In this document: positions 1 to 55,764 of the stretch, piece after piece | Layout of the letters: each line of letters begins with the position of its first letter | How positions within the stretch are numbered: position 1 is the stretch's first letter | Source of the DNA: a virus | Taxonomy: Duplodnaviria > Caudoviricetes | Length of the DNA: 55,764 nucleotides | Strand: one strand, 5' to 3' | IMG/VR virus record: IMGVR_UViG_3300006927_000008 | Coordinates: 1-55,764 of that record | Made by a program: the position numbers and the translations under genes | The notes under the pieces: generated by a model | Databases searched by the model: none | The model's input: only the letters and a program-made list of their open reading frames with translations | What the model was told of the DNA's origin: nothing

Positions 1-336
1 ATTTTAAAAAAGAATTATTTTCTGTCAGGTCATCTATTATATTTTTCTTCTCTATACTGTGAGATACAAAAATCACAGATAGAAGAATAATAACAATGGT
101 TTTTACTGTTTCCTTATTCATTTGAAGAGTCTCCAATCGTGGCCCTTATATAGGGCATCTAGAATATGATCTTTGGTAGGATACTTGTCCCTCACATGTT
201 TATACCAACGATATTCTGGAAAGAGGTACCATGTGAGGGGGTACATGTCTAGGGAAGGATGATGAGACAAACAAGCTCATTAGCCAACATATTTTGGCGG
301 TACATGTCAGAATAAATATAATGACTAGAAATGTGA

Positions 337-807
337 TCATGACGCCTTATTCCCTTTAAGAAAGGCAGGAACCATCCATTCCCATCTTGAAGGGGTCCAA
401 TGAGGAGGTCTGCCAGACATCCATATCAAAATGCTTCCATATCCTCCCACGACCAGATAGGCTAGTGTCCATATCCAGTTACCTGCGATAAAACATGCCA
501 AGGCAGCCAGGATTTCCCAAGGATAAGAGGAGAGTCCTGAGAAAAGGGAGCCATGGAAGCCGCCTTTCCTCTTGTTATCTATAGTAATAAAAGACATGAC
601 CAGGATGAATATATTCAGAATTACAGCCGAAGTGACCCATCCAGGGCTCATTTCAAGGAGGTCAGCTGATAATCCGAGCAATCCACCGGTGCCAATAGCG
701 TGGGCTGCCCGGAAGATATGATTCTTCGTATCGGCGTGCCATCCTATCTTTCCTCTATTGAGGAAGAGAGTGAAGGATATGAAGAGTACGAATGATGATA
801 AGTCCAT
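337..807 (-). CDS. hypothetical multi-pass membrane protein
   Basis: 156 aa with several hydrophobic segments; AAAGGTT RBS upstream; promoter-like GTATAC-N17-TTATAT upstream. Confidence 0.7.
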   Translation of the reverse strand: MDLSSFVLFISFTLFLNRGKIGWHADTKNHIFRAAHAIGTGGLLGLSADLLEMSPGWVTSAVILNIFILVMSFITIDNKRKGGFHGSLFSGLSSYPWEILAALACFIAGNWIWTLAYLVVGGYGSILIWMSGRPPHWTPSRWEWMVPAFLKGNKAS

Positions 808-1414
808 GTGAGATAACCTTTGTTTGTGCTGAATCCTTACTATCTATATAAGCAAATGATGTGTTGTCGTATACTCCAGCCCCCTACGTGGGGCGGTTTA
901 AACGCAGAAACTCTTGCTTACCTGAATTCGTGCAAATAGCTGCGGGCAGTAATATCAAACAGATATCACATTTGAAGGGGTAATCAGATCAAAGCTAAAT
1001 AGAGCATCCTTCTGAATCGTATAAGAAGTGAGCGGGCAGTAAGAGAACCATTGAAGGGGAACCGAGGATAAGACAGCTTCTCTAATGTGGTGTCACAAGC
1101 GACCCTGGAGCTACCAAGAAGTGAGCAGCATATCGTGCCTCCCTAGCCCTACAGTGATGAGATATATTCGCGAGGATCATATCAGGATGAAGTCTTAGTG
1201 AACAGTTATCCCTATCCCCATATTACCATACCTGATTTCTTTACCTTCCTTACTCTAGTGAGAAAGAAGAAGGTTGTTAATATGAAATCTCCTTCTCTAG
1301 TTACCATTCTGTTAGCAATATGGCTAGAGTGAGTAGAATAGTCCATAGGATGAGACCATTCCTATCTCTTTTGAAGTTTTGTTGGTCTGGGGATTCATTC
1401 ATATTCTATATCCT

Positions 1415-1636
1415 TTACGAGCTGGGTGGGGGTTTATTAAAGCCAGCTTCATAGTATTGTACAAGAGTGAAAGCTAGAATGATACTTCCCACTCCTGCAA
1501 AAGAACCCAATAGAGTAGAGTCTAACCATCTATATGTGAGTATGCCGAAGCCAGGAGAGAAGGCGGCAAAATATAAGCCTACCCAAAATGCGATGCTCAT
1601 AGCTATGAATAGGAGCAGAAAGAATGTCGCCATCAA
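1415..1636 (-). CDS. small two-TM membrane protein
   Basis: 73 aa, two hydrophobic stretches; start overlaps the stop of the upstream gene (TTGA). Confidence 0.6.
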   Translation of the reverse strand: MMATFFLLLFIAMSIAFWVGLYFAAFSPGFGILTYRWLDSTLLGSFAGVGSIILAFTLVQYYEAGFNKPPPSS

Positions 1637-2283
1637 TTGCGCTCCGGGACAAGGAACTTGATGCCAAAACGAAACTGCTTCAGCACATTACGATCCATGA
1701 CATCAAAGGTCTCGAGGAAGTTAGGGAATTCATTGCCGAATTCGAAGCCCGTGTCCGGGCCCTCATTGAGGATGGTGGGATAATCACGGAAGTCATATTC
1801 CACGAAGAGCCTGGAATTCTTATCCAAGAATGGTGCGGCAATCTGCACACCAAGCTTGTATGTGATCCCTGCTCGGATCTCGAAGGAGTAATTCCTATTT
1901 ACTGTATCATGGTTGACTCGAATCACGGAGGGCCCGATCTTCGTATAGCCAGTGATGAGCTGTGGCAGAATAGTGAATGTCTTGCCCAGCATGAATTCAC
2001 CACCCCATCCATCGACCCTATTTTCCTCTACCATATAGAAGCCAGAGGCTTCATATGACCAGCCACGCTTTGTATCATGAGTAATATGACCGGAAACCAT
2101 ATTGACAGAGTATGAGTCTGAATGACCGGCCAATGTCTGAGTGAATGGATATGATGTGTATCCAAGACCACCTCCGGTGCGGAAGTGATGATCACCATGA
2201 ATCTGGCCAGCCTGAAGCATAAGAGTCAGAGTGGCCAGCATGATGAGAAAAGCCTTGAATTCGATTGTACGATTACGAAACAT
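1633..2283 (-). CDS. secreted outer-membrane beta-barrel-like protein
   Basis: CAGGAGG RBS; signal-peptide-like N-terminus; alternating amphipathic strands (FRTGGGLGY, FEIRAGITYKL, LFVEYDFRDY, QFRFGIKF). Confidence 0.5.
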   Translation of the reverse strand: MFRNRTIEFKAFLIMLATLTLMLQAGQIHGDHHFRTGGGLGYTSYPFTQTLAGHSDSYSVNMVSGHITHDTKRGWSYEASGFYMVEENRVDGWGGEFMLGKTFTILPQLITGYTKIGPSVIRVNHDTVNRNYSFEIRAGITYKLGVQIAAPFLDKNSRLFVEYDFRDYPTILNEGPDTGFEFGNEFPNFLETFDVMDRNVLKQFRFGIKFLVPERN

Positions 2284-2491
2284 TTGAAACCTCCTGAGAG
2301 TAATTACTTACAATCTATATAAGCAATTTCCTGGATAGTATATACTCATTTGAACAATTCCTTGATATCATTTACAAAAGCGAGACACATACCGGCGATG
2401 AGTAATTTCGTGGATGTATCACTAACAGTTATCTCAGACCAAAGCGCGTCGAAACATTCGATCGCAAACAAACATGCAAAAAACCTCATAA

Positions 2492-2776
2492 TTATTCCTC
2501 ATAATCCTTTTTTGGACAATCGCAGATTGAAATTCCACCGATTGGACGATGGTGATGGACATCGCAAGAATGCCAATGTGGCAAATCTCTGATAGTATTC
2601 AAAGCCCAGGCTAATTCCTCTGTCGTTTTAATTAATGGAGCTGGCCAATGAGAGCCAAATCTAGCAACTACAAGTTTTTCACTGTTTAACACCTGTAAAC
2701 AAGTCTCGCAGAGTGACACTGCACCTAAAGTAGGTCCTCCACATCCCGGACAAGGTGGGTCATAATAAACAGGCAT
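2492..2776 (-). CDS. hypothetical protein with CxxC pairs
   Basis: CPGC...CETC; start MPVYY coupled to upstream stop (TAATG). Confidence 0.5.
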   Translation of the reverse strand: MPVYYDPPCPGCGGPTLGAVSLCETCLQVLNSEKLVVARFGSHWPAPLIKTTEELAWALNTIRDLPHWHSCDVHHHRPIGGISICDCPKKDYEE

Positions 2777-3474
2777 TATCCATCCTTTGTACAATAGGGG
2801 CAATCACCCCACGTCCCACTGGCGTCAAACCAGTATCTGCCATTACCATGACAGTTTTCACAAGTGCGATTAGGATCTTTGATGAGTTCCTGAATCTCGC
2901 GCATCTTATTATGTACAGCCAGATCGCCATCATACGTTAAAGTTCCGTAATGTGTCGGACAGTATCCTTGTCTGGGTCTTTCCTTAACCCAAATGGGCAT
3001 GAGTTTAAGGAGCCATTCAATAGCATCAATCAACTCTTCTTCACGAGCGTTCACTTCATCCGGATCAACGAATGTCATTTCGAGACGATTGCTGCGCTCG
3101 ATCTCTTCTGTGGTCATCGTCGTATTATCCGGCAGAATTTTTACTGGCTCTCCATCAATAGTATATGGAGATGAAACCACAACATTACTCCAATCGAGTG
3201 CAGGTGTCGCAGCGATGACTGTTTCGAGTTGAATATGGCCATCGAGACCATCAGCCGCAGACATAGTGTCTGGGATGCATTCACCATGAACTGCATCATA
3301 CACATTATCTGTAGGTGTAGTACTTATACTGACACTAAGACTCCCCCAGCGATAGCGAATATAAATCATCCTACCATCTTCAACATGACCTTCCCATTGT
3401 GAGGGGCATGCACTGCAAGTTTGTTTTATTGATACAACCTTTAGGCGATCAATCTTTGTAGGGATCGAACTCAT
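2776..3474 (-). CDS. hypothetical phage protein (C-terminal CxxCxGxG zinc-finger-like)
   Basis: Probable start MSSIPTK overlapping the rtcB end; CENCHGNG...CPYC. Confidence 0.6.
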   Translation of the reverse strand: MSSIPTKIDRLKVVSIKQTCSACPSQWEGHVEDGRMIYIRYRWGSLSVSISTTPTDNVYDAVHGECIPDTMSAADGLDGHIQLETVIAATPALDWSNVVVSSPYTIDGEPVKILPDNTTMTTEEIERSNRLEMTFVDPDEVNAREEELIDAIEWLLKLMPIWVKERPRQGYCPTHYGTLTYDGDLAVHNKMREIQELIKDPNRTCENCHGNGRYWFDASGTWGDCPYCTKDG

Positions 3475-4645
3475 TTTTACCTGCCATGGCGACCCCAATT
3501 GGTGTAAGCTCTTCGATGATCTCGATGGAGTCGCCTTGGTGTGCGAGAACATCAGTCAATCTCTTATATGCATAAGGTGATTCATCAACACCAGCACCTC
3601 TAAGCTCGATTCGTACTGGACGATCATCAAGCCAATCGGTTACCATGTCATCTGAAATCTCCTTCTTTGCCTGTGAACGGGACATTACACGGCCAGCTCC
3701 ATGAACAGTGGAGAACATGTTGGCTGCTCCACCTTCTGACTCCTTGCCCTTAATGATAACAGAGTTATCTCCCATGGAACCACCAACGAATCCATGTTGA
3801 CCAGGGAATGCTGGAGTGGCTCCCTTACGAACTACGTAGATCATTTCACCATAATGCTCTTCAAGCCAAGTAAAGTTATGGTGGTTATGAACTTCACCTG
3901 TGATCTTCCCGCCGATGATATCAGTCACTGTATCACATACCCAATCCCTTCCCATATAGGCATACAGACCAGCTAACTCCATTGCCTTCAGATATTCACG
4001 GCCGAGATCTGTGTCCATATCCAGCAATGCTGGCTCAGCGAAGAATCCACCTGATACCTTGGCGGTTCCAAACTGCTCCAAATATGCAAGCTTGATATAT
4101 TCTGTAGCGATCTTGTATCCAAAACCACGAGAGCCAAAATGGACACCAATCCATACGTATCCCTTTTTATCGAAAAAGAGATCGACAAAGTGGTTACCTG
4201 ATCCGATAGTTCCAAGCTGCTGGTGAGCTATGTCACTCAAGCTAGCCACATGTGGAATATCCCATGCTGGATGTTGAGAAACCGCCGCAGTCGAAGTAAA
4301 GTTAGGTGCCTTCTTGTTGGAGTTCTTACGTCCAACACCAAAGTCGATCGAGTTCCAGATCTCATCCATGAAGTCAGAGACATCCTCACGAATATCTTCG
4401 TACTTCACATCGAGCTGAACAGCCTTGTTTCCACATGCGATGTCATATCCAACTCCCGAAGGAGACACCATGTTGCGGTAACCAATGACTCCACCAATTG
4501 GCATTGAATAGCCCAAGTGATGATCAGCCATCAAAGCTCCATGGACTGCATCACCCATATCTGGGTTCATACAGATCTCCATCTGCTTCTCTGCATCCCA
4601 ATCTATAGGATCTCCATGAATAGGCATTCCATTTACAATCAACAT
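3449..4645 (-). CDS. rtcB: RtcB family RNA ligase
   Basis: Motifs VGYDIACG, GTIGSGNHF, HFGSRG, HHN, RKGATPA, HGAGRVMSR, DESPYAYK; AGGAG RBS. Confidence 0.95.
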   Translation of the reverse strand: MLIVNGMPIHGDPIDWDAEKQMEICMNPDMGDAVHGALMADHHLGYSMPIGGVIGYRNMVSPSGVGYDIACGNKAVQLDVKYEDIREDVSDFMDEIWNSIDFGVGRKNSNKKAPNFTSTAAVSQHPAWDIPHVASLSDIAHQQLGTIGSGNHFVDLFFDKKGYVWIGVHFGSRGFGYKIATEYIKLAYLEQFGTAKVSGGFFAEPALLDMDTDLGREYLKAMELAGLYAYMGRDWVCDTVTDIIGGKITGEVHNHHNFTWLEEHYGEMIYVVRKGATPAFPGQHGFVGGSMGDNSVIIKGKESEGGAANMFSTVHGAGRVMSRSQAKKEISDDMVTDWLDDRPVRIELRGAGVDESPYAYKRLTDVLAHQGDSIEIIEELTPIGVAMAGKNEFDPYKD

Positions 4646-4685
4646 CGTTTTGTCTCCTAATAAGACATTTCTGAAGGTGTGTAAA

Positions 4686-5927
4686 CTATCGATCCAACTT
4701 CCACTTCAAGAAGATCGGGAAGCGAAGGGACCATTCACCGTTTTCATTCTCCTTGTCGGTGACGTTCTGAAACTTCACCTCAGCCTTCTGGCCGATATAC
4801 TTATCTTGATTGTTCCAGATCTCTGCCCTCATTTCATCATCGAGGCCGGAGCCTACCTTGGCGAAGACCTTCACACCAGAGACCTCGCCCCACACCTTGA
4901 TCGAGCCAAGAGTGTCGGCGTATTTCCCTGTGCCAGGTTCGAAACCAAGGACAGCGAAGTCTTCTTCCTGGAAGGATTTTACCTTGACCAGATCATGTGT
5001 TCGCTTCCAGGCGTATGAAGTCGTTGGGTGACGGAGCATAGCTCCTTCGTATCCCATGAATTCATATTCCTTCAAAGTATCAGCGATCGCTTCGTGGGTA
5101 TTATCAACCACTGTATAATCGAGTGGGATGACATGAGTCAGTCCCATCTTTGCAATCACCTCGATGGTGGAAACCATATCGGCTGTGCTCATGATTCGAT
5201 CGAGCGAACCAACGGCAAACACGTTGAAGAAGATCTTCTCCTTATCGGCTACGACGACATTCTTGTTCCTGACCACAGCACCTTGAATATCCTGAAAGCC
5301 GATCTCATGAGAGTACAGCTCACCATCGATGAAATCCAGACCGATTCGGTCCAAGGCTCTGGTCAACTCTTCGGTGATGAAATCGAAACCAACGACAGGC
5401 TTACCACTTCGGGTATAGAGACCACCATTGATGAAGATGCACCTGATGCCATCCAGCTTGGGGCTGGCGTACCAATACTCCACACCCTTGTAGTTCCTAT
5501 CGGCTTCGTACTTGTTGGCCAGCTGAATCTCGAACTTCTTGATCAGCTTCGGCCATACTTTATTGCATGTCGAGGCACCACAGCCAATCCTCAAATCGCT
5601 GCGAAGGATACCACCAAAAATCGTGGCAGCTTCTGCTGTGCACGTATTGAAGAATGCGAGGACCAGAGAACGGGCATCGTTGCCGGTTACTTGGCGAGAC
5701 GACAATTGCACATAAATCTTTTCGAATGTCGTAAATCCTGTTGCGAATGTCTTCGTACCTACCGCCATTTGCTTAGGCAACTTGTTAATAAACGACAACG
5801 AGAAGGGATCATAACAGAGACGTAAGGCCTCTTTGATCTGATCGTCGGCTTCGCGAGCCTTCAGAATACCAACCTTCTCTTTGCTTGAATTCGTGGACTG
5901 TAATTCAACCACTAATCTTTCCATCAT
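4686..5927 (-). CDS. lig: ATP-dependent DNA ligase
   Basis: KLDGIR, IDGEL, YEGAMLR, KVK motifs; OB-fold C-terminus (VGSG, SLRFPIF). Confidence 0.95.
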   Translation of the reverse strand: MMERLVVELQSTNSSKEKVGILKAREADDQIKEALRLCYDPFSLSFINKLPKQMAVGTKTFATGFTTFEKIYVQLSSRQVTGNDARSLVLAFFNTCTAEAATIFGGILRSDLRIGCGASTCNKVWPKLIKKFEIQLANKYEADRNYKGVEYWYASPKLDGIRCIFINGGLYTRSGKPVVGFDFITEELTRALDRIGLDFIDGELYSHEIGFQDIQGAVVRNKNVVVADKEKIFFNVFAVGSLDRIMSTADMVSTIEVIAKMGLTHVIPLDYTVVDNTHEAIADTLKEYEFMGYEGAMLRHPTTSYAWKRTHDLVKVKSFQEEDFAVLGFEPGTGKYADTLGSIKVWGEVSGVKVFAKVGSGLDDEMRAEIWNNQDKYIGQKAEVKFQNVTDKENENGEWSLRFPIFLKWKLDR

Positions 5928-6206
5928 ACTCCCCTAAGTCTGAGATACATAAGAGCAACGATTGGATCGTTGATCAATGCGATTTCGTTTGCGGTGATCC
6001 ATTTTATGGTGTCAGCGGCATCCAAAGGAGTTCATTTTTCATTTATATTCTCCCCCAGCCGCGAAGCAAAAAACACCACCTAAAATGGTGAGAAATGCAG
6101 TACCCATAATGGCGCCTGGGTGAGAGAGACTCATTGTTGCTATAGCAAAGACTCCATATAAAAATGTGGTGCCAAGAGTGGCACATAAAATATTCATTGT
6201 TTCTCC

Positions 6207-6431
6207 TTAGCCATTGAAAGCTCGAAACCAGGCGTCGTAGTCCCAGCGGTGATACTTGCGCTTGAGTTTCTGATAGGCCTTTTCGTTGATGAGACCTTTT
6301 TCACGAGCTGTGCGCCAAAAGTGTTCACGGCACATACAGAATGTCATCCCAGCAGGAGCTCCCACTGCTGCGCCATAATAAACTCCATGTTCGCGGGCCA
6401 TAACATTCTTCAGAACTTCTTCGTTGACCAT
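6207..6431 (-). CDS. hypothetical protein
   Basis: 74 aa in a translationally coupled minus-strand run. Confidence 0.55.
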   Translation of the reverse strand: MVNEEVLKNVMAREHGVYYGAAVGAPAGMTFCMCREHFWRTAREKGLINEKAYQKLKRKYHRWDYDAWFRAFNG

Positions 6432-6642
6432 CAGCTGGGATAACCATATCCGAGAAATCCGATAAGAGCGATTTCTGTGGCATATAGATCATCACGAGCA
6501 GTGGCGACGGATGTACCTTCACCAAAAACCAGTGGCTGGCCAGCAAACCACATCTTCACATATGGTCGATCAGCACGTGTATCAATGATGTAATCCACAC
6601 CGAGTGGCGATTTGACGATGTTTACTCCTGGGCGAGATACCA

Positions 6643-6927
6643 TTATGCCTCCACTGTGTCGAAAGCGGTGAGGTAGCCATCCAGGGCCACCGTGAAAGGA
6701 CCATCGCGATCCGGACAATGGTCGAGGATCGCGTCGAACATGTCATAGGCACCCCAGAGGAAATCATCAGGTGTCAGTGGCAGAGCGCCGCCGGCGGCGA
6801 TGGTAAGGCCGGATTGAAAACCACCATGCCAGCTCTGGACGAGCTTTTTGGAGGTGGGACAATCGACTGCCTTTGGAGCGGCGGAGAGCATGGCCATGAT
6901 TCGATCTTTCGTGAGTGTTTTAACCAA
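6643..6927 (-). CDS. hypothetical protein
   Basis: TAAGGA RBS directly after the promoter at 6942-6970. Confidence 0.55.
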   Translation of the reverse strand: MVKTLTKDRIMAMLSAAPKAVDCPTSKKLVQSWHGGFQSGLTIAAGGALPLTPDDFLWGAYDMFDAILDHCPDRDGPFTVALDGYLTAFDTVEA

Positions 6928-6941
6928 TTCCTTATACTATA

Positions 6942-6970
6942 AATATAGGCAAATATGGGCTCAACGTAAA
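6942..6970 (-). promoter_or_regulatory. sigma70-like phage promoter TTTACG-N17-TATATT
   Basis: Same architecture recurs at 12741, 14162, 14816, 19140, 19633 and 47117. Confidence 0.7.
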
Positions 6971-7203
6971 CGCTTTTTCAGGGTATTTTTACCGCTCTAA
7001 GCCGTTGGGAAACAACCACTTGCCATCCCTCTCGACAGCTCATTCAATCAATACGCCCCAATCAGTCATCTGCTGGAGCATCCGTTTGAGAGGTTGACCG
7101 AACCACCGCATTGCTCCAGGTGGAGCACGCTTGATATTGTACGGTGGTTCGTCCTCACATTCCACGCCCATGCAGAATCGTTTGTTATTCACCCATACCC
7201 ACA

Positions 7204-7398
7204 CTACTTCAGTACACCAACTTCTCTCCATGGGAGAGGCCGGCCGGTAGAATCCCTAACGAGATCACCATCCACTTTGCCGGCCAGGTAGTTTCCATGC
7301 CCAGCTCCTCTGCCGTAGTACTTTACAGGGACTGCGATTTTGTCACCAACGTATCGTCTACGTCCGAAATCCTTATCTCTCTTATTACTCTTGCCCAT
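7204..7398 (-). CDS. small basic hypothetical protein
   Basis: CAGGAGGA RBS before MGKSNKRD. Confidence 0.55.
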   Translation of the reverse strand: MGKSNKRDKDFGRRRYVGDKIAVPVKYYGRGAGHGNYLAGKVDGDLVRDSTGRPLPWREVGVLK

Positions 7399-7897
7399 CG
7401 ATGTCCTCCTGTATAGTGAGTACCTTGATTCTCTTACGTGCATCAGTAGCTGACCAAATTCTACCACGGTCATGAAACACAATAGCGATATCGAGTTCTT
7501 CATGAAGCTCTTCACCACCAATGATGTTTTCAAAGTCTGGTAAGTCAACGGGATCTGCAGGACTCAGATTATAATCAGAGCCAAGAATCCTTACCTCTGG
7601 CTGAACCCATCTAAGAATCTGCTCGATCTCTCCATCTCGTTCATATACAATTACATCATCTACATTTTCATTCGCCAGCAACATCATCTGTCTTTCGACT
7701 ATACCAAACGCAGGACCTGATTTCATTGGTCTATCATTTTGGCGGGTGGTTTGTAATCCCGCGATGATAAAATCGCAGTGCGATGCTAGATCATCCAATA
7801 ATGTGATATATCCTGGATGCCATACATCGAACATGCCGAAGACCATCCCTGTACATATATTGTCTTCTCTAATACGTTCCAATGTCTCTGTTAACAT
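7385..7897 (-). CDS. cytidylyltransferase-like protein (TagD/HxGH superfamily)
   Basis: GMFDVWHPGY (HxGH variant), ER..ML, VDDV, LGSDY, SAT motifs. Confidence 0.75.
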   Translation of the reverse strand: MLTETLERIREDNICTGMVFGMFDVWHPGYITLLDDLASHCDFIIAGLQTTRQNDRPMKSGPAFGIVERQMMLLANENVDDVIVYERDGEIEQILRWVQPEVRILGSDYNLSPADPVDLPDFENIIGGEELHEELDIAIVFHDRGRIWSATDARKRIKVLTIQEDIDGQE

Positions 7898-8184
7898 CAG
7901 ATGACCTTTCCTTCCATAAGTTCAGAGTGGAGTTGGTGTGTTTCAATCACCTCTACCACTTTGGGTGTAAACCTTACCAACTCTACGTCTTGTAAATACG
8001 CCATACTCTTTCGAGCATAATAACCAGTACCATTGTGCGACTCTATAATTTTGCGGTGCATGACGATATGTCTTTCAGCATTGACTTTTTTAGGGTAGAC
8101 CTTGGCATCATCAAAGTCTACCCATTCAGGATTCATACCACAATTCGAAAACTGTTTGGTAGTCCTATTCCTTATCATCCACAT
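7897..8184 (-). CDS. hypothetical protein
   Basis: 95 aa, coupled to both neighbours. Confidence 0.6.
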   Translation of the reverse strand: MWMIRNRTTKQFSNCGMNPEWVDFDDAKVYPKKVNAERHIVMHRKIIESHNGTGYYARKSMAYLQDVELVRFTPKVVEVIETHQLHSELMEGKVI

Positions 8185-8864
8185 TAATGTATGATGCTCG
8201 TACTTAGTGGAATCTGTTTAATGATCTCATCTCTGATCGTATTTACATCAGCAGTATGATCTGCTATATCGATATGATCCAATTCATCCAAGCATACAAA
8301 CAGAGTATCATCTTTCATGATTGCCTTGGTATTATGGTGATGTCCAAAGATCCAAAGCTTTGGTGGTCTCTGAGCGTACAGCGCCTCAAGAAGCTTACCA
8401 GTTGAAGATGGCAACATCTTCCAATCATTCGCCATAAACATTTGCATAATCGAATGTGGGCAATCATGGCTAATAACCAACTGAGGCATCCTACGAACCC
8501 ATGCCGTATAAGCCTTATTCATTTGCTCAGTATTAAGCTCCTCTTCCCTCCACCAGCTTACTCCCTCTGTTCTATATTTCTTATCTACAGAAAGAGCTCC
8601 TCTAATGAAGAAGAATTCGAAGAGGCCTTTGCTGGGATCACCAAGATGTCTATGACCATAGTTACCCAATGCCTGAGTAGGCAGATGATCGTAATCATCG
8701 TGATTCCCTGGAATGAAAACATGGCTCAAGGGATTTACACTATGAATATGGAAGTACGTGTCCTTGAAACCCATGTCACCAATTTGGATGGAGTAGTCCG
8801 CATCCTTGATTAGCTCTTTGTATTGTCTGTGGTGACCATGAACGTCACCAATGATTCTTAGCAT
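8184..8864 (-). CDS. calcineurin-like metallophosphoesterase
   Basis: GDVHG, GDMG, GNHD, SHD, FGHHH motifs. Confidence 0.9.
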   Translation of the reverse strand: MLRIIGDVHGHHRQYKELIKDADYSIQIGDMGFKDTYFHIHSVNPLSHVFIPGNHDDYDHLPTQALGNYGHRHLGDPSKGLFEFFFIRGALSVDKKYRTEGVSWWREEELNTEQMNKAYTAWVRRMPQLVISHDCPHSIMQMFMANDWKMLPSSTGKLLEALYAQRPPKLWIFGHHHNTKAIMKDDTLFVCLDELDHIDIADHTADVNTIRDEIIKQIPLSTSIIH

Positions 8865-8925
8865 TTCGTCTTCTCACTATTAGAGGGCCTATGATCAATA
8901 TAATCATAAGCCCTCGGGTTGTATA

Positions 8926-9363
8926 CTACTGTACGAATTCTATTGCTTTTATGTATCGCTTTTTCAGGCTTGCTTTGCTTGAGAAGTCTCGCTTTCTGTC
9001 TTGTCTATCCAAATGGTCTTCGATATCTGCATGCTTGACCGCTTTGGCTAGTTTACCATGAGCTGCAGCTCTCTTTACGAAAGCGATGTAGTTTTCACCA
9101 GGCTTCTTTGTAACAGCTACAATAGCACCGATGATATCCTCAGGGAACCCTTCCTCCCTCAACTTCTCCACTGTCATCTCTGTGTCCTCAAGAATGTCAT
9201 GGAGCCAACCCACGATCTTTTCTTTTGGATTCGCCAGCTTCTTAACCACATCAGTAAGGTGGTATCTGAAATAATCATTGCCAACCTTGTCCGTTTGGCC
9301 TCGGTGATATTGCTTAGCTAGATCACGGGCCTTGTTGACAAGATTGGATTCTGTTAAAAGCAT
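8926..9363 (-). CDS. HD-domain protein, Mesh1/SpoT-like (p)ppGpp hydrolase family
   Basis: H.GQ.DK.G..Y..H, LHDILEDT, VK.AD motifs. Confidence 0.8.
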   Translation of the reverse strand: MLLTESNLVNKARDLAKQYHRGQTDKVGNDYFRYHLTDVVKKLANPKEKIVGWLHDILEDTEMTVEKLREEGFPEDIIGAIVAVTKKPGENYIAFVKRAAAHGKLAKAVKHADIEDHLDRQDRKRDFSSKASLKKRYIKAIEFVQ

Positions 9364-9416
9364 GACGTCTCCCTAGTTAGTGTACCAATCGTTTCTGATT
9401 CACCTCGCCGCAGTAA

Positions 9417-9495
9417 TGGTGGGCACAGCAGGACTCGAACCTGCGAATCTCCTCCTTGTAAAAGAGGCTCCATAGCCGCTAGGAATTATGCGCCC
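9417..9495 (-). tRNA. tRNA-Val(TAC)
   Basis: Cloverleaf, loop TT-TAC-AA, TTCGAGT T-loop, CCA. Confidence 0.85.
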
Positions 9496-9508
9496 GAATT
9501 AAGAATTC

Positions 9509-9703
9509 TCATACTATCGTTGGGAAGGGCATTCCCACCTTTGGACATAGATCATTATATGCTTCATACAATCTATTTAACTCTTCCCTGATCAACATCA
9601 TTTCTGATTCAGTGAGCTGATAACCAAAGGACTTGTTTTTCGATTCATCATATGATCGAAACAATCTCTGTAGCTCTTCCACATTAGTCGATTTGTCTAC
9701 CAT
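9509..9703 (-). CDS. small hypothetical protein between tRNAs
   Basis: GAAAGGTT RBS immediately after the upstream tRNA CCA. Confidence 0.6.
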   Translation of the reverse strand: MVDKSTNVEELQRLFRSYDESKNKSFGYQLTESEMMLIREELNRLYEAYNDLCPKVGMPFPTIV

Positions 9704-9719
9704 TGAGAACCTTTCATTA

Positions 9720-9795
9720 TGGTGGCCCTGAAGGGAGTCGAACCCTTACTGAACACGTTTTGAGTGTGCTGCCTCTTCCATTGGGCTACAGGGCC
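9720..9795 (-). tRNA. tRNA-Leu(CAA), short variable loop
   Basis: Loop CT-CAA-AA, CCA. Confidence 0.85.
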
Positions 9796-9821
9796 ATGTA
9801 ATAACTATTCTGTTAGTAATA

Positions 9822-9898
9822 TGGTACACGCGATGGGAGTCGAACCCACATTAGCCTGACTGAGAATCAGGGGTCCTAGACCATTAGACGACGCGTGC
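9822..9898 (-). tRNA. tRNA-Glu(CTC)
   Basis: CCTGA-TTCTCAG-TCAGG, CCA. Confidence 0.9.
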
Positions 9899-9904
9899 AT
9901 ATTA

Positions 9905-9981
9905 TGGTGGGCCCTCTGGGACTTGAACCCAGGACCAATCGATTATGAGTCGAACGCTCTAACCAGCTGAGCTAAAGGCCC
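9905..9981 (-). tRNA. tRNA-Ile2(CAT), lysidine type
   Basis: GGGCCTTTAGCTCAG...GACTCATAATCG body typical of bacterial Ile2; CCA. Confidence 0.8.
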
Positions 9982-9993
9982 AGAATAATGATC

Positions 9994-10091
9994 GCTCTGA
10001 CCAGGTCGCTCGACGTTCGATATAGGAAGCCCTCCGGCACGTGCAGCCAAGCCTCCTTCAGTTCCCCTATTTGTCGCCCTCATTGCAGAGC
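9994..10091 (-). ncRNA. candidate rod-like structured RNA
   Basis: Nested helices GCTCTG/CAGAGC, CGAC/GTCG, ATAGG/CCTAT, GGC/GCC filling an inter-tRNA spacer. Confidence 0.4.
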
Positions 10092-10095
10092 AATA

Positions 10096-10172
10096 TGGCG
10101 GCCAATGAGGGATTCGAACCCCCAACCTACGGTTTCGAAGACCGTGGCTCTAGTCCATTGAGCTAATTGGCC
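10096..10172 (-). tRNA. tRNA-Arg(TCG)
   Basis: ACGGT-CTTCGAA-ACCGT, CCA. Confidence 0.9.
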
Positions 10173-10175
10173 AAG

Positions 10176-10253
10176 TGGTGGGGCAGGTGGGATTTGAACC
10201 CACTATCACTCACTTATAAGACGAGCTCCTATACCAGAATTGGAATCTGCCCT
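10176..10253 (-). tRNA. tRNA-Ile(TAT)
   Basis: CTCGT-CTTATAA-GTGAG, CCA. Confidence 0.75.
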
Positions 10254-10263
10254 ACATGTTCTA

Positions 10264-10339
10264 TGGTGGGGATGACGGGAGTCGAACCCGTAACACACAG
10301 ATTTTAAGTCTGCTGCCTCTTCCATTGGGCTACACCCCC
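10264..10339 (-). tRNA. tRNA-Leu(TAA), short variable loop
   Basis: GCAGA-CTTAAAA-TCTGT, CCA. Confidence 0.85.
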
Positions 10340-10340
10340 A

Positions 10341-10724
10341 TTATACTCGTGTCACCTTCTCTGTCTTATATATAGCACCAATGGTATCGAATTTGACAGA
10401 ACCTTGATATCTAATCAAAACAAGTACGTAATGTGAATCGATGCTGTGCCTTTTGAGCATATCGGCAAGCCACGGAGAAGTTTCAACCACCTTGTATGTC
10501 AAGCGATAATTACTAGACTCAGCCATTATAAATTCTTCACCAGGCTTCATATCCATAGCAGTAAGCGACTCTGGTTCTTGCTGTTCATATGAAAGTTCTG
10601 CTCCACATACGATACAAAAATTGTTTTTGCAGCCTTCGCAATAAGTCCTGCCACAACAAGAAACTTCTCTATACTTTATGGAACTTCCGTGTCTGTGTAA
10701 TGTACCAAGACCTTCATATATCAT
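10341..10724 (-). CDS. hypothetical protein with Cys-rich N-terminus
   Basis: 127 aa; AAAAGGTT RBS after tRNA. Confidence 0.6.
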   Translation of the reverse strand: MIYEGLGTLHRHGSSIKYREVSCCGRTYCEGCKNNFCIVCGAELSYEQQEPESLTAMDMKPGEEFIMAESSNYRLTYKVVETSPWLADMLKRHSIDSHYVLVLIRYQGSVKFDTIGAIYKTEKVTRV

Positions 10725-10743
10725 GACATAACCTTTTATGAAA

Positions 10744-10820
10744 TGGTAGGGGATGCTGGATTCGAACCAGCGACCACCGGTTTAGAAGACCGGTATTCTA
10801 GTCCACTGAATTAATCCCCC
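10744..10820 (-). tRNA. tRNA-Arg(TCT)
   Basis: CCGGT-CTTCTAA-ACCGG, CCA. Confidence 0.9.
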
Positions 10821-10997
10821 AATATATTCTTCGTTGTATGCGAGGCTATAATGGACTTCCTTTATTTCCCATCCTTATGTATATCTATAATCCACAACGG
10901 TGTAAAAGTATACCAAAACCTGCTTGAGAACCATTGTTTAAGCCGCTTTACAGAGGCTCTAAGAGCATTGAATCTCTGCTCCACATGAATATATGGA

Positions 10998-11072
10998 TGG
11001 AGCCAGCAGTGGGATTCGAACCCACGATCTCCCGATTACGAAACAGGTGCTTTATCACTAAGCGATGCCGGC
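10998..11072 (-). tRNA. tRNA-Thr(CGT)
   Basis: Loop TT-CGT-AA, GCC/GGC-T-CCA acceptor. Confidence 0.85.
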
Positions 11073-11079
11073 ATTAATA

Positions 11080-11172
11080 TGGAGGACCAGAAGGGAATCG
11101 AACCCTCAATGTGTCGTTAACTGTTGCTAGGTTAAAAGCCTAGTGCTGACAACCACTATCAGCGTCTGGTCC
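11080..11172 (-). tRNA. tRNA-Lys(TTT) with long variable region
   Basis: CTAGG-CTTTTAA-CCTAG, about 19-nt variable region, CCA. Confidence 0.7.
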
Positions 11173-11173
11173 A

Positions 11174-11284
11174 CAGTGATAAAGTCGCCAGCGCTGGTGC
11201 TTGTTATCCAGCTTTCGGCTCGGTGACGTCTGCAGTACGTCCAAGCAAGGCAGATCATAGTTCATCCTGAATCTGAAGTCACTG
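11174..11284 (-). ncRNA. candidate multibranch structured RNA
   Basis: CAGTGA/TCACTG closing helix with CAGAT/ATCTG, TGCTTG/CAAGCA, GACGT/ACGTC and AGC-CGAAA-GCT inside. Confidence 0.45.
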
Positions 11285-11291
11285 GCTATTA

Positions 11292-11363
11292 TGGTTGCAG
11301 GACTGGGTTTCGATCCCAACGTCTCGGGGTTATGATTCCTGAGTGGTCGCCAGACCTCCTGCA
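11292..11363 (-). tRNA. divergent initiator-like tRNA-Met(CAT)
   Basis: TGCAGG...CCTGCAACCA acceptor, CAT loop, tiny D arm, mismatched anticodon stem. Confidence 0.5.
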
Positions 11364-11639
11364 TCAATTTTAGTATACCGAGAGTTCTCTGTTTCCACGT
11401 ACAGGGACCGCGGGTTGCACGTGACACAAGACCATTCCGCTTGCGGGCGGGAGAATGTAAGGGCGGTAATCGCATCTACATAGCTTCGAAACTACGATCA
11501 TCTCGGTAACATCATTTACAAAAACAATGAAACAATAGATCCAATACTGAATGCAACTCCAGCACAAAGTGGGAGATATCAAACACCACAGAAATCATAG
11601 AATCTATCATTCAAACTATCTTGTTCCACTAGAGCCTCC

Positions 11640-11909
11640 TTACGGTTTAAACTTCTTCACGACTGTTGTCACGACCTCAGCTTCGTCAATGATATGAGGA
11701 TATAGATTTGCTGTATCCACAATGTCAAAAAGCTCAGCCATAATCTTCAAGTTCTCTTCATAAGTCCGTGTGGTCCATTGGTCCATAAACCATTTGATCT
11801 CTGCTTCATCACAACCACTCTGCTTCATAGCATTTCTGGCTGTGGCCATCAATACGAAAGCATTTCCATCAGGACCTGAAAGATCGATGATTAACTGAGG
11901 CTTATTCAT
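11640..11909 (-). CDS. phage hypothetical protein (GPDGNAF motif)
   Basis: GAAAGGTT RBS; IDLSGPDGNAF motif I recognise from phage proteins. Confidence 0.7.
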   Translation of the reverse strand: MNKPQLIIDLSGPDGNAFVLMATARNAMKQSGCDEAEIKWFMDQWTTRTYEENLKIMAELFDIVDTANLYPHIIDEAEVVTTVVKKFKP

Positions 11910-11927
11910 TGTAACCTTTCTTTGTTA

Positions 11928-12107
11928 TGGCGCAGTGGGGAGGAATCGAACCTATATCATTTCGCTATTACCTGTCGGCAATCCGCCATCGCAGGGGTCA
12001 TATGTATTTCTCTACTGACGGAAAGTAGATTCACATACGAACTGATATAAAATGATAGCCGACCTTCTCATAGATAATGAGGCGCTCTACCACTAAACTA
12101 CCACCGC
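11928..12107 (-). tRNA. tRNA-Asp-like (anticodon ATC) interrupted by a 105-nt structured insert in the T-stem
   Basis: Removing 11954-12058 restores GCGGTGG...CTCA-TTATCTA-TGAG...GGAGG-TTCGATT-CCTCC-CCACTGC-G-CCA. Confidence 0.7.
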
Positions 12108-12115
12108 ACAAAATA

Positions 12116-12193
12116 TGGTACACGTGAGGGGACTCGAACCCCCATCGACGAGAGTGAAAATCTCGCATCCTAGTCCAATTAGACGACACGTGC
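12116..12193 (-). tRNA. tRNA-Glu(TTC)
   Basis: CGAGA-TTTTCAC-TCTCG, CCA. Confidence 0.9.
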
Positions 12194-12200
12194 ATATTAA

Positions 12201-12306
12201 CTAGCGAGGTTCAAAAGGTATCTCGAGATTTCCTCTATTCCCCCTTACCAACGACTTAATCCTTCAGGGATTCGAACCCTATTTTCCCCCTCACGGCAAC
12301 ATCCCC
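12201..12306 (-). ncRNA. candidate T-arm-containing non-tRNA RNA
   Basis: AGGG-TTCGAAT-CCCT hairpin inside a GTGAGG/CCTCGC helix; no CCA or anticodon arm. Confidence 0.4.
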
Positions 12307-12310
12307 ATTA

Positions 12311-12387
12311 TGGTGGGCGCCAAGGGTAACGATCCCTTTATCTTCCGCGTATCAGACGGAGGCATTTACCATTTATGCTAGACGCCT
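12311..12387 (-). tRNA. tRNA-Ile(GAT)
   Basis: TCCGT-CTGATAC-GCGGA, CCA; atypical T-loop ATCGTTA. Confidence 0.8.
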
Positions 12388-12445
12388 ACAGTACTTTTTC
12401 TTGCCTTGCCAACCCCAACTCTCTGTCTTAGAACCTTTCATATTA

Positions 12446-12519
12446 TGGCGGAACCGAGGGGCCATGATCCCCCACCTACTCCCGTGACAGGGGAGTGCTC
12501 TACATTAAGCTACGATTCC
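12446..12519 (-). tRNA. tRNA-Asp(GTC)
   Basis: CTCCC-CTGTCAC-GGGAG, G73, CCA. Confidence 0.85.
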
Positions 12520-12769
12520 ATTTTCTTTATCAATTTACTGTATCGTCTCTATGTGTCGAGTCGATAGTCAAATCTCTTTTGCAATGTTGGTCATCAGTCT
12601 GCCGAAGAGCTATGGCAGTTCTGCCTCTTTTCAAAGTGTATGGTGTATAGTTACCACCATATTTTGACCAAGTGAATTTGTCTCCTTTATATGGGAGACG
12701 TTTAACTTCTACAGTATCCATGATTATTCTCCTTACAACTAATATAATCAATTTCTGGACAATTGTAAA

Positions 12770-13201
12770 CTACTTTGCATCTTTTGTGCCATAGACGATA
12801 TGACCCATATAGATCTGGATGATGAAGAAGAATCCGGTTACGAACCAGCCGGCAGCGGCCATCAATGTAACAATGCCGATATCATAAGTTATGTCAACCC
12901 AACGTGGAACTGGGCGAGCGCAGGCCATTTTCCGAAACACCTCCAGTATCGCCTCTTTCTTCTTTTTGATATCATCTGTCTCATTAAATCCGGTAGTTTC
13001 TTCTTCTACCAGGTGGGCAATTAACTTCGCAAAACCTATCATACCACCAACGATGATGGATATGAAGATTGTCCACCAAGCATATAGCCAAGCTATATTG
13101 CTAGCCCAACCTATATCATATACTGTCCCTGCGACCATCGAGGCGGCGAATAATGTATTCATAACTACCCACCTGAAAGCTTTACCTTTTTTCTTAGCCA
13201 T
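12770..13201 (-). CDS. hypothetical membrane protein
   Basis: 143 aa, 3-4 hydrophobic segments; GAAAGGTT RBS after tRNA-Ser. Confidence 0.7.
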   Translation of the reverse strand: MAKKKGKAFRWVVMNTLFAASMVAGTVYDIGWASNIAWLYAWWTIFISIIVGGMIGFAKLIAHLVEEETTGFNETDDIKKKKEAILEVFRKMACARPVPRWVDITYDIGIVTLMAAAGWFVTGFFFIIQIYMGHIVYGTKDAK

Positions 13202-13216
13202 TCCAACCTTTCTGTA

Positions 13217-13305
13217 TGGCGGAGAGCCAGGGAATTGAACCCTGTGTGCCTTTTACAACACGACAGTTTAGCAAACTGCTTAGCAGACCAAATGCAATGC
13301 TCTCC
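13217..13305 (-). tRNA. tRNA-Ser(GCT)
   Basis: Loop TT-GCT-AA, long variable arm, G73. Confidence 0.85.
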
Positions 13306-13312
13306 ATTATTA

Positions 13313-13403
13313 TGGCGGAGGCGTAGAGAATCGAACTCTAGACGCAGTGTTTGCTACGCAGCCGGGTTCAAACCGGTGTCCTCGTCCATGCCGGACCACC
13401 TCC
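13313..13403 (-). tRNA. tRNA-Ser(TGA)
   Basis: Loop TT-TGA-AC, long variable arm, G73. Confidence 0.85.
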
Positions 13404-13422
13404 ATTTACAATCTTTCTTAAA

Positions 13423-13497
13423 TGGCTCCTGCCCAGGGAGTCGAACCCCGAACCGGTCGGTTAACAGCCGACTGCTCTGCCATTGAGCTAGACAGGA
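13423..13497 (-). tRNA. tRNA-Asn(GTT)
   Basis: GTCGG-CTGTTAA-CCGAC, TCC/GGA-G-CCA. Confidence 0.9.
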
Positions 13498-13505
13498 TCA
13501 TGTAG

Positions 13506-13582
13506 TGGCTGGCCTCCAAGGATTCGAACCTTGAATCGACGCCTTCAGAGGACGTTGCATTAGCCGGTTATGCTAGAGGCCA
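13506..13582 (-). tRNA. tRNA-Gln(CTG)
   Basis: Loop CT-CTG-AA, U1-A72, CCA. Confidence 0.85.
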
Positions 13583-13588
13583 TCATTC

Positions 13589-13966
13589 TTACAGCAGTGG
13601 TAGATCTCCAATCAACTGCTTGATCAAGTCTGAATCACATGGACCAAGTGATACACCAACCAAAGTATCTACGATAATCTTGTTCGAGTCCGATACGTTC
13701 ATCTGAACCGTATCAGTCCACTTATAACGAGGCACCTTACCGTCAGGATCGCGGCTGATGATATCTTCAAGGACCTCTCTGTTCGGCACCTTATGGACGA
13801 AGATGTATGGATCAGTCAGCCACGGCAAAAATTCATGCCATTCTTTTGGGTCCATAATCTGCTGCCTCATACACTCAGCATGGATATGAGCCACTTGTGC
13901 TGCCATCAACCCTGGAGTAAAACCAAGGTCAGTGCGGATCAGGATACTCTGTCGCAGGTTTGCCAT
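13589..13966 (-). CDS. pth2: peptidyl-tRNA hydrolase, Pth2 type
   Basis: QSILIRTDLG.TPGLMAAQVAH and TLVGVSLGP...IGDLPLL match the Pth2 family pattern. Confidence 0.8.
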   Translation of the reverse strand: MANLRQSILIRTDLGFTPGLMAAQVAHIHAECMRQQIMDPKEWHEFLPWLTDPYIFVHKVPNREVLEDIISRDPDGKVPRYKWTDTVQMNVSDSNKIIVDTLVGVSLGPCDSDLIKQLIGDLPLL

Positions 13967-14131
13967 TTATTCGTCCACCTCCGTGTAACCCTTCTTGTGC
14001 TTCTGCTTTCGAGAATAATGCTGACGATCTCCCTTGGAAGCGTGTGGCTGAGTTGCTCTTCCACCCTGGCCTCTGCGAATCTGTCGTCTGAGTTCCTCGT
14101 AATCGATACCAACTGCGTCCATGGTCTTCAT
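13967..14131 (-). CDS. 54-aa basic peptide with ArfA-like YxRKxKHK motif
   Basis: Translated by hand: MKTMDAVGIDYEELRRQIRRGQGGRATQPHASKGDRQHYSRKQKHKKGYTEVDE; own promoter (14162-14190) and CAGGA RBS. Confidence 0.5.
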   Translation of the reverse strand: MKTMDAVGIDYEELRRQIRRGQGGRATQPHASKGDRQHYSRKQKHKKGYTEVDE

Positions 14132-14195
14132 GGTTTTTCCTGTGTAAAAGTGTGTAGTCTAAATATAACCATTTGTACTGCGATTGTAAAGGCTT

Positions 14196-14597
14196 TTATA
14201 TATAATCTTCAACCCCTTTTTCATCACCATCATCTTCGAGGCAGTTCCAGGGAGTGGAACCATACCACTGTGGGTGCTCTTTCAGATAATCACCATCCAC
14301 TTCGACAACATCGACCTCGCCTGGGCCCGTGAGCCCGAATTCCTCGTGCAAATATTCATGTCGAGCGAAGTGTTCGGCTTGGGCTGGATTTTCTGCAACC
14401 ACTGCAGCCTTGACGATTGTTGATACCATGAAACACTTCAACGACGGTTCGGCTGGTGTGAGCGCCTCATCTTTGGCTGGAATCGATGCGATCAGCTTAT
14501 CCCTCTCTTCAGGGTCGAGTGACGCGATCCACTCCAATGCAACCTGCTCAAATGCCTTCACGTAATTTGCATCCTCCGTATCAGTAGCCATTTTCAA
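14196..14597 (-). CDS. acidic hypothetical protein
   Basis: 133 aa in a minus-strand operon. Confidence 0.6.
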   Translation of the reverse strand: MKMATDTEDANYVKAFEQVALEWIASLDPEERDKLIASIPAKDEALTPAEPSLKCFMVSTIVKAAVVAENPAQAEHFARHEYLHEEFGLTGPGEVDVVEVDGDYLKEHPQWYGSTPWNCLEDDGDEKGVEDYI

Positions 14598-14599
14598 TC

Positions 14600-14782
14600 C
14601 TATGATTCGGGTCCGAGGAATAATTCATCCCAGCAGGCGTCGGAGCACATCCCCGAAATCCACTGTTCGACATCCATGCTCGTTCCGTAGATCGATGCGA
14701 GCTCATGGGTCTCAAAAGTTGGAACGTATTCACGCCCGCAGTGAGGACACTTAAGAACCGCATTCAATTTCGTTTCAACCAT
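14600..14782 (-). CDS. small zinc-finger-like protein
   Basis: CPHC...CSDAC; GGAGG RBS; promoter at 14816-14844. Confidence 0.6.
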   Translation of the reverse strand: MVETKLNAVLKCPHCGREYVPTFETHELASIYGTSMDVEQWISGMCSDACWDELFLGPES

Positions 14783-14897
14783 TGTGCCTCCATATCCATT
14801 AAACCTTACATACTAAATATAGGCAATTTTGAGGGTATCGTAAACGTCTTTTCGGAACTAATTAACCTGTCGTAAATCCAATGTTTATGATGACTTA

Positions 14898-14971
14898 TGG
14901 AAGCCCCCGAGGGATTTGAACCCTCACCCAGCACGTTCAAAGCGTGCCTATGCTACTTACACCAAGGGGCT
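14898..14971 (-). tRNA. tRNA-Gln(TTG)
   Basis: GCACG-CTTTGAA-CGTGC, CCA. Confidence 0.85.
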
Positions 14972-14974
14972 ATA

Positions 14975-15055
14975 TGGTCGGGTGCTCAGGAATCGAACCT
15001 GGCTAGCGCAAGCGCTGGAGGGTTACAGCCTCCAATGTATCCCAGTACTCACCCG
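14975..15055 (-). tRNA. tRNA-Tyr(GTA) with C1:G72
   Basis: GGAGG-CTGTAAC-CCTCC, long variable arm, CGGGTG/CACCCG-A-CCA. Confidence 0.75.
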
Positions 15056-15058
15056 TTA

Positions 15059-15136
15059 TGGTGCTCGATGTAGGACTCGAACCTACGAAATCACCTGTAT
15101 GTCAAACAGGTCCCTTAGCCACTAGGGTAATCGAGC
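15059..15136 (-). tRNA. tRNA-Val(GAC)
   Basis: CCTGT-TTGACAT-ACAGG, CCA. Confidence 0.9.
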
Positions 15137-15139
15137 ATA

Positions 15140-15224
15140 TGGTGCTCATGACTGGATTCGAACCAGCGATCCCGAAGGAACAACGCCCTCAACGTTGCGC
15201 GTATACCAGTTTCGCCACATGAGC
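15140..15224 (-). tRNA. tRNA-Leu(GAG)
   Basis: CAACG-TTGAGGG-CGTTG, long variable arm, CCA. Confidence 0.9.
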
Positions 15225-15228
15225 ATAT

Positions 15229-15450
15229 TCATGATATTTCAGGTGTATGCATCTTTTCATCATACGGATATATTTCAAAGAAGTACGAAAATCCTTTGTA
15301 CTCAATTGCATAATCCAATATGGCCTTACATACGACCTTATTATAGAACTCTTCTATAGTCATCGAAGGAGTGAGAGTACCGCCTAACTTTCTGGCGAGA
15401 TCTATCTCATCACGTATCTTCGACTTCCTTGTCATTGAGAGTCTATACAT
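15229..15450 (-). CDS. small hypothetical protein
   Basis: AAAGGT RBS after tRNA-Thr. Confidence 0.55.
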   Translation of the reverse strand: MYRLSMTRKSKIRDEIDLARKLGGTLTPSMTIEEFYNKVVCKAILDYAIEYKGFSYFFEIYPYDEKMHTPEIS

Positions 15451-15472
15451 TTATTACCTTTATTCAAATAAA

Positions 15473-15549
15473 TGGAGCCGTAGGTGGGAATCGAACCCAC
15501 GATCTCTTCCTTACCAAGGAAGCGCCCTCACCTTGAAGACCTCTACGGC
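15473..15549 (-). tRNA. tRNA-Thr(GGT)
   Basis: CTTCC-TTGGTAA-GGAAG, CCA. Confidence 0.85.
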
Positions 15550-15665
15550 AATTTGTAGATATCGTTCTGTCGAATATAGTCATAAACACCAGCAGAAAGT
15601 AGATGTCTAATGCTGAGACCTTTTCAATTCTATCTCGTACCTCTGATGAAGAAACCTCCATTATG

Positions 15666-15738
15666 TGGTAGCCCTGGAGGGAGTTGAACCCCCTAGCTCT
15701 GGTTCGTAGCCGAAGCGCCTCAATCCCTAGGCAGGGCT
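15666..15738 (-). tRNA. tRNA-Arg(ACG)
   Basis: Loop CT-ACG-AA, CCA; weak D arm. Confidence 0.75.
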
Positions 15739-15836
15739 ATAGTCAATATCGAACTCAAACAGTTTTTAATGCAATTGGCCTGAAAAATTAATTCAGTTGA
15801 TACTCAGAGCCACGTAGAGGCTTGCATTGTTCTGAG

Positions 15837-15914
15837 TGGTTGACCGACGGGACTCGAACCCGCATACTCTCGATTCACAGTCGAGAACCTTAATTCCTTT
15901 AGGCTACGGTCAAC
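15837..15914 (-). tRNA. tRNA-His(GTG)
   Basis: CTCGA-CTGTGAA-TCGAG. Confidence 0.85.
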
Positions 15915-15942
15915 ACGGGTGAGGGAATTGAATCCCTCAATA

Positions 15943-16015
15943 TGGCACGGGTAGTAGGTATCGATCCCACTGCGATCGGGTTTGGAATCCAATCCGCTGG
16001 CCACAGCTTACCCGT
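15943..16015 (-). tRNA. tRNA-Trp(CCA)
   Basis: Loop TT-CCA-AA, G73, CCA; short D arm. Confidence 0.7.
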
Positions 16016-16190
16016 ATATTTCTATTTGATTCTCTGCTCTTTTCTTGGTACCGCTACTTCATCTCTCTTAAAGAAGAAAACATATCCACCGTAAAGTAAG
16101 ACAGCGGCAATACCAAGATACAACATCACATCACTTCCACCGCCACTTACTCCAACCGTTACTCCTTCAGTAACTCCATTCATAACCATA

Positions 16191-16267
16191 TGGTGCCCAT
16201 GGTAGGATTCGAACCTACAACACACAGCTTCTAAGGCTGCTGTCTCTTCCAATTGGACTACATGGGC
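16191..16267 (-). tRNA. tRNA-Leu(TAG), short variable loop
   Basis: GCAGC-CTTAGAA-GCTGT, CCA. Confidence 0.85.
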
Positions 16268-16272
16268 ATATT

Positions 16273-16459
16273 AAAGCGGAGCTCTATTCCATTAGGCCAT
16301 CACACCCGAAACGGACAGAATTGAAACACTGAAAACGTGATAAGCGAATCAGACGTTCAATTCCCCTCCTATCATTTGAAGCATCCGGATGGTGGCCGGA
16401 ATCTCTTGGCGAGCGAAAGTCGCCAAGGCTCTGTCTACCGATATTTGAGCTATGCTTCA
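16273..16459 (-). ncRNA. tRNA-like cloverleaf (16377-16459) with a 3' extension able to refold it
   Basis: TGAAGCA/TGCTTCA, GCTC/GAGC, CTTGGCGA-CTTTCGC-TCGCCAAG, TCCGG-CCACCAT-CCGGA; no CCA. Confidence 0.55.
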
Positions 16460-16462
16460 TAA

Positions 16463-16554
16463 TGGCTGGGGAAGTAGGACTCGAACCTACGTACCGTTTT
16501 CAACCGGTCGACCGCATTAACAGTGCGGGGCATTGCCAACTCTGCCACCTCGGT
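16463..16554 (-). tRNA. chimeric long-variable-arm tRNA with Asn(GTT) anticodon and non-pairing acceptor stem
   Basis: CCGCA-CTGTTAA-TGCGG; last 28 nt identical to the tRNA at 16701; 5' ACCGAGG does not pair with TTCCCCA. Confidence 0.55.
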
Positions 16555-16684
16555 ATATTTCTGTGTCTTCTTCAAGATCAATTTCATGACCACATTTGCA
16601 TCTGAAGTATCTGCCAGTGTCATCAACTCTTCGGTGACGATGGATCCAGTCTTCGTGGAAATTGCAGCCTTGATCTTCTTTCAT
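16517..16684 (-). CDS. 55-aa His/Cys-rich peptide
   Basis: GAAAGGTT RBS; MKEDQGCNFHEDWIHRHRRVDDTGRYFRCKCGHEIDL...; stop falls in the next tRNA anticodon loop. Confidence 0.45.
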   Translation of the reverse strand: MKEDQGCNFHEDWIHRHRRVDDTGRYFRCKCGHEIDLEEDTEIYRGGRVGNAPHC

Positions 16685-16700
16685 GATAACCTTTCAATAA

Positions 16701-16778
16701 TGGCTGGGGAAGTAGGACTCGAACCTACCTCATTTCCGGTTAACAGCCGGACGCTATCGCCTGGACAGCTCTTCCCCA
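16701..16778 (-). tRNA. tRNA-Asn(GTT)
   Basis: TCCGG-CTGTTAA-CCGGA, G73, CCA. Confidence 0.85.
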
Positions 16779-16786
16779 ATATATTA

Positions 16787-16863
16787 TGGTCAGGGTGGAA
16801 GGATTCGCACCCTCGGCTTCCTCGCCCCAAACGAGGCACTCTACTGGACTGAGTTACACCCTG
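16787..16863 (-). tRNA. tRNA-Pro(TGG)
   Basis: CCTCG-TTTGGGG-CGAGG, C1-G72, CCA. Confidence 0.9.
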
Positions 16864-17240
16864 ACGTATTCTTGTATAATACTCTCAACTAGAGAGCGGT
16901 GCTTCGAATGATAGTACTGATGATGGTTTGGACAAATTGGAACCAAATTCTTTGGGTCGTGATTTGTTTTATCGCCATCTGCATGATGAACCTCCACTGC
17001 AAGTTCTTCGCCGCATACTATACATTTCTTTTCATGGTGTGCAAAACATATCTTCCTATAGTTCTGGCCTTTCCAACAGCCATTATTTTCTCCACTACGA
17101 AAATATTTATTGGAACAGGCATAACCACATGTCTGCTTCTCTTTAGGACAACCTTTTTTTGCTTCAAATTCATCCCCACAAACCGGACAATTCTTCTTTA
17201 TCCACGGATACTGTGGGTTCTTCGTATATTGATTGGCCAT
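16854..17240 (-). CDS. HNH homing endonuclease
   Basis: CPVC, CGYAC, CIVCG, EVHHADGDKTNHDPKNLVPICPNHH. Confidence 0.85.
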   Translation of the reverse strand: MANQYTKNPQYPWIKKNCPVCGDEFEAKKGCPKEKQTCGYACSNKYFRSGENNGCWKGQNYRKICFAHHEKKCIVCGEELAVEVHHADGDKTNHDPKNLVPICPNHHQYYHSKHRSLVESIIQEYVRV

Positions 17241-17310
17241 TGCATTCCCCTTTCGCAATAAATATCATTGCCTAAGGTTTGGAATACATCCAAATCAATA
17301 GCACATATTA

Positions 17311-17385
17311 TGGAGGCCCCGTTGGGAGTCGAACCCAATAGGAAATCGCTTTGCAGGCGACCCGCTTGCCGTTGGCTTCGGAGCC
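17311..17385 (-). tRNA. tRNA-Cys(GCA)
   Basis: Loop CT-GCA-AA, U73, CCA. Confidence 0.85.
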
Positions 17386-17417
17386 GAATATTTAGGTTAC
17401 TTTATCATCCGTCCTTT

Positions 17418-17582
17418 GGCCACCACAGCCGCAGGGTTGAGAATCAATTTCGCCTGAGGTTGGACGTCATTCACTGGTTAGGATCCTAACTACTCAGCCT
17501 CAAATCGTGTGGATCAAGGGACTTAAACCCTTGTAGAGGAGATACATCCTCCATTGCATCGTAGCAATTAACTACGGTGGCC
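17418..17582 (-). ncRNA. candidate multibranch structured RNA with T-loop-like hairpin
   Basis: GGCCACC/GGTGGCC closure; CAAGGG-TTTAAGT-CCCTTG; GAGGA/TCCTC; TGAGGCTG/CAACCTCA; GTTAGGATCCTAAC palindrome. Confidence 0.5.
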
Positions 17583-17603
17583 GCTATCATGGCATCCCAA
17601 TTA

Positions 17604-17676
17604 TGGTGGAGAGTGGGAGAATCGAACTCCCATGGCTTCGGTGCAAGCGAGGCGTGTGACCCATCAGCAACTCCCC
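17604..17676 (-). tRNA. tRNA-Ala(TGC)
   Basis: Loop CT-TGC-AC, G3:U70, CCA. Confidence 0.85.
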
Positions 17677-17748
17677 AAATTTCGAGAGATAAGATACCGA
17701 AATATCTAATAGGCGTCCCTATGACAAAATTATCTCCCTCGTCCTGTA

Positions 17749-17842
17749 TGCTCTCTGTCAGGGTGGCAGGATTCGAACCTGCGTATTCTCGATTCCAGGT
17801 CGAGACGATAGCCGGACTTTCGTTACACCCTGACAGAGAGCA
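17749..17842 (-). tRNA. tRNA-Pro(TGG)-like with acceptor stem extended to 17 bp and no CCA
   Basis: CTCGA-CCTGGAA-TCGAG; TGCTCTCTGT-CAGGGTG/CACCCTG-ACAGAGAGCA. Confidence 0.6.
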
Positions 17843-17861
17843 CAACATATCCGTCGTAAAA

Positions 17862-17924
17862 TGGCCAGCAGATAAACATCGAAGAATAGGGTCATGAGCC
17901 CCGAGGGTCTTTCCTCGTCCGCTA
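17862..17924 (-). pseudogene. degenerate initiator-like tRNA-Met(CAT) lacking the T-stem
   Basis: TAGCGGA/TCTGCTG-G-CCA, GGG-CTCATGA-CCC, unpaired TTCGAT. Confidence 0.45.
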
Positions 17925-17927
17925 GTA

Positions 17928-18003
17928 TGGAGCCGTCTCTCAGATTCGAACTGAGTATCTCTACTTTACAAGAGTAGCGCAAATCCTAATTTGCTTAGAC
18001 GGC
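17928..18003 (-). tRNA. tRNA-Thr(TGT)
   Basis: CTACT-CTTGTAA-AGTAG, CCA. Confidence 0.85.
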
Positions 18004-18076
18004 AAGTTTGCCAGGTGTCCTATACTTAGACGATAGACTGCGAGCTAGGCATTTCTCCTAACATTTCCTGGACCAA

Positions 18077-18151
18077 TGGAAGCGGGCGAGGTTGCTGCCA
18101 CCTCTAGCTACCCGGATTATGAGTCCGGGAGGATCACTGGATCTACCCGCG
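18077..18151 (-). tRNA. tRNA-Met(CAT), initiator-like, atypical T-loop
   Basis: CGCGGG start with 1:72 mismatch; CCGGA-CTCATAA-TCCGG; CCA. Confidence 0.65.
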
Positions 18152-18191
18152 GATCGTACTGTGACATTACATCCGCCACGTCTTAAGTGCC

Positions 18192-18319
18192 TGAAGATGT
18201 GGAGTCGAACCACTTGCGAACCTGCTCGGCCAGCGTCCTTTGACGGAGCCTCTGAGGAATCGAACCTCTTTCATCCCGTGTCCGCGGAGACATTAGGGAA
18301 ACCACCAACGGCGTCTTCA
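18192..18319 (-). ncRNA. tRNA-like RNA with two T-arms
   Basis: TGAAGA/TCTTCA closure; GAGG-TTCGATT-CCTC and GTGG-TTCGACT-CCAC. Confidence 0.55.
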
Positions 18320-18324
18320 AAATA

Positions 18325-18400
18325 TGGAGGGGTATACGGGAATCGAACCCGTCTATCTTGGTTGGAAGCCAAGCATCTTATACCGATGGATCAATACCCC
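18325..18400 (-). tRNA. tRNA-Gly(TCC)
   Basis: CTTGG-CTTCCAA-CCAAG, U73, CCA. Confidence 0.9.
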
Positions 18401-18407
18401 AAAACTA

Positions 18408-18470
18408 TGATGGAGATGGATGGGAATCGAACCCGCGTCTTCCGGTACTCTGCCACTGAGTTACCATCCC
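18408..18470 (-). ncRNA. tRNA-like RNA without anticodon arm
   Basis: GGGATGG-TA-ACTC-AGTGGCA-GAGT-ACCGGAAGAC-GCGGG-TTCGATT-CCCAT-CCATCTC-CATCA. Confidence 0.6.
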
Positions 18471-18476
18471 ACTTTA

Positions 18477-18552
18477 TGGTGGAGGCCCCGGGAATTGAAC
18501 CCAGTTGTCTGGTACTTCAAGCCAGCGCATTGACCACAATTGCTTGACCTCC
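18477..18552 (-). tRNA. tRNA-Phe(GAA)
   Basis: Loop TT-GAA-GT, A73, CCA. Confidence 0.75.
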
Positions 18553-18889
18553 AAATCTCTTTTTGATCCTCAAGCCCCACCATCAGATCATCCAGATTCA
18601 GGATTTCTGGTTGCATGGCAACCACATCAGATGCTTGCACCCGATGTCCTCAGGTTCTCACGTCTATGCTCGAGGCCCACCCAGTAAGAGGTTGAGCGCC
18701 TCTTTACTTCTTAGTCGGAATATAGGACGCTATCGCCCTTCATTTCCTTTCGAACCACTTCAGAGCGGTACTTGTTCACGTCCTGTTTTCCATGTCGTTC
18801 GAACATTCGATGCCAGAACTCCAATTCGGTACTGGACATCTTCCTCACCTGGGACTGCCAGGATTCAACCTTCATGTAGAACCTTTCGC

Positions 18890-19096
18890 TTAATAGTTCA
18901 CGTTTCCGATACCGGCCTGGCGGGCGGAATCGAGCTGCTTAATCAGCGAGGACTGCTTACGATTCGAGGAATCCAGCTGGCCCTTAAGAAATTCAACATA
19001 GCGAGCCAATTCCTTTTTCGTGTAGCCATCGAGTTCAACGACACCAGCTTTGCTCATGTCTCTGAACATTTCCTTGTCTTGCTCTACGAGGGTCAT
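18890..19096 (-). CDS. small hypothetical protein
   Basis: AGAGGA RBS; promoter at 19140-19168. Confidence 0.6.
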   Translation of the reverse strand: MTLVEQDKEMFRDMSKAGVVELDGYTKKELARYVEFLKGQLDSSNRKQSSLIKQLDSARQAGIGNVNY

Positions 19097-19309
19097 TTCC
19101 TCTATCCTCTGTCAGTGTCTACCAAAACCTTATACTATAAATATAGGCAATTTCTGGGATATCCTAAACGCTTTTTCGAAACTAATTGAGGACCCTCTCT
19201 AAGTCCAATAAAAGCCCTCTAGAACCCTGCTTTTGAGCGCTCTAGAGCTGATTCTAGAGCTCCGAATCAGGCTCCCCGATGTTTCACCCATGGCTGACAT
19301 CAGGGCAAT

Positions 19310-19341
19310 AAAAAAGGGGAGAAACCGTATGGTCTCTCCCC
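19310..19341 (-). terminator. intrinsic terminator (putative attenuator)
   Basis: GGGGAGAGACC-ATAC-GGTTTCTCCCC-TTTTTT. Confidence 0.9.
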
Positions 19342-19365
19342 GCTTATCTGAAATTCAGAGTGGAG

Positions 19366-19491
19366 CTAAACCATAGTATTCTCGACGATGGCATTCTTAC
19401 TATCATGACATACATAGCCGAGGGCGGGCTGTAAGCGTTCGAGCCACAGTCCGGATTCTATCAGCGTTGATGTAAATTGAATAGTAAGCAT
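19366..19491 (-). CDS. 41-aa putative attenuator leader peptide containing all 20 amino acids
   Basis: TAAGGA RBS; MLTIQFTSTLIESGLWLERLQPALGYVCHDSKNAIVENTMV; last codons complementary to the terminator 5' arm. Confidence 0.65.
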   Translation of the reverse strand: MLTIQFTSTLIESGLWLERLQPALGYVCHDSKNAIVENTMV

Positions 19492-19508
19492 TTCTGAATT
19501 CCTTATAA

Positions 19509-19544
19509 TGGAGCCAGGCCATCCGCGTTAACGAACAACCCGGC
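19509..19544 (-). ncRNA. 36-nt acceptor-stem mini-helix ending in UCCA
   Basis: GCCGGGTTGTTCGTTAACGCGGATGGCCTGGCTCCA. Confidence 0.45.
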
Positions 19545-19552
19545 ATATGTTA

Positions 19553-19622
19553 TGGTGGCGAAGGCTGGTATCGCTCCAGCATCTTGTCCGAAAACCGTTC
19601 TATTATATTAAACTACCTCGCC
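19553..19622 (-). ncRNA. tRNA-like RNA with the anticodon arm replaced by a UUCG hairpin
   Basis: GGCGAGG/CTTCGCC-A-CCA, D arm, GTT-TTCG-GAC, GCTGG-AGCGATA-CCAGC. Confidence 0.65.
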
Positions 19623-19632
19623 ATACGAAGTA

Positions 19633-19661
19633 AATATAGGCCAAGAATGGCTATTTGTAAA
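19633..19661 (-). promoter_or_regulatory. sigma70-like promoter at the head of the tRNA array
   Basis: TTTACA-N17-TATATT, about 10 nt upstream of the first tRNA-like RNA. Confidence 0.75.
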
Positions 19662-19680
19662 CCACTACGTGAAAAAAGTT

Positions 19681-20277
19681 CTAAATATCTTCCACCAAGG
19701 CTGACCACATGTCTGCAGTATGCAGAGCTCGTGAGAGCGGTGCTGACGCATACATCATATCTCTTGTGCGATTCTCTTCCTTGTATAGACCATCATGACC
19801 AAGAATTGCTAGATACTCATCGTCTGAAAGTTCGATGCCAAACTGGCCTAACAACCTTACACTACGCTGAGCATGAGTGAGGCCATCCTGCAACTTATCG
19901 TTGAAGGTATAAAGCATTCCCTTATTTCTATGCCAGTCAGAAGTCTGAGGTAGATACATAGCCTCTCCTTCTCTAGTTCCGATCTTGCCGATGTCGTGGA
20001 ATAGACCCACAAGGACGAAACTCTCTTCTGGGATATCGATCTCAAAGCATGCTCTCACCTTGAGGACATTCTTTGTTACCTGGAGTGTATGACCAACAAG
20101 GCCGCCGGGATAACATGAGTGATGATCTGTCCTCGAAGCAGCCGGAGCGGTGAAGTATCTATCACCAATCTCTTCTAACATAGCCTTAATCTTCTCTTTG
20201 CGATCACCTTCGAAATGCTTTTCGATCAATCCTTCAACAAACTCTATATACTTCTTAATACGTTCTTCGTCTGTCAT
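19681..20277 (-). CDS. HD-domain phosphohydrolase (YhaM-like HD)
   Basis: APAA...HH...GGL..HTL.V, LFHDIGK, H..RS, HDG, LH.AD. Confidence 0.85.
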   Translation of the reverse strand: MTDEERIKKYIEFVEGLIEKHFEGDRKEKIKAMLEEIGDRYFTAPAASRTDHHSCYPGGLVGHTLQVTKNVLKVRACFEIDIPEESFVLVGLFHDIGKIGTREGEAMYLPQTSDWHRNKGMLYTFNDKLQDGLTHAQRSVRLLGQFGIELSDDEYLAILGHDGLYKEENRTRDMMYASAPLSRALHTADMWSALVEDI

Positions 20278-20975
20278 TACTTAGCCTTTGCTTTTTTCTT
20301 CTTACCGTTATCGAACTGCTTACATGATACCAATAGCGAAATGGCTGTTGGCTGCTTGCATCCGAGAACACAACGTTTACATTTATTATCCACCTTACCT
20401 TTGGATTGCCAAAGGAGTAGATCATCTGATACTCTATCCTGTACTGTGAGGATATCCTTATGGTTCAATTCAGGCTTGAATTTCACCCTTTGCTTTGAGC
20501 CAAGGCGAGTCCATATGCCATCCTTGAATTGTGCCACGAATCCACGTGAAATCTTTGAGAGCCCCAAGCTCTTATATAGTGCCAGTGGGATCAAGTAGAA
20601 TCTGTCGTTAAGAGGATCGTACACATATCTCTGCTTAGCATCTCTCGGCTTCCTATGGAAGAAATACCGATGAGGCTTTGCCATGACGAGGATAGTTCCT
20701 TCAGGGAATTGCTCCTCAACAGCCAAAGGAGCCAGCTGCTTCATGGAGTTGACATTCCGTCCATTAGCAACTGCCTCTTGCTTGTATTCGTTCCTGCGTC
20801 TTACGATCTTGAATTTGCCATCAGCCGATACTTCAAAGAATTTCTTATCAGGGATCTTTCCTAAAGCGGCTTTCGGTAGGATTGTAAACCTATCCCATAG
20901 GACGTTAAACGCCATATCTTTCATTGGCTTCTTGCTGTTGTCTACAGGATGAATATTATAGAATGTGTTCAACAA
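20277..20975 (-). CDS. basic hypothetical protein
   Basis: 232 aa; GAGGAGG RBS. Confidence 0.65.
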   Translation of the reverse strand: MLNTFYNIHPVDNSKKPMKDMAFNVLWDRFTILPKAALGKIPDKKFFEVSADGKFKIVRRRNEYKQEAVANGRNVNSMKQLAPLAVEEQFPEGTILVMAKPHRYFFHRKPRDAKQRYVYDPLNDRFYLIPLALYKSLGLSKISRGFVAQFKDGIWTRLGSKQRVKFKPELNHKDILTVQDRVSDDLLLWQSKGKVDNKCKRCVLGCKQPTAISLLVSCKQFDNGKKKKAKAK

Positions 20976-21025
20976 AACCTCCTCTGTTAGTAGAGGTATA
21001 TAAGCAATACTGATACAGCTTTATA

Positions 21026-21484
21026 CTACGCCTTGATGTCTAGTAGATCTCCGTATTTCGTGAAAGCTGGAATCTTAGCAAGCTTTGGTGCCAATTGTTC
21101 GACAGCTTTCTTCAAGCCTTTCCAATCATTGGCTTCCTCATACTGATTGCTAGCGATCACCCATACGTCAACCTGCATAGCTGACTGCTTCGTGAAATTG
21201 ATCTGCGTAGGATGGTGGTCATATGCATAGACGACCATATGTAATCTCCAACCTTGAGGGACCAGAGGCTCTACTTGTTTGGCCAGAGACTTGGTGCCAA
21301 AGATCGCGGTCAGCTGTTGATGAAATTCACTTAGGTCACCGTTGAAACTGTCCACGGCTTTAGGAGTTGGCTTCACCTTGAACTTCAACGAAATCATGGG
21401 GGACCATGGCTTCATATCTACATCCCAAGTAGCGCCTATCTTTACGTTACCATACTTCTTATCAGTTGTATTCTTGTAGCCCAT
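21026..21484 (-). CDS. hypothetical protein
   Basis: GGAGGA RBS; GATATTTA motif upstream. Confidence 0.7.
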   Translation of the reverse strand: MGYKNTTDKKYGNVKIGATWDVDMKPWSPMISLKFKVKPTPKAVDSFNGDLSEFHQQLTAIFGTKSLAKQVEPLVPQGWRLHMVVYAYDHHPTQINFTKQSAMQVDVWVIASNQYEEANDWKGLKKAVEQLAPKLAKIPAFTKYGDLLDIKA

Positions 21485-21530
21485 TGTTGTCCTCCATATT
21501 AATGTCGATGTCGTTCCTACTAAATATCAA

Positions 21531-22505
21531 CTAGGAGGTCGATGTGCTAGGTAATTGTTTTGCAAACTCAGACATCCAGGGTTTTATAATACCAGTAGCT
21601 GCACCGGGTACTTGCTTTGCAGTGATGAAATAAAGCGCTATAAGTACATTCATCTGTTTTGGTGTAATGTATTTATTCTTTTCTATGAACGTCCCAATCG
21701 ATCTAATCATTTCGTAGTTACTTTGCTTACCAGTATACCCTGTCATCAAAAAATGAACCATAGCGACAGTCTCTTGAACCTGAGGTGGTGTAAACGATGG
21801 GCGAGGTATTTTGTTTTTGACCTGCCAATCCTGAACACCATTTACGCCAAACTTCATAATATGATCTTTTTGCTTGTCCGACATATGTCTGCCTTGAACA
21901 AAGGCTTGACTATATAGAGACATAACAAAATTGTTATCAAGATCCCATTTCCCATCAGTACAAAGTCTTTTTGCGATCTGTGATTTGTCACCAATCATTT
22001 CACCAAGCTTCTGATATGGAACACCTAAAGTTTTTTCACAGATCTTCGCTGTAACTACTTCCCAGAACTTTGTATAGGCCTTAAGATTCGTATCGACTTT
22101 AACATTCTCAATTATTTGTTTATTGTCTGTTGCTGTCATGGCCAATTCTTGAGCCTTTTTCTTGGCAGCCTCAGCCATTGGACTTAACTTCTTCTTCTTG
22201 TACGTGGTCCTTGACTTGAATACAGATTTTGCAATAGGTTTGCCATATTTGAATTCATGCGAATATGAAATAATGAAGAAAGCACATTCTTGACAAACTG
22301 ATAACTCTGCATCTTCTTCAGACTCGCCAACCGGTACCAAAGTATATTGATCATATACCGGAACATCACCCATGGCCGCAAGACCTTGGCGAGTCTGAAC
22401 AACTTCACAATATTCACACGAAAAAGACACATCATTGATACGAAGTGTCTTCCATACAAATTGCTCAATGTATGAATCTAAAGCTTTCCTGAGTTGCGTA
22501 TCCAT
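21531..22505 (-). CDS. hypothetical protein
   Basis: 324 aa; CEYC/CQEC; AAGGGA RBS. Confidence 0.7.
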   Translation of the reverse strand: MDTQLRKALDSYIEQFVWKTLRINDVSFSCEYCEVVQTRQGLAAMGDVPVYDQYTLVPVGESEEDAELSVCQECAFFIISYSHEFKYGKPIAKSVFKSRTTYKKKKLSPMAEAAKKKAQELAMTATDNKQIIENVKVDTNLKAYTKFWEVVTAKICEKTLGVPYQKLGEMIGDKSQIAKRLCTDGKWDLDNNFVMSLYSQAFVQGRHMSDKQKDHIMKFGVNGVQDWQVKNKIPRPSFTPPQVQETVAMVHFLMTGYTGKQSNYEMIRSIGTFIEKNKYITPKQMNVLIALYFITAKQVPGAATGIIKPWMSEFAKQLPSTSTS

Positions 22506-22563
22506 GTCTTCCCTTTACTAGAAGTTTACATGCTTTATAATAACTTGCCCACATAAAGTAAAT

Positions 22564-22592
22564 GCCCCTGGACGCATTAGCAATCCAGGGGC
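22564..22592. terminator. GC-rich hairpin, probable terminator
   Basis: GCCCCTGGA-N11-TCCAGGGGC. Confidence 0.6.
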
Positions 22593-22665
22593 AAATCAAC
22601 GTTTAGAGGTTCAAGCCCTCCATACGTCTAAAGCGAATAACCACGTCAGACCACCTCCTCTCTAT

Positions 22666-23124
22666 TCACGCTGTACTACTTTTGTGCACAGCGGCTAAGA
22701 TCTCATCTTTAACAAGATCGGGTTTTTCGAAAACTTCCTTCTCCCAAAAGCGAAGAAGGACCAAACCATTTCTTCGGGCTATCCAGTTTTTCATCATATC
22801 ATTCTTCTTAGCCTTCAGAATATGATAGCGCTTCTTTGTTGTATCAGCGTCTGGATTGCCATGCCAGAAGTCCCCATCGGTTTCTATAAGGATGGGATAA
22901 TCCTCTAGCTTAAAATCAAATACCTTCCAACCGTCGATAAAGAAAATAGGATGTTCTGATTCAAATTCAATGAACATACCTTTGAGCATCTTCATCATTT
23001 CCAATTCAAGACCAGTACGTTTTCTACCCTTCCTGTTTGGCTTGTTCCTCCAAGCCGATAGGCCCTGTTTCTTCTCCGTTATCCTCTTCTTCTTTTTCGC
23101 ATATAACTTTTCTTTCGAGTCCAT
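22666..23124 (-). CDS. Vsr/DUF559-like PD-(D/E)xK endonuclease
   Basis: T.LE, FDF, IETDGDFWHG, ND..KN, LLRFWE. Confidence 0.8.
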   Translation of the reverse strand: MDSKEKLYAKKKKRITEKKQGLSAWRNKPNRKGRKRTGLELEMMKMLKGMFIEFESEHPIFFIDGWKVFDFKLEDYPILIETDGDFWHGNPDADTTKKRYHILKAKKNDMMKNWIARRNGLVLLRFWEKEVFEKPDLVKDEILAAVHKSSTA

Positions 23125-23307
23125 CTACTTTCTCTTTTAGGAATACGATCTCCTGTTCAAAGTTCGATAGGTGATCTGTAAGTTTTCCGACCCGAGATTC
23201 CAAAAGAACACAACGACGATGAACAGCGACCATGATAGCTATAGGATCAACATCCAGATCCTCCGTACCGAGATTGTATTTATTATCTCCCGCTCCGACC
23301 AAATTTG

Positions 23308-23766
23308 TCATTTCTTAACCTTTTTTCTTTTCTTGAATAGGAATGATAAGTCGAATTCTGAATCCCTTATATTTTCATTCCTATGGAGCATGACAGCCTC
23401 TAATTTGAAGGCTCGTGATTGACCACCAAGATTCTTTGTAGTAGCAAAGCCAAATTCACGATTGATCTCTACTAACCTGAACCATTCTTTCTGGTATGGA
23501 TAATCTGCCACCTCAACCATTCTACCAAGATCGTCTTCAGTGGGTACCAATTCCTCTGGAGGGTCTACATACTTCAAATACTCGATACCATAGAAATTAT
23601 CCAGAGGCGCTGTCTTTACCCGAATCCTTTTTTGCTTCTTCTTCGTGAGGATGTTCTCCACCTTCTTTTTTCTTGATTTTCTTTTTACCTTTGGCTTCTT
23701 TTCCTTTACCATCAGTTTCATCTCTTTCTGCATTGGTGAATTCGTCGGAACAATATTCGATGGCAT
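23308..23766 (-). CDS. hypothetical protein
   Basis: Lys-rich ORF in a continuous minus-strand run. Confidence 0.5.
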   Translation of the reverse strand: MPSNIVPTNSPMQKEMKLMVKEKKPKVKRKSRKKKVENILTKKKQKRIRVKTAPLDNFYGIEYLKYVDPPEELVPTEDDLGRMVEVADYPYQKEWFRLVEINREFGFATTKNLGGQSRAFKLEAVMLHRNENIRDSEFDLSFLFKKRKKVKK

Positions 23767-24337
23767 TTCTTAATTGTGCATTTTCATTCTCACCATCTTC
23801 AGCAGGTGGTACATTGATATGATGCGTGGCATGAAAACTACCATCAGCTTGCTTACCAATCTTGTAATTCTCGGGCATGAGCTCTGTTCCTGTACCTTCT
23901 TCTATTTCATGTCTACCACCCAAAACATTATCAAGGCTTTCCATGATAGCTGACAATGCATCATCTTCACTCATATGCTTACTTCCTATAGGAGTAGAAA
24001 TATGGTCAACAGAATCATCTGCTATATCTGTAATCGTTAGCTGTTCACCTGTTAGCTCTTTATACTGCTCGAGCAAATCCTGGACAATAGCCAAGATTCC
24101 CGCACCGAATGAGGACATATCAGCCACTGAAAGATTGAGATTCTTATCACAACTGAGCACGCGCTCAACATCTACCAGGCCAGAAACCTCTGACACTGTT
24201 GAGAAGCCATTCAGTTCATCATGTAGTCTGATTGTCTGATGCTTGATTGTATTGCAGAAGTTGTAGAACCTTACATAGGTTCTGGCAACTTTTTTTAGAT
24301 TTTCAGGTGTTGTCGTCATCATCATTCTCTTCACCAT
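23597..24337 (-). CDS. hypothetical protein
   Basis: 246 aa; long overlap with the next ORF makes its C-terminus uncertain. Confidence 0.55.
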   Translation of the reverse strand: MVKRMMMTTTPENLKKVARTYVRFYNFCNTIKHQTIRLHDELNGFSTVSEVSGLVDVERVLSCDKNLNLSVADMSSFGAGILAIVQDLLEQYKELTGEQLTITDIADDSVDHISTPIGSKHMSEDDALSAIMESLDNVLGGRHEIEEGTGTELMPENYKIGKQADGSFHATHHINVPPAEDGENENAQLRNAIEYCSDEFTNAERDETDGKGKEAKGKKKIKKKEGGEHPHEEEAKKDSGKDSASG

Positions 24338-24683
24338 ATTCTACAACTACAAGGTTGAATTTAGGAACAGAGTTTGATAGATCTGATTCTATGTCATATT
24401 GATCTAGTAGTTTTGCCATGTTGCCTTCACACTCTTCATACATATAATACATCATCCTACCAAGTGTGCTTGTTAGGCCTTGTTCTTCTAGATGTTGGAT
24501 AACCAGGTTGGCTACCATCCATCTCCTGAAAGCTTTATTTTGTACCAAGTCCTCATTGGCGAGTAGTGTTGGTACTTCTTTCCGGAGTGCTGCTATTTCG
24601 CTTGTAATTTGTGAAGCGATAGCAATGAGTCTATTTTTGAGTACATCCTCATCAACTTCGAGGAGTGCTGGCACGTCGTCCAT
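24303..24683 (-). CDS. hypothetical protein
   Basis: GGAAGGTG RBS. Confidence 0.65.
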   Translation of the reverse strand: MDDVPALLEVDEDVLKNRLIAIASQITSEIAALRKEVPTLLANEDLVQNKAFRRWMVANLVIQHLEEQGLTSTLGRMMYYMYEECEGNMAKLLDQYDIESDLSNSVPKFNLVVVEYGEENDDDDNT

Positions 24684-24820
24684 TTAACACCTTCCCATTA
24701 ACCATTTCAGTAGTTGAGGCTAACTAATGACACGTTCAAATTCTGCTGGGTGAGCCGGGAGACTGTGACAGCATTGATGTATGCCACTAGTTAGCCTGTA
24801 GTATAAATATCTGATACGTC

Positions 24821-25378
24821 CTAATCTAATACTTCATCTTCATCAACCACGACATATGACTTCGTGTCTGTATTCCATTCGACAGGTGTGAGTTCGTAGT
24901 TATCATGCTCTATTGGATTATAGTCAACGAGCTTCTTGTCTATCATCTCACCTACGTATGAGAGTGGAATTGGTATATAGAAATCGGCGGTATTGGGATT
25001 GAAAATCATGTTACCCATAAAGGCCTTATTCGTAGCATTCATCTGATCATATAAAAACATCAATGTAGTTTCCATCAAGGCAAACTTTTTACCAAAATTC
25101 TTATAGATCACCCTGGATGAGAGCTTCCTATTTGAATAGCCAAGAGCCAAAGCCTTGCTCGTAAAGGCTACAGTAGCGAGTGATTCCTCACTGATGTTGA
25201 CATGGAAGAATACCCCATTCCTAACATTGACGATGACCCATACTTTGTAGTCATTATCAATGATCGAGTTCATAACGATCTGGGCACTAAGTTGGCCCGG
25301 AGTCTTTAAGATCTCTGCTCTATCCTTAGGTGTTTTATTTGACTGTAGCAATTTCTGCTCCGCTACGAGGAATAACAA
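24821..25378 (-). CDS. hypothetical protein
   Basis: 185 aa; start uncertain. Confidence 0.55.
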   Translation of the reverse strand: MLFLVAEQKLLQSNKTPKDRAEILKTPGQLSAQIVMNSIIDNDYKVWVIVNVRNGVFFHVNISEESLATVAFTSKALALGYSNRKLSSRVIYKNFGKKFALMETTLMFLYDQMNATNKAFMGNMIFNPNTADFYIPIPLSYVGEMIDKKLVDYNPIEHDNYELTPVEWNTDTKSYVVVDEDEVLD

Positions 25379-26024
25379 TACCAGTCTGCTCCTCGATCAT
25401 CTCTGGATTGGAGCATGACTCGTTGAATGTTGCGAACTCTGTTCCTGATTCCCATCTACCACACGAGGCAAACAGACAGCCAAACATGTTCGATAGATAG
25501 TCAGCCGAAGAGTAATCGCACTTCTTAATCCTATCACATCCAGGCAATAGACCTTCAGCCTTTTCAAAGCCCATCTTAATTAACTTATCTCTAAGCAACC
25601 AGTGTAAGCCAACGATGAACTCTTCTTCACAGAACTTTAACCTTCTACTCATCTGACCAAAGAGTGATCCCCATGTCTGCTCCACCTCATACGAACAACT
25701 ACGTGACATGAGATTATATGAGTCCTTGTAATGAGCAAGAGAACGTAGGTTCTCTAGATCACGAAGGTTATCAAACACCTTGGTTCTGAACGCAGGGTCG
25801 GCTTCAACCATATCATACACATGAGTGTATAGAACATAGTCACCAAAGTCAGCAACCTTATAATCAGTGAACTTTACTCCAACCCTAGCTCTTGAATGCT
25901 GATCGAATTGGCAGATGGGTGTGTTGAAGACACGATACCTAACCATGTCTTCATCGCAGTTACCCATTAGAACCTCAAGTTCTTCAACACCTTTTCTGAG
26001 CTGCACTGTTCCTTCAACTATCAT
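25335..26024 (-). CDS. divergent ThyX-like protein 2
   Basis: FDQHSRARVG, RRLKFCEE and C-terminal PGC...C resemble the ThyX fold; canonical RHR motif absent. Confidence 0.55.
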   Translation of the reverse strand: MIVEGTVQLRKGVEELEVLMGNCDEDMVRYRVFNTPICQFDQHSRARVGVKFTDYKVADFGDYVLYTHVYDMVEADPAFRTKVFDNLRDLENLRSLAHYKDSYNLMSRSCSYEVEQTWGSLFGQMSRRLKFCEEEFIVGLHWLLRDKLIKMGFEKAEGLLPGCDRIKKCDYSSADYLSNMFGCLFASCGRWESGTEFATFNESCSNPEMIEEQTGIVIPRSGAEIATVK

Positions 26025-26818
26025 ATGGCCTCCATGAGTTCTTTATCGCTAATATATAATTCGTTGACTCCCCATTCTGCGACAGCCCGCTTTACAATTT
26101 CAGGGTTCGACCAAAAAATCTTACCAGCGTAATAACCGATCAATGGGAACTTACGCTCGATGGCATCCACAATTTTCGTATACAAGAGTCTCATATACTC
26201 ACCTTCTATATCATCGGCAAACTTCATAGCTGAGATCGAAAGGAGGTTCTGCCCGAAGTGATAAGAGTGCTGATAACACTGTGGTAGGAACGCTCTAGCT
26301 GACTGCCACGAGCCAGATCCTTTCTCCAATACGTCTCCGTATAGATCCTTGAGGCCTTCGAGTGCAGTGATATCATGAGGCATCTGATCCGTAGGAAATA
26401 TGTAATCACAATCTATCTTGTTGTTGTCTCTACATCCAATAGACATGAAAGATGTGAACGGAGTATGGGTGTGCCTATCAAAAAGCCATCGCGGCACTCC
26501 TCGTACGCGGAAGACAAATTGTACCATCTCTCGTGCCTGTGGTAGTGTATTGTCGGTGAGAACAGCTTTGATAACTTCAAGCTTACCCTCGAGAGGAGTT
26601 CTACTCCATTTTTCTTCATAGTCGTTATCTCCCCACGTTGCCGTGGAAGTGACGAACATTGTCTTATATGGATTTGCCGAATAGTCCTCTAGCGTAACTT
26701 CAATGTTCTCTGGAGTGAGTGGCAAATACTCCGTGCGTCTTGCTGGTTGCTCCGATGGGAGTGTTCCCGATACAATGCGTATTGCTTCGATTCGTTCATA
26801 TGTCAACTTATCAGACAC
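26021..26818 (-). CDS. divergent ThyX-like protein 1
   Basis: EMVQFVFRVRGVPRWLFDRH, SWQSARAFLPQ match the ThyX pattern; RHR motif absent. Confidence 0.65.
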   Translation of the reverse strand: MSDKLTYERIEAIRIVSGTLPSEQPARRTEYLPLTPENIEVTLEDYSANPYKTMFVTSTATWGDNDYEEKWSRTPLEGKLEVIKAVLTDNTLPQAREMVQFVFRVRGVPRWLFDRHTHTPFTSFMSIGCRDNNKIDCDYIFPTDQMPHDITALEGLKDLYGDVLEKGSGSWQSARAFLPQCYQHSYHFGQNLLSISAMKFADDIEGEYMRLLYTKIVDAIERKFPLIGYYAGKIFWSNPEIVKRAVAEWGVNELYISDKELMEAI

Positions 26819-26970
26819 CTAAAACCTCCTTGCAATAGCGCTCGAATGTTTCTATCATTAATTCCCTTGTTTCATATGGACCATATCTATCACAGCCCGT
26901 TTCATCCCAAAAATACCACCCATCATCGTCTTTATCAAAATTCTGTTCGTCTGGATGTCTCTCTATCATG

Positions 26971-29900
26971 TCACATATCTATCTTCACCACTTTGCCTTT
27001 GCTTTCCTTCGCAAAACCAAAGCTGGATTTATTGGATGGAATAATTACGACGTCACCAATGTTCATCTTGGTTACATCATAAGTATTAAAGAACGTGACG
27101 AAAACGGATTGTTCGTCATCTTCGAGGACCACTTTGTAATACTCTCTACGTGTCTTCTTTGACTTCTTGATTTGGATTTCCGATACCAATCCATACAGCA
27201 TATATGTTCCATCAGCCAAATCGTTTGGTGCTTGCTTAGGACTCATCATATCAGATACCACTGATGGATCAATAGCGTTTACCCTATCCACGAATAACTT
27301 GAATGGATGCTCCGAGATATAGAACTGGAGGAGTTCCTTTTCGGCTGCAAATGATTCGGTCTGAGTTGACACAACCTCACCTTCGAAAGCTTTTGTTGCT
27401 TCAGCCATTCGAGATTTATATGTGTCGCGTTTCCTCATCGATTTGCATTCAAGGATCTGTTCCAATAAAAGCTTATCCTTTTCGGTCACGGCTGAGAAGA
27501 ATCCCAATCTACACAGAGCCTGATAGCTTCGCTTACCAATCTTCTTTTCATGAATCATCTCAACCAATTCAAGTGGCCTTTCGACGTTTAGTTCAACAAC
27601 GTTGTCGATATCATTTGATGAGATACCCTTCACGATATGCAAACCGTAAATGATTCTGTCGTTATCGTAGTCTACTTCAAACCTGTTTGAGACTTCACCC
27701 ATTTTGAATTCACCAAATTCGACACCTTGACTAATTGCCTGTTTGATGAACCAGCTCAAATCCTCGTTGGTTGAATGATTAAGTAGTGCAGCATAGTACT
27801 CCAATGGATAGTGGATCTTCAAATACATCGATACGTAAGCGTTCATAGCGTAAGCTAGTGAATGCGACTTATTGAATGAGTACTCGGAATACTTACCCAT
27901 AATATCCAACAACCAATCGAGATCACTATCTTCAATGCCAGCTTCTTTAGCACCCTTCTTGAATTTAGCCAGCATTTCAAGGAACCTATCATTCTTGTCT
28001 TGATTCCCCTTGTGCAGTAGCTTTAGCGTTTTTCTACCATCGTCAGCTTCGGCAAGACTGAAGCCACCAATCTGCTGCAGGATAAACATGATCTGTTCCT
28101 GAAAGCATGGAACCCCATATGTCTCCTCAAGGATTTCCCATAGCTTAGGATGGATACCAGCCAAGTGTGCCTTGGCCTTATCTACATCAGCCTTGTTACC
28201 CAAATAGTCGTCGATACCACCAGCGTAGATAACAGCTGGTCTGAACAAAGCGTTGATAGCTGCAAGATCATCAATGCTTTTTGGTTGTACCTGTCTGATC
28301 AAGTTGATCATACTGTCCGAACCAAATTGGAAGATATCCCTACAGTTGCCTCTATAGAATTCATCATACACTTGCTCATCATCGAATTCGCCAGTAAGAA
28401 TAGTCATTTCAAGATCCTTGATGCCATGCTTCGCTTCAATGAACTTCAATGCCTCATTGGTAATTGATGAGCAATTCAACCCAAGAATATCTAGTTTACA
28501 GTAACCAAGCTCACCTACTTCACGCTCATCCCCACCTTCCTGAACACCAGTTACCAATTCACCGGCTGAGTGAATCACTGGAATTTCAGCAGTATTGAGA
28601 GTGGTGTTACAGACCAAGATACCCGAAGCGTGTCTACCAACCTGTCTTACCATACCAAGCATTTTGTCACCAAGTTCGACAAGCATCTCTCGGTGCTCAC
28701 TGATGAATTTCATTAGTTTCGCATTATTCTGTTTTTCGGCAACAGTATATGCTCGATCCAATTCATCGGCAATTGGTAGGTCAGATTTCAATGTATCGAA
28801 AAGTCCAGTAAGTTCATTTGACAACTTGAAGTCAAGACTGAATACTCGACACAGATCCTTTACGATTGTTTTCGCTCCAAACTTACCAAAGTTGGCGATG
28901 TGACAGACCTTCTCTAGACCATACCTCTCCTTGAGGTATCCTTCGACACCTTTTTGAGTATCAGAGTCAATGTCCATGTCGATATCCGCCGGATCAATCC
29001 TCGCCGGATTCATGAATCTCTCGAAAATCAAGTTGTGCTTTATTGGATCAATCTTGGTGATGTCCAATACGAATAGAACCAATGACCCACCTGCACTACC
29101 TCTTCCCGCACCAGTGGCTCCTCCTGTAGCGTAAACGTGGCCAGTAAGGATGTCGTCCAAAATGAGGAAATAGTCGACCATGTCTTTTGAGATGATGATC
29201 TCGGCTTCATACTTGATCCGTGCCATATATTCATCGACCTGATCTTCAGGAATAAGACCTTGCTCAAGTTTGAGCTTGAACTTTTCACGTAAGTTCGTAA
29301 GGAAGATGTCCTTGCTTTCCTTGGCACTATCTGTAAACTTCGGGAAGTTGTCCGGATACTTCGGAATTTCGATATCCACCTTATCACGAATTTCGAATGT
29401 GTTATCGATAGCCACGCCAAGAAAGTCTTCATCCATACCATACTTCCTCGCCTGCTCGTAGATATAGTCAATGTCCTTGATGAACAGATCCCTGACCGTA
29501 TAGAACCAATCCTCAGGAGGGTATGATTCTACCGTCTGGCGTTGCTTGATCACATATAATAGATACTGAATGAACCAATCGTCCTTATTCGCGTAATGAT
29601 AGTCAAGAGCGAACACCGGCTTAAGGCCAGTACGCTTCCATAGTCGGTGATAAAATTCGCCGACCTGTGCCTGCATATCCAACTCGTTCAATTGAACTTC
29701 AAGGTAGAAGTTGTCACCAAACTTATCCGCGAACTTCTTGATCAGAGCCTCAGCTCCTGGCTCATCGCCTTGGAGTACCAATTGATTGAATCGCGATTGG
29801 ATACAACCTGTGGTGATGATGTTGTTATCATCCAGCTGTTCCCATATCATCTCGGTCGATACAAGCGGCTTCCTATAGAAATTCTCGAAGCCCATGTTCG

Positions 29901-30294
29901 ACAACCTGATCAAATTCTTGACACCCTCATAGTTTCGACAGTAAGCCAAGAAGTGATTATTGTTTGATTCAGAATCAAACTCATCGCTATCATCACCAGC
30001 CTCCTTGGCTGCACGCTTAGCATCCCTGAGTTCTTTTTTGGCTTCCTTGAATCTATCAACGTCTGCATGAAACAAATCGTTGATATATAATTCACAACCA
30101 AGGATAGGTTTGACTCCTTGCTCCTTACACTCCTTCCAAAACTTTAAGAACGAAGCCATGTTGCCATGCTCAGTAAGAGCTACGGCATCGGCTCCGATCT
30201 CTTTTGTTCGAGCTACGATGTCAGGTATTCTAGTAACCCCATCACCAAAGCTATATGTACTATGGCCATGAAGTGGAATGTATGATTCGCGCAT
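26971..30294 (-). CDS. dnaE: DNA polymerase III alpha subunit (family C)
   Basis: PHP LHGHSTYS..DG, GRGSAGGSL, FERF, DIDMD, HASG, KLDILGL, IFQF, YSFNKSHS; C-terminal OB fold. Confidence 0.97.
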   Translation of the reverse strand: MRESYIPLHGHSTYSFGDGVTRIPDIVARTKEIGADAVALTEHGNMASFLKFWKECKEQGVKPILGCELYINDLFHADVDRFKEAKKELRDAKRAAKEAGDDSDEFDSESNNNHFLAYCRNYEGVKNLIRLSNMGFENFYRKPLVSTEMIWEQLDDNNIITTGCIQSRFNQLVLQGDEPGAEALIKKFADKFGDNFYLEVQLNELDMQAQVGEFYHRLWKRTGLKPVFALDYHYANKDDWFIQYLLYVIKQRQTVESYPPEDWFYTVRDLFIKDIDYIYEQARKYGMDEDFLGVAIDNTFEIRDKVDIEIPKYPDNFPKFTDSAKESKDIFLTNLREKFKLKLEQGLIPEDQVDEYMARIKYEAEIIISKDMVDYFLILDDILTGHVYATGGATGAGRGSAGGSLVLFVLDITKIDPIKHNLIFERFMNPARIDPADIDMDIDSDTQKGVEGYLKERYGLEKVCHIANFGKFGAKTIVKDLCRVFSLDFKLSNELTGLFDTLKSDLPIADELDRAYTVAEKQNNAKLMKFISEHREMLVELGDKMLGMVRQVGRHASGILVCNTTLNTAEIPVIHSAGELVTGVQEGGDEREVGELGYCKLDILGLNCSSITNEALKFIEAKHGIKDLEMTILTGEFDDEQVYDEFYRGNCRDIFQFGSDSMINLIRQVQPKSIDDLAAINALFRPAVIYAGGIDDYLGNKADVDKAKAHLAGIHPKLWEILEETYGVPCFQEQIMFILQQIGGFSLAEADDGRKTLKLLHKGNQDKNDRFLEMLAKFKKGAKEAGIEDSDLDWLLDIMGKYSEYSFNKSHSLAYAMNAYVSMYLKIHYPLEYYAALLNHSTNEDLSWFIKQAISQGVEFGEFKMGEVSNRFEVDYDNDRIIYGLHIVKGISSNDIDNVVELNVERPLELVEMIHEKKIGKRSYQALCRLGFFSAVTEKDKLLLEQILECKSMRKRDTYKSRMAEATKAFEGEVVSTQTESFAAEKELLQFYISEHPFKLFVDRVNAIDPSVVSDMMSPKQAPNDLADGTYMLYGLVSEIQIKKSKKTRREYYKVVLEDDEQSVFVTFFNTYDVTKMNIGDVVIIPSNKSSFGFAKESKGKVVKIDM

Positions 30295-30845
30295 TAAATG
30301 TCCTTGTGTAGAGAACCAATGTGAACAGTCACATACCCTTTTCTAGGATCGGCGGTGCGCTGTTCCGGTAGTGTATATAATACATCCGCTGCCCTTGCGT
30401 ATACTCTCAACAAGGTCAAGATATCATATGCAAGGTTGTTAACATGCTGACTTCTGTAATAGGCGTGAACGTAAACCATGTTATGCCTATACATAATCTG
30501 GATTAATGAGATACAAGCTGCCAACTCATCATTCCCTTGATATTTTGGCTGAATGACAAACTGCCTTGTATTCAGATCATCATGAAGTAGACGTATGCCA
30601 TTGTAGGTTACGGCTCTAACAATTTGCTTGCGTTCAATCCAATCACCATCTTCAAGAGGCGGGATATCACTATCCTCGGCTATGATATTAGCAGCTACAT
30701 CAAATTTGATATCGAATGAATAGGTTGCGTTAATGATCTCATTAAATTGCTTATTGGCTATCTCGATTTTTTCACCGTGAAGATCTACCCTACGAGTCAA
30801 CAGTATGACCTCTGTTAACAAACTCTGCTTATCATAGAATCTCAT
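30294..30845 (-). CDS. divergent thymidylate-synthase (ThyA/dCMP hydroxymethylase)-like protein
   Basis: TRQ, ACISLIQ, YYRSQ, L.YD, IGSLH; only 183 aa. Confidence 0.65.
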   Translation of the reverse strand: MRFYDKQSLLTEVILLTRRVDLHGEKIEIANKQFNEIINATYSFDIKFDVAANIIAEDSDIPPLEDGDWIERKQIVRAVTYNGIRLLHDDLNTRQFVIQPKYQGNDELAACISLIQIMYRHNMVYVHAYYRSQHVNNLAYDILTLLRVYARAADVLYTLPEQRTADPRKGYVTVHIGSLHKDI

Positions 30846-32005
30846 TGTGATGGCCTCACATCTATAAACGCTCCGCTGACACTCAATCCGGCCAAATCAG
30901 TTGTTGTCATGTTATATGTCCTTGATGCTTCTGCTTCTTTCTGAATGGATACCCAAGTTTTCATAATGCCTATATGATTATCGTAAACATCTTTGCTAGA
31001 AAATGGTGCTGGGCCAAAAACGTTCTCATAACGAACTGGCTTAGGACAGTGATCCCTGAGATAATCAGCATCTTCATCAAGAGTGATATAGTCAAAAGGA
31101 TCTTTACCTGTGACCAGCTTTATGATTTCAAGGTATCTCTGAAACGTTGCAGCTCTACCTCTAGCGAGAATGAAATCCTGCCAATGAAACATAATAACTT
31201 TTGTTGTCGATTTCAATTCCGAGTGCTCAAGAACATCGATCATCTTCATAAACATCTCTGTAAAGTACTCGATTCTGAAATAGTCCTTGTAGCCATTTCT
31301 GTTAAGAGTCACACAATGTGGCTCGTCGGTATGAATGGCAGTCAAGATTTTCCTTATTTGTGATGAATTATCTTGTGGCTCATCACCATATACAAAAACT
31401 GGTTTGATAACCAATAGCTTACCTTTTGGTATCGACTGCTTCACAGCCATTTCGCCTTGATACTTAGTGAGCCCATAGAGTGTTTTAGGATCGATGCGTG
31501 AGTTCTCATGGAAATCACCGGGAGTGATATATGTCATATATTCATTAGGGTCAAATACTGCAGTGGTAGAGAAGTAAATAAAGTAAACATCTCTATTCTT
31601 GTTCCACTGTCTGCGCCATAGATCAATCATATGCTGAGTACCGGTTACATTTACTTTGGTAGCTATGTATGGATCTTCATCACATTTGTCTGTGTTGACA
31701 TATGCGGCTGTATGAATGATAACCAGTGGCCTGTCGAGATCAACATCGTCGAGTCTTTTATCCCAATGATCGATGTTATCAGAACAGCATATATCTACTT
31801 CACGGTTCTTCACTATCCTCATCGGGTTAAAGCGAGATTGGTAAAATTGATTTGTGAAATATTCAGCGTCACCAGTTGTAAGGCGCAAGACAAAACGCTG
31901 TTTCGCCTCCAGTGCTTCAACTATGGCCGAACCTATCATACCACTTTCACCAGTAACCAAGTAAACTGGTAGCTTTGGTTTCTCTTCCTTTTTCCTGCCC
32001 CACAT
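30842..32005 (-). CDS. NAD-dependent NDP-sugar reductase/epimerase (RmlD-like SDR)
   Basis: VTGESGMIG, HTAAY.N.D.CD, VNV.GT, ST..VF, YGLTK. Confidence 0.85.
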   Translation of the reverse strand: MWGRKKEEKPKLPVYLVTGESGMIGSAIVEALEAKQRFVLRLTTGDAEYFTNQFYQSRFNPMRIVKNREVDICCSDNIDHWDKRLDDVDLDRPLVIIHTAAYVNTDKCDEDPYIATKVNVTGTQHMIDLWRRQWNKNRDVYFIYFSTTAVFDPNEYMTYITPGDFHENSRIDPKTLYGLTKYQGEMAVKQSIPKGKLLVIKPVFVYGDEPQDNSSQIRKILTAIHTDEPHCVTLNRNGYKDYFRIEYFTEMFMKMIDVLEHSELKSTTKVIMFHWQDFILARGRAATFQRYLEIIKLVTGKDPFDYITLDEDADYLRDHCPKPVRYENVFGPAPFSSKDVYDNHIGIMKTWVSIQKEAEASRTYNMTTTDLAGLSVSGAFIDVRPSQ

Positions 32006-32472
32006 TATATTTGGCTCGCTCTTATTATGGATATAATAGTTTCAGCTGCTTCAAGTGCAGAGTGTTTATCTGAATTGTCGACTATCGGTATATCGAACTC
32101 TTTATGGACTTTCAGTTCGTTTATGATATTTCCAAATATTCTCTGATGTTCTTCTACTTCTTCTGGTAAAATATCGGTTTCATTTGACGACACTATTCTT
32201 TTCTTAAGATCATCCGCTTCAGCAGAGATATATATAAAATGATGTGTCATTCTTAACCAAGCTGGATGCTCTGGAAAAGCAAGGTTGCATAGTTCATTAA
32301 AGAATACTCGCTCATCTATTTTTCTTCCATAAATCCTGGCGTATGCGATCTGTGAAATAAATGATCTCACAACCACTAGAGCTTTGCCACCTGACTTTTC
32401 TACAAGATGTCTCCGTATTGAATCTTTACCAGTTCTATCTACACCCTCGAGATGTATTACGCATTCTTTCAT
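32005..32472 (-). CDS. deoxynucleoside monophosphate kinase (thymidylate kinase-like)
   Basis: LEGVDRTGKDS P-loop; RSFIS..AY. Confidence 0.75.
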   Translation of the reverse strand: MKECVIHLEGVDRTGKDSIRRHLVEKSGGKALVVVRSFISQIAYARIYGRKIDERVFFNELCNLAFPEHPAWLRMTHHFIYISAEADDLKKRIVSSNETDILPEEVEEHQRIFGNIINELKVHKEFDIPIVDNSDKHSALEAAETIISIIRASQI

Positions 32473-32846
32473 TTGTTTAACCCCATTACTTCAAGTTCGA
32501 CAAAACTACCAATAGCAACTAACTCCTTTGGAGTGAATGCACCAAACATCAACAACTTATTCCATTCACCTTCTTCTGCTTCATCAAAAATAAAAGATGC
32601 CAAATTAGATGACCCTGATGGAAGTGCTTCATTCCAAAGCTCTGCATCCTTCCTAATACACATCAACGTTTCTTGAGCACTCTCCTCAAGAAGAGGGCCG
32701 TCGGCGGTGGTCTCAACTATATAGATATATCCCCAACCATACCTTTCCTTTTTGATGATCAAATCAAACTTGAGATGCTCCCAAGCTTTAATCTCGTGAA
32801 GTGCAGCTGGGTGTTCATAGAAGCAAAGTGTGAATAACCTTTTCAT
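32469..32846 (-). CDS. hypothetical protein
   Basis: ATGA-coupled on both sides. Confidence 0.6.
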   Translation of the reverse strand: MKRLFTLCFYEHPAALHEIKAWEHLKFDLIIKKERYGWGYIYIVETTADGPLLEESAQETLMCIRKDAELWNEALPSGSSNLASFIFDEAEEGEWNKLLMFGAFTPKELVAIGSFVELEVMGLNK

Positions 32847-33859
32847 ATAGTAACCTCAACAAAGTTTTTAATTACGTGTACATCTGGCAGAACACCGGAG
32901 ACCTCTTCGCCAGAAGGGTTGAATAGATACGAGCGAATACCATTGTATGCAAATTCATTGGCATTCAAGACCTCATCATCTATAGCAAACTCAACATTGG
33001 CAGAGCCAAGATGTTCCACTGCGTACTGACCTTTGTTCTCATTCCATATAATACAATCGTATGGTATATTATTCTCGGACAGGAATTTAAGTGTGTCAGC
33101 GTAGATTCGATAAATCTTGTCATATGGCCTTGCCGTCAGCAAGACAATTGTATACTCATTACTCTTTAACCAATTCATGAATGTCCGAATACCAGGAACT
33201 ATTGGTACCTGCGACTTCCTGCCTGATAGTCTATATTCTCTCTTCAACTCATGGAATAGAGTTGGGTTGTGTCGCAAAAAATCCGATGGTTGCTTATCAA
33301 TCCATTCTTCATCGCCCACCTGAAGAGCAAAGTAAGTCATAAGAGGTTTAGGGTATTGAGCGATGACACCATCAATATCTATAAGAGCTATAGGATGGGT
33401 AGACTTCTTGAGTTTTTCGATCGTCTGCTGCTGTCTAAACTTAGCATCTACCACAGTACTCTTTTCATCAAACTTACGAATGAAATCCTTTGTATCAAAA
33501 CCATTCAATATAGCTATAGCAATGGTATATTTGACAATATCTACAATGTCTTCAAGAAGGTTATCCTGAATGGTTTGTTGATCTGTCGTAGCATGCATCT
33601 TCCAATCAAAATTATCAAGCAGACCATTAACCTTTCTGGACATAGCAAGGATATATTCCTTATTCCAGTCTAGCTTGTCACCTTCCAAGCCTTTAATGAG
33701 TACATCTAAATCTAGACCTTGAGCTTTGAAGAACTCTTTACCAAAACGTTTCTGTATTCCAAATAACCAATCTATTGGTACATCTTCTATCATAACCAAG
33801 CTCTCATTATATCGTGTGCCTCCTTCAGTACGTCGTTGAACTTTACTCCATGCTTCCAC
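32843..33859 (-). CDS. all-alpha dUTPase-like domain fused to HAD 5'-nucleotidase-like domain
   Basis: WK.H and EDIVDI.KY N-terminally; DIDGV, LTARP, IDD C-terminally; start uncertain. Confidence 0.7.
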   Translation of the reverse strand: MEAWSKVQRRTEGGTRYNESLVMIEDVPIDWLFGIQKRFGKEFFKAQGLDLDVLIKGLEGDKLDWNKEYILAMSRKVNGLLDNFDWKMHATTDQQTIQDNLLEDIVDIVKYTIAIAILNGFDTKDFIRKFDEKSTVVDAKFRQQQTIEKLKKSTHPIALIDIDGVIAQYPKPLMTYFALQVGDEEWIDKQPSDFLRHNPTLFHELKREYRLSGRKSQVPIVPGIRTFMNWLKSNEYTIVLLTARPYDKIYRIYADTLKFLSENNIPYDCIIWNENKGQYAVEHLGSANVEFAIDDEVLNANEFAYNGIRSYLFNPSGEEVSGVLPDVHVIKNFVEVTI

Positions 33860-34737
33860 TGAGCATAACGCCCAAGGTTCCTTATATGGTTCACTCGCTT
33901 CATGTCAATCGAATTGACGATCTGAATGGGAATGTTCTCAAAACTTTTCAATACCGCACAACCCATAAATGGATCGTCAATCTTATCGAAGGCTACTCTT
34001 CTTTCAAAGACGTTATAGTCATCGAAAAATGACACGCGATCAAATGAGTTACATGTACTATACACATAAGAATATCCGGCCTTGCGCATTTGATCTAGCA
34101 AATAATTTTCACCGCGCTCAGTAACATAAAACGACTTTGGTTCTACTTTCATATCACAACCAAACAAAAGCTCATCAATCATCTGCTGAAAAACTTTGAG
34201 ATTAAGAGTATTCACCAGCTTCCAATAGCTGTACCTCTTCCCATCTTCATCTGTAATTATACGGAGCTGCATATCTACATGACTAACGTTTTTGTCTATG
34301 ATCTGGCCGCGGTCTCTACAGACATTAAGCATTCTTGAGAATAAGCCTAAATAACTATGTTCACCAAGATCATCAAATGTGATATGACCAATTTCCGTTT
34401 CGCCGGCAGACAAAAAGGTGGATTCATACTCCTTTTTACCTCTAGTCTTTAGAGAGTAGTATCGCTTGAATTTTTCATCGGCTGTAGCAGATATATCAAC
34501 ACCATCATAGTAGCCTACCTTAGCCATGCTGATGATCTGTATTGGGAAACCAAGCCCAGCGCCATGCTTCCTAAAAAAGTCTACGGTTTGATCGTCTAAC
34601 GTTATAAGTCTAGGGCCAAGTGAATATTTTGAATTCAACTGGCCCATTGGATTTCTATCGAAGAATTTGAATGTAGGATTAAGATATGCAAATGTAATCC
34701 CAGCTACACCTCCACCCAAAATGTAATTCTTTGTCAT
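33790..34737 (-). CDS. FAD-dependent protein, UDP-galactopyranose mutase-like
   Basis: ILGGGVAG N-terminus and LGRYAQWK C-terminus. Confidence 0.6.
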   Translation of the reverse strand: MTKNYILGGGVAGITFAYLNPTFKFFDRNPMGQLNSKYSLGPRLITLDDQTVDFFRKHGAGLGFPIQIISMAKVGYYDGVDISATADEKFKRYYSLKTRGKKEYESTFLSAGETEIGHITFDDLGEHSYLGLFSRMLNVCRDRGQIIDKNVSHVDMQLRIITDEDGKRYSYWKLVNTLNLKVFQQMIDELLFGCDMKVEPKSFYVTERGENYLLDQMRKAGYSYVYSTCNSFDRVSFFDDYNVFERRVAFDKIDDPFMGCAVLKSFENIPIQIVNSIDMKRVNHIRNLGRYAQWKHGVKFNDVLKEAHDIMRAWL

Positions 34738-35139
34738 TTAGTATCCCGAATCTATGCGTTCATGATTTTTCTTATTTTTCGCTCTATATAATTCCATGAG
34801 CTTTACTGGTGTGATGCCTGACAAGATCATTAGCTCCAGCATCAAATGTACCGAGTCAATGATTTCCTCTTCAAACCCTTCTCTATCATAATCATAAACC
34901 TGTGTTTGTCTGTTCGGTCTATTCTTGAGATGCACTACTGTTTCGAATAGCTCTTGTATCACATGAAAGACACATTCCCTATAGACCTTCACATCTTCTT
35001 TTTGAGACAGATCAAGAGGATACTTCGGAAGCATTCCAAGACCTCTGTAACGATCCATAAGTGCATTCTGTCTAAGGAACAATTCATCTAATCTGTCAGC
35101 CCTGACGGCCGAGTTAGATCCGTCTTTCAAATCAACCAT
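34738..35139 (-). CDS. dimeric dUTPase/MazG-like nucleotide pyrophosphatase
   Basis: QELFE, EEEIIDSVH, Y..KN..N..R...GY. Confidence 0.75.
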   Translation of the reverse strand: MVDLKDGSNSAVRADRLDELFLRQNALMDRYRGLGMLPKYPLDLSQKEDVKVYRECVFHVIQELFETVVHLKNRPNRQTQVYDYDREGFEEEIIDSVHLMLELMILSGITPVKLMELYRAKNKKNHERIDSGY

Positions 35140-35788
35140 TATATTTCCTCAGTTTAACGTTCTTGATTTGCATCAACTTCACTGCCATATCATGGTCAGC
35201 CTTAAAGTCTAGTGACCGATAATCCGTTGCATATACAACCTCACTTACTCCAACCTGTACCAAGTGCTTCGCGCAACCAAAGCAAGGCAAGAATGGAACA
35301 TACATCGTGGATCCATCCAGCCTATGTCTCTCGGCAAACAGAAGTGCATTCATATCGGCGTGAATGATGTTATCATACTTCTCAGGTCTAGTAAGAGGAA
35401 ATTCCGTGACCGAAGCACCAGCTGGCAATGAGTTGTAACCTGTACTGACGATACGGTGGTCTTGATCTACAATTATACAACCAACTTTTGTGTCCGGATC
35501 TTCTGACCTCTTCGACACAGCTTCCACTATACCAAAGAAGTACTCATCCCATGATGGTCTATTTGGGTTGTGCTTTTCCATCGCTTCCCTTAACTTACTT
35601 TGTTCTGATGTTGGGAGATGACTATAGGCATGAGTAAATGCCCGAAATGGTCTCGTTCTTGATCTAGCTCTACCACCATCCTCTTCAGGCCAGTGGTTTA
35701 CTTCACTTTCTGTATTATCCAATCTAGCCATTCTAGCTTTGTACCGTTCGTCGGACTCATTGGGATACGGAACACGTTGATCTCTCAT
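35132..35788 (-). CDS. dCMP deaminase family protein (HAE motif changed to HAD)
   Basis: RPSWDEYF, RSED..TKVG, STGYN, HADMNA, PCFGC. Confidence 0.85.
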   Translation of the reverse strand: MRDQRVPYPNESDERYKARMARLDNTESEVNHWPEEDGGRARSRTRPFRAFTHAYSHLPTSEQSKLREAMEKHNPNRPSWDEYFFGIVEAVSKRSEDPDTKVGCIIVDQDHRIVSTGYNSLPAGASVTEFPLTRPEKYDNIIHADMNALLFAERHRLDGSTMYVPFLPCFGCAKHLVQVGVSEVVYATDYRSLDFKADHDMAVKLMQIKNVKLRKYNG

Positions 35789-36192
35789 TCAAAACATTCC
35801 CCTGTCTCTGCGTTGTATGCCATCTGTCCTGTCTTATGACTCCAGATGTTTCCTTCTACAACGTAGTATTTAGCCAACTGGCCCATCGTCATATATCTCC
35901 AAATTTCGCTAAGCGATGGACCATACTCCTCAATCAACTTTGGTAAAGTACCAGCAAAGTACGTACCAGCTTTGGGTGCAATTCTCTTGGCAGGCTGGAC
36001 TGGAATTTCAACTGCATATGCTGACCGTTTCTGTGCTGCACGAAATCTGTCATGCCGCTTATCTGCCTCAGACTTATTGCGATTGATTTCATACCTATCA
36101 ATCATCTCCTGTGTTACACCTTCAGGAGTAGAAGGCTTTTCCTTTACGGCTCCATCTACAGTATCCAAAACCTGATTTATCCTTGTTGCCAT
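35785..36192 (-). CDS. hypothetical protein
   Basis: GGAGGA RBS. Confidence 0.6.
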   Translation of the reverse strand: MATRINQVLDTVDGAVKEKPSTPEGVTQEMIDRYEINRNKSEADKRHDRFRAAQKRSAYAVEIPVQPAKRIAPKAGTYFAGTLPKLIEEYGPSLSEIWRYMTMGQLAKYYVVEGNIWSHKTGQMAYNAETGECFE

Positions 36193-36395
36193 CGAATGAA
36201 TTCCTCCAGTCCGTTATCTAATGATGGTGTGAACAATCTATACAATATAATCAATGGTGCCAGAAACATTATTAGCACCACTACTGCTATCTTCAGTTTT
36301 TTGCTTCTTTTTCTTTTCGTTGAAAACATTTCGTGTCTCCTTTACCGGCACTATCTTTAAGCCAATACGAGGGTCATTTAATCTAAGGCCTGTCT

Positions 36396-38717
36396 TTACC
36401 CTCCACATAATTCATATCCACATCTAGCATTGATGCAATGACCACAGCCATTCTCTAATACATATGACATATCACCGCATTTCGGACACGCCTGAAGGTT
36501 ATCTAATTCTGCAGCGGGAATGGCAGAGTTAGGAACAGAGTCCTCGGGTTGTTGTTCGTCTGTGAATTTCTCCAATGCGATCGCTACCGCTCTTGGTACC
36601 GAATTGATTTGATGTCTTCTGCCAGCATCCTTATCATGCCAGAAAACTACTGTACCGGATGATTCAATTTTTCGTAGATCGTCAATAATAAAATCGACGC
36701 TATCTGCGTTCTTCATAAGAGCGCTAAGAAGAACAGTGATTGTCTGTAGCTCTGGGTTATCCTTACCATAGGATGATATGAATATCTCGAATGGCTTCTT
36801 AGGATCATGAGGGCTTGGGTTGATTGTAATGTATAGCTTTTCATCACCAGAACCAGATGGGATTTTATAGGTCACACCTCTGAGCTCTATTGGGCGTTTT
36901 GGCTTTCCTTTTGGTTTCTCCTCAACAGAAGGGCTATCGTCATTTTTGATCAAAACACCCTCCCTAGACCCGTCTCTATACACGGTTATTGACTTTAAAC
37001 CGCTCTGCCATGCCAACCTATATATTTCACCCACGGTTTCAATTGGAGTGTCTTTAGAGAGATTTATCGTACTAGAGATTGAGTTGTCTACGTACCTTTG
37101 TATAGCTGCCTGTAAACCTATCCTATACTCTGGGTCTATGTCGTGGGCTGTTACTATATAGTCAGGTAGATTTTCATCGTCCATAAATCGTTCACTAATG
37201 ATTCGTGGGTAGGTTTTGTATTCCTTGAATTTTTGACCATCCTGTTCACGGACTCTACGTGTATAGTGAGTTGCAAACAGAGGCTCTATTCCGGATGATA
37301 CCTGAGCTATGATAGACCCTGATCCTACAGGAGCACAGGTAAGCAAGAATGAATTGCGGATACCTGTTTGATGAACCTTATCTGTCAGCTCCTGTCCTTG
37401 TGCATCCATCCACCGTGCTATGAATTCACTCTTCCACCCTTCGACTGTCCACCAAGGGAATGGACCTTTCTCTTCAGCCAATTCGACTGACGCTTCATAG
37501 GCCGCATCCCTATATGTAGACATAATAGACTCGATCATATTGATAGCCTCATCAGAATCATATTTGATTCTCATCTTAATGAAAGCGTCGCCGAGGCCAG
37601 TGATACCCAAACCAATTCGTCTTTCGTTAAGGGCCGTCTCCTCTTGTTGAGGTAAGGCATGTCTACCTTTATTCCAATCGATACAGTTATCAAGAAATCT
37701 AACAGCTACTCTAATATCATCTGCAAAGCGAGCGAAATTAAATATACCTGCAGCATCTTCGGTATCATTAACATATTTAGCCAAATTCATATGGCCCAAT
37801 AAACAATTAGCATAAGGACCAAGAAACTGCTCACCACATGGATTGGTGGTTAGTGCTGGATTGATATAATGAAGAGCGTCGTTCTTCCTATGGTTATCTA
37901 TAAAGAAGATACCAGGCTCTGCGTGTTCGTGTGCATTGGATACAATAGCGTCCCAGATCTTCTTTGCACTCACCTTTTTCTTTACAGTCGGGTTAGGTGA
38001 ATCTACAGGGAAACGCTGTTCGTACTTCTTATCGTTTTCAAGGGCATCGAGAAATTCATCGGTAACATGGACCGAAATATTGGCATGCTCCACCATTTTG
38101 TAAAGATCATTGTAACCATGGTCCTCGCCTTCTACATACTTGATTTGACCTAAGATCTTCTTGATTGTGATGAATTCCAAAATATCCGGATGGTGGATAT
38201 TCATGGTGATCATCAACGCTCCACGTCTTAGCTTCTGATGAACTGTATGAGTTGATCGAGACATGAGATCCATAAAGGAACAAGCACCAGGAGATTCACC
38301 ACCGCTGTTCTTGACCGCAGATCCTCTGGGACGCAAAACGGAGATGTCAGTGCCAACGCCTCCTGTAGCTCTATAGGTGAGTGCTGACTCTTTGAGCCAA
38401 TCATAGATTCCTTCAATCGAATCTTCCTTATGAGGAACTACATAACAGTTTGTACAGCTAACCTTTTCATCCCTACCAAGTGCATACATGATCCTACCAC
38501 CTGGAATGAACTTGAAATCTTGCAGAAGACTATAGAAGTCGCGTGACCAAAGATCGCCGTCCTTTTCTATATTTGCAGCAGCATCAGCCAATCGATGCCA
38601 CATGTCTTCAGGCGAGTTTTCATCATCCAATAGATATTTGTCAGCAAGAACATTTGCAGCTAATTCGTCCCCTCCATACCAGTCGAGTAGTCTTCGAATT
38701 CTATCTTCACTATTCAC
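36396..38717 (-). CDS. nrdJ: class II (B12-dependent) ribonucleotide reductase
   Basis: F.PGGR, NCYV, RRGA, TNPCGEQ, CLLG, R.IGLG, AP.GS, SSGIEP, YRDGSR; C-terminal zinc ribbon; no NrdB in window. Confidence 0.9.
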   Translation of the reverse strand: MNSEDRIRRLLDWYGGDELAANVLADKYLLDDENSPEDMWHRLADAAANIEKDGDLWSRDFYSLLQDFKFIPGGRIMYALGRDEKVSCTNCYVVPHKEDSIEGIYDWLKESALTYRATGGVGTDISVLRPRGSAVKNSGGESPGACSFMDLMSRSTHTVHQKLRRGALMITMNIHHPDILEFITIKKILGQIKYVEGEDHGYNDLYKMVEHANISVHVTDEFLDALENDKKYEQRFPVDSPNPTVKKKVSAKKIWDAIVSNAHEHAEPGIFFIDNHRKNDALHYINPALTTNPCGEQFLGPYANCLLGHMNLAKYVNDTEDAAGIFNFARFADDIRVAVRFLDNCIDWNKGRHALPQQEETALNERRIGLGITGLGDAFIKMRIKYDSDEAINMIESIMSTYRDAAYEASVELAEEKGPFPWWTVEGWKSEFIARWMDAQGQELTDKVHQTGIRNSFLLTCAPVGSGSIIAQVSSGIEPLFATHYTRRVREQDGQKFKEYKTYPRIISERFMDDENLPDYIVTAHDIDPEYRIGLQAAIQRYVDNSISSTINLSKDTPIETVGEIYRLAWQSGLKSITVYRDGSREGVLIKNDDSPSVEEKPKGKPKRPIELRGVTYKIPSGSGDEKLYITINPSPHDPKKPFEIFISSYGKDNPELQTITVLLSALMKNADSVDFIIDDLRKIESSGTVVFWHDKDAGRRHQINSVPRAVAIALEKFTDEQQPEDSVPNSAIPAAELDNLQACPKCGDMSYVLENGCGHCINARCGYELCGG

Positions 38718-38909
38718 TCAATACTCTCCCTTAGTAGCGAACCATTTTCCTCGCCAATCAAATGTGACTGAGCCAATGTATGCCCGTTTAGCTTCTTTTC
38801 CGCACTTGGGGCAGTTACATGTTCTGCCGTGTTTTTCATACTGTGATATAGACATCGTCTTTTCGAAAGCGTGCTCACAACTCTGGCACTCGAACGGATA
38901 GACATTCAC
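38718..38909 (-). CDS. FmdB-like zinc-ribbon protein
   Basis: YPFECQSC...CPKCG. Confidence 0.75.
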   Translation of the reverse strand: MNVYPFECQSCEHAFEKTMSISQYEKHGRTCNCPKCGKEAKRAYIGSVTFDWRGKWFATKGEY

Positions 38910-39169
38910 TTCTTCCTCGTTACTATATGGATCACATCTCTAGCACCTGTAGCATCATTGAATTTGAGCACTTCGAAATCTACTCTACGATGGCTGCTAT
39001 ACATTTCATGTCGTTCAGCAGCCTTAATGCATTCTTTAATAGCTTCGTCCTGAGTGATCTGACCTTTTTTCTTGTCACTGCCATAAGGGGCAGAGAACAA
39101 CATTTCTACCTGGGTATCACCAGTGAATGTGTTCTCTACCGTTTTCATTAGTGTAAATCGCTCCGCCAT
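38906..39169 (-). CDS. hypothetical protein
   Basis: Coupled to helicase stop. Confidence 0.6.
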   Translation of the reverse strand: MAERFTLMKTVENTFTGDTQVEMLFSAPYGSDKKKGQITQDEAIKECIKAAERHEMYSSHRRVDFEVLKFNDATGARDVIHIVTRKK

Positions 39170-40545
39170 TATGTCTTCTTACCTTTCAGGTTCCGCCAGA
39201 TCTGCTTACCTGCATCAGGGTTATCGGAATCGAACGCACCTTGCAATGCTTCACCGAGTTCCTTTTCAGGTGCATCATTAACCATGATGTATGATTTTGA
39301 AGGATCAATCGTGACCGGCAATGCCATTCCATCATAACCAACTCTGTTCTTGGCAATATAGAGTGTGCCGGTTCCCTTTTCTCTATCAGCCATATTTCTG
39401 GAGAATGTAGCTACAAAGTCAGAGATTTGTGCCTTGCTAATAGCTTCACCCATCTTATCCAGTGTAATGATCTGATCAGAGAAGCCATCTCTATTAGCCT
39501 GAGTAGCAGTCCAAATAGGAAGCTTCAGTTTCATACCCAAAGCTCTCAGATCTTCGTAGATGGCTTCCAACTCAAAACGCTTCTGTTCATACTGCTTCCT
39601 TGATCTCATCAAATCTGCATAGTCAATGATGACCACACCAGGCTTGAAACCCATAGCTCTGAGTCTACCAAGGTGAACTTCGATTGTGTTGGATGACGCT
39701 GTCTTGGTTGGGAACTCCTTAATGACAAGTCTGCCACCATTGAATTCCTTGAGTCTTCCTTCGACCATATTAGCGTTGTCTGGAATATCCTTCATTCCAA
39801 CACCAGTGATTCTGGCATCATATCTATTACCAATATTGATTTCTGATAGCTCGAGTGAATAATGTACTACATCCATAGCAGCTGACATAGCACCATAACC
39901 CACATTCACCAACAGATGACTCTTTCCTATACCAGCAGGAGCCATAAACACACCAAGCTCACCTGCGCCAAGGCCTCCATCCATAACACTGGAGTTATCA
40001 AGGGCTGGCCAGCCGGTTGGAGCACATTTGCGTATTCGCTTTTTGGCTCTGTCTCTAATTGATTCTTCTTGAAAATACTCGTGACCGGTATCTATTTTTG
40101 TCGCGGCCTTGAGTGCATCTTCCATTCTCTTAGGAATGGCATCATGTTTGCCGGCATTCAATAGTTCTACACAGTCTAGAATTGCTGCTTCCATCGATTT
40201 GTTACTACAGAATTCGAAAGCCTTTTCTTTCGCCTGAACGATTTCAGATACGTTAACTTTCTTTGCGATGTCAAACAGAAGTGCAGTGACCTCTGTCTTT
40301 TTTTCGTCTTTAAGGGCCGACAACTCAACCTTAAGCAAGTTGAGAGTCGGTATATCAGAGTGCTTCTGGTATAATGATACAACTGTCTTCCATACGGTTT
40401 CGTGAGGTTCGCTAGGAAAATATTCAGGCTTAAGTATTTCGAAAACGCTTTCGAAAAATTCCTGATCTGTTATAGCGCCTTGCAAAACCCTTGTTTGAAA
40501 CAATTTACCAAAAAAGCCAAAGGACTCCTCAGCTGAATACTGCAT
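39169..40545 (-). CDS. replicative DNA helicase, DnaB/T4 gp41-like
   Basis: APAGIGKS, SLEL, IIDYADLM, TATQANR, KNR. Confidence 0.92.
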   Translation of the reverse strand: MQYSAEESFGFFGKLFQTRVLQGAITDQEFFESVFEILKPEYFPSEPHETVWKTVVSLYQKHSDIPTLNLLKVELSALKDEKKTEVTALLFDIAKKVNVSEIVQAKEKAFEFCSNKSMEAAILDCVELLNAGKHDAIPKRMEDALKAATKIDTGHEYFQEESIRDRAKKRIRKCAPTGWPALDNSSVMDGGLGAGELGVFMAPAGIGKSHLLVNVGYGAMSAAMDVVHYSLELSEINIGNRYDARITGVGMKDIPDNANMVEGRLKEFNGGRLVIKEFPTKTASSNTIEVHLGRLRAMGFKPGVVIIDYADLMRSRKQYEQKRFELEAIYEDLRALGMKLKLPIWTATQANRDGFSDQIITLDKMGEAISKAQISDFVATFSRNMADREKGTGTLYIAKNRVGYDGMALPVTIDPSKSYIMVNDAPEKELGEALQGAFDSDNPDAGKQIWRNLKGKKT

Positions 40546-40555
40546 TAATTTCTCC

Positions 40556-41626
40556 TTAGCCTATTTCAACTTTTTCTGGACGTATTCTTTGGAAGGTCTC
40601 GGTCCACGAATCGATCCTTCGTGGTGAGATGTTCTCCTTGACCAATGTAAGACGGAACTTCATGGGATTAAACCGAGGGACGTAAGTGGTAAGCGAGGCC
40701 TGAATATCATCAACGGACTTGAGGCTAATGTCCGGGTCCAGAAGCTGGACGAGGTCTTGATTCCTAAGCATAAGTGCGGTGTTCTCTTCGATAAGATACT
40801 TCTTATACTTCGTACCACCGGGCTGCTCAGAGCGTTCTTTTGCCACTTCCACAATATCGCTAGTGGAATAAATATGGCCATCGGCTTTGAGAGAATCCAA
40901 GAATGGGAAATCTCTTAGCAAAGTTTTTTCACCGACCCCTTTGATACCTGAAATATTGTCGGAAGCGTCGCCTCCAACAACTTTCGTAAGCATATAATTA
41001 CCCGGATGGCACTTCAGTAGATCCTCCTGTTCACCATTTCCAGCGTGGTATGTACCGATACCAAATTGTCCTGGTTCGTACTCAGTCATACGAATTATCT
41101 CACCTTCCTTGTTCACTTTTTTTCTTATAGGACGGAAGATGGTTGTATGCTCATCGAGTAATTGCCAATAGTCTCGGTCACAAGTAACCATGATTTTCGT
41201 ACAACCGGTGAAGTTCCTCGTAGCTACATAAGCTATTACATCATCAGCTTCCAGGAAGTCGATCGATGATTGGAACACCGGAAGATGCTGCAAAGCGGCT
41301 CTTAATACACTGGCCTGTCTAGAGAAAGCCTCCTTCTCATCCTCCTCGGACTTATCGAAATGGCCTCTATTGAAACCTCTGAATGTCCTCCCAGCCTTAT
41401 ACTCAGGGTTCAACTTCTTTCGCTTCTTGGTTGACCCTTTCCCCTCCCAAGCGCAATAGACTACATCAGGCTTGAATCGTTCACAAACGGAACGTAAGGA
41501 TTGAAGGCTACCAAAGATACCTCCTACGTGTTCACCATTATCATTTGTGAAGTTGAGTGAACTGAAGTTTCTTACGAACATGTTCATTACATCAATGAAC
41601 AGAATAACTGGTTTGTCTTTGCTCAT
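40556..41626 (-). CDS. 5'-3' exonuclease / flap endonuclease (T4 RNase H-like)
   Basis: ID..N, YKAGR, EADDVI, DRDYWQL, GDASDNI.GI.GVGEKT. Confidence 0.92.
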   Translation of the reverse strand: MSKDKPVILFIDVMNMFVRNFSSLNFTNDNGEHVGGIFGSLQSLRSVCERFKPDVVYCAWEGKGSTKKRKKLNPEYKAGRTFRGFNRGHFDKSEEDEKEAFSRQASVLRAALQHLPVFQSSIDFLEADDVIAYVATRNFTGCTKIMVTCDRDYWQLLDEHTTIFRPIRKKVNKEGEIIRMTEYEPGQFGIGTYHAGNGEQEDLLKCHPGNYMLTKVVGGDASDNISGIKGVGEKTLLRDFPFLDSLKADGHIYSTSDIVEVAKERSEQPGGTKYKKYLIEENTALMLRNQDLVQLLDPDISLKSVDDIQASLTTYVPRFNPMKFRLTLVKENISPRRIDSWTETFQRIRPEKVEIG

Positions 41627-41895
41627 TTGATCCCCTGCATAAAGATATGCCAGACCAATGGTCTGTCTGATTCGTGAATTGTTCCTACGTATATAAGTGG
41701 AGCATCAGGCATTGGATGGCCAGTTCCTATAACAAAGAATTCATAAGGCATCATCAATATCTCATCCGGATCTACAATAGCCCACATATAAGGCACACCA
41801 GATTGCTCAGCCACTGCAATAGGCTGTGCACCAATTGGCAGGTTGAGAGTGAATTCATCGGTGATTGGAAATTGGTACTTGAAGATTTTCTTCAT
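41623..41895 (-). CDS. conserved phage hypothetical protein
   Basis: IFKY, WA.VD, GTGH, VWH pattern. Confidence 0.7.
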   Translation of the reverse strand: MKKIFKYQFPITDEFTLNLPIGAQPIAVAEQSGVPYMWAIVDPDEILMMPYEFFVIGTGHPMPDAPLIYVGTIHESDRPLVWHIFMQGIK

Positions 41896-42476
41896 ATCGG
41901 ATGTACCTCAGCTTCCTTACCCTTACTCTTGGCATACTTGATAGTCGCTATCGCTCCGCCACCATCTCTACCAAAGAATGGAAACCCAAGAAGTTTGACG
42001 GAGTGATTGACCATGTATTCATTTCTGTTATGATATGCTCGCCAGCCATTGGATTGTACAATTGGCATACGGAGCTGGATGATCTTGTCTGCGCAACGAA
42101 TCGTAGTATTCCTACATTGAGCATTTGGTGCATGCTCCATAGTGTCTGGATACACCACTACCAATTCAGGAATGACTCGTGAATTTTTATCATCGACTTT
42201 TGCGATGGTCTTCATCGTCCTACAGATTTTGAGAGCTTCTGTATCAACCCCTACAGCTCCACCGAAATAGATCCGATAGTATCCAAGGAAGTTCTGCTCT
42301 AAGACTGAAATAAGGAACTCCTCCCTGTCAGGCGAGAAGTCCCTTGTACCTGTAATTGCTAAATTATATGCCACCGGGAAAACCTTTCGTCTGTTGCCGT
42401 AAAGCATCCATAAATTCGTCGGGCGATAACTATGGCTGATTTTCAACCTGATCATTTGATTTGTTTTCAGGAGCAA
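41892..42476 (-). CDS. SLOG/DprA-like protein
   Basis: AITGTR, FGGAVGVD, RNEYMV, GG...TI.YA; start uncertain. Confidence 0.65.
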   Translation of the reverse strand: MLLKTNQMIRLKISHSYRPTNLWMLYGNRRKVFPVAYNLAITGTRDFSPDREEFLISVLEQNFLGYYRIYFGGAVGVDTEALKICRTMKTIAKVDDKNSRVIPELVVVYPDTMEHAPNAQCRNTTIRCADKIIQLRMPIVQSNGWRAYHNRNEYMVNHSVKLLGFPFFGRDGGGAIATIKYAKSKGKEAEVHPI

Positions 42477-42669
42477 GCGGCCTGGTTCTCTCTATGCGTA
42501 TCTCTTCTGTATCATAGTCGTACCCAACCATGATCATGTATTCACCATTGGCTGTTTTCCAATATGCGTATTCACCTGCTATTTTATGTGTATATCCTTC
42601 CAGCACTGCTTGCTCCTGAAATTTCTGCCATGCTATCTTTAGTGCTTTTCTCTTTTGTGATTTATTCAT
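42430..42669 (-). CDS. hypothetical protein
   Basis: 79 aa; start codon lies inside the inverted repeat. Confidence 0.45.
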   Translation of the reverse strand: MNKSQKRKALKIAWQKFQEQAVLEGYTHKIAGEYAYWKTANGEYMIMVGYDYDTEEIRIERTRPLAPENKSNDQVENQP

Positions 42670-42957
42670 AGTCCGGCATGGGGAGTTAATTTTCGTGTCT
42701 ACTTATTGATTAGAAGAATGTTCTTGAAAGAACATTGTTGATTTGGTTGAGCTGAGCCCTGTAATATGCGACTCTATCCTTTGCGCTTCGGTCGGTGTCT
42801 CCATACCTTGGCTGTGCGGCACCTCTCATCTTCGATTCGAGGGCATACTTCTCAGCCTGCAATGTGCCGAGCGCTGTTGCTACTTCATTCTTCATCCATG
42901 GTGTTGCCATATTCTATACTCCTCGTAAAATGTTAGCAACCCCATGCCGGACTATGA
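42666..42957. repeat. 17-bp perfect inverted repeat bracketing a 66-aa ORF
   Basis: TCATAGTCCGGCATGGG (42666-42682) and CCCATGCCGGACTATGA (42941-42957). Confidence 0.85.
42710..42910 (-). CDS. small helical hypothetical protein
   Basis: GAGGAG RBS. Confidence 0.65.
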   Translation of the reverse strand: MATPWMKNEVATALGTLQAEKYALESKMRGAAQPRYGDTDRSAKDRVAYYRAQLNQINNVLSRTFF

Positions 42958-42980
42958 TTATAATCAACTACATGACGAAG

Positions 42981-44132
42981 TTATACCTCTTCGTCTCCTT
43001 CGAGCTCTTCGACGGTGAAGTCCTCGTTTCGCTTTGAAGGATCTTGCTCTACATACATCTCTTCCTTAAGTCGCTTCTTCAGCCATTCCTTGAGCTTGGG
43101 TTCTTTCTCAAGATACTCAGAAAGCTTCTTCGATCTGAACTCATGTGTTTGCCCCTCAAATTCTATGCTACTCTTGAGGTTGTTCATCTTCTTGGCAATT
43201 TTGAATTCGATCAAGGGCTCCAACCAAGTATCCTCATCTACTACACCCTTATCAAAGTATACGCTGAACTTGCATTCTCTATGTGGAGGACCCATCCTGT
43301 TCTTATTCACCTTCGCTTTGACCACGGCTCCAATAACATCCTTGTCGGCCTTGATCTTACCACCCGAAAGTAAACGTACTCTTACTGATGAGAAGAATGG
43401 TATTGCTTTTCCACCTGGAGTTGTCATAGGGTCACCGAACATAGCTGAACTGCCTATCTTCATTCTCACCTGATTGAGGAATACCATCGCGAACCTTTGT
43501 TTGTTCACGAATCCGATGATCTTCCTTAATCCCTGACCAATAAGTCTGGCCTGAAGGCCTATAGTAGCGTCTCCATAATCCCCTTCGATTTCAGCCTTTG
43601 TTGAAGTGGCTGCTACCGAATCCCATACGACTGTTACCAGTTGCTTCTTGTTATCCTCCCTTACTCTCCTAACCACCGATTCGATTACATCGAATACCTC
43701 TTCCGTGGTTTGTACTGGACAGTAGATCAAATTCTTGCCCATTTTCAAACCAAGCATGTTGAGGAACTTCAGGTTAACAGAGTTTTCTGAATCAATCAGG
43801 ACACAGATGCCACCTTTTTCTTGGCAGTCCTTCATGACCATGTATGCGACAAGTGATTTGCCTGTTGCTTCCTCACCCCAGATCTCTGTGAGTCTACCAA
43901 CAGGAATACCACCAGTTGCATTGGGGTCATTCGCAATGCAAGCATCAAGGAGCGTTGAACCTGTGCTCAACCACTCCGTGACCTCTTGCACTTCGGTATC
44001 ACCTCTACCGAGAATGTAGGCTACGTTCCCTGTAGCCTTTTTCAAGTCATCGACTATAAGATCAAGAGCTAGATCACCTTTGGACTCATCGTCATCAGTG
44101 TAGTCTTCATCGATAACTTTCTTTTTTCCCAT
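42981..44132 (-). CDS. recA: RecA/UvsX recombinase
   Basis: STGS, GRLTEI.G.EA.GKS, IDSEN, WDSVAA, QAR, NQVR, TPGGKA. Confidence 0.93.
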   Translation of the reverse strand: MGKKKVIDEDYTDDDESKGDLALDLIVDDLKKATGNVAYILGRGDTEVQEVTEWLSTGSTLLDACIANDPNATGGIPVGRLTEIWGEEATGKSLVAYMVMKDCQEKGGICVLIDSENSVNLKFLNMLGLKMGKNLIYCPVQTTEEVFDVIESVVRRVREDNKKQLVTVVWDSVAATSTKAEIEGDYGDATIGLQARLIGQGLRKIIGFVNKQRFAMVFLNQVRMKIGSSAMFGDPMTTPGGKAIPFFSSVRVRLLSGGKIKADKDVIGAVVKAKVNKNRMGPPHRECKFSVYFDKGVVDEDTWLEPLIEFKIAKKMNNLKSSIEFEGQTHEFRSKKLSEYLEKEPKLKEWLKKRLKEEMYVEQDPSKRNEDFTVEELEGDEEV

Positions 44133-44966
44133 TTACTCTTCCTCGTCTTCAGTCTCACTATCTCCAAGTCCGATTTCGGCGAACTGATCATCAACGCTCT
44201 TGGTGTCAGGTGTCTCTTCACTAGTATCAGTGTCGAAAGTCTTTACTGTACCAACGTCGGAATCGTTATTGGTGTCTGACTGTGAATTTGGATTGAGAAA
44301 CTTCTCGAGTGCCGTCTCCATGTCGGAGGTTTTCTTCGGCTTAAAGATCTCGTTGATGTCGGGACATGAATCCACGACCTCATCGATCTTAGCCTTGTCC
44401 TTTACTAGCGGCGAAGGCTTAAGGGCAGTGCTGAGTGACTTGACCATGAAGCGGTTGTTCATACCCTTCCAATTGTCGATCGTAACCTTCAGATCGAGAC
44501 CGGAGTGAGCATCGGTAACATCGACATCTTCCTCTGCTGCAGCTACGATCTGGTTGAGAATATCTTCATAGGTCTTAGGTGCGACACCCCAAAAACGAAT
44601 GCCCTGATCTTCTTCTCCGCGTAGGAGAATAGGAACATAGATTCTCTGCTTAGGCATGAGTGACTTGAAGATTTCCTTGAGGGCGTCATTTTCTTTGTTC
44701 GACTCCTCATAGGCTCTCCACGCTTCACTAGCACCTTCACAGATGGGACAACTGGCGTCATCCATCTTCTTTGGGCACAGAAAGTTCTGACCGCCGATTC
44801 CATAATGGAACCAGAGTTCTCTAAGCGGCATATCTGTATCGTGTTTGTATGGGGTAATACGAACGTTGTGGTTTCCTTTGGGGAGTTTCACGAGCTGTGA
44901 TTGACCTCCACCGCCACCTTGTTCAGCCATATTGTTAAGCGCACTGCGAATCTTACTTAAATCCAT
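44133..44966 (-). CDS. single-stranded DNA-binding protein, T4 gp32-like
   Basis: HY...CP...CPIC zinc motif, D..G.D, acidic tail; adjacent to recombinase. Confidence 0.8.
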   Translation of the reverse strand: MDLSKIRSALNNMAEQGGGGGQSQLVKLPKGNHNVRITPYKHDTDMPLRELWFHYGIGGQNFLCPKKMDDASCPICEGASEAWRAYEESNKENDALKEIFKSLMPKQRIYVPILLRGEEDQGIRFWGVAPKTYEDILNQIVAAAEEDVDVTDAHSGLDLKVTIDNWKGMNNRFMVKSLSTALKPSPLVKDKAKIDEVVDSCPDINEIFKPKKTSDMETALEKFLNPNSQSDTNNDSDVGTVKTFDTDTSEETPDTKSVDDQFAEIGLGDSETEDEEE

Positions 44967-45069
44967 TGCGGTTCTCCTTAGTTAATCCATTGCGGTTACT
45001 ACTTCACGTTACTACAATAGCTGATAATACATAGCAGGTCCTACTTATACTTCCGGTACTATATAAATA

Positions 45070-45426
45070 TCATTCAACACCAGGAACCATCTCCCTCTTG
45101 TCATGCCAATAAGTCTTCCGTGGCGTCTCTATAGAGTAAGAGTTTTGATCGAGAACCTCTAATAACCTCTTTGCCAAAATAACAGCTTTTATTAGTACAT
45201 CATATTTATCACATTGATATTTTGGATAGTTAATGAGCTGGATACAAAAACCAGATTCACTCCCTCCAGTATAAATGTAGTACGATTCATATATCCTTAC
45301 ACATAACCCAACTTTATCACAATATGCTCTGCATTCATTGGCTGCCAGGTCGACATCTCCAGCCATATAGATTTTTGCATAGTACGTATTACAAGACCTG
45401 TCCATAATGCACCTCCATGTTTCCAT
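45070..45426 (-). CDS. hypothetical phage protein
   Basis: GLCV, YIYTGG.E.G, INYP pattern; start probably at the second Met after GGAGG. Confidence 0.65.
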   Translation of the reverse strand: METWRCIMDRSCNTYYAKIYMAGDVDLAANECRAYCDKVGLCVRIYESYYIYTGGSESGFCIQLINYPKYQCDKYDVLIKAVILAKRLLEVLDQNSYSIETPRKTYWHDKREMVPGVE

Positions 45427-45505
45427 ACAGACTTCAAAGTTCAGAGCGGCTTAACGCTGAGAAACGGGGGTAGAATCCGGGTTCTCGAGCGGGTTTTTGC
45501 ATACT

Positions 45506-45543
45506 AAAAAGGGCCAAGGGGATTAACTCTTTCCCCCTGACCC
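45506..45543 (-). terminator. intrinsic terminator
   Basis: GGGTCAGGGGGA-loop-TCCCCTTGGCCC-TTTTT. Confidence 0.75.
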
Positions 45544-45736
45544 TGGACTGCTTTATGTGTTTAGAGCTACTTCACATTGATAAATGGAATAGCTCCACCT
45601 TCACCGGTCACAGTATTGTTTCATCTATACCTACATCTTGCGATTGCCTTCCTTACATGGTTGATGACAACTGTAGTATGCGCTCTTCTCTTTCGACCAT
45701 TAGCTTGTAAACGATAGATATGCTTTTTCTGAATTT

Positions 45737-46243
45737 TCAATGGAACCACCTTTTCACTCTTCGTGGAAGATCGAAATTGTCAAGATGAGATTGGTCAATA
45801 CCAACCACATTAACAATGAATTCAAGTAGTGCTTTCAATTCCTTTTTCGTTGCATCGCGAGGGATAAGAAGATCACGCTCTTTTCCATCATATAAACTAT
45901 GGTTATGTAGACCGAGACCATGAAGACCGTCTACAGCATCTGCCAAATCATCTTCAGCTTCATCATCGTATTCGTCATCATATTCATCCTCTTCTTCCAT
46001 CATCTGCAACATTCTTTCGGTGAGTTCATCTACTTCTTCATCTTCATAAAGAGCACTGTCATCATCATCATACTCACCGTTCTCTTCGTCGTAGTCGACT
46101 TCTTCATCAACATTTACTGTAGGACGCAATACTCCAGGTGCTACCTCTTCTTCCTCTTCTGGAGGTGAGCAATAGATTTCATCTGATTCGTCTTCATGAG
46201 AGAGTAATGCATCAACTTCTTTTTGTGATAGGATGTCACCCAC
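45737..46243 (-). CDS. acidic protein with FliM-like N-terminal peptide
   Basis: AAGGAG RBS with GTG start; MGDILSQKEVDALL followed by a D/E-rich tract. Confidence 0.7.
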   Translation of the reverse strand: MGDILSQKEVDALLSHEDESDEIYCSPPEEEEEVAPGVLRPTVNVDEEVDYDEENGEYDDDDSALYEDEEVDELTERMLQMMEEEDEYDDEYDDEAEDDLADAVDGLHGLGLHNHSLYDGKERDLLIPRDATKKELKALLEFIVNVVGIDQSHLDNFDLPRRVKRWFH

Positions 46244-46262
46244 GTTTATTCTCCTTATAGTA

Positions 46263-46551
46263 ATTGTTCCGATAAATAGCCAGTTGTGTAGAGTGATCAG
46301 AGAAAAAGATCAACACAAGTTCTGGATTTTTCCAGTGGATTCTCCACTCAATACTTTAGCCTTGCGCACTTGATACTTGAACCGGCATTATTTATCGACA
46401 TTGCCGTATGTCTTAAACTTGAGCGCTTAAGGCTTGAGACTTTATAGGTTGCCCTAACGGGCTGCATTATATAGTCTATTATATAGAGTTCCATTCTATC
46501 GCTGATGGAGCGCGTTTCCCTATTTCCTCCTGTTTACATCTACGAAACAAT
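46263..46551 (-). ncRNA. candidate ~290-nt structured RNA with tandem AAG repeats
   Basis: Terminal helix ATTGTTTCG-TAGAT/ATTTA-T-CGGAACAAT; nine AAG units spaced 6-8 nt in two clusters; no ORF in the track. Confidence 0.6.
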
Positions 46552-46558
46552 CGATATG

Positions 46559-47074
46559 TTAAAACCCGATTACGTCTGTGGTCGCGTTGACCACTTCAAG
46601 AGTTCCATCAATTGACTCGATGCGATCTCTATGAGCAGCCAGATTACGCATCCTATCCTTTTCATCGTAATACCTCACGATCTGAACAGACAGCTCACCA
46701 GGACGGTCCTGGCCTCGAAGGCGATGCTGACCTTCCTTATCATTGAGAGCCATAAGAGACTCGGTCTGCATCTTGCCCAACTTGCGGCGAATAACCAACC
46801 ACTCGCTGACAGTTTTGGTCACACCACCAATTGTTACGATGGTGGCAAGGTTGGTCTTTTCCAACCCAGTCTTAAGATCCAAATACCGATTGAACAAATC
46901 GGTGTTGGCCTGCAGGAGCGAAGTGACCTCAGTCATCTGCTCGCGTTCAGAACCCATGATTGGCTTTTCAATGCTTGTACCAGAAGCCAACCTGGTGATT
47001 TCCACGTTATTGTGGTTCGTCTTCTTTTCGATGATTCGAAGTTCCTTGAGCGCCTGAACAACTTTAAGTGCCAT
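46559..47074 (-). CDS. coiled-coil protein (resembles DIP1984/DUF6847-type proteins)
   Basis: M.V.QALKEL, TN..T.V.I, TV.EW, ID..L...NATT pattern; AAGGAGG RBS; family name from memory. Confidence 0.6.
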   Translation of the reverse strand: MALKVVQALKELRIIEKKTNHNNVEITRLASGTSIEKPIMGSEREQMTEVTSLLQANTDLFNRYLDLKTGLEKTNLATIVTIGGVTKTVSEWLVIRRKLGKMQTESLMALNDKEGQHRLRGQDRPGELSVQIVRYYDEKDRMRNLAAHRDRIESIDGTLEVVNATTDVIGF

Positions 47075-47150
47075 TGAGCACCTCCTTATGTGGGTGTGTT
47101 TTCCTATTGTCTTGCAAATATAAGACGCACACCCAGAAAATTAAACCACC

Positions 47151-47516
47151 TTAAAAATCGCCTTTGAGAAAAGCCTGAATTGATCCAGGTGCTCTATCGT
47201 CAACATAGAGATTCGCAAAGATCTTAGGACCATTAAGCTGCGTAACGGCCCAACCTATATTTTCATTCACGGCTGATAGAAGTATGCCTGATTTTCTACA
47301 TGCCGCCAAGGCCGGGATGAGTGCATCTGCATGACGGCAAGTCCATAAGATTAGATCTGCTCCGGCCCTTTGAATTTCTATCGCTCTTTCTATGACCGGA
47401 GTTATAGGAGCACCTACAGCTGGAAATGGTTCCGTATCTGAATGCTCGAATAGTGTACCATCGAAATCTAGTGCTATAATGAAGCGGTGCCTGCTACTAC
47501 TCATCGTCGTAATCAT
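47151..47516 (-). CDS. minimal HAD-family phosphatase
   Basis: LDFDGT, LWTCR, K..A.LYVDDR. Confidence 0.8.
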   Translation of the reverse strand: MITTMSSSRHRFIIALDFDGTLFEHSDTEPFPAVGAPITPVIERAIEIQRAGADLILWTCRHADALIPALAACRKSGILLSAVNENIGWAVTQLNGPKIFANLYVDDRAPGSIQAFLKGDF

Positions 47517-47712
47517 CCATCAATTCTTGCAAATCATCTTCAAGTTCTTGCTCAGCGATAGCTTCGGCATCATAATTCCTGAGCTTCATTCTTGTCTTTT
47601 GCCTTTTCACGTGATTCTCTTTCTTAAGGTGCTTCCTTGATCTTTTTGCAGGGTCGATTAAGTTCTGATCTCTCTTACGTCTTGTTCGAGACATGATATC
47701 TCTCCTTACCAA
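47497..47712 (-). CDS. small basic hypothetical protein
   Basis: Probable start MSRTRRKR after AAGGAG. Confidence 0.55.
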   Translation of the reverse strand: MVRRDIMSRTRRKRDQNLIDPAKRSRKHLKKENHVKRQKTRMKLRNYDAEAIAEQELEDDLQELMDDYDDE

Positions 47713-48347
47713 ACTTCTTCGTTATTGCCAGGGCCCACCACTTCATCTACGAAACCAAGCTTTACAGCTTCTTTCGCGCCGATGTACCACTCTCTGTCAG
47801 TACGAATCTTTCTTTTGATAGTCGCTTTCTTGACAGTCCCATTAGAGCGAGACGCAAACCAATCGATCAAATCGTTTTCATAGCCATCCAAAAGCTTCAC
47901 ATATGACTTAATCGTCGATATATCCATTTCATCGCCAGCTCCTGCCTTGGCATCATGGAGCATAAATACCGTACTGGGAAAGCAACGTCTTACATGACCA
48001 GCTTCAAACAAAACAAAGGCCGATGAAAAACAATACGCTGTTCCTATGGTGACTACTGGTGTAGGACAGGAGATGATAAAATCGCGGATGAACAACGTCT
48101 CATATAAGTTCCCACCACCGGAATTGATAATAACCGTAATAGGAGTCTCTGCATCAGCAGCCATCATCAGGTTCATTCTCATATAGATATTCTCTATGAT
48201 GTTCTGATTGATGAATCCGTTTACCAAGATTTTTCTATGAAGGAGTGACTCTTCATACACAGACAAGTCCTTAATTCCACTGATATCATCCCCTATTTGA
48301 TCCACACTGCCCTCTTCTATCTCCTGAAACTTAGGTGCGGTTGCCAT
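47706..48347 (-). CDS. clpP: ClpP-like serine protease (S14)
   Basis: R.I...G.I, INSGGG, SSA, FMLH, A.EAVKLGFVD; probable start MATAPK after AGGAG. Confidence 0.85.
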   Translation of the reverse strand: MATAPKFQEIEEGSVDQIGDDISGIKDLSVYEESLLHRKILVNGFINQNIIENIYMRMNLMMAADAETPITVIINSGGGNLYETLFIRDFIISCPTPVVTIGTAYCFSSAFVLFEAGHVRRCFPSTVFMLHDAKAGAGDEMDISTIKSYVKLLDGYENDLIDWFASRSNGTVKKATIKRKIRTDREWYIGAKEAVKLGFVDEVVGPGNNEEVW

Positions 48348-48355
48348 GTATTCTC

Positions 48356-49588
48356 CTATACAAATTCGTGATGCTGCGTATTGCTTTTTGCTATTTCTGC
48401 AGCTTCGAGTAACTGTGATTCCCATGTGTCTACAGCACCACTGCCATGGACGTTTTCTATCTGTACCAATTCTCTATACTGCTCAAATAACTTCCATACT
48501 GCCTTGTTACTTTCGTGTGGTTTACATAGCTCTGTACAATTGCTGAATTTTTCTACTTCATCAATTTGATCCATCACCTTTCTACGAGCCTTAAGATCAT
48601 TCCATATTTCACTGAATGGCCTATCGTGTAAGGAGCCATACGAATACTCTTTATAGCCTCTATGATTAGGACAGACATAGACATGACCATCTGCTCCTAC
48701 ACAAGGTGATATCTGTGATCCAAGACAACTTTTGTATCTTCTGCCGAATAGCTCAGGGTCGTTCTTAAGGTCAGAGAACTTATATCCAGGGAGCTGGAAT
48801 TTATCGCCAAGGATTTCCTTTGCTTCAGCTACCAATGGTTCGACGTCTTTCTCCCAGAAATCGATCTCCCTTTGGATACCATCTTCTCTTTCCCTATTCA
48901 CGATTTCAGGTTTGTACTGACAGTAATCGACTCCTGTATGTACAAAGCTCTTTGCAAAAGAGACTATACCCTTGTATGTATCCGGAGTAATAACAAATCC
49001 TACTCCTATGGTCATATTGGATTTATGCATATCTCTTATAGCAACCAGATTCTGCAAGCTATACATCATGTGATCCCAGTCCTGACCAGTGGGTGGTTTC
49101 CTTACTCTATTATAGATCAAATAATTGCCAGCATCGACAGAGTATCGTACCCATGTCATATACTTGACTAGAGTTTCATAAGCATCCCTAACTGGAACCA
49201 GAGTACCATTGGTAAACATACCCATCTTGATATCTGTGTTCTTTCCCACCCATTCGATAACCTCGGTAAGATGAGGGTTAACGAATGGTTCACCTCCTCC
49301 GGTCCAGTTGATCGCCCTTACTCCCATATCAGCCATATCCTCAACAGCTGCGAACAACATCTCTCTCGACATTATAGACCGATTGAACGTAGCTGTTCCT
49401 TTGGCTTCTGCTTGATGGATATAATTGCTGATACAGAAAGAACAACCATGGTTGCAAGCATTACTTGGATCGAACTCAACTAACACAGGAGCTGTATTAC
49501 CCGTCTTGAAAAGTTCAATCACTCTATCAGCATTGACAAGAACCTTTTGCTCTGGGTTAAAGATTTTTGATTCGAAGTACTGTGTCAT
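48356..49588 (-). CDS. radical SAM protein with SPASM-like domain
   Basis: CNHGCSFC, TGGGEP, TNG, ADGHVYVC, C-terminal cysteines. Confidence 0.9.
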   Translation of the reverse strand: MTQYFESKIFNPEQKVLVNADRVIELFKTGNTAPVLVEFDPSNACNHGCSFCISNYIHQAEAKGTATFNRSIMSREMLFAAVEDMADMGVRAINWTGGGEPFVNPHLTEVIEWVGKNTDIKMGMFTNGTLVPVRDAYETLVKYMTWVRYSVDAGNYLIYNRVRKPPTGQDWDHMMYSLQNLVAIRDMHKSNMTIGVGFVITPDTYKGIVSFAKSFVHTGVDYCQYKPEIVNREREDGIQREIDFWEKDVEPLVAEAKEILGDKFQLPGYKFSDLKNDPELFGRRYKSCLGSQISPCVGADGHVYVCPNHRGYKEYSYGSLHDRPFSEIWNDLKARRKVMDQIDEVEKFSNCTELCKPHESNKAVWKLFEQYRELVQIENVHGSGAVDTWESQLLEAAEIAKSNTQHHEFV

Positions 49589-50440
49589 TCATTCCCTCAT
49601 ATACTTGATTGCGTAGATCTCTGGACCAAAGATGCTATCCTTGATTGAAATGGTTCGGCTTGTTTTTATCGCGCCTGTTTCCAAATCCAAGATAGTGAGC
49701 CGGATGTAATTACCCCTTTCCGATTCACCAACATAAACTTCACCACGTTCATATGATATATCGAGGCCTCTTGTATAAGCCCCCAGTTGTTTTGTCCACT
49801 TTGGAAAGCCAGATCTATTAGATATAACTTCACAACTAGCTGAACTGCAAACAATGTAGCCGCCTGGTACAAACTTGAAACTATGTGGCTGATTCAATCC
49901 TTGAGCCAAATAAACGCGCTGACCAAAACCGCCCTCTGTATATCCAAGTGTGTGGCCCTTATCGGGATATGTACCATGAACGCACATAGACATCATTGGT
50001 GTTTCACCATCTGATCTAGCGAAATCTATATCATTTACATGAAGCTTCTCTGCCATCTCTTTTGAGCCATCATAATCGGGGTGTTCAAAACTAAAGAGAC
50101 TCTTCACACCAGTTTCTAATTCATAGATAATGACCTTAGCCGTAGATGTATCAGCTATGAATACATGATCTGTGTATCCATATTCGCTAGGCTTATACGC
50201 TATACCATGAAGATCCATTCCTAAAGGTTGCGACCGATGAAGTCTATTAAGATCAAAATCAAGAGTATATAGATTTCGTATGTCAACAGCGTATATAGCC
50301 TTTGGTCCAATGTCAACACCTGCAAAACCTGCCTCTGTAACACCTGTAAATCCTTGATCCATATAGTTAAGCTCTTCATCAAAATATCCTAAGCTCACTT
50401 GTGGGGATACGGATCCTACAAATGAAACAAGTAGCTTCAC
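49589..50440 (-). CDS. beta-propeller-like protein
   Basis: DLHGI, HVND, QPHS, YTRGL blade motifs. Confidence 0.6.
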   Translation of the reverse strand: MKLLVSFVGSVSPQVSLGYFDEELNYMDQGFTGVTEAGFAGVDIGPKAIYAVDIRNLYTLDFDLNRLHRSQPLGMDLHGIAYKPSEYGYTDHVFIADTSTAKVIIYELETGVKSLFSFEHPDYDGSKEMAEKLHVNDIDFARSDGETPMMSMCVHGTYPDKGHTLGYTEGGFGQRVYLAQGLNQPHSFKFVPGGYIVCSSASCEVISNRSGFPKWTKQLGAYTRGLDISYERGEVYVGESERGNYIRLTILDLETGAIKTSRTISIKDSIFGPEIYAIKYMRE

Positions 50441-50961
50441 TTACCAATTCGATCCAATTGCTCACTCTTCTTTTTCGAGCCAGCAGATGAGCCAAAGAAG
50501 AAACCAATGATGTCCTTCCAAGCTGCCCCAAGGATACCAACCAAAACAAGCATGATATCTCTAGTTGTTCCAGCCTCTGGTCCATAACCAGCTATCAACG
50601 AAGCTATAACACCGAAAAACCCAAGAGTCGTCAACCACGTAAGACCAATCGCATTCCAATCTTGGCCTGCGGCTGTATACATAGCTCTCGCATCCTGCCT
50701 ATCGGCCATTTCCAATTTAGACTGCTCGAGGGCGAGCTCTTCGAACTTTGTCTTTTGATTGACCTCTAGTGCCTTCAGATCATATAGCTTTTCGGGGTTT
50801 TGTTCGAGAATTGCAATGGCCTCATCTTCATCATCTGGATCAGTACCCAGAACTGATGAAACCAATGCTGCTACTGAGCCTCCTGCTGGCCCACCAAGTA
50901 CTGTACCAAGAAGTGGTGCAGCACTCTTAACGATATTGCTTAACCTACTCCAACCTGCCAT
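50437..50961 (-). CDS. holin-like membrane protein
   Basis: AP.LG..LGGPAG, D...AR, two C-terminal TM helices, FFFGSS.GS. Confidence 0.65.
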   Translation of the reverse strand: MAGWSRLSNIVKSAAPLLGTVLGGPAGGSVAALVSSVLGTDPDDEDEAIAILEQNPEKLYDLKALEVNQKTKFEELALEQSKLEMADRQDARAMYTAAGQDWNAIGLTWLTTLGFFGVIASLIAGYGPEAGTTRDIMLVLVGILGAAWKDIIGFFFGSSAGSKKKSEQLDRIGK

Positions 50962-50963
50962 GA

Positions 50964-51383
50964 TTATCCTTTCTTAATACGTGCTGCAGCGGCCTTTACT
51001 GCTGCAACATGTTCCTTCCTACCCTTTGATGCAAACTCTTCAGGTGTCATCCATTTGGTGGCACCTACTTCATAGTCTGTCCTATTGAATTTCGTATCTT
51101 TATCTATGAGAGCGAGGAAAACATGCAATACTGATTCCTCCTCCACACCTGTGACTTTGATCTTTGGCCCTTTAATCAATTTCTTGATTGACTTGAACCT
51201 AAGACCCAATTCTTCACCAGCTTCTCTTACTCCAGCTGTTGCAGGATTTTCACCGGCATCAATATGGCCCTTGGCTATTTGAAACCTCGGGCCACCATAA
51301 GCCGGATTGCTCGGCTTCATGAATTTCATATAAACCTGACCATCCTCTATAAAGAATGGTATACACCCGGCTTTATTTTTCAT
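50964..51383 (-). CDS. NUDIX hydrolase
   Basis: KGHIDAGENPATAGVREAGEELG. Confidence 0.9.
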   Translation of the reverse strand: MKNKAGCIPFFIEDGQVYMKFMKPSNPAYGGPRFQIAKGHIDAGENPATAGVREAGEELGLRFKSIKKLIKGPKIKVTGVEEESVLHVFLALIDKDTKFNRTDYEVGATKWMTPEEFASKGRKEHVAAVKAAAARIKKG

Positions 51384-53437
51384 GATTTCTTTCCCTTACC
51401 GATCCTTACCTTTTGGGGCTTAATATACTTCTGCAACAACTTAAACAATTGCTCCTTCTTTCTGTCTGGGATATCACCCGCCATGGCGTTCATGAATCTT
51501 CCCATATCACCAGTACGAAGGAATTCTCTTACCTTGGTTCCTGAGATACCAGAAGTACCTCCGCCTGAAGTCCTCTTTATCTCTTTTACGTTCCAAGCAA
51601 CATGAGGATCATATTCCCAATACTTCTTGAATTGCATTTTGTAGCCAGGAATTCTATCAGAGCCTGCATAGACATTCACAGTCCCTACATCCCTGAGATT
51701 AATATGTTCATCTATCAGAGCTGGAACAAATCCACCATCAGCAGCTATTACATGGATCTTACCTGCCAACTGAATGATCTTCTTCCTTACGGAGAATGGG
51801 AATGGATTCTTGGCGTCGACTCTTCTACCAGCCACAAATACATAGACCTCATCATTTTGCGCAATGGCTTCCCTGAATACTTTGAAGTGGCCTGCTGTAG
51901 GAGGATGGAATCGACCAAGGATGATACCAATCGATTTACCACCAGGCCTTTTCTCCTCACGAAGGAAAAGCTCGAATGGATTATCGATGGTATGCCATTC
52001 ATTCAGCTTTCGCAGATTCCTCTGACCCAAGAATACTCTTAATAGCTGAACTGCTGAACCTTCATTGGTTCTCTCCTTAATACCTCTAACTTCTTTGTCA
52101 TACTTCTCCAGCTCTTCCCCAACAGCGAGGAATGTTTCCCTCGTCTTTCGCACATGAACCGGATCGTATTTGACATCCCTCTTGAACTTACCTCTTTTGA
52201 CCTTAAGTGATCCACCCTGATTCTCTTCAAACTCATCACTCAAAGCAGCCAAAGCCTTAAGGGCTCTTTTAATCGCTACTGAGAATTGCTGTTTCGTTGA
52301 ACTGAAGCTACTGAACTTGTAGTTCTGATCTTTTAGGAATTGAAGGAGCTTCTTATTGGTTGGAACTCCAGGATACTTCTTCTTAATTGAATTCGTAGTA
52401 CCAGGTGTCTTGAGGATCTTAATCTTGAACGCCTTCTCAGCTATATCATTCTTGAATCGTGTCATAACTCCAGGAACAAAGCTACCAGCAGGACCAGTAC
52501 CAGCCATTGAAGCTTCTCTGTAATGCCATAGGAACTTATTGATGACTGGGAATACTGACACCACCTTAGATAAGTCTCCAGTCTGAAGATCCTTAATCAC
52601 AATACCTTCAGGCCATGAGCCACCAACATTATTACCCTTTTCATCAAATTCAGGTTGCGGTGCTATGCTTGAAGATGGTAGTTTTGCTAGCAACTGATCA
52701 ATAAGCTTCTCTTTGATAGTCAGCTGGAATTTCTTGATCCTTGCCTTCAGCTTCTCACGCTCGGCTACGATCTTATTCTTGTTTGGACCAGCTGCCCTCA
52801 TGGATAATACGGCGAAGTTGGTCGAGTCCTTGAATACCTTATTCTTTTGCTCTAAGAACGCTTCTAGCCGGTCTAAATCACCTGCTACAGACACCTTGTA
52901 CCGCTTGGTGTTTACCACTTCCTTACCACCAAAGGAGTATATAACATTCTGCGTTGAGCGAGCTATCTTACCTTTTTTGGCATCATAGAAATACAGATCA
53001 ATCTTCGCTTTGGCATCACCAAGCTTCTTCGCTACATGATTGAAGTTGGCATCATGGATAACGATGAAGTTCTTGCCATACTCTATTGCATTTGGGATTG
53101 ATTCGAATAAGACTTCACAATCTACATAGTCACCAGGGGACAGTAATTTCTCTAGTTCAGCCTTCTTTGAAACCAAGGCTGCCACTGCAGATCTAATTGG
53201 GTTATACATCGCCTTCTTCGGCCAATCGTTGGGTCCACGCTTCTGCTCTGACTGACCCTTGACAGCTCTAGCGAAATAGAGCTTGCCATTTTCATCCAAA
53301 CCAAAGCCAAGGTTTGCTGAACCATCAAATTTGATTGATACTTCGATTGATGCGTCTTGATTGGATAGTCTTCTTATGGTATCAAGAAACCTACCAATTT
53401 CAAGATCATCGATGTGCGAGATACCTTCTGTTAACAC
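51380..53437 (-). CDS. ligase-fold nucleotidyltransferase domain fused to HxGH (cytidylyl/NMN adenylyl)transferase domain
   Basis: KFDG, DCEVLF, EGIVI at the N-terminus; GRFHPPTAGH, AGSDR, ISGTKVR at the C-terminus. Confidence 0.7.
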   Translation of the reverse strand: MLTEGISHIDDLEIGRFLDTIRRLSNQDASIEVSIKFDGSANLGFGLDENGKLYFARAVKGQSEQKRGPNDWPKKAMYNPIRSAVAALVSKKAELEKLLSPGDYVDCEVLFESIPNAIEYGKNFIVIHDANFNHVAKKLGDAKAKIDLYFYDAKKGKIARSTQNVIYSFGGKEVVNTKRYKVSVAGDLDRLEAFLEQKNKVFKDSTNFAVLSMRAAGPNKNKIVAEREKLKARIKKFQLTIKEKLIDQLLAKLPSSSIAPQPEFDEKGNNVGGSWPEGIVIKDLQTGDLSKVVSVFPVINKFLWHYREASMAGTGPAGSFVPGVMTRFKNDIAEKAFKIKILKTPGTTNSIKKKYPGVPTNKKLLQFLKDQNYKFSSFSSTKQQFSVAIKRALKALAALSDEFEENQGGSLKVKRGKFKRDVKYDPVHVRKTRETFLAVGEELEKYDKEVRGIKERTNEGSAVQLLRVFLGQRNLRKLNEWHTIDNPFELFLREEKRPGGKSIGIILGRFHPPTAGHFKVFREAIAQNDEVYVFVAGRRVDAKNPFPFSVRKKIIQLAGKIHVIAADGGFVPALIDEHINLRDVGTVNVYAGSDRIPGYKMQFKKYWEYDPHVAWNVKEIKRTSGGGTSGISGTKVREFLRTGDMGRFMNAMAGDIPDRKKEQLFKLLQKYIKPQKVRIGKGKKS

Positions 53438-53637
53438 CTATGTTCTCCGTTTTGCATATGGAGCCAGCTCTAATATTCTAGTCATGCATTTCATTTCAAC
53501 GCAATACTCTAAACCATGCAAAGAGAAAAAGCAATATTCGCCATCAATGTAATATTGCTCTATCTCTTCAATATGTTTTAAGTATATGTGGCTATACGTA
53601 TGAAAGTCGTATATCTTCGCCACGAACATTATAAATA

Positions 53638-54642
53638 TCAGCCCACACTTGTAAATATGTTGGCGCAATCAGGTATGAATTTGTTAGCTTCCCTCAACAT
53701 ATATATGACCCTAGCTGGAGATGAATGATATTGAAGGGCATGGCTATGGGCTGACTTAGCCATATCTGCGGTCTGATCCGGATTATCCAAAGCATATCTT
53801 ACAACAAATTCCAGCTGATCCATATCCTTGAATTCCCAATAGTCCTGTCCTTCAAGAAATGGGTAAGGCATGAAAATCATAACCGGTTGTGTGATAAGCA
53901 GAGATCCCTGACCGATAATTTCCCAAAATCGTGCTGCATTACAACCATGAGCACCATATGCATCGACAGACATCTTTGATTTTGCAAGCATACTGTAATA
54001 TTCGGCATGCTCTCTATTTCCGGTGTCAACTCCTGAAGCATTCTCCCTTTGACCTCCATAGAGCTGACCAACGATTGACTCTGGCAGATCCATAGCCAGA
54101 AGCTTTTGCTCTATCTCGAACCTCCATGGCTTGGTATCATCATGAGGCCCAAACATACACGACAAATTGATACCTCTGAAATCATGAGCCAAAGGATAAC
54201 TCCCCAATGGAGGAACATATCGGTCCTCCATAGCGAACGGACAAGAGATCACGTTTTCTGGATGATCTTCACTAAGAAGCATTTCACGCTTGAAGTAAAT
54301 TGGGTAGTCACCTGGCTTCTCCCTATATGGACTAGTGTCTTCACCATCCAAATAGGCTGTCTTGCTTCTATACTTCTTATCGACGATGTCTGCTCTTACA
54401 TCATTATTCGAAGTAATGAAGATGATAGCTGCCTCTTCACACCATTTCTCATAATCATCAGGCATCACCTGGAAATTCCATTCAGGAGTGACAGCGTAGT
54501 TGCTGGTCTCTACACAACCAAGTTCAATATCTGTCTTGAGGTTGCCCACAACCTCTTTCTGTGTAGCTAACCTTGCAAGACCTTCGATAAGGTTGGCTGA
54601 ATTGAAGTCATAGTGAGGTGTTTGTACTACGAATACCTTCAT
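53638..54642 (-). CDS. glycosyltransferase (GT-B, CgeB-like C-terminus)
   Basis: DGED, YFKRE, Y...L.KSK, ARFWE, A...H..A...H. Confidence 0.7.
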   Translation of the reverse strand: MKVFVVQTPHYDFNSANLIEGLARLATQKEVVGNLKTDIELGCVETSNYAVTPEWNFQVMPDDYEKWCEEAAIIFITSNNDVRADIVDKKYRSKTAYLDGEDTSPYREKPGDYPIYFKREMLLSEDHPENVISCPFAMEDRYVPPLGSYPLAHDFRGINLSCMFGPHDDTKPWRFEIEQKLLAMDLPESIVGQLYGGQRENASGVDTGNREHAEYYSMLAKSKMSVDAYGAHGCNAARFWEIIGQGSLLITQPVMIFMPYPFLEGQDYWEFKDMDQLEFVVRYALDNPDQTADMAKSAHSHALQYHSSPARVIYMLREANKFIPDCANIFTSVG

Positions 54643-55367
54643 GATTTTATCACTTCCATTTTTTCGGTGTCTAAAACGAATGACTTGGTTGTAGTTGGGT
54701 ATTCCATGAACAGAGGAAAGCCAGTTCTGTCAACTACGAAATTGTGACTCATCTGCCAAGAGTAAGGAGTCAATACATACTCTGGTCTATCCATAGAACA
54801 GTTAAGTGAAACGATTGGTACATCAAACTTCGCCGCTGCTGTGGATAGTGTATCCAATACACTTCGCCAAGCTGCTGGCTTCCAAGTACCAGGTGGTGAT
54901 CGATGATACTTGCAATGGATGATTAGCTTAGCTCCCTGTGATACCAGATATGCAGCCATACCATCGTCTCGTTCAAGGTCGTAGCATATCCCAATACCTA
55001 TAGGGAATTCATCGATGAATAACATATTCGATGGGTTCATGAATTGCAATCTATCCACCTCGTGTCCAGTGAGGGCTGTCTTCGTAAAGACTCTCGTGTC
55101 CTCATCTTTCTTGAGGAAGAACATTCCGTTGACACCACCTACAAAGGGGATATCAGTAACAGCGCCCACCAAGGCTGGCTTCACTGCCTTCTCTTTTATG
55201 GACTGGAATTTTGGGATGAGGGCAGAGTAAGGTCGAGGATGTGGCCAGCCTGTGGCAGCTCCTTCCGGGAATACATTCAAACCTACATCAGGTCTTATAG
55301 AACTAGCTATTTCTGTGATCGAGAGTTCTGAATCATCTGATCGTGTTGATACAAAGTTGATTAGCAT
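54639..55367 (-). CDS. nitrilase / carbon-nitrogen hydrolase
   Basis: VFPE, K, GIGICYD catalytic triad pattern. Confidence 0.8.
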   Translation of the reverse strand: MLINFVSTRSDDSELSITEIASSIRPDVGLNVFPEGAATGWPHPRPYSALIPKFQSIKEKAVKPALVGAVTDIPFVGGVNGMFFLKKDEDTRVFTKTALTGHEVDRLQFMNPSNMLFIDEFPIGIGICYDLERDDGMAAYLVSQGAKLIIHCKYHRSPPGTWKPAAWRSVLDTLSTAAAKFDVPIVSLNCSMDRPEYVLTPYSWQMSHNFVVDRTGFPLFMEYPTTTKSFVLDTEKMEVIKS

Positions 55368-55566
55368 TCTTCATTTCCTAACACTAAGTTCTGCTGAATT
55401 TTGCCCGGGTCAGGCAGGTGACATGTCAATATCCTATTGAACCATGATGATCTTTTCTTACTATTCACAAACACTACTGGCAACTCATCAGAATAGTGAG
55501 ACAACTCTTCCTTGAGTTGCCCCACCGTTACTGTAGCTGGTGTAGAACGTTTATGTATGAATCTCG

Positions 55567-55689
55567 TCATACACCAACTGCTGCCCTTTCTCTAACCTCA
55601 TCGAAAGTGGATTCGTTCAGAAGATCACCGTTAATGAATACGGTGCGCAAGACGTCATCAGCGCCGAGTACAGAGTCGTCGATGCCCAT
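55567..55689 (-). pseudogene. fragment resembling the C-terminus of nicotinamide phosphoribosyltransferase
   Basis: DDVLRTVFINGDLLNESTFDEVRERA; in-frame TGA just upstream. Confidence 0.4.
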
Positions 55690-55764
55690 AATCTTTCACC
55701 ATATGAATCCTCATATAAAATATGAGGTAACCAATATTCTTTGTCAAGGTTTGTCATAAAAAAC

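What the first reader, a model, noticed from the sequence alone, without database searches (positions are those of the whole stretch)
11928..12107. tRNA body interrupted by a 105-nt three-way-junction insert in the T-stem, with an ATC anticodon
Seen: deleting 11954-12058 yields a complete cloverleaf with G73-CCA. The insert splits the T-stem 5' strand (GG|AGG), is closed by TATCATTT/AAATGATA and has two arms (CGTATGT/ACATATG with TCTAC/GTAGA; CCTG/CAGG with GGC/GCC). The anticodon loop TTATCTA gives ATC (Asp codon GAT) with a pyrimidine at position 37, both abnormal. Established: bacterial tRNA introns are usually group I, longer, and in the anticodon loop; T-arm introns are known from archaea and need a bulge-helix-bulge, which I could not identify here. 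Inference: either an intron rejoined by the phage RtcB or a tRNA scaffold displaying a separate RNA domain.
Basis: partly seen in the sequence, partly recalled or inferred. Interest (0 to 1): 0.72.

Follow-up and report, generated by a model that had tools for sequence, protein, structure and literature searches.

The report
Phage tRNA-like gene with T-stem insert
A marine giant-phage tRNA cluster holds one tRNA-shaped gene whose T-stem is interrupted by a self-folding 105-base module; it is real DNA, so far unique, and probably makes a stable tRNA-like RNA rather than a decoding tRNA, though nothing shows what it does.

Summary
On the minus strand, 11928-12107 is a complete class-I cloverleaf with an encoded G73-CCA. 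It is interrupted between T-stem positions 50 and 51 by 105 nt (11954-12058). The insert folds well on its own (z -3.7, 0 of 200 shuffles) and is closed by an 8-9 bp terminal helix, seen in 95 of 200,000 random 105-mers.

Independent marine assemblies carry the insert, so it is not a chimera. Their only difference, C66>U, keeps the G7 pair.

The loop UUAUCUA (A34, U37) argues against decoding. The acceptor has G3.U70, otherwise found only in the phage's tRNA-Ala.

I found:
- no bulge-helix-bulge motif
- no splicing endonuclease
- no Rfam ribozyme or group I match
- no second copy
- no homologue in three distant relatives, 19 metagenome loci or exact-word scans
- no RNA reads over the element

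My best reading (0.4) is a tRNA-scaffolded stable RNA that keeps the insert. The rivals are a dead tRNA gene (0.3) and an excised intervening sequence rejoined by RtcB (0.2). It is an orphan without covariation, so interest is moderate.

The parts
12059..12107 (-). 5' part of the tRNA-like body: acceptor 5' strand (G3 at 12105), D arm, anticodon-like arm, variable loop AGGUC and T-stem positions 49-50 (GG)
   Evidence: Sequence read; Rfam tRNA alignment; ARAGORN cloverleaf of the insert-deleted form
12071..12077 (-). Anticodon-like loop UUAUCUA (U33, A34-U35-C36, U37, A38)
   Evidence: A pyrimidine at 37 and A34 in a two-codon box are abnormal for a decoder (established tRNA knowledge)
11954..12058 (-). 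105-nt insert between T-stem positions 50 and 51
   Evidence: Fold z -3.71, 0 of 200 shuffles; single copy in the window
12049..12057 (-). 5' strand of the insert's closing helix (pairs with 11955-11963)
   Evidence: Pair probabilities 0.87-0.99; terminal pairing seen in 95 of 200,000 random 105-mers
11955..11963 (-). 3' strand of the insert's closing helix
11998..12040 (-). Long arm of the insert: a 9-bp and a 6-bp helix separated by an internal loop, with a 7-nt hairpin loop
   Evidence: Pair probabilities 0.99-1.0
11983..11994 (-). Small hairpin 2 of the insert (4 bp, loop GAUG)
   Evidence: MFE; probabilities 0.81-0.89
11967..11982 (-). Small hairpin 3 of the insert (6 bp, loop GACA)
   Evidence: MFE; probabilities 0.85-0.98
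11928..11953 (-). 3' part of the body: T-stem 51-53 (AGG), T loop UUCGAUU, T-stem 3' strand CCUCC, acceptor 3' strand (U70 at 11934), G73 and encoded CCA
   Evidence: CCA is followed by UA, as in 24 of the 33 other tRNAs of the cluster
11938..11938 (-). Population variant G>A on the plus strand. It is C66>U in the RNA and turns G7-C66 into G7.U66
   Evidence: Run X9, one contig, depth 14.1
12116..12193 (-). Upstream neighbour tRNA-Glu(UUC), 8 nt from the element's 5' end
11640..11909 (-). Downstream neighbour: an 89-aa ORF starting 18 nt after the CCA (PHROG 1933, unknown function)
   Evidence: (E 1.2e-12)
3449..4645 (-). Phage RtcB RNA ligase, 7.3 kb away
   Evidence: Pfam RtcB, E 1.5e-71

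Best explanation
The gene makes a stable RNA of about 180 nt that is tRNA-shaped but does not decode.

Inferred pathway:
- It is transcribed with its neighbours in the tRNA cluster.
- It is trimmed at its 5' end and at its encoded CCA by the enzymes that mature the surrounding tRNAs.
- It keeps the 105-nt module, which projects from the side of the T stem next to where long variable arms emerge.

The tRNA body would then serve as a folding, processing and stability scaffold, and the insert as the working domain. That domain could be a protein-binding or decoy surface in the phage-host contest over tRNAs.

Shown: the anatomy, the fold statistics, and the presence of the insert in independent DNA samples.

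Inferred: transcription, processing, retention of the insert, and any function. The G3.U70 pair makes charging with alanine possible, but this is untested.
For: - The body is intact where a tRNA shape needs it: 7/7 acceptor, 4/4 D-stem and 5/5 T-stem pairs. U8, A14, G18-G19, A21, G15:C48, G26:A44, G53:C61, U54:A58, U55 and C56 are all present (sequence).
- The only population difference seen inside it keeps a pair, G7-C66 to G7.U66.
- Its flanks match the cluster. CCA is followed by UA, as in 24 of 33 other tRNAs, against a background UA frequency of 0.06. It lies 8 nt after tRNA-Glu and 18 nt before an ORF.
- No promoter-like or terminator-like site lies inside it.
- The anticodon loop has A34 and U37. 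The acceptor carries G3.U70, found in 1 of 33 other rows, the phage's tRNA-Ala. Both are hard to reconcile with a specific decoder.
- The insert is a discrete folded module: z -3.71 and a closing helix with p about 5e-4.
- No cleavage motif or endonuclease that could remove it was found.
- Engineered tRNA scaffolds show that E. coli processes and stabilises tRNA-RNA fusions (PMC3753655, passages read).
- T4 makes two small RNAs of unknown role from its tRNA region (PMC3014915, passage read).
Against: - There is no homologue, so no covariation. Model R1 matched only itself in 1 of 4 phage records. It matched nothing in 22 loci of 208,602 bases or in 5 further loci.
- No RNA evidence exists. The one RNA run laid covers only 12296-12500.
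- By energy alone the 180 nt prefers a fold in which the D region pairs with the insert's 5' strand: -53.5 against -44.3 to -46.5 kcal/mol, with D-stem and outer T-stem pair probabilities at or below 0.004.
- No antisense target longer than 12 nt was found in the window, which is about chance level.
- An insert at 50/51 sits where EF-Tu and perhaps RNase P touch the T stem (recalled structural knowledge), so even processing is not assured.
- Decayed tRNA pieces exist in the same cluster. A neutral relic therefore cannot be dismissed.
Confidence: 0.4

Rival explanations
1. This is a dead or dying tRNA gene. A tRNA, Asp-like by its variable loop, G73 and xUC anticodon, was hit by a 105-bp palindromic or mobile piece of DNA. 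Its inverted ends pair automatically in RNA. The gene has since begun to decay in the anticodon arm and by C>U changes in stems.
For: - The defects cluster where function would be lost first: the C27.A43 mismatch, A34 and U37.
- G3.U70 and the population variant C66>U are both what C>U drift in a stem produces.
- The cluster holds other wreckage. There is a 32-nt exact duplicate of the tRNA-Asn 3' end, with a broken acceptor stem and a small ORF between the copies. There is also an orphan T-arm in an unstructured 117-nt spacer.
- An HNH endonuclease gene sits in the cluster.
- All 20 amino acids are already served by other tRNAs, so this gene is dispensable.
- No relative carries anything like it.
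Against: - Every stem outside the anticodon arm is still perfect and every tertiary-contact base is kept.
- The insert sits with no target-site duplication, and removing it restores all five T-stem pairs.
- No second copy of the insert is in the 55.8-kb window.
- No real match came from exact-word scans. Of the three probes taken from the insert, two brought only chance matches and one none.
- No Y1 transposase is in the window.
- The interior is a multi-helix fold with z -3.7, not a single long hairpin.
- The gene is packed tightly between a tRNA and an ORF in a compact cluster.
Confidence: 0.3
2. The insert is an intervening sequence that is cut out of the precursor. The two halves are joined by the phage RtcB to give a 75-nt tRNA with anticodon AUC. 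That tRNA would read GAU, the phage's heavily used Asp codon.
For: - Precise removal yields a canonical 75-nt cloverleaf.
- The closing helix brings the two T-stem halves together.
- RtcB is encoded 7 kb away.
- An HDV-like self-cleaving ribozyme abuts tRNA-His in the same cluster. RNA ends of the kind RtcB joins are therefore made here (ribozyme chemistry recalled).
- GAU outnumbers GAC 411 to 156 in 18 long ORFs and makes up 5.3% of their codons.
Against: - There is no bulge-helix-bulge at the junctions. The central helix has 2 of 4 or 3 of 4 pairs in the two geometries, and by my reading no outer helix.
- No EndA domain is in the window.
- No Rfam ribozyme or group I match reaches E <= 10.
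- The 9-bp closing helix is short for RNase III, whose ends RtcB does not join (recalled).
- No contig joins across the insert.
- The product would have A34 in a split codon box, U37, a G3.U70 alanine mark and a mismatched 27:43 pair, so it would be a poor or mischarged tRNA.
- A normal tRNA-Asp(GUC) already exists at 12446-12519.
Confidence: 0.2
3. It is an alanine-accepting, tmRNA-like or otherwise charged tRNA mimic. AlaRS would charge it through G3.U70, and the extra domain would direct the Ala-RNA to a non-canonical task.
For: - G3.U70 with G4-C69 is present in the acceptor. These are two of the five bacterial alanine determinants listed in PMC9976931 (identity table passage). Among 33 other rows only the phage's tRNA-Ala has G3.U70.
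- As in tmRNA, the large insertion lies just 5' of the T arm.
- A distant relative carries a tmRNA inside its tRNA cluster.
Against: - A73, G2-C71 and G20 are not met: the element has G73, C2-G71 and U20.
- Neither ARAGORN nor the Rfam tmRNA models match it.
- It has full D and anticodon arms, no pseudoknots and no convincing tag frame (my reading).
- One G.U pair can arise by chance.
Confidence: 0.05

Closest known systems
Archaeal non-canonical (bulge-helix-bulge) tRNA introns, including T-arm positions
   Same: A short insert interrupts a tRNA gene outside the anticodon loop. Precise removal restores a perfect cloverleaf. An RtcB-type ligase is encoded nearby.
   Different: There is no 3-4-3 bulge-helix-bulge at the junctions and no EndA domain in the window. 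The carrier is a bacterial virus. A review states that bacterial tRNA genes are known to carry only group I and II introns, next to the anticodon (PMC4033280, passages read).
Group I introns of bacterial and phage tRNA genes
   Same: It interrupts a tRNA gene in the bacterial world.
   Different: Those introns sit in the anticodon loop and need a catalytic core of roughly 100 nt within about 10 helices (PMC4033280, passage). Here the insert is 105 nt in all, sits in the T stem and matches no Rfam intron model.
Long variable arms of class II tRNAs, nematode nev-tRNAs and allo-tRNAs
   Same: An extra helix projects from the hinge beside the T stem. This phage lineage often puts long variable regions on class I tRNAs: Lys of 93 nt in the window, and Glu 92, Thr 90, His 90 and Asn 100 nt in relative G001.
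   Different: Variable arms leave between positions 44 and 48 and are about 10-30 nt. This module leaves two base pairs further on (50/51), after a normal 5-nt variable loop. It is 105 nt with three hairpins.
Engineered tRNA scaffolds, and natural small RNAs made from tRNA clusters (T4 RNAC and RNAD)
   Same: A tRNA body provides the processing signals and the stability for a foreign structured RNA (PMC3753655, passages). T4 makes two small RNAs of unknown role from its tRNA region (PMC3014915, passage).
   Different: Scaffolds replace the anticodon stem-loop. Here the anticodon arm is kept and the graft is in the T stem. I did not compare it with the T4 RNAs by sequence.
tmRNA
   Same: It is a tRNA-like RNA with G3.U70 and CCA, and it has a large insertion 5' of the T arm. 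tmRNA occurs in phage tRNA clusters (relative G001).
   Different: It keeps its D and anticodon arms and has no pseudoknots or tag frame. The tmRNA models do not match it.
Intervening sequences of bacterial rRNA (removed by RNase III without re-ligation; recalled)
   Same: A helix-closed insert sits inside a helix of a stable RNA.
   Different: Those are in rRNA and have long closing helices. Here the closing helix is 9 bp and the host RNA is a tRNA.

Membership tests
Canonical tRNA (Rfam RF00005 / ARAGORN) | Scores at or above the family's gathering threshold as it stands in the genome | tested here: not met
   24.8 bits against 29; not listed at the gathering threshold; no ARAGORN call, with or without intron mode
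Canonical tRNA (Rfam RF00005 / ARAGORN) | Cloverleaf with the conserved tertiary-contact bases | tested here: met
   After the insert is removed in a script, ARAGORN draws a 75-nt cloverleaf with 7/4/4/5 paired stems. U8, A14, GG, A21, G15:C48, G53:C61 and UUCGA are read
Canonical tRNA (Rfam RF00005 / ARAGORN) | Anticodon loop fit for decoding (U33, purine 37, an anticodon used in bacteria) | tested here: not met
   The loop is UUAUCUA: U33 is present, but there is A34 in the Asp/Glu split box and U37
Bulge-helix-bulge tRNA intron | Two 3-nt bulges separated by a 4-bp helix, with the splice sites in the bulges | tested here: not met
   At the only junctions that restore the T stem, the central helix has 2 of 4 pairs (both G.U) or 3 of 4, with no outer helix (and my reading of it). 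My lax scan gave 76 hits anywhere in the 180 nt, so it is not specific
Bulge-helix-bulge tRNA intron | A splicing endonuclease (EndA family) is available | tested here: inconclusive
   Pfam PF01974 gave 0 matches in six frames of the window. The window is only about 26% of the phage and the host is unknown
Bulge-helix-bulge tRNA intron | An RNA ligase for 2',3'-cyclic phosphate and 5'-OH ends | tested here: met
   RtcB at 3449-4645, E 1.5e-71
Group I intron in a tRNA gene | Located in the anticodon loop, with a conserved catalytic core | tested here: not met
   The insert is at T-stem 50/51, is 105 nt long and has no Rfam intron match at E <= 10
Small self-cleaving ribozymes (hammerhead, HDV-like, twister, pistol, hatchet, hairpin) | Match to a family model | tested here: not met
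   No such family appears among the 6 matches at E <= 10 in 11850-12320. The same library does find an HDV-like ribozyme elsewhere in the cluster
tmRNA | tRNA-like domain with G3.U70 and CCA | tested here: met
   G at 12105 pairs with U at 11934; CCA is encoded
tmRNA | Tag reading frame, pseudoknots, and a match to tmRNA models | tested here: not met
   ARAGORN finds no tmRNA. The Rfam tmRNA models do not match the element
Miniature mobile element (MITE or IS-derived) | Terminal inverted repeats | tested here: met
   8 contiguous complementary terminal bases; 95 of 200,000 random 105-mers do as well
Miniature mobile element (MITE or IS-derived) | Several copies, a target-site duplication, and a transposase in reach | tested here: not met
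   There is 1 copy in the window. No flanking direct repeat is seen. No Y1 transposase is in the window. Three quarters of the genome is unseen
Y RNA-like (YrlA) with Ro | Match to the YrlA model, and a Ro (TROVE) gene | tested here: not met
   15 bits against a gathering score of 69, and the match spans two genes. TROVE has 0 matches in the window
Class II tRNA (long variable arm) | The extra arm leaves between positions 44 and 48 | tested here: not met
   A normal 5-nt variable loop AGGUC and two T-stem pairs precede the insert

The most novel reading that the evidence does not exclude
This would be a new kind of tRNA intervening sequence in a bacterial virus: a helix-closed, non-BHB, non-group-I insert in the T stem. 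It would be cut out, by an unrecognised ribozyme activity of the insert or by an unknown nuclease. The halves would be rejoined by the phage's own RtcB, yielding an A34 tRNA tuned to GAU, the phage's commonest codon.
Probability: 0.12. Interest if true: 0.85.

Novelty: new variant of a known kind. Interest (0 to 1): 0.45.

Why it matters
Bacterial and phage tRNA genes are regarded as structurally uniform (PMC4033280, passage read). A T-stem insert would be a new gene structure for them.

If the RNA is stable, it would be a natural counterpart of the engineered tRNA scaffold, and a candidate player in the phage-host contest over tRNAs. An abstract seen in a search listing says phage tRNAs are used to evade defences (PMC11555353).

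If it is spliced, it would give phage RtcB a splicing role and reveal a new excision mechanism.

If it is a relic, it shows how tRNA genes die in large phage clusters.

My three literature searches for such a structure listed no paper describing one. I saw titles and abstract starts only.

Tried and rejected
- **Alternative splice frame.** Removing about 102 nt that start inside the anticodon loop gives an ARAGORN 'tRNA-Pyl(cta)', an amber-suppressor-like form with A37. Its T stem has only 3 of 5 pairs, its D stem is shifted and its anticodon stem has a mismatch. ARAGORN intron mode finds nothing in the native sequence. Reading TAG through adds little on the coding strand: 36.5 to 38.4 kb in frames of at least 150 aa. 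Rejected.
- **Homologue hunts that found nothing:**
  - blastn of 231 nt against GenBank phages
  - exact probes from the body and the insert in IMG/VR (0 hits; 2 hits)
  - exact probes in GTDB genomes (0 hits; 3 hits); the 5 hits in all did not match model R1, so they are chance
  - the neighbouring 89-aa ORF and PTH2 as single queries
  - RtcB, which gave one relative at 51% identity
  - a two-sequence PTH2 alignment, which gave 3 viral and 19 metagenome loci, all at 55% identity or less; none has the insert
  - the Rfam tRNA model, whose longest matches in relatives G001-G003 are under 100 nt
- **DNA polymerase III alpha.** It has no cultured-phage relative above 30% identity and no match in G001.
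- **Reads.** Of the four runs laid, none gave a joint. The RNA run does not cover the element, so this is no evidence on expression either way.
- **Antisense targets.** Only three 12-mers were found in the window, about chance level.
- **Promoter or terminator inside the element.** None was found.
- **Other attempts.** Earlier findings of the scan were not open, and relatives cannot be drawn for a virus record.

Full report
**Context.** The window is one IMG/VR virus contig of 55,764 bp. CheckV estimates it at 26% complete, so the phage is about 200 kb. Many marine metagenome runs hold it: 24 were listed, 11 of them with at least half of the sampled words, from 19 studies.

It encodes a DnaE-type polymerase, ribonucleotide reductase, DnaB, RecA, an ATP-dependent ligase, RtcB and a PTH2 peptidyl-tRNA hydrolase. 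It has no cultured relative above 30% identity for the polymerase.

All tRNA genes lie on the minus strand between 9.4 and 18.6 kb. ARAGORN. Rfam adds a 90-nt Lys(UUU), a Cys(GCA), a Trp(CCA) and a 59-nt tRNA-like. All 20 amino acids are therefore served without the element in question.

**The observation.** Read on the minus strand, 11928-12107 is a class-I tRNA body with these parts:
- a 7-bp acceptor stem
- a 4-bp D stem and D loop AGUGGUA
- an anticodon stem of 4 bp plus a C27.A43 mismatch
- loop UUAUCUA
- a standard 5-nt variable loop AGGUC
- GG, then 105 nt, then AGG
- T loop UUCGAUU, then CCUCC
- G73 and an encoded CCA

Every base used for tertiary contacts in tRNA is in place. ARAGORN misses the native gene, also in intron mode. 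Rfam's tRNA model gives 24.8 bits, under its threshold of 29, with the extra bases placed just before the T stem.

With 11954-12058 removed in a script, ARAGORN draws a 75-nt tRNA-Asp(atc) with a 5/5 T stem. ARAGORN is tolerant, however. It called a tRNA for 397 of about 1,224 deletion variants (the total is my count of the loop). The exact boundaries therefore rest on the T-stem pairing and the canonical variable loop, not on the program.

**The insert.** On its own it folds at -31.0 kcal/mol, against -19.3 +/- 3.1 for 200 shuffles (z -3.71, none as good). Its first and last bases form an 8-9 bp helix with pair probabilities of 0.87-0.99. A terminal run of 8 Watson-Crick pairs occurs in only 95 of 200,000 random 105-mers from the window.

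The second arm is not: its pairs have probability 0.02. Two small hairpins (0.81-0.98) are preferred, which makes a four-way junction.

The whole 180 nt does not reach the cloverleaf by energy alone. The MFE is -53.5 kcal/mol, and in that fold the D region pairs with the insert's 5' strand. The cloverleaf with insert scores -44.3 to -46.5. That is not unusual for tRNAs, but it is a caveat.

**Real DNA, not a chimera.** Contigs assembled independently from other runs carry the insert.
- One contig from run X9 spans 11791-12091, covering both junctions.
- One contig from run X14 spans 11972-12122.
- No contig joins across the insert.

The only difference inside the element is G>A at 11938. This is C66>U in the RNA, and it turns G7-C66 into G7.U66. 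The pair is kept, but the change is one-sided. It fits both selection and early C>U decay. The one RNA library laid covers only 12296-12500, so there is no evidence on expression or splicing.

**Is it a decoder?** A34 in the Asp/Glu split box and a pyrimidine at 37 are abnormal. The top pair of the anticodon stem is mismatched.

The acceptor has G3.U70, the main alanine identity mark. The bacterial alanine set listed in PMC9976931 (passage read) is A73, G2-C71, G3.U70, G4-C69 and G20. The element meets two of these five. Among 33 other rows of the cluster only tRNA-Ala has G3.U70. Three further rows were out of register and I dropped them from that count. One of them, the His row, also read G.U at 3:70.

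In favour of a decoding role, GAU is very frequent. It outnumbers GAC 411 to 156 in 18 long ORFs. On balance I think decoding is unlikely.

**Can it be spliced?** At the only junctions that restore the T stem there is no bulge-helix-bulge. The would-be central helix has 2 of 4 or 3 of 4 pairs, without an outer helix. My lax scan is non-specific, giving 76 hits in the 180 nt.

- No EndA domain is in the window.
- No Rfam ribozyme or group I model matches at E <= 10.
- RtcB is present.
- An HDV-like ribozyme sits directly after tRNA-His, so cyclic-phosphate ends are made in this cluster.

Splicing therefore has a ligase but no identified cutter.

**Is it mobile junk?** There is one copy in the window, no target-site duplication and no Y1 transposase. 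Exact probes from the body and the insert found nothing real in IMG/VR or GTDB genomes.

Against that, three quarters of the genome is unseen, and the cluster does hold decayed tRNA pieces.

**Relatives.** Only distant ones could be reached. They comprise three phage records of 161-248 kb and 19 metagenome loci that share PTH2 at 37-55% identity. None has the insert or any tRNA-model match over 100 nt.

They do show a lineage habit of long variable regions on class-I tRNAs. An extra helix next to the T stem is therefore less alien here than elsewhere.

**Verdict.** The anatomy is confirmed and is more than chance. The function is open.

| Reading | Odds |
|---|---|
| Retained-insert, tRNA-scaffolded stable RNA | 0.40 |
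| Dead tRNA gene | 0.30 |
| Excised intervening sequence rejoined by RtcB | 0.20 |
| Alanine-charged mimic | 0.05 |

The remaining 0.05 I leave unassigned.

The flanks match those of working neighbours: CCA is followed by UA in 24 of 33 other tRNAs. No promoter or terminator lies inside the element. Both points favour co-transcription and tRNA-type processing.

Without homologues or RNA reads the case stays moderate. I file it as a new variant of a known kind (disrupted or expanded tRNA-like genes) and score interest at 0.45.

Supplementary files of the papers cited were not seen. They are unlikely to bear on these claims.

Noticed in passing
window 15767-15837 (-): An HDV-like ribozyme (Rfam HDV-F-prausnitzii, 33.5 bits against a gathering score of 44, full-length alignment) starts one base after tRNA-His, whose gene ends ...CC. 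The placement resembles the theta ribozymes described next to phage tRNAs (PMC10879173, abstract start seen).
   Followed up: partly
window 11080-11172 (-); L033 5853-5944, 7212-7301, 7442-7531, 6767-6866 (-): Class-I tRNAs with long variable regions: Lys(UUU) of 93 nt in the window, and Glu 92, Thr 90, His 90 and Asn 100 nt in relative G001. Long variable arms are normally confined to Leu, Ser and bacterial Tyr.
   Followed up: partly
window 11292-11363, 15943-16015, 17311-17385 (-): tRNAs missed by ARAGORN: a CAU tRNA with T loop AUCGAAA, Trp(CCA) with T loop AUCGAUA, and Cys(GCA). The called Asp(GUC) and Ile(GAU) also have non-canonical T loops.
   Followed up: partly
window about 18077-18151 (-): By eye, an initiator-like tRNA: anticodon arm with loop CUCAUAA, an unpaired 1:72, a 4-nt D loop without GG, and T loop GGCAGCA without UUC. 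No tool called it (sequence).
   Followed up: no
window 18412-18470 and 18257-18442 (-): A 59-nt tRNA-model match that seems to lack the anticodon arm (39 bits, above threshold), beside a weak permuted-tmRNA match (24.2 bits against 47) and two orphan T-arm motifs near 18269 and 18214.
   Followed up: no
window 16459-16490 and 16697-16728; ORF 16517-16684 (-): An exact 32-nt duplicate of the tRNA-Asn 3' end. The downstream copy (16463-16547) has a non-pairing acceptor 5' strand. A 55-aa ORF lies between the copies and overlaps that copy's 5' part. An HNH endonuclease gene is at 16854-17258.
   Followed up: partly
window 12194-12310 (-): A 117-nt spacer between tRNA-Ile and tRNA-Glu holds an orphan T-arm (UAGGG UUCGAAU CCCUG). 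It has no CCA and no fold signal (z +0.74). It is probably a decayed tRNA.
   Followed up: partly
window, 33 tRNA 3' flanks: Every tRNA in this count encodes CCA. In 24 of 33 it is followed by UA and in 6 by UU (background UA 0.06). This may be a shared 3' processing signal.
   Followed up: partly
L033 2375-2734 (-); L046 14057-14132; L054 14933-15008: Distant relatives carry a tmRNA inside the tRNA cluster (G001, 94 bits). Two metagenome contigs carry tRNAs with anticodon CUA, the amber-suppressor type.
   Followed up: no

Follow-up and report, generated by a model that had tools for sequence, protein, structure and literature searches.

The head of the tRNA array in this phage genome carries a compact minus-strand cassette, which we interpret as a constitutive short transcription unit doubling as an operon boundary. 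This is the best explanation of the locus, and we give it a probability of somewhat less than one half (about 0.45). The window, the whole stretch of DNA analysed, is the 55,764 nucleotides of virus record IMGVR_UViG_3300006927_000008. A sequence-only reading had taken the same cassette for an attenuator that senses the decoding of all 20 amino acids; a translation-coupled attenuator of any kind, this sensor included, is possible but unlikely in our judgment, and the evidence gathered here is compatible both with a switch that responds to slow decoding and with an ordinary short transcript at the head of the tRNA array. Every element listed in that reading was found on the minus strand where it had been placed:

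19661-19633, minus strand: promoter P1, with TTTACA (19661-19656), a 17-nt spacer and TATATT (19638-19633)
19622-19553, minus strand: mini RNA 1, tRNA-derived by sequence, with a 7-bp acceptor stem, D arm, T arm and A73-CCA, the anticodon arm missing
19544-19509, minus strand: mini RNA 2, a CCA-tailed minihelix made of a 14-bp hairpin with 6 G-U pairs, then UCCA
19505-19500, minus strand: ribosome-binding site (RBS) TAAGGA, Shine-Dalgarno-like, with the ATG 8 nt further on
19491-19366, minus strand: ORF41, 41 codons plus TAG, a short ORF with an RBS between promoter and terminator
19341-19310, minus strand: intrinsic terminator, with an 11-bp stem (7 G-C), a 4-nt loop and T6 at 19315-19310

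From these parts and their order, which are observed, we infer a simple course of events. P1 would yield an RNA of ~310 nt whose 5' part consists of two CCA-ending tRNA-like modules, and the tRNA-processing enzymes that mature the array tRNAs would cut out both. The 3' part would carry ORF41, which may be translated, given its good Shine-Dalgarno motif, or may be a chance frame, and would end at a terminator that presumably works constitutively. This terminator would also halt transcription arriving from the HD-phosphohydrolase gene upstream, and the array proper would be transcribed from a second, putatively active promoter, P2, together with internal promoters. On such an account the content of ORF41 and its pairing with the terminator arm, both described below, would be coincidences. 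A strong P1 serving a single 310-nt RNA implies that this RNA needs a function, which we count against the account.

The P1 promoter motif was confirmed, with 10 of 12 consensus matches in a sigma-70 scan. The sequence-only reading had cautioned that further promoters lie downstream, and promoter-like sites of the P1 motif family are indeed present at 19169-19140, 14844-14816, 14190-14162 and 12769-12741. In the sigma-70 scan TTTACA-N17-TATATT recurs at 14190 and 12769, with a TTTACG variant at 14844, and copies of a promoter repeat family occupy 19133-19169, 14809-14845 and 12734-12770. The TAAGGA ribosome-binding site ahead of ORF41 was likewise confirmed, and a comparable motif precedes 32 of the 51 long ORFs in the window, several of them having TAAGGAG.

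Judged by its sequence, mini RNA 1 truly derives from a tRNA. We built a covariance model (R1) from 27 of the 32 ARAGORN tRNAs of the array, and mini RNA 1 matched it over its full length at 39.2 bits (E 4e-10), with the acceptor stem, D arm, T arm and 3' CCA of a tRNA all present. It aligns 6 nt where the model has 13, the anticodon arm with its 7-nt loop being replaced by GUU-UUCG-GAC as read from the sequence. Neither ARAGORN, at its relaxed threshold included, nor the Rfam tRNA model (E <= 10) called it. Mini RNA 2 folds at -21 kcal/mol (z -4.46; 0 of 200 shuffles equally stable) and is weakly tRNA-like, scoring 5.2 bits against model R1 (E 0.31). Both mini RNAs finish with CCA and then UA or UU, as the array tRNAs do (CCA+TA in 20 of 32). 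We count the tRNA origin of mini RNA 1 and the array-like ends of both RNAs in favour of the short transcription unit.

The terminator had been called strong, and it is: a G+C-rich hairpin of -20.1 kcal/mol followed by a U tract, and the only strong one among the seven terminator-like sites scanned in the whole window. In the complete RNA it appears in every fold (-32.7 kcal/mol, vs -19.2 kcal/mol for the best terminator-free structure). Its strength, and its success in every complete-RNA fold, favour a unit with a constitutive stop. Beyond it lie the following features:

19305-19195, minus strand: three further hairpins, one on CTCTAGAG repeats, then GGCUUUUAUU
19169-19140, minus strand: promoter P2, GTTTAGG ... 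TATATT, starting 141 nt past the terminator, with ORF68 following
19096-18890, minus strand: ORF68, 68 aa, with a strong RBS and a gene-like coding score of 0.315
18875-18711, minus strand: ORF54, 54 aa, with a coding score of 0.11
18552-18477, minus strand: first canonical tRNA (Phe), ~760 nt beyond the terminator

The 143 nt after the terminator fold at -49.3 kcal/mol (z -2.41). P2 scores under the threshold of the sigma-70 scan; it lies in a 63-nt block sharing 81% identity with an array promoter block at 14801-14863 (families D14, D15 and D19). ORF68 has no match in Pfam or PHROGs, and ORF54 has sub-threshold matches only. Where one transcription unit gives way to the next, a terminator and then a promoter are what one ordinarily finds, and the shared P2 block and the gene-like ORF68 fit such a boundary. 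The cassette does head the array, as the sequence-only reading held, but P2 and two small ORFs stand between its terminator and the first canonical tRNA. The claim that the array supplies tRNAs for all 20 amino acids holds loosely: ARAGORN at its default threshold finds 17 amino acids, and Lys, Trp and Cys have weaker support, Lys from Rfam (44.7 bits) and the relaxed ARAGORN threshold, Trp and Cys from the relaxed threshold only.

The sequence-only reading proposed a pan-decoding leader-peptide attenuator, in which selection would have shaped ORF41 so that its codons cover every amino acid and many isoacceptors. We regard it as improbable. A ribosome following closely behind RNA polymerase would, on reaching codons 37 to stop, mask 19375-19362 and let the terminator form; delay at any earlier codon would leave an antiterminator free to form and let transcription continue through ORF68 and ORF54 to the tRNA genes. 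The trigger would be a cleaved or uncharged tRNA for any of the 20 amino acids, produced by a host anticodon nuclease or by starvation. Two features are central to this mechanism:

19375-19362, minus strand: TATGGTTTAGCTCC, candidate 5' strand of the antiterminator, comprising the last codons and stop of ORF41 and the next 4 nt
19359-19347, minus strand: small hairpin TCTGA-ATT-TCAGA, between the ORF41 stop and the terminator

The complementarity on which the mechanism depends is real. The candidate strand can form 12 pairs with the terminator 5' arm and loop (19341-19328) at -10.8 kcal/mol, and the TCTGA/TCAGA hairpin lies between the pairing arms as had been described. Minimum-energy folding of the nascent RNA predicts the antiterminator, which is mutually exclusive with the terminator; the -10.8 and -20.1 kcal/mol of the two structures resemble the energies of the 2:3 and 3:4 hairpins of the trp leader. 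When the ribosome was modelled as a 28-nt mask in constraint folding, the antiterminator survived A-site positions from codon 1 to codon 36 and disappeared at 37-42 (12 predicted pairs in ribosome-free RNA and for codons 1-35, 10 for codon 36 and 0 for 37-42). Because all 20 amino acids of ORF41 have appeared by codon 33, all would fall inside the stall-sensitive stretch. The in-silico geometry of the pan-decoding attenuator therefore holds, and this folding check, proposed in the sequence-only reading, turned out as that reading expected: only a ribosome decoding codon 37 or later, up to the stop, is predicted to abolish the antiterminator. The 5' part of the small hairpin (19359-19352) has a second complement in AATTCAGA, which occupies 19500-19493 between RBS and ATG, so that the sequence after the stop can sequester the start region in the finished RNA, as has been described for the trp leader; among 200,000 natural window pairs, 0.5% contain an 8-nt complement so arranged.

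These structures weigh on both sides. Counted against a mere operon boundary are the extent of the pairing, which spans nearly the whole 5' arm of the terminator, the position of its upstream strand just where a terminating ribosome masks, and the complement between the start and post-stop regions. Counted against the pan-decoding attenuator is the 2-3% level of the pairing: an equally good alternative was found in 2.3% of shuffled sequences (n = 2,000) and in 2.9% of natural windows (n = 2,995), and three of the seven terminator-like sites in the window, 19341-19310 included, reached p <= 0.045 in the shuffle test. The thermodynamic dominance of the terminator in the full RNA also speaks against it, as does the want of a solid 1:2 or pause hairpin; in the 59 nt folded (-8.2 kcal/mol, z +0.18) we found no convincing pause or anti-antiterminator structure, only a weak CCAUC/UAUGG pairing. 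A further objection is that P2, two ORFs and some 760 nt precede the first tRNA, with more promoters inside the array. Read-through from P1 could nevertheless matter, because the -35 element of P2 is weaker than that of P1.

The case for selection on ORF41 comes from its content. As claimed, it uses 34 distinct codons and contains all 20 amino acids, the set being complete by codon 33, and the isoacceptor codons that had been listed for it are correct. Each amino acid occurs one to five times, and there is no run of any of them; the clustered regulatory codons of an attenuator are absent, and the hypothesis puts complete amino-acid sampling in their place. ORF41 is more diverse in codons and amino acids than random ORFs and gene segments of equal length, the outcome that the sequence-only reading had predicted for this comparison. 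All 20 amino acids are expected in 41 codons with a probability of 0.95% under the codon usage of the genes and 1.6% under an all-frame trinucleotide background, and they were found in 0.77% of 11,086 real 41-codon gene windows. For at least 34 distinct codons the corresponding values are 0.41%, 2.3% and 0.51%, high codon diversity thus being commoner in non-coding sequence, and for both features jointly they are 0.03%, 0.17% and 0.027%. Completing the set within 35 codons has a chance of 0.17-0.33%, and within 33 codons one of 0.07-0.15%, with 4 of 10,898 real gene windows doing so. All of these statistics are post hoc, chosen with the sequence already seen and calculated for one sequence, which counts against the pan-decoding attenuator. 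Among the 121 ATG ORFs of 35-50 aa in the window ORF41 is the sole frame with all 20 amino acids, and about one is expected, a point in favour of the boundary unit.

ORF41 also samples the array. By simple wobble rules its codons are read by 28 of the 33 array anticodons, a level reached by 1.1% of gene windows and 3.2% of background ORFs. This coverage and the good RBS support the pan-decoding attenuator. Exact Watson-Crick matches (17/33) are ordinary (P 0.31-0.54), and we rejected the idea that ORF41 is an exact-codon 'mirror' of the array anticodons; in addition, five of its codon uses (TCC, CCC, GCC twice and GGC) are unread by array tRNAs under the same simple rules. Both of these facts stand against pan-decoding selection. 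The coincidence within 190 nt of several low-probability features, among them the set of 20 complete in 33 codons, the 28 anticodons and the 8-nt complement, in turn stands against the short unit with a constitutive stop.

A different view of the same structures is that the cassette senses the timely arrival of a ribosome at the stop codon, as a general gauge of translation capacity, and that the presence of all 20 amino acids is due to chance. The structural evidence applies to it equally, and the predicted folding of ribosome-free nascent RNA into the antiterminator would make read-through the default, as befits a sensor of translational shutdown. There is a precedent in the bmrB leader of Bacillus subtilis bmrCD, which reportedly responds to any slowing of translation (PMC4191407). 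This view leaves the rarest observation, 20 amino acids in 33 codons, unexplained, and P2 limits the regulatory gain here too; we consider it very unlikely.

Whether ORF41 is translated at all bears on each of these explanations. Its coding score, 0.034 per codon, is below that of 98% of gene windows (mean 0.30, sd 0.13); 55 spurious ORFs have a mean of -0.14 (sd 0.14), and 9% of them outscore ORF41, so its score is intermediate and nearer the spurious ORFs. ORF41 is an orphan: searches of 5.8 billion and 1.84 billion proteins returned one 98%-identical cluster (P0001), and neither Pfam nor PHROG gave a match. A 1185-aa repeat protein (P0002) was rejected as an artefact; by BLASTP it shares only an 8-residue motif that recurs every ~92 residues, with E 0.28 each. 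The orphan status, the low codon score and a codon diversity typical of non-coding sequence agree with the boundary unit. They also agree with an ORF41 that is untranslated, the 3' two-fifths of the transcript being non-coding RNA or spacer and the two tRNA-like RNAs its only products. To this we attach a low probability, as a sub-case that overlaps the boundary explanation and adds nothing to its 0.45. The type and spacing of the RBS, which are those of the phage's well-expressed genes, argue for translation, and the frame is open in P0001 too, on 3 contigs, although these come from near-identical strains. The region also lacks any positive sign of RNA function: we rejected it as a decayed tRNA (no match to model R1), as part of a tmRNA (ARAGORN finds none, and the sole beta-tmRNA match, at 8.8 bits, lies over the mini RNAs) and as a structured RNA (z -0.36, with no Rfam family). 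The lack of excess structure in the ORF41 region is itself counted for the boundary unit.

Comparison with relatives was confined to near-identical strains. P0001 is a 41-aa protein that differs from ORF41 by V36A, the only non-synonymous variant seen, which breaks one pair of the weak upstream hairpin. The stretch is present in 22 marine metagenome runs, with no RNA run among them; contigs from three of the four runs examined cover parts of it, and by our own reading the single difference in ORF41 is 19432 T>C, which is synonymous. Neither variant is informative about an attenuator or selection. Searches of phages, viral contigs and metagenome contigs found no relatives more distant than ~98% identity. 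In blastn against phages, the locus and 4.8 kb of the array gave matches to single tRNAs only and none to the cassette, and the exact pattern of mini RNA 1 occurred 0 times in viral contigs. Relatives of the HD protein, at 35-45% identity, were found at 7 viral-contig and 12 metagenome loci, with no tRNA in the flanks examined. A search for relatives of ORF68 and of the 232-aa neighbour found none. For DnaE, a single tRNA-free locus showed 31% identity, and cultured phages stayed below 30%. Three single matches to the promoter-block pattern, all without tRNAs, were taken as chance.

The closest known designs are the leader-peptide transcription attenuators of enterobacterial amino-acid operons, trpL, hisL and the multivalent thrL and ilvL, most of whose leaders are shorter than 41 codons. 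Like the trpL/hisL type, the cassette has a promoter, a short ORF with an RBS, a terminator and an alternative hairpin that uses the terminator 5' arm, and a ribosome at the leader stop is predicted to cover the upstream strand of the antiterminator. Unlike that type, it has neither a codon run nor a convincing 1:2 pause or anti-antiterminator hairpin, two tRNA-like RNAs precede its ORF, and the small ORFs and tRNA genes downstream have their own promoter. The longer leader ORF is a likeness to bmrB, for which a published study describes ribosome-mediated transcription attenuation, shown with reporters and induced by ribosome-targeting antibiotics, in which rare codons influence the decision between terminator and alternative hairpin (PMC4191407). 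The bmrB decision reportedly depends on general translation speed, not on one amino acid, and its terminator lies inside the leader ORF (PMC4191407), whereas here the terminator begins 24 nt past the ORF41 stop.

Two other tRNA arrays offer comparisons. The trn operon of Anabaena sp. PCC 7120 is a long, stress-induced tRNA array, which is reported to be upregulated when translation is impaired (PMC8421152, PMC10272220) and to be controlled by the protein repressor TrcR (PMC10272220); in the 2021 paper on this operon 'attenuat', 'leader peptide' and 'terminator' have 0 occurrences. As an accessory array it resembles the one here, but it is cellular, not phage-borne. In Caulobacter phage phiCbK (NC_019405), predicted rho-independent terminators lie 11 and 22 nt before tRNA-Glu and tRNA-Pro, spacings too short to hold a promoter, which would make read-through obligatory; here, unlike in phiCbK, the terminator is followed by 141 nt and then P2. 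The second phiCbK terminator, before tRNA-Pro, comes after a 45-aa ORF. By plain count, Ser, Leu, Pro and Lys, for which the next tRNA block carries tRNAs, make up 23 of the 45 residues of this ORF, and Thr and Ala, which are absent from that block, make up 15. The two phages are unrelated, with no DNA match by blastn.

Phage tRNA arrays are increasingly seen as counter-measures to host defences that cut tRNAs. To our knowledge, how such arrays are controlled is largely unknown; our literature search found no published account of attenuation control of any tRNA array, and the one characterised stress-induced array, that of Anabaena, reportedly relies on a protein repressor. If all the cassette yields is a short RNA that always ends at the terminator, the locus would be ordinary except for its anticodon-less tRNA-like RNAs. 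If it is a pan-decoding attenuator, leader-peptide attenuation, which senses one to three amino acids, would be widened to all of them, and the phage would encode a sensor that registers failed decoding at any codon and answers it by replacing tRNAs from a near-complete set of its own, a connection between decoding and tRNA supply that is open to direct test.

The locus lies immediately upstream of the tRNA array and downstream of an HD-type phosphohydrolase gene, on a 55.8-kb viral contig of 26% estimated completeness whose sequence is present in many marine metagenome runs. The minus strand carries all long ORFs around it. Every element named by the sequence-only reading was found: a promoter (P1), two tRNA-like mini RNAs, a TAAGGA motif, a 41-codon ORF (ORF41, 19491-19366) and a terminator, beyond which lies a second promoter (P2).

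20277-19681, minus strand: HD-type phosphohydrolase gene (PHROG match, E 1e-18; weak Pfam HD match)
19661-19633, minus strand: P1 promoter, TTTACA-N17-TATATT
19622-19553, minus strand: mini RNA 1 (39.2 bits, E 4e-10, end-to-end match to the array-tRNA covariance model)
19544-19509, minus strand: mini RNA 2, a 14-bp hairpin ending in UCCA, six of its pairs being G-U (z -4.46)
19341-19310, minus strand: intrinsic terminator, 11 bp, 7 G-C pairs, T6 (-20.1 kcal/mol)
19195-19305, minus strand: three hairpins between terminator and P2 (143-nt fold, z -2.41)
19169-19140, minus strand: P2 promoter, within a duplicated 63-nt block

We read the locus, with a probability of roughly 45%, as a short constitutive transcription unit that doubles as an operon boundary. 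A translation-coupled attenuator, taking its pan-amino-acid and general-sensor forms together, would be somewhat unlikely; the rest of the probability falls to other readings.

The covariance model was built from 27 of the 32 array tRNAs, omitting the long-arm Ser, Ser, Tyr and Leu-gag genes and one Asn copy. Just six bases of mini RNA 1 aligned in the anticodon arm, and neither ARAGORN nor the Rfam tRNA model detected it; judged by its sequence, mini RNA 1 is a true tRNA derivative. Mini RNA 2 scored 5.2 bits and barely resembles a tRNA. Both end in the CCA-UA or CCA-UU trailer found behind real array tRNAs. Within the array (9400-18560, minus strand), 31 of the 32 ARAGORN tRNAs encode the CCA end and 20 have TA directly after it, mostly as TAAT or TATT; the CCA+TA trailer is possibly a shared 3'-processing signal. 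Between tRNA-Phe and tRNA-Gly (18412-18470, minus strand) is a further tRNA-like gene without an anticodon; it scores 39 bits with the Rfam tRNA model, lacks the entire 13-nt anticodon stem-loop and received no ARAGORN call.

The array spans about 9.4-18.6 kb, with 32 genes by ARAGORN and 30 tRNA matches by Rfam. The claim that it supplies tRNAs for all 20 amino acids stands if relaxed-threshold ARAGORN candidates are counted; the number falls to 17 without them.

11080-11172, minus strand: Lys-ttt candidate tRNA (ARAGORN relaxed threshold; Rfam 44.7 bits)
11292-11363, minus strand: Met-cat candidate tRNA (ARAGORN relaxed threshold only)
12020-12106, minus strand: Asp-atc candidate tRNA (ARAGORN relaxed threshold only)
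15943-16015, minus strand: Trp-cca candidate tRNA (ARAGORN relaxed threshold only)
17311-17385, minus strand: Cys-gca candidate tRNA (ARAGORN relaxed threshold only)

TAAGGA lies 8 nt upstream of the ORF41 ATG, and 32 of the 51 long ORFs have the same motif type. ORF41 has a codon score of 0.034 per codon. Gene windows average 0.30 (sd 0.13), and 98% of them score higher; the 55 spurious ORFs average -0.14 (sd 0.14), and 91% of them score lower. Protein searches returned no relatives except one 98%-identical cluster, on three contigs; a second match was rejected as a repeat artefact, and Pfam and PHROG searches gave no family. Natural variation (one synonymous change and one V36A) is too little to inform. 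With a codon score between those of gene windows and spurious ORFs, ORF41 may be a translated gene or a chance reading frame. A non-coding ORF41 is improbable, and forms a sub-case within the boundary-unit reading rather than an addition to it.

Under the pan-amino-acid reading, which we consider unlikely, a ribosome stalled at any ORF41 codon would permit an antiterminator and read-through toward the tRNA array. ORF41 has 34 distinct codons among its 41 and reaches the 20th amino acid by codon 33. We compared this with three nulls, namely gene codon usage, all-frame trinucleotide background and real 41-codon gene windows. In that order, the chance of 20 amino acids in 41 codons was 0.95%, 1.6% and 0.77%, and that of 34 or more distinct codons 0.41%, 2.3% and 0.51%. 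The claimed diversity is indeed rare, both features occurring jointly in 0.03%, 0.17% and 0.027% (0.027-0.17% across the nulls), for a statistic picked post hoc with the sequence already seen. All 20 are reached by 33 codons in 0.07%, 0.15% and 4 of 10,898 gene windows, and by 35 codons in 0.17%, 0.33% and 10 of 10,812. The window has 121 ATG ORFs of 35-50 aa, so about one all-20 case is the chance expectation, and ORF41 is the sole such case. High codon diversity is itself characteristic of non-coding sequence. Under simple wobble rules ORF41 samples 28 of 33 array anticodons (P 1.1%, gene windows; 3.2%, background ORFs), and five of its codon uses are unreadable by array tRNAs; counting exact Watson-Crick pairing alone, it matches 17 of 33, which is unremarkable. 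Elsewhere, a 60-aa ORF behind a duplicated promoter block (14600-14782, minus strand) has all 20 amino acids and 41 distinct codons. Its CPHC and other Cys residues resemble a small zinc-ribbon protein. The example shows that ordinary small ORFs of this phage can have all-20 content.

The terminator is the lone strong one among seven terminator-like sites in a whole-window scan. In the minimum-free-energy fold of the nascent RNA up to the terminator loop, UAUGGUUU..GCUCC (19375-19362) pairs with GGAG..AGACCAUA of the terminator 5' arm and loop, an antiterminator of 12 pairs (-10.8 kcal/mol) enclosing a small UCUGA/UCAGA hairpin. With a 28-nt ribosome mask, all 12 pairs were retained with the A site at codons 1-35, 10 at codon 36 and none at 37-42. 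The predicted masking near the stop therefore makes the proposed geometry self-consistent, and the stall-permissive part of ORF41 contains all 20 amino acids. The pan-amino-acid reading survives both tests run, the diversity statistics and the mask folding. In the complete RNA the terminator wins every time (-32.7 vs -19.2 kcal/mol), so any switch would be kinetic. Classical attenuators act by such a switch. Equal antiterminator pairing occurred in 2.3% of 2,000 shuffles and 2.9% of 2,995 natural 60-nt windows, and three of the seven terminator-like sites gave p <= 0.045 in the shuffle test; the pairing is therefore weak evidence. When the leader was folded, no upstream 1:2 hairpin formed convincingly. 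The RBS and the ORF41 AUG are separated by AAUUCAGA (19493-19500, minus strand), which is perfectly complementary to post-stop UCUGAAUU (19352-19359); among natural window pairs with this geometry, 0.5% show such a match. The helix is present in the whole-unit fold and could close the ORF41 start region in the finished RNA.

The context weakens a gate role for any attenuator, since hairpins, P2 and two small ORFs (ORF68, then ORF54) precede tRNA-Phe at 18552, and additional promoters lie within the array. The hairpins include three CTCTAGA-type palindromes (GCTCTAGA, GCTCTAGAGC and TTCTAGAG); one stem, followed by GGCUUUUAUU, is a possible back-up terminator. The 63-nt blocks (19125-19187 and 14801-14863, minus strand) are 81% identical and contain AATTAGTTYCGAAAA, GTTTAsG and TTGCCTATATTTA; a regulator might bind the conserved stretch ahead of the -35. 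A small ORF comes after each copy (68 aa and 60 aa, respectively). ORF68 has a strong RBS and a gene-like codon score (0.315). With P2 and the array promoters downstream of the terminator, P1 read-through could merely add to P2 output. The -35 of P2 is poorer than that of P1, so this context weakens the gate reading and does not refute it. A 63-aa ORF (12530-12721, minus strand) with an AAGGAG RBS sits directly behind a promoter (12769-12741), and 10 nt separate its end from tRNA-Asp, so mRNA-tRNA co-transcripts seem usual in the array.

DNA and protein searches of phages and of viral and metagenome contigs reached no relative other than near-identical strains, and we found no account in the literature searched of attenuation control for tRNA arrays, phage or cellular. 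The Anabaena trn array is under the repressor TrcR (PMC10272220), and PMC8421152 contains none of 'attenuat', 'leader peptide' and 'terminator'. An attenuator acting as a general translation sensor, which we hold very unlikely here, has a precedent in the bmrB leader, described as sensing general ribosome slowing (PMC4191407). In phiCbK (NC_019405, 46800-53000), rho-independent terminators are annotated ahead of tRNA-Glu and tRNA-Pro, at distances of 11 and 22 nt respectively, so that a promoter cannot fit between. In the 45-aa ORF gp335, which precedes terminator and tRNA-Pro, 23 of the 45 residues are Ser, Leu, Pro or Lys, the same amino acids that the following tRNA block carries. Read-through is thus structurally required for tRNAs in phiCbK, whereas at the present locus it is not.

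Follow-up and report, generated by a model that had tools for sequence, protein, structure and literature searches.

A 168-aa acidic orphan protein, encoded on the minus strand at positions 45737..46243 (stop codon included) of the window, that is, of the whole 55,764-nt stretch of DNA analysed here (IMG/VR virus record IMGVR_UViG_3300006927_000008), opens with the peptide that FliM, a protein of the flagellar switch, uses to dock the phosphorylated response regulator CheY (CheY-P). We consider it moderately probable that the protein is a soluble decoy of this FliM N-terminal segment (FliM_N), which would bind CheY-P or a CheY-like receiver. The same peptide is found at the start of several other phage proteins, and, as far as sequence comparison goes, the use of a known docking motif as a free-standing head on unrelated phage proteins is what is new here.

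The GTG at 46243-46241 is the first ATG, GTG or TTG codon in a 190-codon open frame, and a Shine-Dalgarno (SD) sequence, AAGGAG, can be read directly on the same strand at 46251..46256, with a 7-nt spacer to this start. The product begins with MGDILSQKEVDALLSH. In this translation M-GDILSQKEVDALL opens the protein, and residues 2-14 (46202..46240, minus), directly after the initiator, make up a FliM_N-type (LSQxEIDALL, or 'EIDAL') putative CheY-P docking peptide. Residues 17-110 (45914..46195, minus) form a polyacidic low-complexity linker of variable length, as judged from composition, the predicted model and natural variants, with 45 Asp or Glu and 2 Lys or Arg among 94 residues (48% Asp/Glu). 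The remaining 58 residues (111-168; 45740..45913, minus) are basic, with 10 Lys or Arg, 9 Asp or Glu and a segment pI of 8.4, and the model predicts three short helices in them; the pI of the whole protein is 4.05. A preliminary description of this region had reported a FliM-like N-terminus followed by a highly acidic stretch, and the ORF, its translation and the acidic residue count agree with it. The initiator is GTG and not ATG, and in place of the small C-terminal domain of that description we find a basic, helical segment of about 58 aa predicted with low confidence.

The structure prediction itself has to be read with caution, as the AlphaFold2 single-sequence model of the protein is a low-confidence one, with a mean pLDDT of 59.9. 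In this model residues 7-14, inside the FliM_N-type peptide, form a helix, and residues 15-70 have no secondary structure. Further helices are predicted at residues 71-83 and 95-109 of the acidic tract, across which the pLDDT is 54-64, and at residues 133-147, 151-156 and 161-167 of the C-terminal segment. The motif begins at residue 2 and is followed by a stretch that is predicted to be flexible, which is the position expected of a FliM_N-class motif. A complex prediction for Swiss-Prot CHEY_ECOLI with residues 1-40, run without alignments and without controls, gave a score of 0.02 against a mark of 0.34, which counts neither for nor against binding.

Stretches of 315 and 310 nt that contain no noteworthy ORFs border the gene. 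According to the ORF map, the 315 nt upstream (46244..46558, minus) are non-coding and could be a promoter region of the gene's own; five promoter-like sites were found around the ORF against a mean of 5.0 in shuffled sequences, and, as such matches are no commoner than in shuffles, we do not claim a promoter there. Terminator-like sites around the ORF numbered four against a shuffle mean of 1.4, none of them placed to define a transcription unit, and an Rfam search around the ORF returned no match. A low-complexity orphan with non-coding flanks of about 310 nt on both sides might be an accidental open frame in a spacer between transcription units rather than a functional gene. This is extremely improbable in our view, since the frame has a strong SD sequence at ideal spacing, lies on the strand of all neighbouring genes, carries the FliM_N signature exactly at its start and differs between populations by in-frame indels, and since a near-identical stretch is present in contigs of several marine runs.

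Searches of Pfam, PHROGs, NCBIfam and PADLOC with the window protein gave no match beyond two sub-threshold hits, one to DUF7342 in Pfam, which falls within the acidic tract, and one to the NCBIfam model TIGR01397. Residues 1-31 had no match among PDB sequences, residues 100-168 had no usable match in the ESM Atlas, and megablast and tblastn searches of a phage collection gave no homologue other than, at most, P0001. In searches of 5.8 billion clustered proteins and of 1.84 billion representatives, P0001 was the one relative found. It is 98% identical to the window protein, with two extra Asp residues in the poly-Asp tract; its gene was called from the same start, upstream of the motif, and the peptide motif is kept. 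A search of the 5.8 billion proteins with residues 1-40 alone (E <= 10) yielded three candidates and nothing beyond P0001, and viral contigs searched for related loci with the window protein or the neighbouring single-stranded DNA-binding protein (SSB) likewise gave no homologue besides P0001. P0002, a low-complexity match in the search of the 1.84 billion representatives, was dismissed as a relative. The near-identical stretches come from runs labelled marine metagenome, nine of which contain at least half of the sampled words; no RNA run is listed among those that contain the stretch. Four marine runs were compared at the locus: three of the four carry an in-frame insertion of 3 nt in the poly-Asp tract (46058), and run X6 has a T>C change at 46205 that turns TTA into TTG at Leu13, a synonymous change inside the motif. 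Another population variant, A>G at 46248, lies in the spacer between the SD sequence and the start and leaves the SD sequence itself intact. These variants, few as they are, fit a frame that is translated, a peptide that is protected and an acidic spacer that tolerates changes in length.

What does the N-terminal peptide resemble? The N-terminus of E. coli K-12 FliM is MGDSILSQAEIDALLNGDSEV, and passages of bioRxiv 10.1101/781468 give the same 16 residues, in agreement with the sequence quoted in the preliminary description. Passages of PMC6700473 describe FliM_N as a disordered segment that contains LSQXEIDALL, binds CheY-P and becomes structured upon binding, which bears out the docking role that the description assigned to LSQxEIDxLL, and a salt bridge between FliM_N D12 and CheY K119 is described in part of bioRxiv 10.1101/781468. 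Passages of PMC6946799 describe sporadic occurrences of the EIDAL motif on FliN and FliY as well, as the preliminary description had stated. Residues 5-14 of the window protein read LSQKEVDALL and have the form of a docking peptide of the LSQxEIDALL type. In a BLASTP comparison with E. coli FliM only residues 1-19 of the phage protein align, to FliM residues 1-20, with 13/20 positions identical. The sole family match to the peptide N-terminus is TIGR01397 (fliM_switch), where residues 3-34 fall weakly (E 0.058) on profile positions 1-33; the score of 12.5 bits is far under the cut-off of 219.6, as expected for a match that consists of a peptide. The Pfam FliM model begins at residues 37-52 of real FliMs, past the peptide, and therefore cannot detect it.

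How specific this signature is to FliM was assessed in a scan with back-translated GDILSQxE[IVM]DALL over one genome per species (185,579 species), which gave at least 120 loci. All 120 matches listed have a start codon just ahead of the motif, at a distance of one codon in 39 and of two codons in 81; the 101 complete ORFs among them are 323-382 aa long (median 330), and PF02154 and PF01052 were both present in 6/6 FliM-sized ORFs sampled across phyla. Among these 120 listed FliMs, position x is S, N, E, D, A, H, T or G, the I/V position is V in 3/120 and S is replaced by T in 4/120. The phage peptide differs from them at x and at the I/V position alone, where it has K and V, respectively, and K at the variable position is absent from all 120. 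The taxa listed are mostly Bacillota, together with Fibrobacterota, Nitrospirota, Latescibacterota and a few Gammaproteobacteria, which does not amount to an identification of the host, and the identity of the motif codons to the 120 listed fliM genes, which peaks at 38/42 nt, is not decisive for the host either. If residues are drawn at the amino-acid frequencies of the window itself, the signature G-D-I-L-S-Q-x-E-[IV]-D-A-L-L has a probability of 1.2e-14 of falling on a fixed position, and chance is excluded as the source of the FliM-like N-terminus.

Judged by its domains, the window protein is not a FliM. No match to the FliM middle domain PF02154 was found in it at E <= 0.1, nor anywhere else in the window, and the C-terminal SPOA domain (FliMN_C, PF01052) had no match in the protein. 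The Pfam CheZ family gave no match at E <= 0.1 either, and the peptide of the window protein is N-terminal.

The window has a CheckV completeness estimate of 26% and carries a replication and nucleotide-metabolism module with Pol III alpha, DnaB, a 5'-3' exonuclease, ribonucleotide reductase, dCMP deaminase, RtcB and DNA ligase. A gp32-like SSB and RecA/UvsX are encoded two and three genes downstream of the ORF. Upstream of it lie genes for a 171-aa protein, a HAD-like phosphatase, a ClpP-type protease and a radical SAM/SPASM enzyme, and further neighbours code for a nudix hydrolase, a cytidylyltransferase and a glycosyltransferase. The ClpP-type protease gene, 1.5 kb upstream, matches head-maturation protease PHROGs and, taken with the acidic and partly helical composition of the window protein, could speak for a role in virion assembly, for instance as a scaffold of acidic helices, a prohead-core or an internal protein, with the N-terminus as an assembly or targeting signal. 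The neighbours are metabolic and replicative, no portal, capsid or terminase gene was found near the ORF and the protein matches no scaffold family, all of which makes a role in assembly very improbable. Apart from this, we noted that the protease gene overlaps the end of the radical SAM/SPASM gene (47706-49588, minus), an unusual pair for a region concerned with replication and metabolism. The window also has 32 tRNA genes, including tRNA-Ile(UAU) and three copies of tRNA-Asn, which are clustered at 9417-18552 (minus). An intergenic repeat of about 63 nt is present at 6927-6989, 14801-14863 and 19125-19187 (and 19631-19662), with copies that are 65-81% identical; it contains TAAATATAGGCAA…GTAAACG and could be a phage promoter or a regulatory site.

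No close cultured relative of the window virus was found. The best cultured relative is the Microcystis phage Mel-JY01, which has the same SSB-RecA-helicase order and identities of 41.6% for RecA, 35.9% for DnaB and 30.4% for SSB; no ORF with the N-terminus of the window protein was found upstream of its SSB gene. Microcystis is non-flagellated. The host of the window virus may be non-flagellated as well, which counts against a decoy of a flagellar protein.

To see where else the peptide occurs among viruses, 2.9 million viral contigs were scanned for LSQxE[IV]DALL in four back-translated forms, with Ser encoded by TCN or by AGY and with either Ile or Val. The four patterns gave 13, 14, 8 and 1 loci, 36 in total, and a reversed-peptide control with a degeneracy equal to that of the first form gave none. 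As the scan was confined to exact matches to four codon patterns and left out the window's own record, this census is a lower bound. By our own grouping, which relies on the printed flanking sequence and, for N-terminal groups, also on BLASTP, the 36 loci fall into 18 groups. The motif lies within 13 residues of the start codon in 13/36 loci and 6/18 groups, an N-terminal excess among groups with a binomial tail of 1.7e-4 if 5% are expected at random. It is internal or C-terminal in the other 23/36 loci (12 groups) and one of the N-terminal cases is a terminase, so that the ten-residue core alone is not diagnostic.

The N-terminal groups comprise a 152-aa protein starting with MRDILSQDEIDALL (L003/L008), a 168-aa protein starting with MASILSQSEIDALL (L006), a protein of 82-92 aa starting with MTLSQEEVDALL on a complete 210-kb record with terminal repeats (L028), a 130-aa protein starting with MSDGSLSQDEIDALL (L032), a group of Campylobacter phage proteins (L029, L030, L031, L033, L034, L035 and L036) and a terminase large subunit (L012, 4943-6529, minus). 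Beyond the motif, their bodies are mutually unrelated by BLASTP except within the Campylobacter group, and no Pfam family was found in the viral proteins with an N-terminal motif. No Response_reg (receiver) domain was found in the window or in five other records that encode motif proteins. A terminase is present in the records of L006 (G002) and L028 (G003); the phrog_2 terminase was not found in the records of L003 (G001) and L032 (G004), which are classed as proviruses and whose viral nature is putative. The L003 and L006 proteins and loci had no match among cultured phages in tblastn or blastn searches. Several individual loci deserve a comment. In the L012 terminase (phrog_2, 90 bits), MSSLSQAEIDALL is an N-terminal extension that precedes the family match, and it could be there by chance or serve as a functional tag. 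The terminase match in G002 (C1:78696-80351) contains one in-frame TAG, possibly due to an intron, a recoded stop or a sequencing error. The frames at L034 and L036, 39 and 49 aa long, have a Fletchervirus-type head, …ILSQEEIDALL[E/K]CGSRPTNLG, and look like truncated extra or broken copies. On a 236-kb viral record, a 121-codon frame (L016:2881-3246, plus strand) carries LSQDEVDALL ten residues from its C-terminus, a placement that recalls the way in which CheZ tethers CheY.

The Campylobacter group is the best populated of these. Its L029 protein is 100% identical to gp071 of phage CP220 (YP_009169205.1), which belongs to phrog_8774, a family annotated without a function. A tblastn search with the L029 protein found it in 29 phage records, all from Campylobacter phages and all annotated as hypothetical; carriers of the family include Firehammervirus, Fletchervirus and the 35-kb temperate phage DA10, and its proteins include CP21_042 and homologues in NCTC12673, CP81 and CP8. 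Campylobacter is a flagellated host. As the window protein has no divergent homologues, conservation of the motif in phage homologues, which the preliminary description had proposed to check, was assessed in this parallel family, and there it holds. Five members (L159:4001-4366, which is CP220 gp071, L030:2535-2900, L031:3150-3536, L157:3001-3375 and L158:3001-3384) were considered. The start MAQILSQEEID[A/E]LL is nearly invariant although members are 33-40% identical overall. In an alignment of five members with the L032 protein, in which identities to CP220 are 95, 40, 33, 37 and 20%, 9 of the 15 invariant columns fall within residues 1-14, and from member to member the codons of the motif differ synonymously. 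From this pattern we conclude that the peptide is kept under selection in phrog_8774. The window protein is not itself a member: it has no PHROG match, and when the bodies are compared by BLASTP the result is a 15-residue alignment with E 1.8.

These observations bear on a second explanation, according to which the peptide is leftover or neutral, for example a 5' fragment that the phage captured from a host fliM or an amphipathic helix of a generic, capped kind, and the activity resides in the polyacidic region. That region could then imitate DNA or another polyanion and bind nucleoid proteins, restriction enzymes or the SSB and recombinase of the phage. Such a mimic would suit an orphan protein with 48% Asp/Glu across 94 residues and a pI of 4.05, whose gene lies in a replication module, two genes upstream of those for the gp32-like SSB and RecA/UvsX. 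On the other hand, no DNA-mimic family matches it in Pfam, PHROG, NCBIfam or PADLOC, and an acidic tract whose length varies in the population suits a spacer better than a shaped mimic. Nor would a neutral remnant account for the presence of this peptide at the head of at least five further groups of phage proteins, unrelated to one another, or for the selection on it in phrog_8774. The chance probability of the signature is 1.2e-14. We consider this explanation unlikely, with a small but real share of the probability.

The record that contains L003 holds a further relative of FliM. A 291-aa ORF (L003:4965-5840, plus strand, equivalent to G001:C1:79185-79736) starts with the FliM_N-like MSNVLSQEEVTALL and matches PF02154 with 47.9 bits (cut-off 27) over profile positions 2-186 of 192; no SPOA domain match was found in it. 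The ORF directly follows the small FliM_N-headed ORF L003:4460-4918 and sits in the middle of a 152,642-bp IMG/VR 'provirus' record. By its domain content it may be a truncated FliM encoded by a mobile element, and a FliM predicted to lack the ring-anchoring domain fits the decoy idea.

The proposal that the window protein mimics FliM had been made in the preliminary description. The part that stands is the exact FliM signature, which lies inside the true reading frame and recurs on unrelated phage proteins; its extension to host signalling draws on sequence throughout, and we infer the sequestration of CheY-P from the identity of the motif. Residues 2-14 match the FliM_N signature at the position it has in FliM, after the initiator and before a flexible stretch. 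The phage peptide keeps FliM's Asp and both Leu residues, and every other part of FliM is missing. We hypothesize that, during infection, the peptide would become a short helix lying against the alpha4-beta5-alpha5 face of CheY-P or a CheY-like receiver, where its conserved Asp, D11, which corresponds to D12 of E. coli FliM, would pair with the CheY lysine equivalent to K119. Lacking the FliM middle and SPOA domains, the window protein could not enter the C ring and would therefore compete with motor-bound FliM for CheY-P, as well as with any other partner that binds CheY on this face. The flagellar motor would then keep to its default state of rotation, so that chemosensing would no longer steer swimming. 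The acidic linker is probably a soluble, length-tolerant spacer, and the basic segment at the C-terminus may provide one more contact or bind a different target; the docking of a decoy peptide as such leaves both regions unexplained. As to the benefit for the phage, one might speculate that infected cells are protected from superinfection by flagellum-using phages, whose entry depends on rotation, or, alternatively, that the behaviour of the infected cell is fixed.

A functional peptide could also dock elsewhere, for example on a CheY paralogue, a receiver linked to CheV or CheA, a response regulator of pili, secretion or transcription, or another partner, and thereby rewire a different pathway. 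The nearest cultured relative of the virus infects a non-flagellated cyanobacterium, the motif also heads the L012 terminase large subunit, which is hard to link to chemotaxis, and K8 and V10 are atypical among the 120 FliMs listed, all of which would be easier to understand if the partner were not CheY. Conversely, the 13-residue signature sits on FliM-sized N-termini in 120/120 genome matches listed, and the best-populated phage family that carries the peptide infects the flagellated Campylobacter. CheY-P is also the only partner of the signature documented in the passages of PMC6946799, PMC6700473 and bioRxiv 10.1101/781468 drawn on here. A different partner is accordingly improbable, and docking on CheY-P or a CheY-like receiver remains the reading that we prefer.

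The presence of a FliM_N peptide on unrelated proteins suggests, at the level of sequence, that phages tamper with the control of host swimming. More broadly, and tentatively, we propose that phages of flagellated bacteria have repeatedly grafted this peptide onto unrelated small proteins, with a truncated FliM in one record. During infection, such polyphyletic 'switch decoys' might shut down chemotaxis signalling or divert it; among them, the window protein would be a marine jumbo-phage member, and phrog_8774 the experimentally tractable one. We hold this wider proposal with somewhat less confidence than an even judgement would imply. A full-text literature search, covering main texts, found no phage protein with a FliM_N peptide or aimed at the CheY-FliM interaction, and neither 'FliM' nor 'CheY' was present in a term search of some Campylobacter phage papers. 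Mimicry of short linear motifs is a classic strategy of eukaryotic viruses; to our knowledge it has rarely been documented for phages. If the peptide binds CheY-P, phages would control how infected cells swim, which would bear on flagellotropic infection, superinfection exclusion, the marine dispersal of infected cells and the behaviour of Campylobacter in phage treatment. The hypothesis also offers a first clue to what a conserved gene, annotated as 'hypothetical' in 29 Campylobacter phage records, might do.

The window protein can be set beside several known systems. With Ocr and ArdA, which are polyacidic phage DNA mimics, it shares an extreme negative charge, but it has no family match and its acidic tract is length-variable and predicted to be largely disordered. 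CheZ is an acidic CheY-P phosphatase with a short terminal helix that binds the same face of CheY; its peptide is C-terminal and joined to a catalytic helical hairpin. With FliM itself, the window protein shares the signature and its place, at residues 2-14 after the initiator and followed by a flexible stretch, and it retains the Asp that pairs with CheY K119. It differs from FliM in that it lacks the middle (CheC-like) and SPOA domains, has 168 aa as compared with about 330 aa and is encoded by a phage. The FliY and FliN variants described in passages of PMC6946799 likewise carry the motif, complete or degenerate, on a body other than the middle domain of FliM, but they keep the SPOA domain and are motor subunits, whereas the window protein has neither feature. 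The truncated FliM of G001 has in common with it a FliM_N-like start, a location on a mobile element and the lack of a SPOA domain match, and differs in retaining the FliM middle domain. A further parallel is phrog_8774, whose small phage proteins (121-128 aa) open with the same peptide (MAQILSQEEIDALL) after the initiator; their bodies are unrelated to that of the window protein and have no polyacidic linker, and their hosts are known and flagellated.

What the first reader, a model, noticed from the sequence alone, without database searches (positions are those of the whole stretch)
46263..47145. Coiled-coil protein gene followed by a ~290-nt RNA with periodic AAG repeats (possible protein-RNA module)
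Seen: a promoter (47117-47145) and strong RBS drive a 171-aa helical protein. Directly after its stop is a stretch with no ORF whose ends pair (ATTGTTTCG-TAGAT with ATTTA-T-CGGAACAAT). Inside are two clusters of AAG triplets at 6-8 nt spacing (TAAAG-TCTCAAG-CCTTAAG-CGCTCAAG-TTTAAG and TTCAAG-TATCAAG-TGCGCAAG-GCTAAAG) separated by a CGGCA/TGCCG hairpin, plus GTGGA/TCCAC, CTGGA/TCCAG and TGATC/GATCA hairpins. Established: spaced trinucleotide repeats are how oligomeric proteins such as TRAP bind RNA. Inference: the protein oligomerises on this RNA as a two-component ribonucleoprotein or autoregulatory unit. My assignment to DIP1984/DUF6847-like proteins is from memory.
Basis: partly seen in the sequence, partly recalled or inferred. 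Interest (0 to 1): 0.78.

Follow-up and report, generated by a model that had tools for sequence, protein, structure and literature searches.

The report
Unnamed phage RNA with partner protein
Next to a small helical phage protein lies a 289-base, intricately folded RNA carrying eight evenly spaced AAG words, and the same gene-plus-RNA pair recurs in many uncultured phages and, in a diverged form, in the classic phage T5, where it has apparently gone unannotated.

Summary
Window 46263-46551 (- strand, 289 nt) follows a 171-aa DIP1984-like/T5.085-like gene. It belongs to a conserved structured RNA family that matches no Rfam 15 family.

**Architecture**, supported by covariation:
- a closing stem;
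- two H-type pseudoknots;
- a long-range pseudoknot;
- a 3' three-helix domain;
- two arrays of four U-N-A-A-G words at 7-8 nt spacing, each AAG letter held in 25-29 of 29 RNAs.

**Gene-RNA linkage.** Of 85 distinct homologous genes, 75 have the RNA on the same strand. Six others are cut by contig ends. All 16 RNAs found RNA-first have the gene beside them. None of 21 cellular DIP1984 loci has it.

**Cultured phages.** Diverged versions follow T5.085 in phage T5 (spacer in 451 phage records), Vequintavirinae (70 records) and Bacillus phage pW2. In pW2 the repeated word is UUAG.

**Open points.** Protein-RNA binding is inferred, not shown. The function is unknown.

The parts
46559..47074 (-). 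171-aa helical protein, remote DIP1984 / phrog_1491 (T5.085-like) relative
   Evidence: ORF. phrog_1491 E 2.4e-7. NF038048 E 0.011, below its cutoff. AF2 model pLDDT 96.8. Fold match to 3kdq, Z 12.4. hhalign to cellular DIP1984, 97.7%.
46263..46551 (-). whole structured RNA (type 1), 289 nt from the 5' to the 3' strand of closing stem P1
   Evidence: nhmmer hit 46549-46263, E 3.6e-42. The window was one of the profile's own rows. Coordinates. Covariation.
46538..46551 (-). P1 5' strand (ATTGTTTCG + TAGAT)
   Evidence: Family P1a is 84.5% paired, with changes on both sides in 6 of 6 pairs. Cognate against non-cognate partners: 0 of 5000 permutations as good.
46263..46277 (-). P1 3' strand (ATTTA-T-CGGAACAAT)
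46533..46537 (-). conserved single-stranded GUAAA after P1
   Evidence: In the family, G 29/29, U 22/29, A 29/29, A 29/29, A 26/29.
46515..46523 (-). purine segment (AGGGAAA) that pairs with the P3c loop: long-range pseudoknot, 5' strand (coordinates approximate)
   Evidence: Pairing in the window was read from the sequence. In the family it is 79.9% paired against 58.7% shuffled, covariation 0.695 against 0.300, reached by 0 of 500 shuffles. Permutation test 0 of 5000.
46490..46514 (-). 5' H-type pseudoknot PK1: stem 1 CGC/GCG, stem 2 TCCAT/ATGGA
   Evidence: Coordinates. Stem 2 cognate against non-cognate: -6.34 against -3.35 kcal/mol, 0 of 5000.
46451..46486 (-). variable region with two hairpins; homologues carry other hairpins or a whole tRNA gene here
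   Evidence: alignment A4; nested tRNAs
46412..46444 (-). AAG array 1: TAAAG, TCAAG, TTAAG, TCAAG, plus TTAAG that runs into the central pseudoknot
   Evidence: Positions. Conservation of U-N-A-A-G.
46383..46412 (-). central H-type pseudoknot: stem 1 GACAT/ATGTC, stem 2 CGGCA/TGCCG
   Evidence: Stem 1 is 93.1% paired, with pair types CG 17/GC 10 and UA 14/AU 13. Both stems: 0 of 5000.
46354..46380 (-). AAG array 2: TCAAG, TCAAG, GCAAG, TAAAG
46335..46347 (-). variable hairpin GTGGA/TCCAC
   Evidence: Present in most rows of A4 and absent in several.
46325..46334 (-). conserved single strand UGGAAAAAUC
   Evidence: Columns 331-338 are held in 21-29 of 29 rows.
46280..46325 (-). 3' domain: P3a CCAG/CTGG, P3b TTGTGT/ACACAA, P3c TGATC/GATCA; the pyrimidine loop of P3c is the 3' strand of the long-range pseudoknot
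   Evidence: P3a is 100% paired, with changes on both sides in 3 of 4 pairs. P3b: 0 of 5000. Loop pairing.
45737..46243 (-). next gene: 168-aa very acidic protein whose RBS starts 7 nt after the RNA; not part of the conserved module
   Evidence: ORF. No relative lies beside any of the 93 homologous loci compared.

Best explanation
**What it is.** The spacer encodes a stand-alone, highly structured non-coding RNA of 289 nt. It is the obligate genetic partner of the adjacent 171-aa helical protein.

**How it most likely works.**
- The RNA is transcribed with the gene, on the same strand.
- It folds into a compact core. The core is closed by a stem between its two ends and locked by three pseudoknots.
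- The core presents two single-stranded arrays of four U-N-A-A-G words, spaced 7-8 nt apart.
- The protein self-associates, at least as a symmetric dimer. Several copies are proposed to load onto the arrays, one word per binding site, giving a defined ribonucleoprotein particle.

**What the particle does is unknown.** The module moves as a self-contained unit through unrelated phage genomes. It often sits in or beside tRNA gene clusters, and in the sister RNA type it holds a tRNA gene inside itself. My best guess is therefore an accessory role in take-over of host RNA or translation, or in counter-defence. I do not favour virion structure.

**Shown.** The RNA family, its fold, the conserved words, and the gene-RNA linkage.

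**Inferred.** Transcription, binding, the words as binding sites, stoichiometry and role.

**My odds.**
- Real structured RNA functionally coupled to the protein: about 0.95.
- Direct binding: about 0.7.
- The AAG words are the binding sites: about 0.5.
For: **1. Conserved RNA.** nhmmer profiles find it at E <= 1e-5 beside 75 of 85 distinct homologous genes, always on the gene's strand.
- Median gap to the gene is 27 nt.
- Four RNAs lie upstream of the gene, and these four form one protein subclade.
- The profiles were built from 24 and 20 of these same loci.
- Independent sets: 8 of 10 genome-contig loci have the RNA, and the other 2 are cut within 112 nt.

**2. RNA-first scans.**
- Of 106 pattern matches, 9 are the RNA, and 9 of 9 have the gene beside them.
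- Of 12 matches to a second pattern, 7 are the RNA, and 7 of 7 have the gene.

**3. Structure.**
- 74.0% of cells pair, against 61.5% shuffled (0 of 500 shuffles as high).
- Covariation score is 0.373, against 0.188 shuffled (0 of 500).
- With partners slid by 1-3 columns the score is 0.108-0.189.
- Long-range pseudoknot: covariation 0.695 against 0.300.
- Cognate strands pair better than strands swapped between sequences for 7 helices (0 of 5000 permutations each). Three of the four type-1 controls do not; the fourth is in the Against line.
- Many G-U pairs fix the strand as the gene's sense strand.

**4. Words.** At 8 positions the AAG letters are held in 25-29 of 29 RNAs. The U two bases before the AAG is held in 25-29 of 29 at seven of them; the seventh word has no aligned U column, and the window reads G there. 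The letters between the words vary.

**5. Co-divergence.** RNA type 1 (34 rows) and type 2 (38 rows) fall on the two sides of one protein-tree branch with SH-aLRT 100, so one change suffices (quick tree).

**6. Word change in a distant lineage.** In Bacillus phage pW2 a distant protein relative is followed by an RNA of the same layout. Its heptad word is UUAG instead of AAG.

**7. Self-association.** The four-copy fold scored ipSAE 0.60 (median of 3 runs) against a best control of 0.00.
- That mark was reached by 20 of 30 proteins solved as pairs of one chain and 1 of 23 solved as single chains.
- The runs agree in at least 91% of contacts, and the partner's pLDDT is at least 82.
- The job had 4 copies and my own alignment, unlike the calibration.
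- The related crystal entry 3kdq lists at least two chains, so the pass may come from memory.

**8. No known RNA family.** Rfam 15 gives only tRNAs above its cutoffs, in the window and in 20 loci. Nothing relevant appears at E <= 10 over the spacer.
Against: - No tool here tests protein-RNA binding, and no RNA-level data were obtained, so transcription and RNA ends are inferred.
- The protein is near neutral in charge by my own count of its letters. No RNA-binding family matches it.
- Its most conserved motif, the C-terminal L-E-V-V-N-A-T-T-D-L, aligns with the same motif in cellular DIP1984 proteins. Those proteins have no such RNA nearby: 0 of 21 loci. The conserved site therefore need not be an AAG reader.
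- The two arrays show slightly better cognate than swapped complementarity, -8.53 against -7.47 kcal/mol, with 32 of 5000 permutations as good. Some array bases may pair with each other rather than lie free.
- In the window alone the AAG count is not above chance.
- Four genes with enough flanking sequence lack a clear RNA: L029, L087, L094, and L081, which has only a weak, divergent match.
- The type 1 / type 2 split is one evolutionary event. It shows joint inheritance, not repeated co-evolution.
- The links to T5, Vequintavirinae and pW2 rest on shared layout read from the sequences, on duplex calculations and on alignment A6. The type 1 and type 2 profiles do not detect them.
Confidence: 0.6

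Rival explanations
1. The RNA works on its own or with a host partner. It could be an RNA-only machine, or a sponge whose U-N-A-A-G words soak up a host RNA-binding protein or nuclease. The neighbouring protein would then be a chaperone, a regulator or a separate co-expressed factor, not the reader of the words.
For: - The fold is intricate, with three pseudoknots, as in large RNA-only assemblies.
- The protein's conserved motif is shared with cellular relatives that have no such RNA.
- No RNA-binding family matches the protein.
- Multi-site sponge RNAs such as CsrB are an established principle (recalled).
Against: - The gene and RNA stay together across very distant phages: 75 of 85 genes, 16 of 16 RNA-first hits, and the T5, Vequintavirinae and pW2 lineages.
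- The repeated word differs in the pW2 lineage, where the protein is also most diverged. That is easier to explain if the phage's own protein reads the word.
Confidence: 0.25
2. The element is a cis-acting part of the protein's own mRNA. It could be an autoregulatory operator, a stabilising 3' end or a terminator, rather than a separate functional RNA.
For: - It is usually within about 30 nt of the stop codon, on the same strand.
- In 12 of 29 type-1 copies a run of U follows the closing stem directly.
- Several loci have a terminator-like hairpin just after the RNA (read).
Against: - At 289 nt with three covarying pseudoknots it is far larger than known operators.
- It lies upstream of the gene in 4 distinct loci. 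It is separated from the gene by ORFs or tRNA genes, up to 2928 nt, in others.
- tRNA genes are nested inside it in at least 18 of 42 loci scanned.
- In the window it runs straight into the next gene's RBS with no terminator.
Confidence: 0.1
3. The repeats act at the DNA level. They would be iterons or a partition-type site bound by the adjacent helical dimer, like the heptad arrays bound by omega or the parC iterons bound by ParR.
For: - Two arrays of 7-8 bp repeats flank a central element.
- A small protein that probably dimerises is encoded next to them.
- The omega and ParR comparison is recalled.
Against: - The surrounding sequence covaries to keep RNA helices, including many G-U pairs. 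These would be C-A mismatches on the other strand.
- The element always has the gene's orientation, 75 of 75.
- The words are asymmetric and never occur inverted in the alignment.
Confidence: 0.03
4. An ordinary spacer: promoters, a terminator or a decayed gene, with chance repeats.
For: - The AAG count alone is not above chance in the window.
- TATAAT-like strings occur in the variable region.
Against: Conservation across loci of 27-51% protein identity, covariation, and positional conservation of the words.
Confidence: 0.01

Closest known systems
T5.085 of phage T5 and its downstream spacer (phrog_1491, widely annotated 'tail fiber protein')
   Same: - **Protein cluster.** All fall in phrog_1491: T5.085 at E 3.3e-82, the pW2 ORF at 2.5e-20, the window protein at 2.4e-7.
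- **RNA layout in T5.** The gene is followed by a 363-nt unannotated spacer with the same layout. It has a long closing stem, a 5' pseudoknot, a loop-to-5'-segment pairing (AUCUUA/UAAGAU), about ten AAAG heptads, and a CCUAGA/UCUAGG helix before a GGCUG motif.
- **Fold energy.** z = -5.6.
   Different: - Protein identity is too low for pairwise detection. hhalign of the family against the single T5 protein gives only 35.8% over 52 columns.
- The type 1 and type 2 RNA profiles do not detect the T5 RNA.
- T5 has one long array and no central pseudoknot that I could read.
- Neither T5.085 nor the spacer has a described function in the papers I could search.
DIP1984 family (NF038048) / DUF6847 (PF20935); crystal structure 3kdq
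   Same: - Fold: Z 12.4, rmsd 5.7, 151 of 152 residues aligned.
- Profile-profile homology: 97.7%, E 1.5e-12, 158 columns.
- The T-N motif and the C-terminal N-x-T-x-D-L motif align.
   Different: - The window protein scores 15.9 bits against a 70-bit cutoff. It has no Pfam hit at E <= 0.1.
- Cellular members have no such RNA within 1.5 kb: 0 of 21 loci.
- I found no function for the cellular family in the searched papers.
TRAP with the trp leader; HutP (proteins that read spaced triplets in RNA; recalled)
   Same: Several copies of a short word (GAG/UAG there, U-N-A-A-G here) separated by variable spacers. That is the signature of an oligomer binding one word per subunit.
   Different: - TRAP is a ring of beta-sandwich subunits with 2-3 nt spacers. 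Here the protein is a helical bundle and the period is 7-8 nt.
- The words sit inside a large folded RNA and not in an mRNA leader.
- Binding is not shown.
CsrA with CsrB/RsmZ sponge RNAs (recalled)
   Same: A dimeric protein and a dedicated RNA carrying many copies of its word.
   Different: - CsrB words sit mostly in hairpin loops of a loosely conserved RNA.
- The protein there is a global regulator encoded elsewhere.
- Here gene and RNA are adjacent, and the RNA core is rigidly conserved.
Ro60 (Rsr) with bacterial Y RNAs such as YrlA (recalled)
   Same: A non-coding RNA whose two ends pair in a stem. It carries a tRNA-like module and is encoded next to its partner protein. It is also found in phages.
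   Different: - No Y RNA family of Rfam matches.
- The protein has no TROVE domain: no Pfam hit, and the fold matches 3kdq.
- Here real tRNA genes with varied anticodons are nested, and only in some lineages.
Operator of T4 gene 32 mRNA (recalled)
   Same: An H-type pseudoknot next to a run of repeated A-rich words, on which a protein loads cooperatively.
   Different: - That is a short 5' leader of the protein's own mRNA.
- Here the RNA is 289 nt, usually 3' of the gene, and movable relative to it.

Membership tests
DIP1984 family (NCBIfam NF038048) | score at or above the curated cutoff of 70 bits | tested here: not met
   The window protein scores 15.9 bits, E 0.011. Ten of 12 relatives match, with a best E of 1.7e-10.
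DIP1984 family (NCBIfam NF038048) | same fold as the family's solved member (3kdq, C. diphtheriae) | tested here: met
   Foldseek prob 1.00, E 9.9e-3, TM 0.56/0.62. VIA-align Z 12.4, rmsd 5.7, 151 aligned of 152, with the next entry at 8.8. That 3kdq is DIP1984 itself is recalled; the entry title says only 'functionally unknown conserved protein'.
DIP1984 family (NCBIfam NF038048) | profile-level homology to members above the cutoff | tested here: met
   hhalign of 107 phage proteins against 10 cellular members: 97.7%, E 1.5e-12, 158 columns.
DUF6847 (Pfam PF20935) | match to the Pfam model | tested here: not met
   No family at E <= 0.1 for the window protein. Six of 12 relatives match at E <= 1, best 3e-5.
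PHROG 1491 (T5.085-like, labelled 'tail fiber protein') | match to the PHROG profile | tested here: met
   E 2.4e-7 over residues 4-104 of the window protein. T5.085 scores 3.3e-82. No call supports the 'tail fiber' label; see Noticed in passing.
any Rfam 15 RNA family | match at the family's gathering score | tested here: not met
   The window, 20 related loci and the T5-type locus give only tRNAs and one group I intron elsewhere. At E <= 10 the spacer has three chance-level snoRNA/miRNA rows.
TRAP-type RNA-binding attenuation system | beta-sandwich subunits forming an 11-mer ring | tested here: not met
   The model is helical with one beta hairpin. The definition of TRAP is recalled.
TRAP-type RNA-binding attenuation system | protein binds the spaced triplets | not testable with these tools
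   No tool here models protein with RNA.
Type III toxin-antitoxin (ToxIN-like) | antitoxin RNA made of tandem repeats of about 34-45 nt processed by the toxin | tested here: not met
   The repeat period is 7-8 nt, inside a non-repetitive folded RNA. The family definition is recalled.
Ro60 / Y RNA | TROVE-domain protein and a Y RNA model match | tested here: not met
   No Pfam hit. No Rfam Y RNA hit.

The most novel reading that the evidence does not exclude
This is a previously unrecognised class of phage ribonucleoprotein.
- A small helical dimer reads heptad-spaced words on a dedicated, triple-pseudoknotted RNA. The word is U-N-A-A-G in the window's lineage, AAAG in T5 and UUAG in Bacillus phage pW2. 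Word and protein change together.
- It is present in phage T5 and several hundred sequenced relatives, as well as in large uncultured phages.
- The particle works on the tRNA or translation apparatus, or against a host defence that targets it. Such a role would explain why tRNA genes sit inside or beside the RNA.
Probability: 0.45. Interest if true: 0.88.

Novelty: categorically new. Interest (0 to 1): 0.84.

Why it matters
- **Rarity.** Large, conserved, pseudoknotted non-coding RNAs with unknown roles are rare. They have repeatedly opened new biology, as with riboswitches, OLE, ROOL/GOLLD and bridge RNAs.
- **A built-in lead.** This one comes with a dedicated partner protein and a conserved array of short words, which gives a direct biochemical hypothesis.
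- **A tractable system.** A diverged version follows gene T5.085 in phage T5 and in BASEL-collection phage Bas33 (HildyBeyeler), both of which grow on E. coli K-12. The question is therefore testable at once with standard genetics, pull-downs and cryo-EM.
- **Annotation errors.**
  - The spacer is unannotated in nearly all of the rows listed among 451 T5-like and 70 Vequintavirinae-like records.
  - The gene is widely labelled 'tail fiber protein' without support.
- **A foothold for an unknown family.** The work links the uncharacterised cellular DIP1984 family to a possible nucleic-acid-related role.
- **Limits of the novelty claim.** It rests on Rfam 15 and on the open-access papers I could search. 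Older subscription literature on T5 stable RNAs and the supplements of papers could not be seen.

Tried and rejected
- **DNA and protein searches against cultured phages.**
  - blastn of the region: no match.
  - tblastn with the window protein and with P0006: no match.
- **Internal repeats.** The spacer has no second copy in the window or in the first 13 loci by blastn.
- **Synteny.** None of 7 neighbouring window proteins occurs beside any of the 93 homologous loci.
- **Rfam.** Nothing at permissive thresholds.
- **Solved structures by sequence.** No DIP1984-like hit; best E 0.48.
- **Expression.** The look-up of sequencing runs listed 19 marine DNA runs and no RNA holder. Expression could not be examined, and read laying was not used.
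- **RNA-first pattern scans were inefficient.**
  - The 3'-domain pattern gave 106 stretches. Of these, 97 are not the RNA; 63 of the regex matches have one length (51 nt) and look like one conserved coding segment.
  - The AAG-array pattern gave 12 stretches, none of them the RNA.
  - Whether the RNA ever occurs without the gene therefore remains only lightly tested.
- **Covariance model.** None was built. The full RNA exceeds the size the tool will calibrate, and nhmmer was enough for detection.
- **Nested tRNAs and the AAG (Lys) word.** The idea that the nested tRNAs would all read AAG is rejected. Their anticodons vary, Thr-UGU being the commonest, and none of the 18 is Lys.
- **Small protein from the spacer.** Set aside on spacing grounds: the 48-aa ORF spans array spacers that are 7 or 8 nt long in different homologues. 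I did not look for the ORF in the homologues.
- **Literature.** Nine searches (and passages of PMC11464382) found nothing on this RNA, on T5.085 or on a function for DIP1984/DUF6847. Only search listings, abstract openings and those passages were read.
- **Tree.** The careful tree did not finish, so the quick tree is reported.
Full report
**Setting.** The window is a 55.8-kb fragment of a virus record, estimated about 26% complete. It carries 32 tRNA genes, a gp32-like SSB and a ClpP-like protease. Near-identical DNA occurs in marine metagenome runs.

**The gene.** The finding covers a 171-aa ORF at 46559-47074 (-) and the 315-nt spacer after it.
- No Pfam family matches the protein.
- It matches phrog_1491 weakly, E 2.4e-7.
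- It matches NCBIfam DIP1984 far below the cutoff, 15.9 bits against 70.
- Its AlphaFold model is confident, pLDDT 96.8.
- Its only standout structural neighbour is 3kdq, an uncharacterised C. diphtheriae protein: Foldseek prob 1.00, and VIA-align Z 12.4 over 151 of 152 residues with the next entry at 8.8.
- A profile of 107 phage relatives aligns to a profile of 10 cellular DIP1984 proteins at 97.7%, E 1.5e-12.
It does not hold as membership.

**The observation.**
- The spacer folds better than its shuffles: z -2.9, 0 of 100 as good.
- The minimum-energy fold closes it with the quoted end pairing.
- AAG alone is not enriched in the window: 9 against 7.7, reached by 697 of 2000 shuffles.
- T-N-A-A-G is enriched: 8 against 2.0, reached by 1 of 2000.
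- From the window alone the case would be suggestive only.

**Relatives.**
- The protein has 1075 clusters of relatives at E <= 1e-3 in the 50%-identity library.
- I fetched 13 viral, 80 metagenome and 10 genome-contig loci.
- None shares the window's neighbouring genes.
- Reading the 450 nt after each stop showed an obviously homologous element in the closer relatives. It shows a second, related type in the distant ones, often with a tRNA gene in its middle.
- After dereplication to 85 distinct genes, nhmmer profiles of the two types find the RNA at E <= 1e-5 beside 75:
  - 34 type 1, downstream of the gene;
  - 37 type 2, downstream;
  - 4 type 2, upstream.
- All 75 are on the gene's strand, with a median gap of 27 nt and a maximum of 2928 nt.
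- Of the 10 without the RNA, 6 have at most 112 nt of sequence after the gene. L081 has a weak divergent match. L029, L087 and L094 have none.
- The profiles were built from 24 and 20 of these loci, so those rows match by construction.
- The genome contigs set was independent. It gave 8 of 10, and the other 2 are cut by contig ends.

**RNA-first scans.**
- All 9 verified RNAs among 106 pattern matches have the gene beside them. So do all 7 among 12 matches to a second pattern.
- The remaining matches are coding or chance sequence.
- A third pattern found no RNA at all.
- The reverse test is therefore positive but thin.

**Structure.** On a MAFFT alignment of 29 distinct type-1 RNAs (A4) I read a structure and tested it.

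| Measure | Observed | Shuffled | Shuffles as high |
|---|---|---|---|
| Cells forming a standard pair | 74.0% | 61.5% | 0 of 500 |
| Covariation score | 0.373 | 0.188 | 0 of 500 |
| Covariation with partners slid 1-3 columns | 0.108-0.189 | - | - |

The best-behaved helices:
- P3a is 100% paired, with pair types CG 21/UA 8 and AU 14/GC 14.
- Stem 1 of the central pseudoknot is 93.1% paired, with CG 17/GC 10 and UA 14/AU 13.
- P1a is 84.5% paired.

MAFFT places some pseudoknot strands in shifted columns, so I added an alignment-light test.
- For each helix I compared the duplex energy of a sequence's own two strands with strands swapped between sequences.
- Own partners won in 0 of 5000 permutations for P1, PK1 stem 2, both central-pseudoknot stems, P3a and P3b.
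- An unrelated strand pair showed no effect, with 1994 of 5000 permutations as good.

A third, long-range pseudoknot joins the purine segment just 5' of PK1 to the loop of hairpin P3c.
- It is 79.9% paired against 58.7% shuffled, with covariation 0.695 against 0.300, reached by 0 of 500 shuffles.
- The permutation test gives 0 of 5000 in both RNA types, and its three controls are flat.

Type 2 also keeps P1 and P3a, at 0 of 5000 each. Frequent G-U pairs show that the folded strand is the gene's sense strand.

Its 3' half belongs to P3a.

**The words.**
- Between the core helices lie two arrays of four words each.
- At the eight positions the three AAG letters are each held in 25-29 of 29 RNAs.
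- The U two bases upstream of the AAG is held in 25-29 of 29 at seven of the eight words. The seventh word has no aligned U column, and the window reads G there.
- The intervening letters vary.
- The third spacer of array 1 is 7 nt in 13 RNAs and 8 nt in 16, which argues against a conserved reading frame.
- A ninth word, UUAA(G/C), runs into the central pseudoknot.
- The two arrays show a slight excess of own-partner complementarity, with 32 of 5000 permutations as good. I leave this open.

**Partnership.**
- On a quick maximum-likelihood tree of 72 proteins, the 34 with type-1 RNA and the 38 with type-2 RNA are the two sides of one branch with SH-aLRT 100.
- The four loci with the RNA upstream form one subclade.
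- This shows joint inheritance through deep divergence. It does not show repeated co-evolution.
- True cellular DIP1984 genes occur in 19 of 401 genomes of one phylum, giving 21 loci. None has the RNA within 1.5 kb. One simple 7-mer microsatellite was the only look-alike.
- A four-copy fold of the protein passed the tool's mark: 0.60 against a best control of 0.00.
  - That mark was reached by 20 of 30 known homo-pairs and 1 of 23 single chains.
  - The runs agree in at least 91% of contacts, and the partner's pLDDT is at least 82.
  - The interface is a symmetric dimer.
  - The job differs from the calibration, and the pass may come from memory of 3kdq.

**tRNA link.**
- Rfam and ARAGORN find complete tRNA genes inside the RNA's variable region, between PK1 and the arrays, in at least 18 of 42 loci scanned.
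- Their anticodons vary, and Thr-UGU is the commonest.
- If RNase P and RNase Z excise them, the RNA would become two pieces held together by P1 and the long-range pseudoknot. This step is inference.

**Cultured phages.**
- A type-1 family protein hit an unannotated 193-aa ORF in Bacillus phage pW2.
- That ORF is followed by a spacer of about 390 nt. The spacer has:
  - a 16-bp closing stem;
  - GUAAA;
  - the CCUAGA/UCUAGG helix before GGCUG;
  - about eight heptads whose word is UUAG, not AAG.
- The pW2 ORF in turn hits 459 phage records, mostly T5-like.
- phrog_1491 covers T5.085 at E 3.3e-82 and the pW2 ORF at 2.5e-20.
- In T5, T5.085 occupies AY543070.1 43505-44143. It is followed by a 363-nt spacer that is unannotated apart from a 19-nt overlap with the next gene's promoter feature.
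  - The spacer folds with z -5.6.
  - It shows the same layout, with about ten AAAG heptads.
  - It is found in 451 records, of which 438 cover at least 80% of it. Almost all listed rows have no feature under it.
- A Vequintavirinae version (GAP31, PVP-SE1 and others) is in 70 records and is followed directly by tRNA-Thr.
- An alignment of nine T5 and Vequintavirinae RNAs shows invariant blocks, with compensatory changes in P1 and PK1 stem 2 (by reading).
- These links rest on shared layout. The type 1 and type 2 profiles do not reach them, and I ran no covariation statistics on them.

**What it most likely is.**
- It is a dedicated phage RNA and its partner protein, forming a ribonucleoprotein. 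I propose that several protein copies load on the heptad-spaced words.
- The shared C-terminal motif in RNA-less cellular relatives, and the lack of any binding test, hold my confidence down.
- The rivals are an RNA that acts alone or on a host factor, a cis element of the mRNA, and a DNA-level repeat site. I rank them 0.25, 0.10 and 0.03, for the reasons given in their sections.

**Novelty.**
- No Rfam 15 family matches.
- Nine literature searches found nothing on the RNA, on T5.085 or on a function for DIP1984/DUF6847. I saw only listings, abstract openings and passages of one paper.
- From memory, older work described stable RNAs of unknown function in the T5 tRNA region. I could not check whether any maps here. 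The T5 spacer lies at about 43 kb, outside the 29-38 kb deletions discussed in PMC11464382.

Noticed in passing
window 9417-18552 (-): An array of 32 tRNA genes covering most amino acids, all on the minus strand. The RNA module lies about 28 kb away from it, although in many other phages the module sits in or beside the tRNA cluster.
   Followed up: partly
window 45427-45736 (-): A second spacer of about 310 nt, right after the acidic gene. About 190 nt past the stop it holds a strong GC-rich hairpin followed by a run of T (read). It has no Rfam hit at gathering scores and no similarity to the studied RNA.
   Followed up: no
window 45737-46243 (-): A 168-aa protein with long runs of Asp/Glu, starting 20 nt after the RNA. 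It has only a weak sub-threshold DUF7342 hit and no PHROG. It could be a DNA mimic or an anti-restriction-type protein. It is not linked to the module elsewhere.
   Followed up: no
L001, L003, L005, L007-L011, L013, L053, L060, L061, L063, L069, L080, L082, L091, L103: Complete tRNA genes with varied anticodons lie inside the type-2 RNA, between its 5' pseudoknot and the AAG arrays. Type-2 RNAs without a called tRNA often keep a T-arm-like GGTTCRANTCC hairpin at the same place.
   Followed up: partly
L264, L266, L267, L269, L270 (Vequintavirinae): A tRNA-Thr gene directly follows the RNA in five phages of this subfamily. Thr-UGU is also the commonest tRNA nested in type-2 RNAs.
   Followed up: no
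T5-like and related phage records: T5.085-like genes are widely annotated 'tail fiber protein'. Nothing here supports that label. The model is a small helical bundle like 3kdq, and the gene sits among early or tRNA-region genes.
   Followed up: partly
L259 1917-2498 (Bacillus phage pW2, MK288021.1): A 193-aa ORF of this family is not annotated in the record. The stretch between a tRNA-Arg gene and the next CDS is blank.
   Followed up: yes
L265 1966-2453 (Bacillus phage BM15): A 488-nt unannotated gap with AAAG-rich repeats follows gp63, another 'tail fiber protein' of this family. It lies just after an array of 11 tRNA genes. Its structure was not analysed.
   Followed up: no
A4 columns 402-417 (type-1 RNAs): In 12 of 29 RNAs a run of U follows the closing stem directly, as if the whole RNA served as a terminator hairpin. 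The window lacks this and runs into the next gene.
   Followed up: partly
L048 2565-2766: A group I intron match (63.6 bits, cutoff 50) lies next to tRNA genes, about 760 nt downstream of that locus's copy of the RNA.
   Followed up: no
L023, L035/L036, L040/L041: In some type-1 loci a small ORF is inserted between the protein gene and the RNA. The module thus tolerates insertions at the junction.
   Followed up: no
L227 729-805: A perfect tandem 7-mer microsatellite of 11 copies lies about 770 nt upstream of a cellular DIP1984 gene. It is unrelated to the structured RNA.
   Followed up: yes
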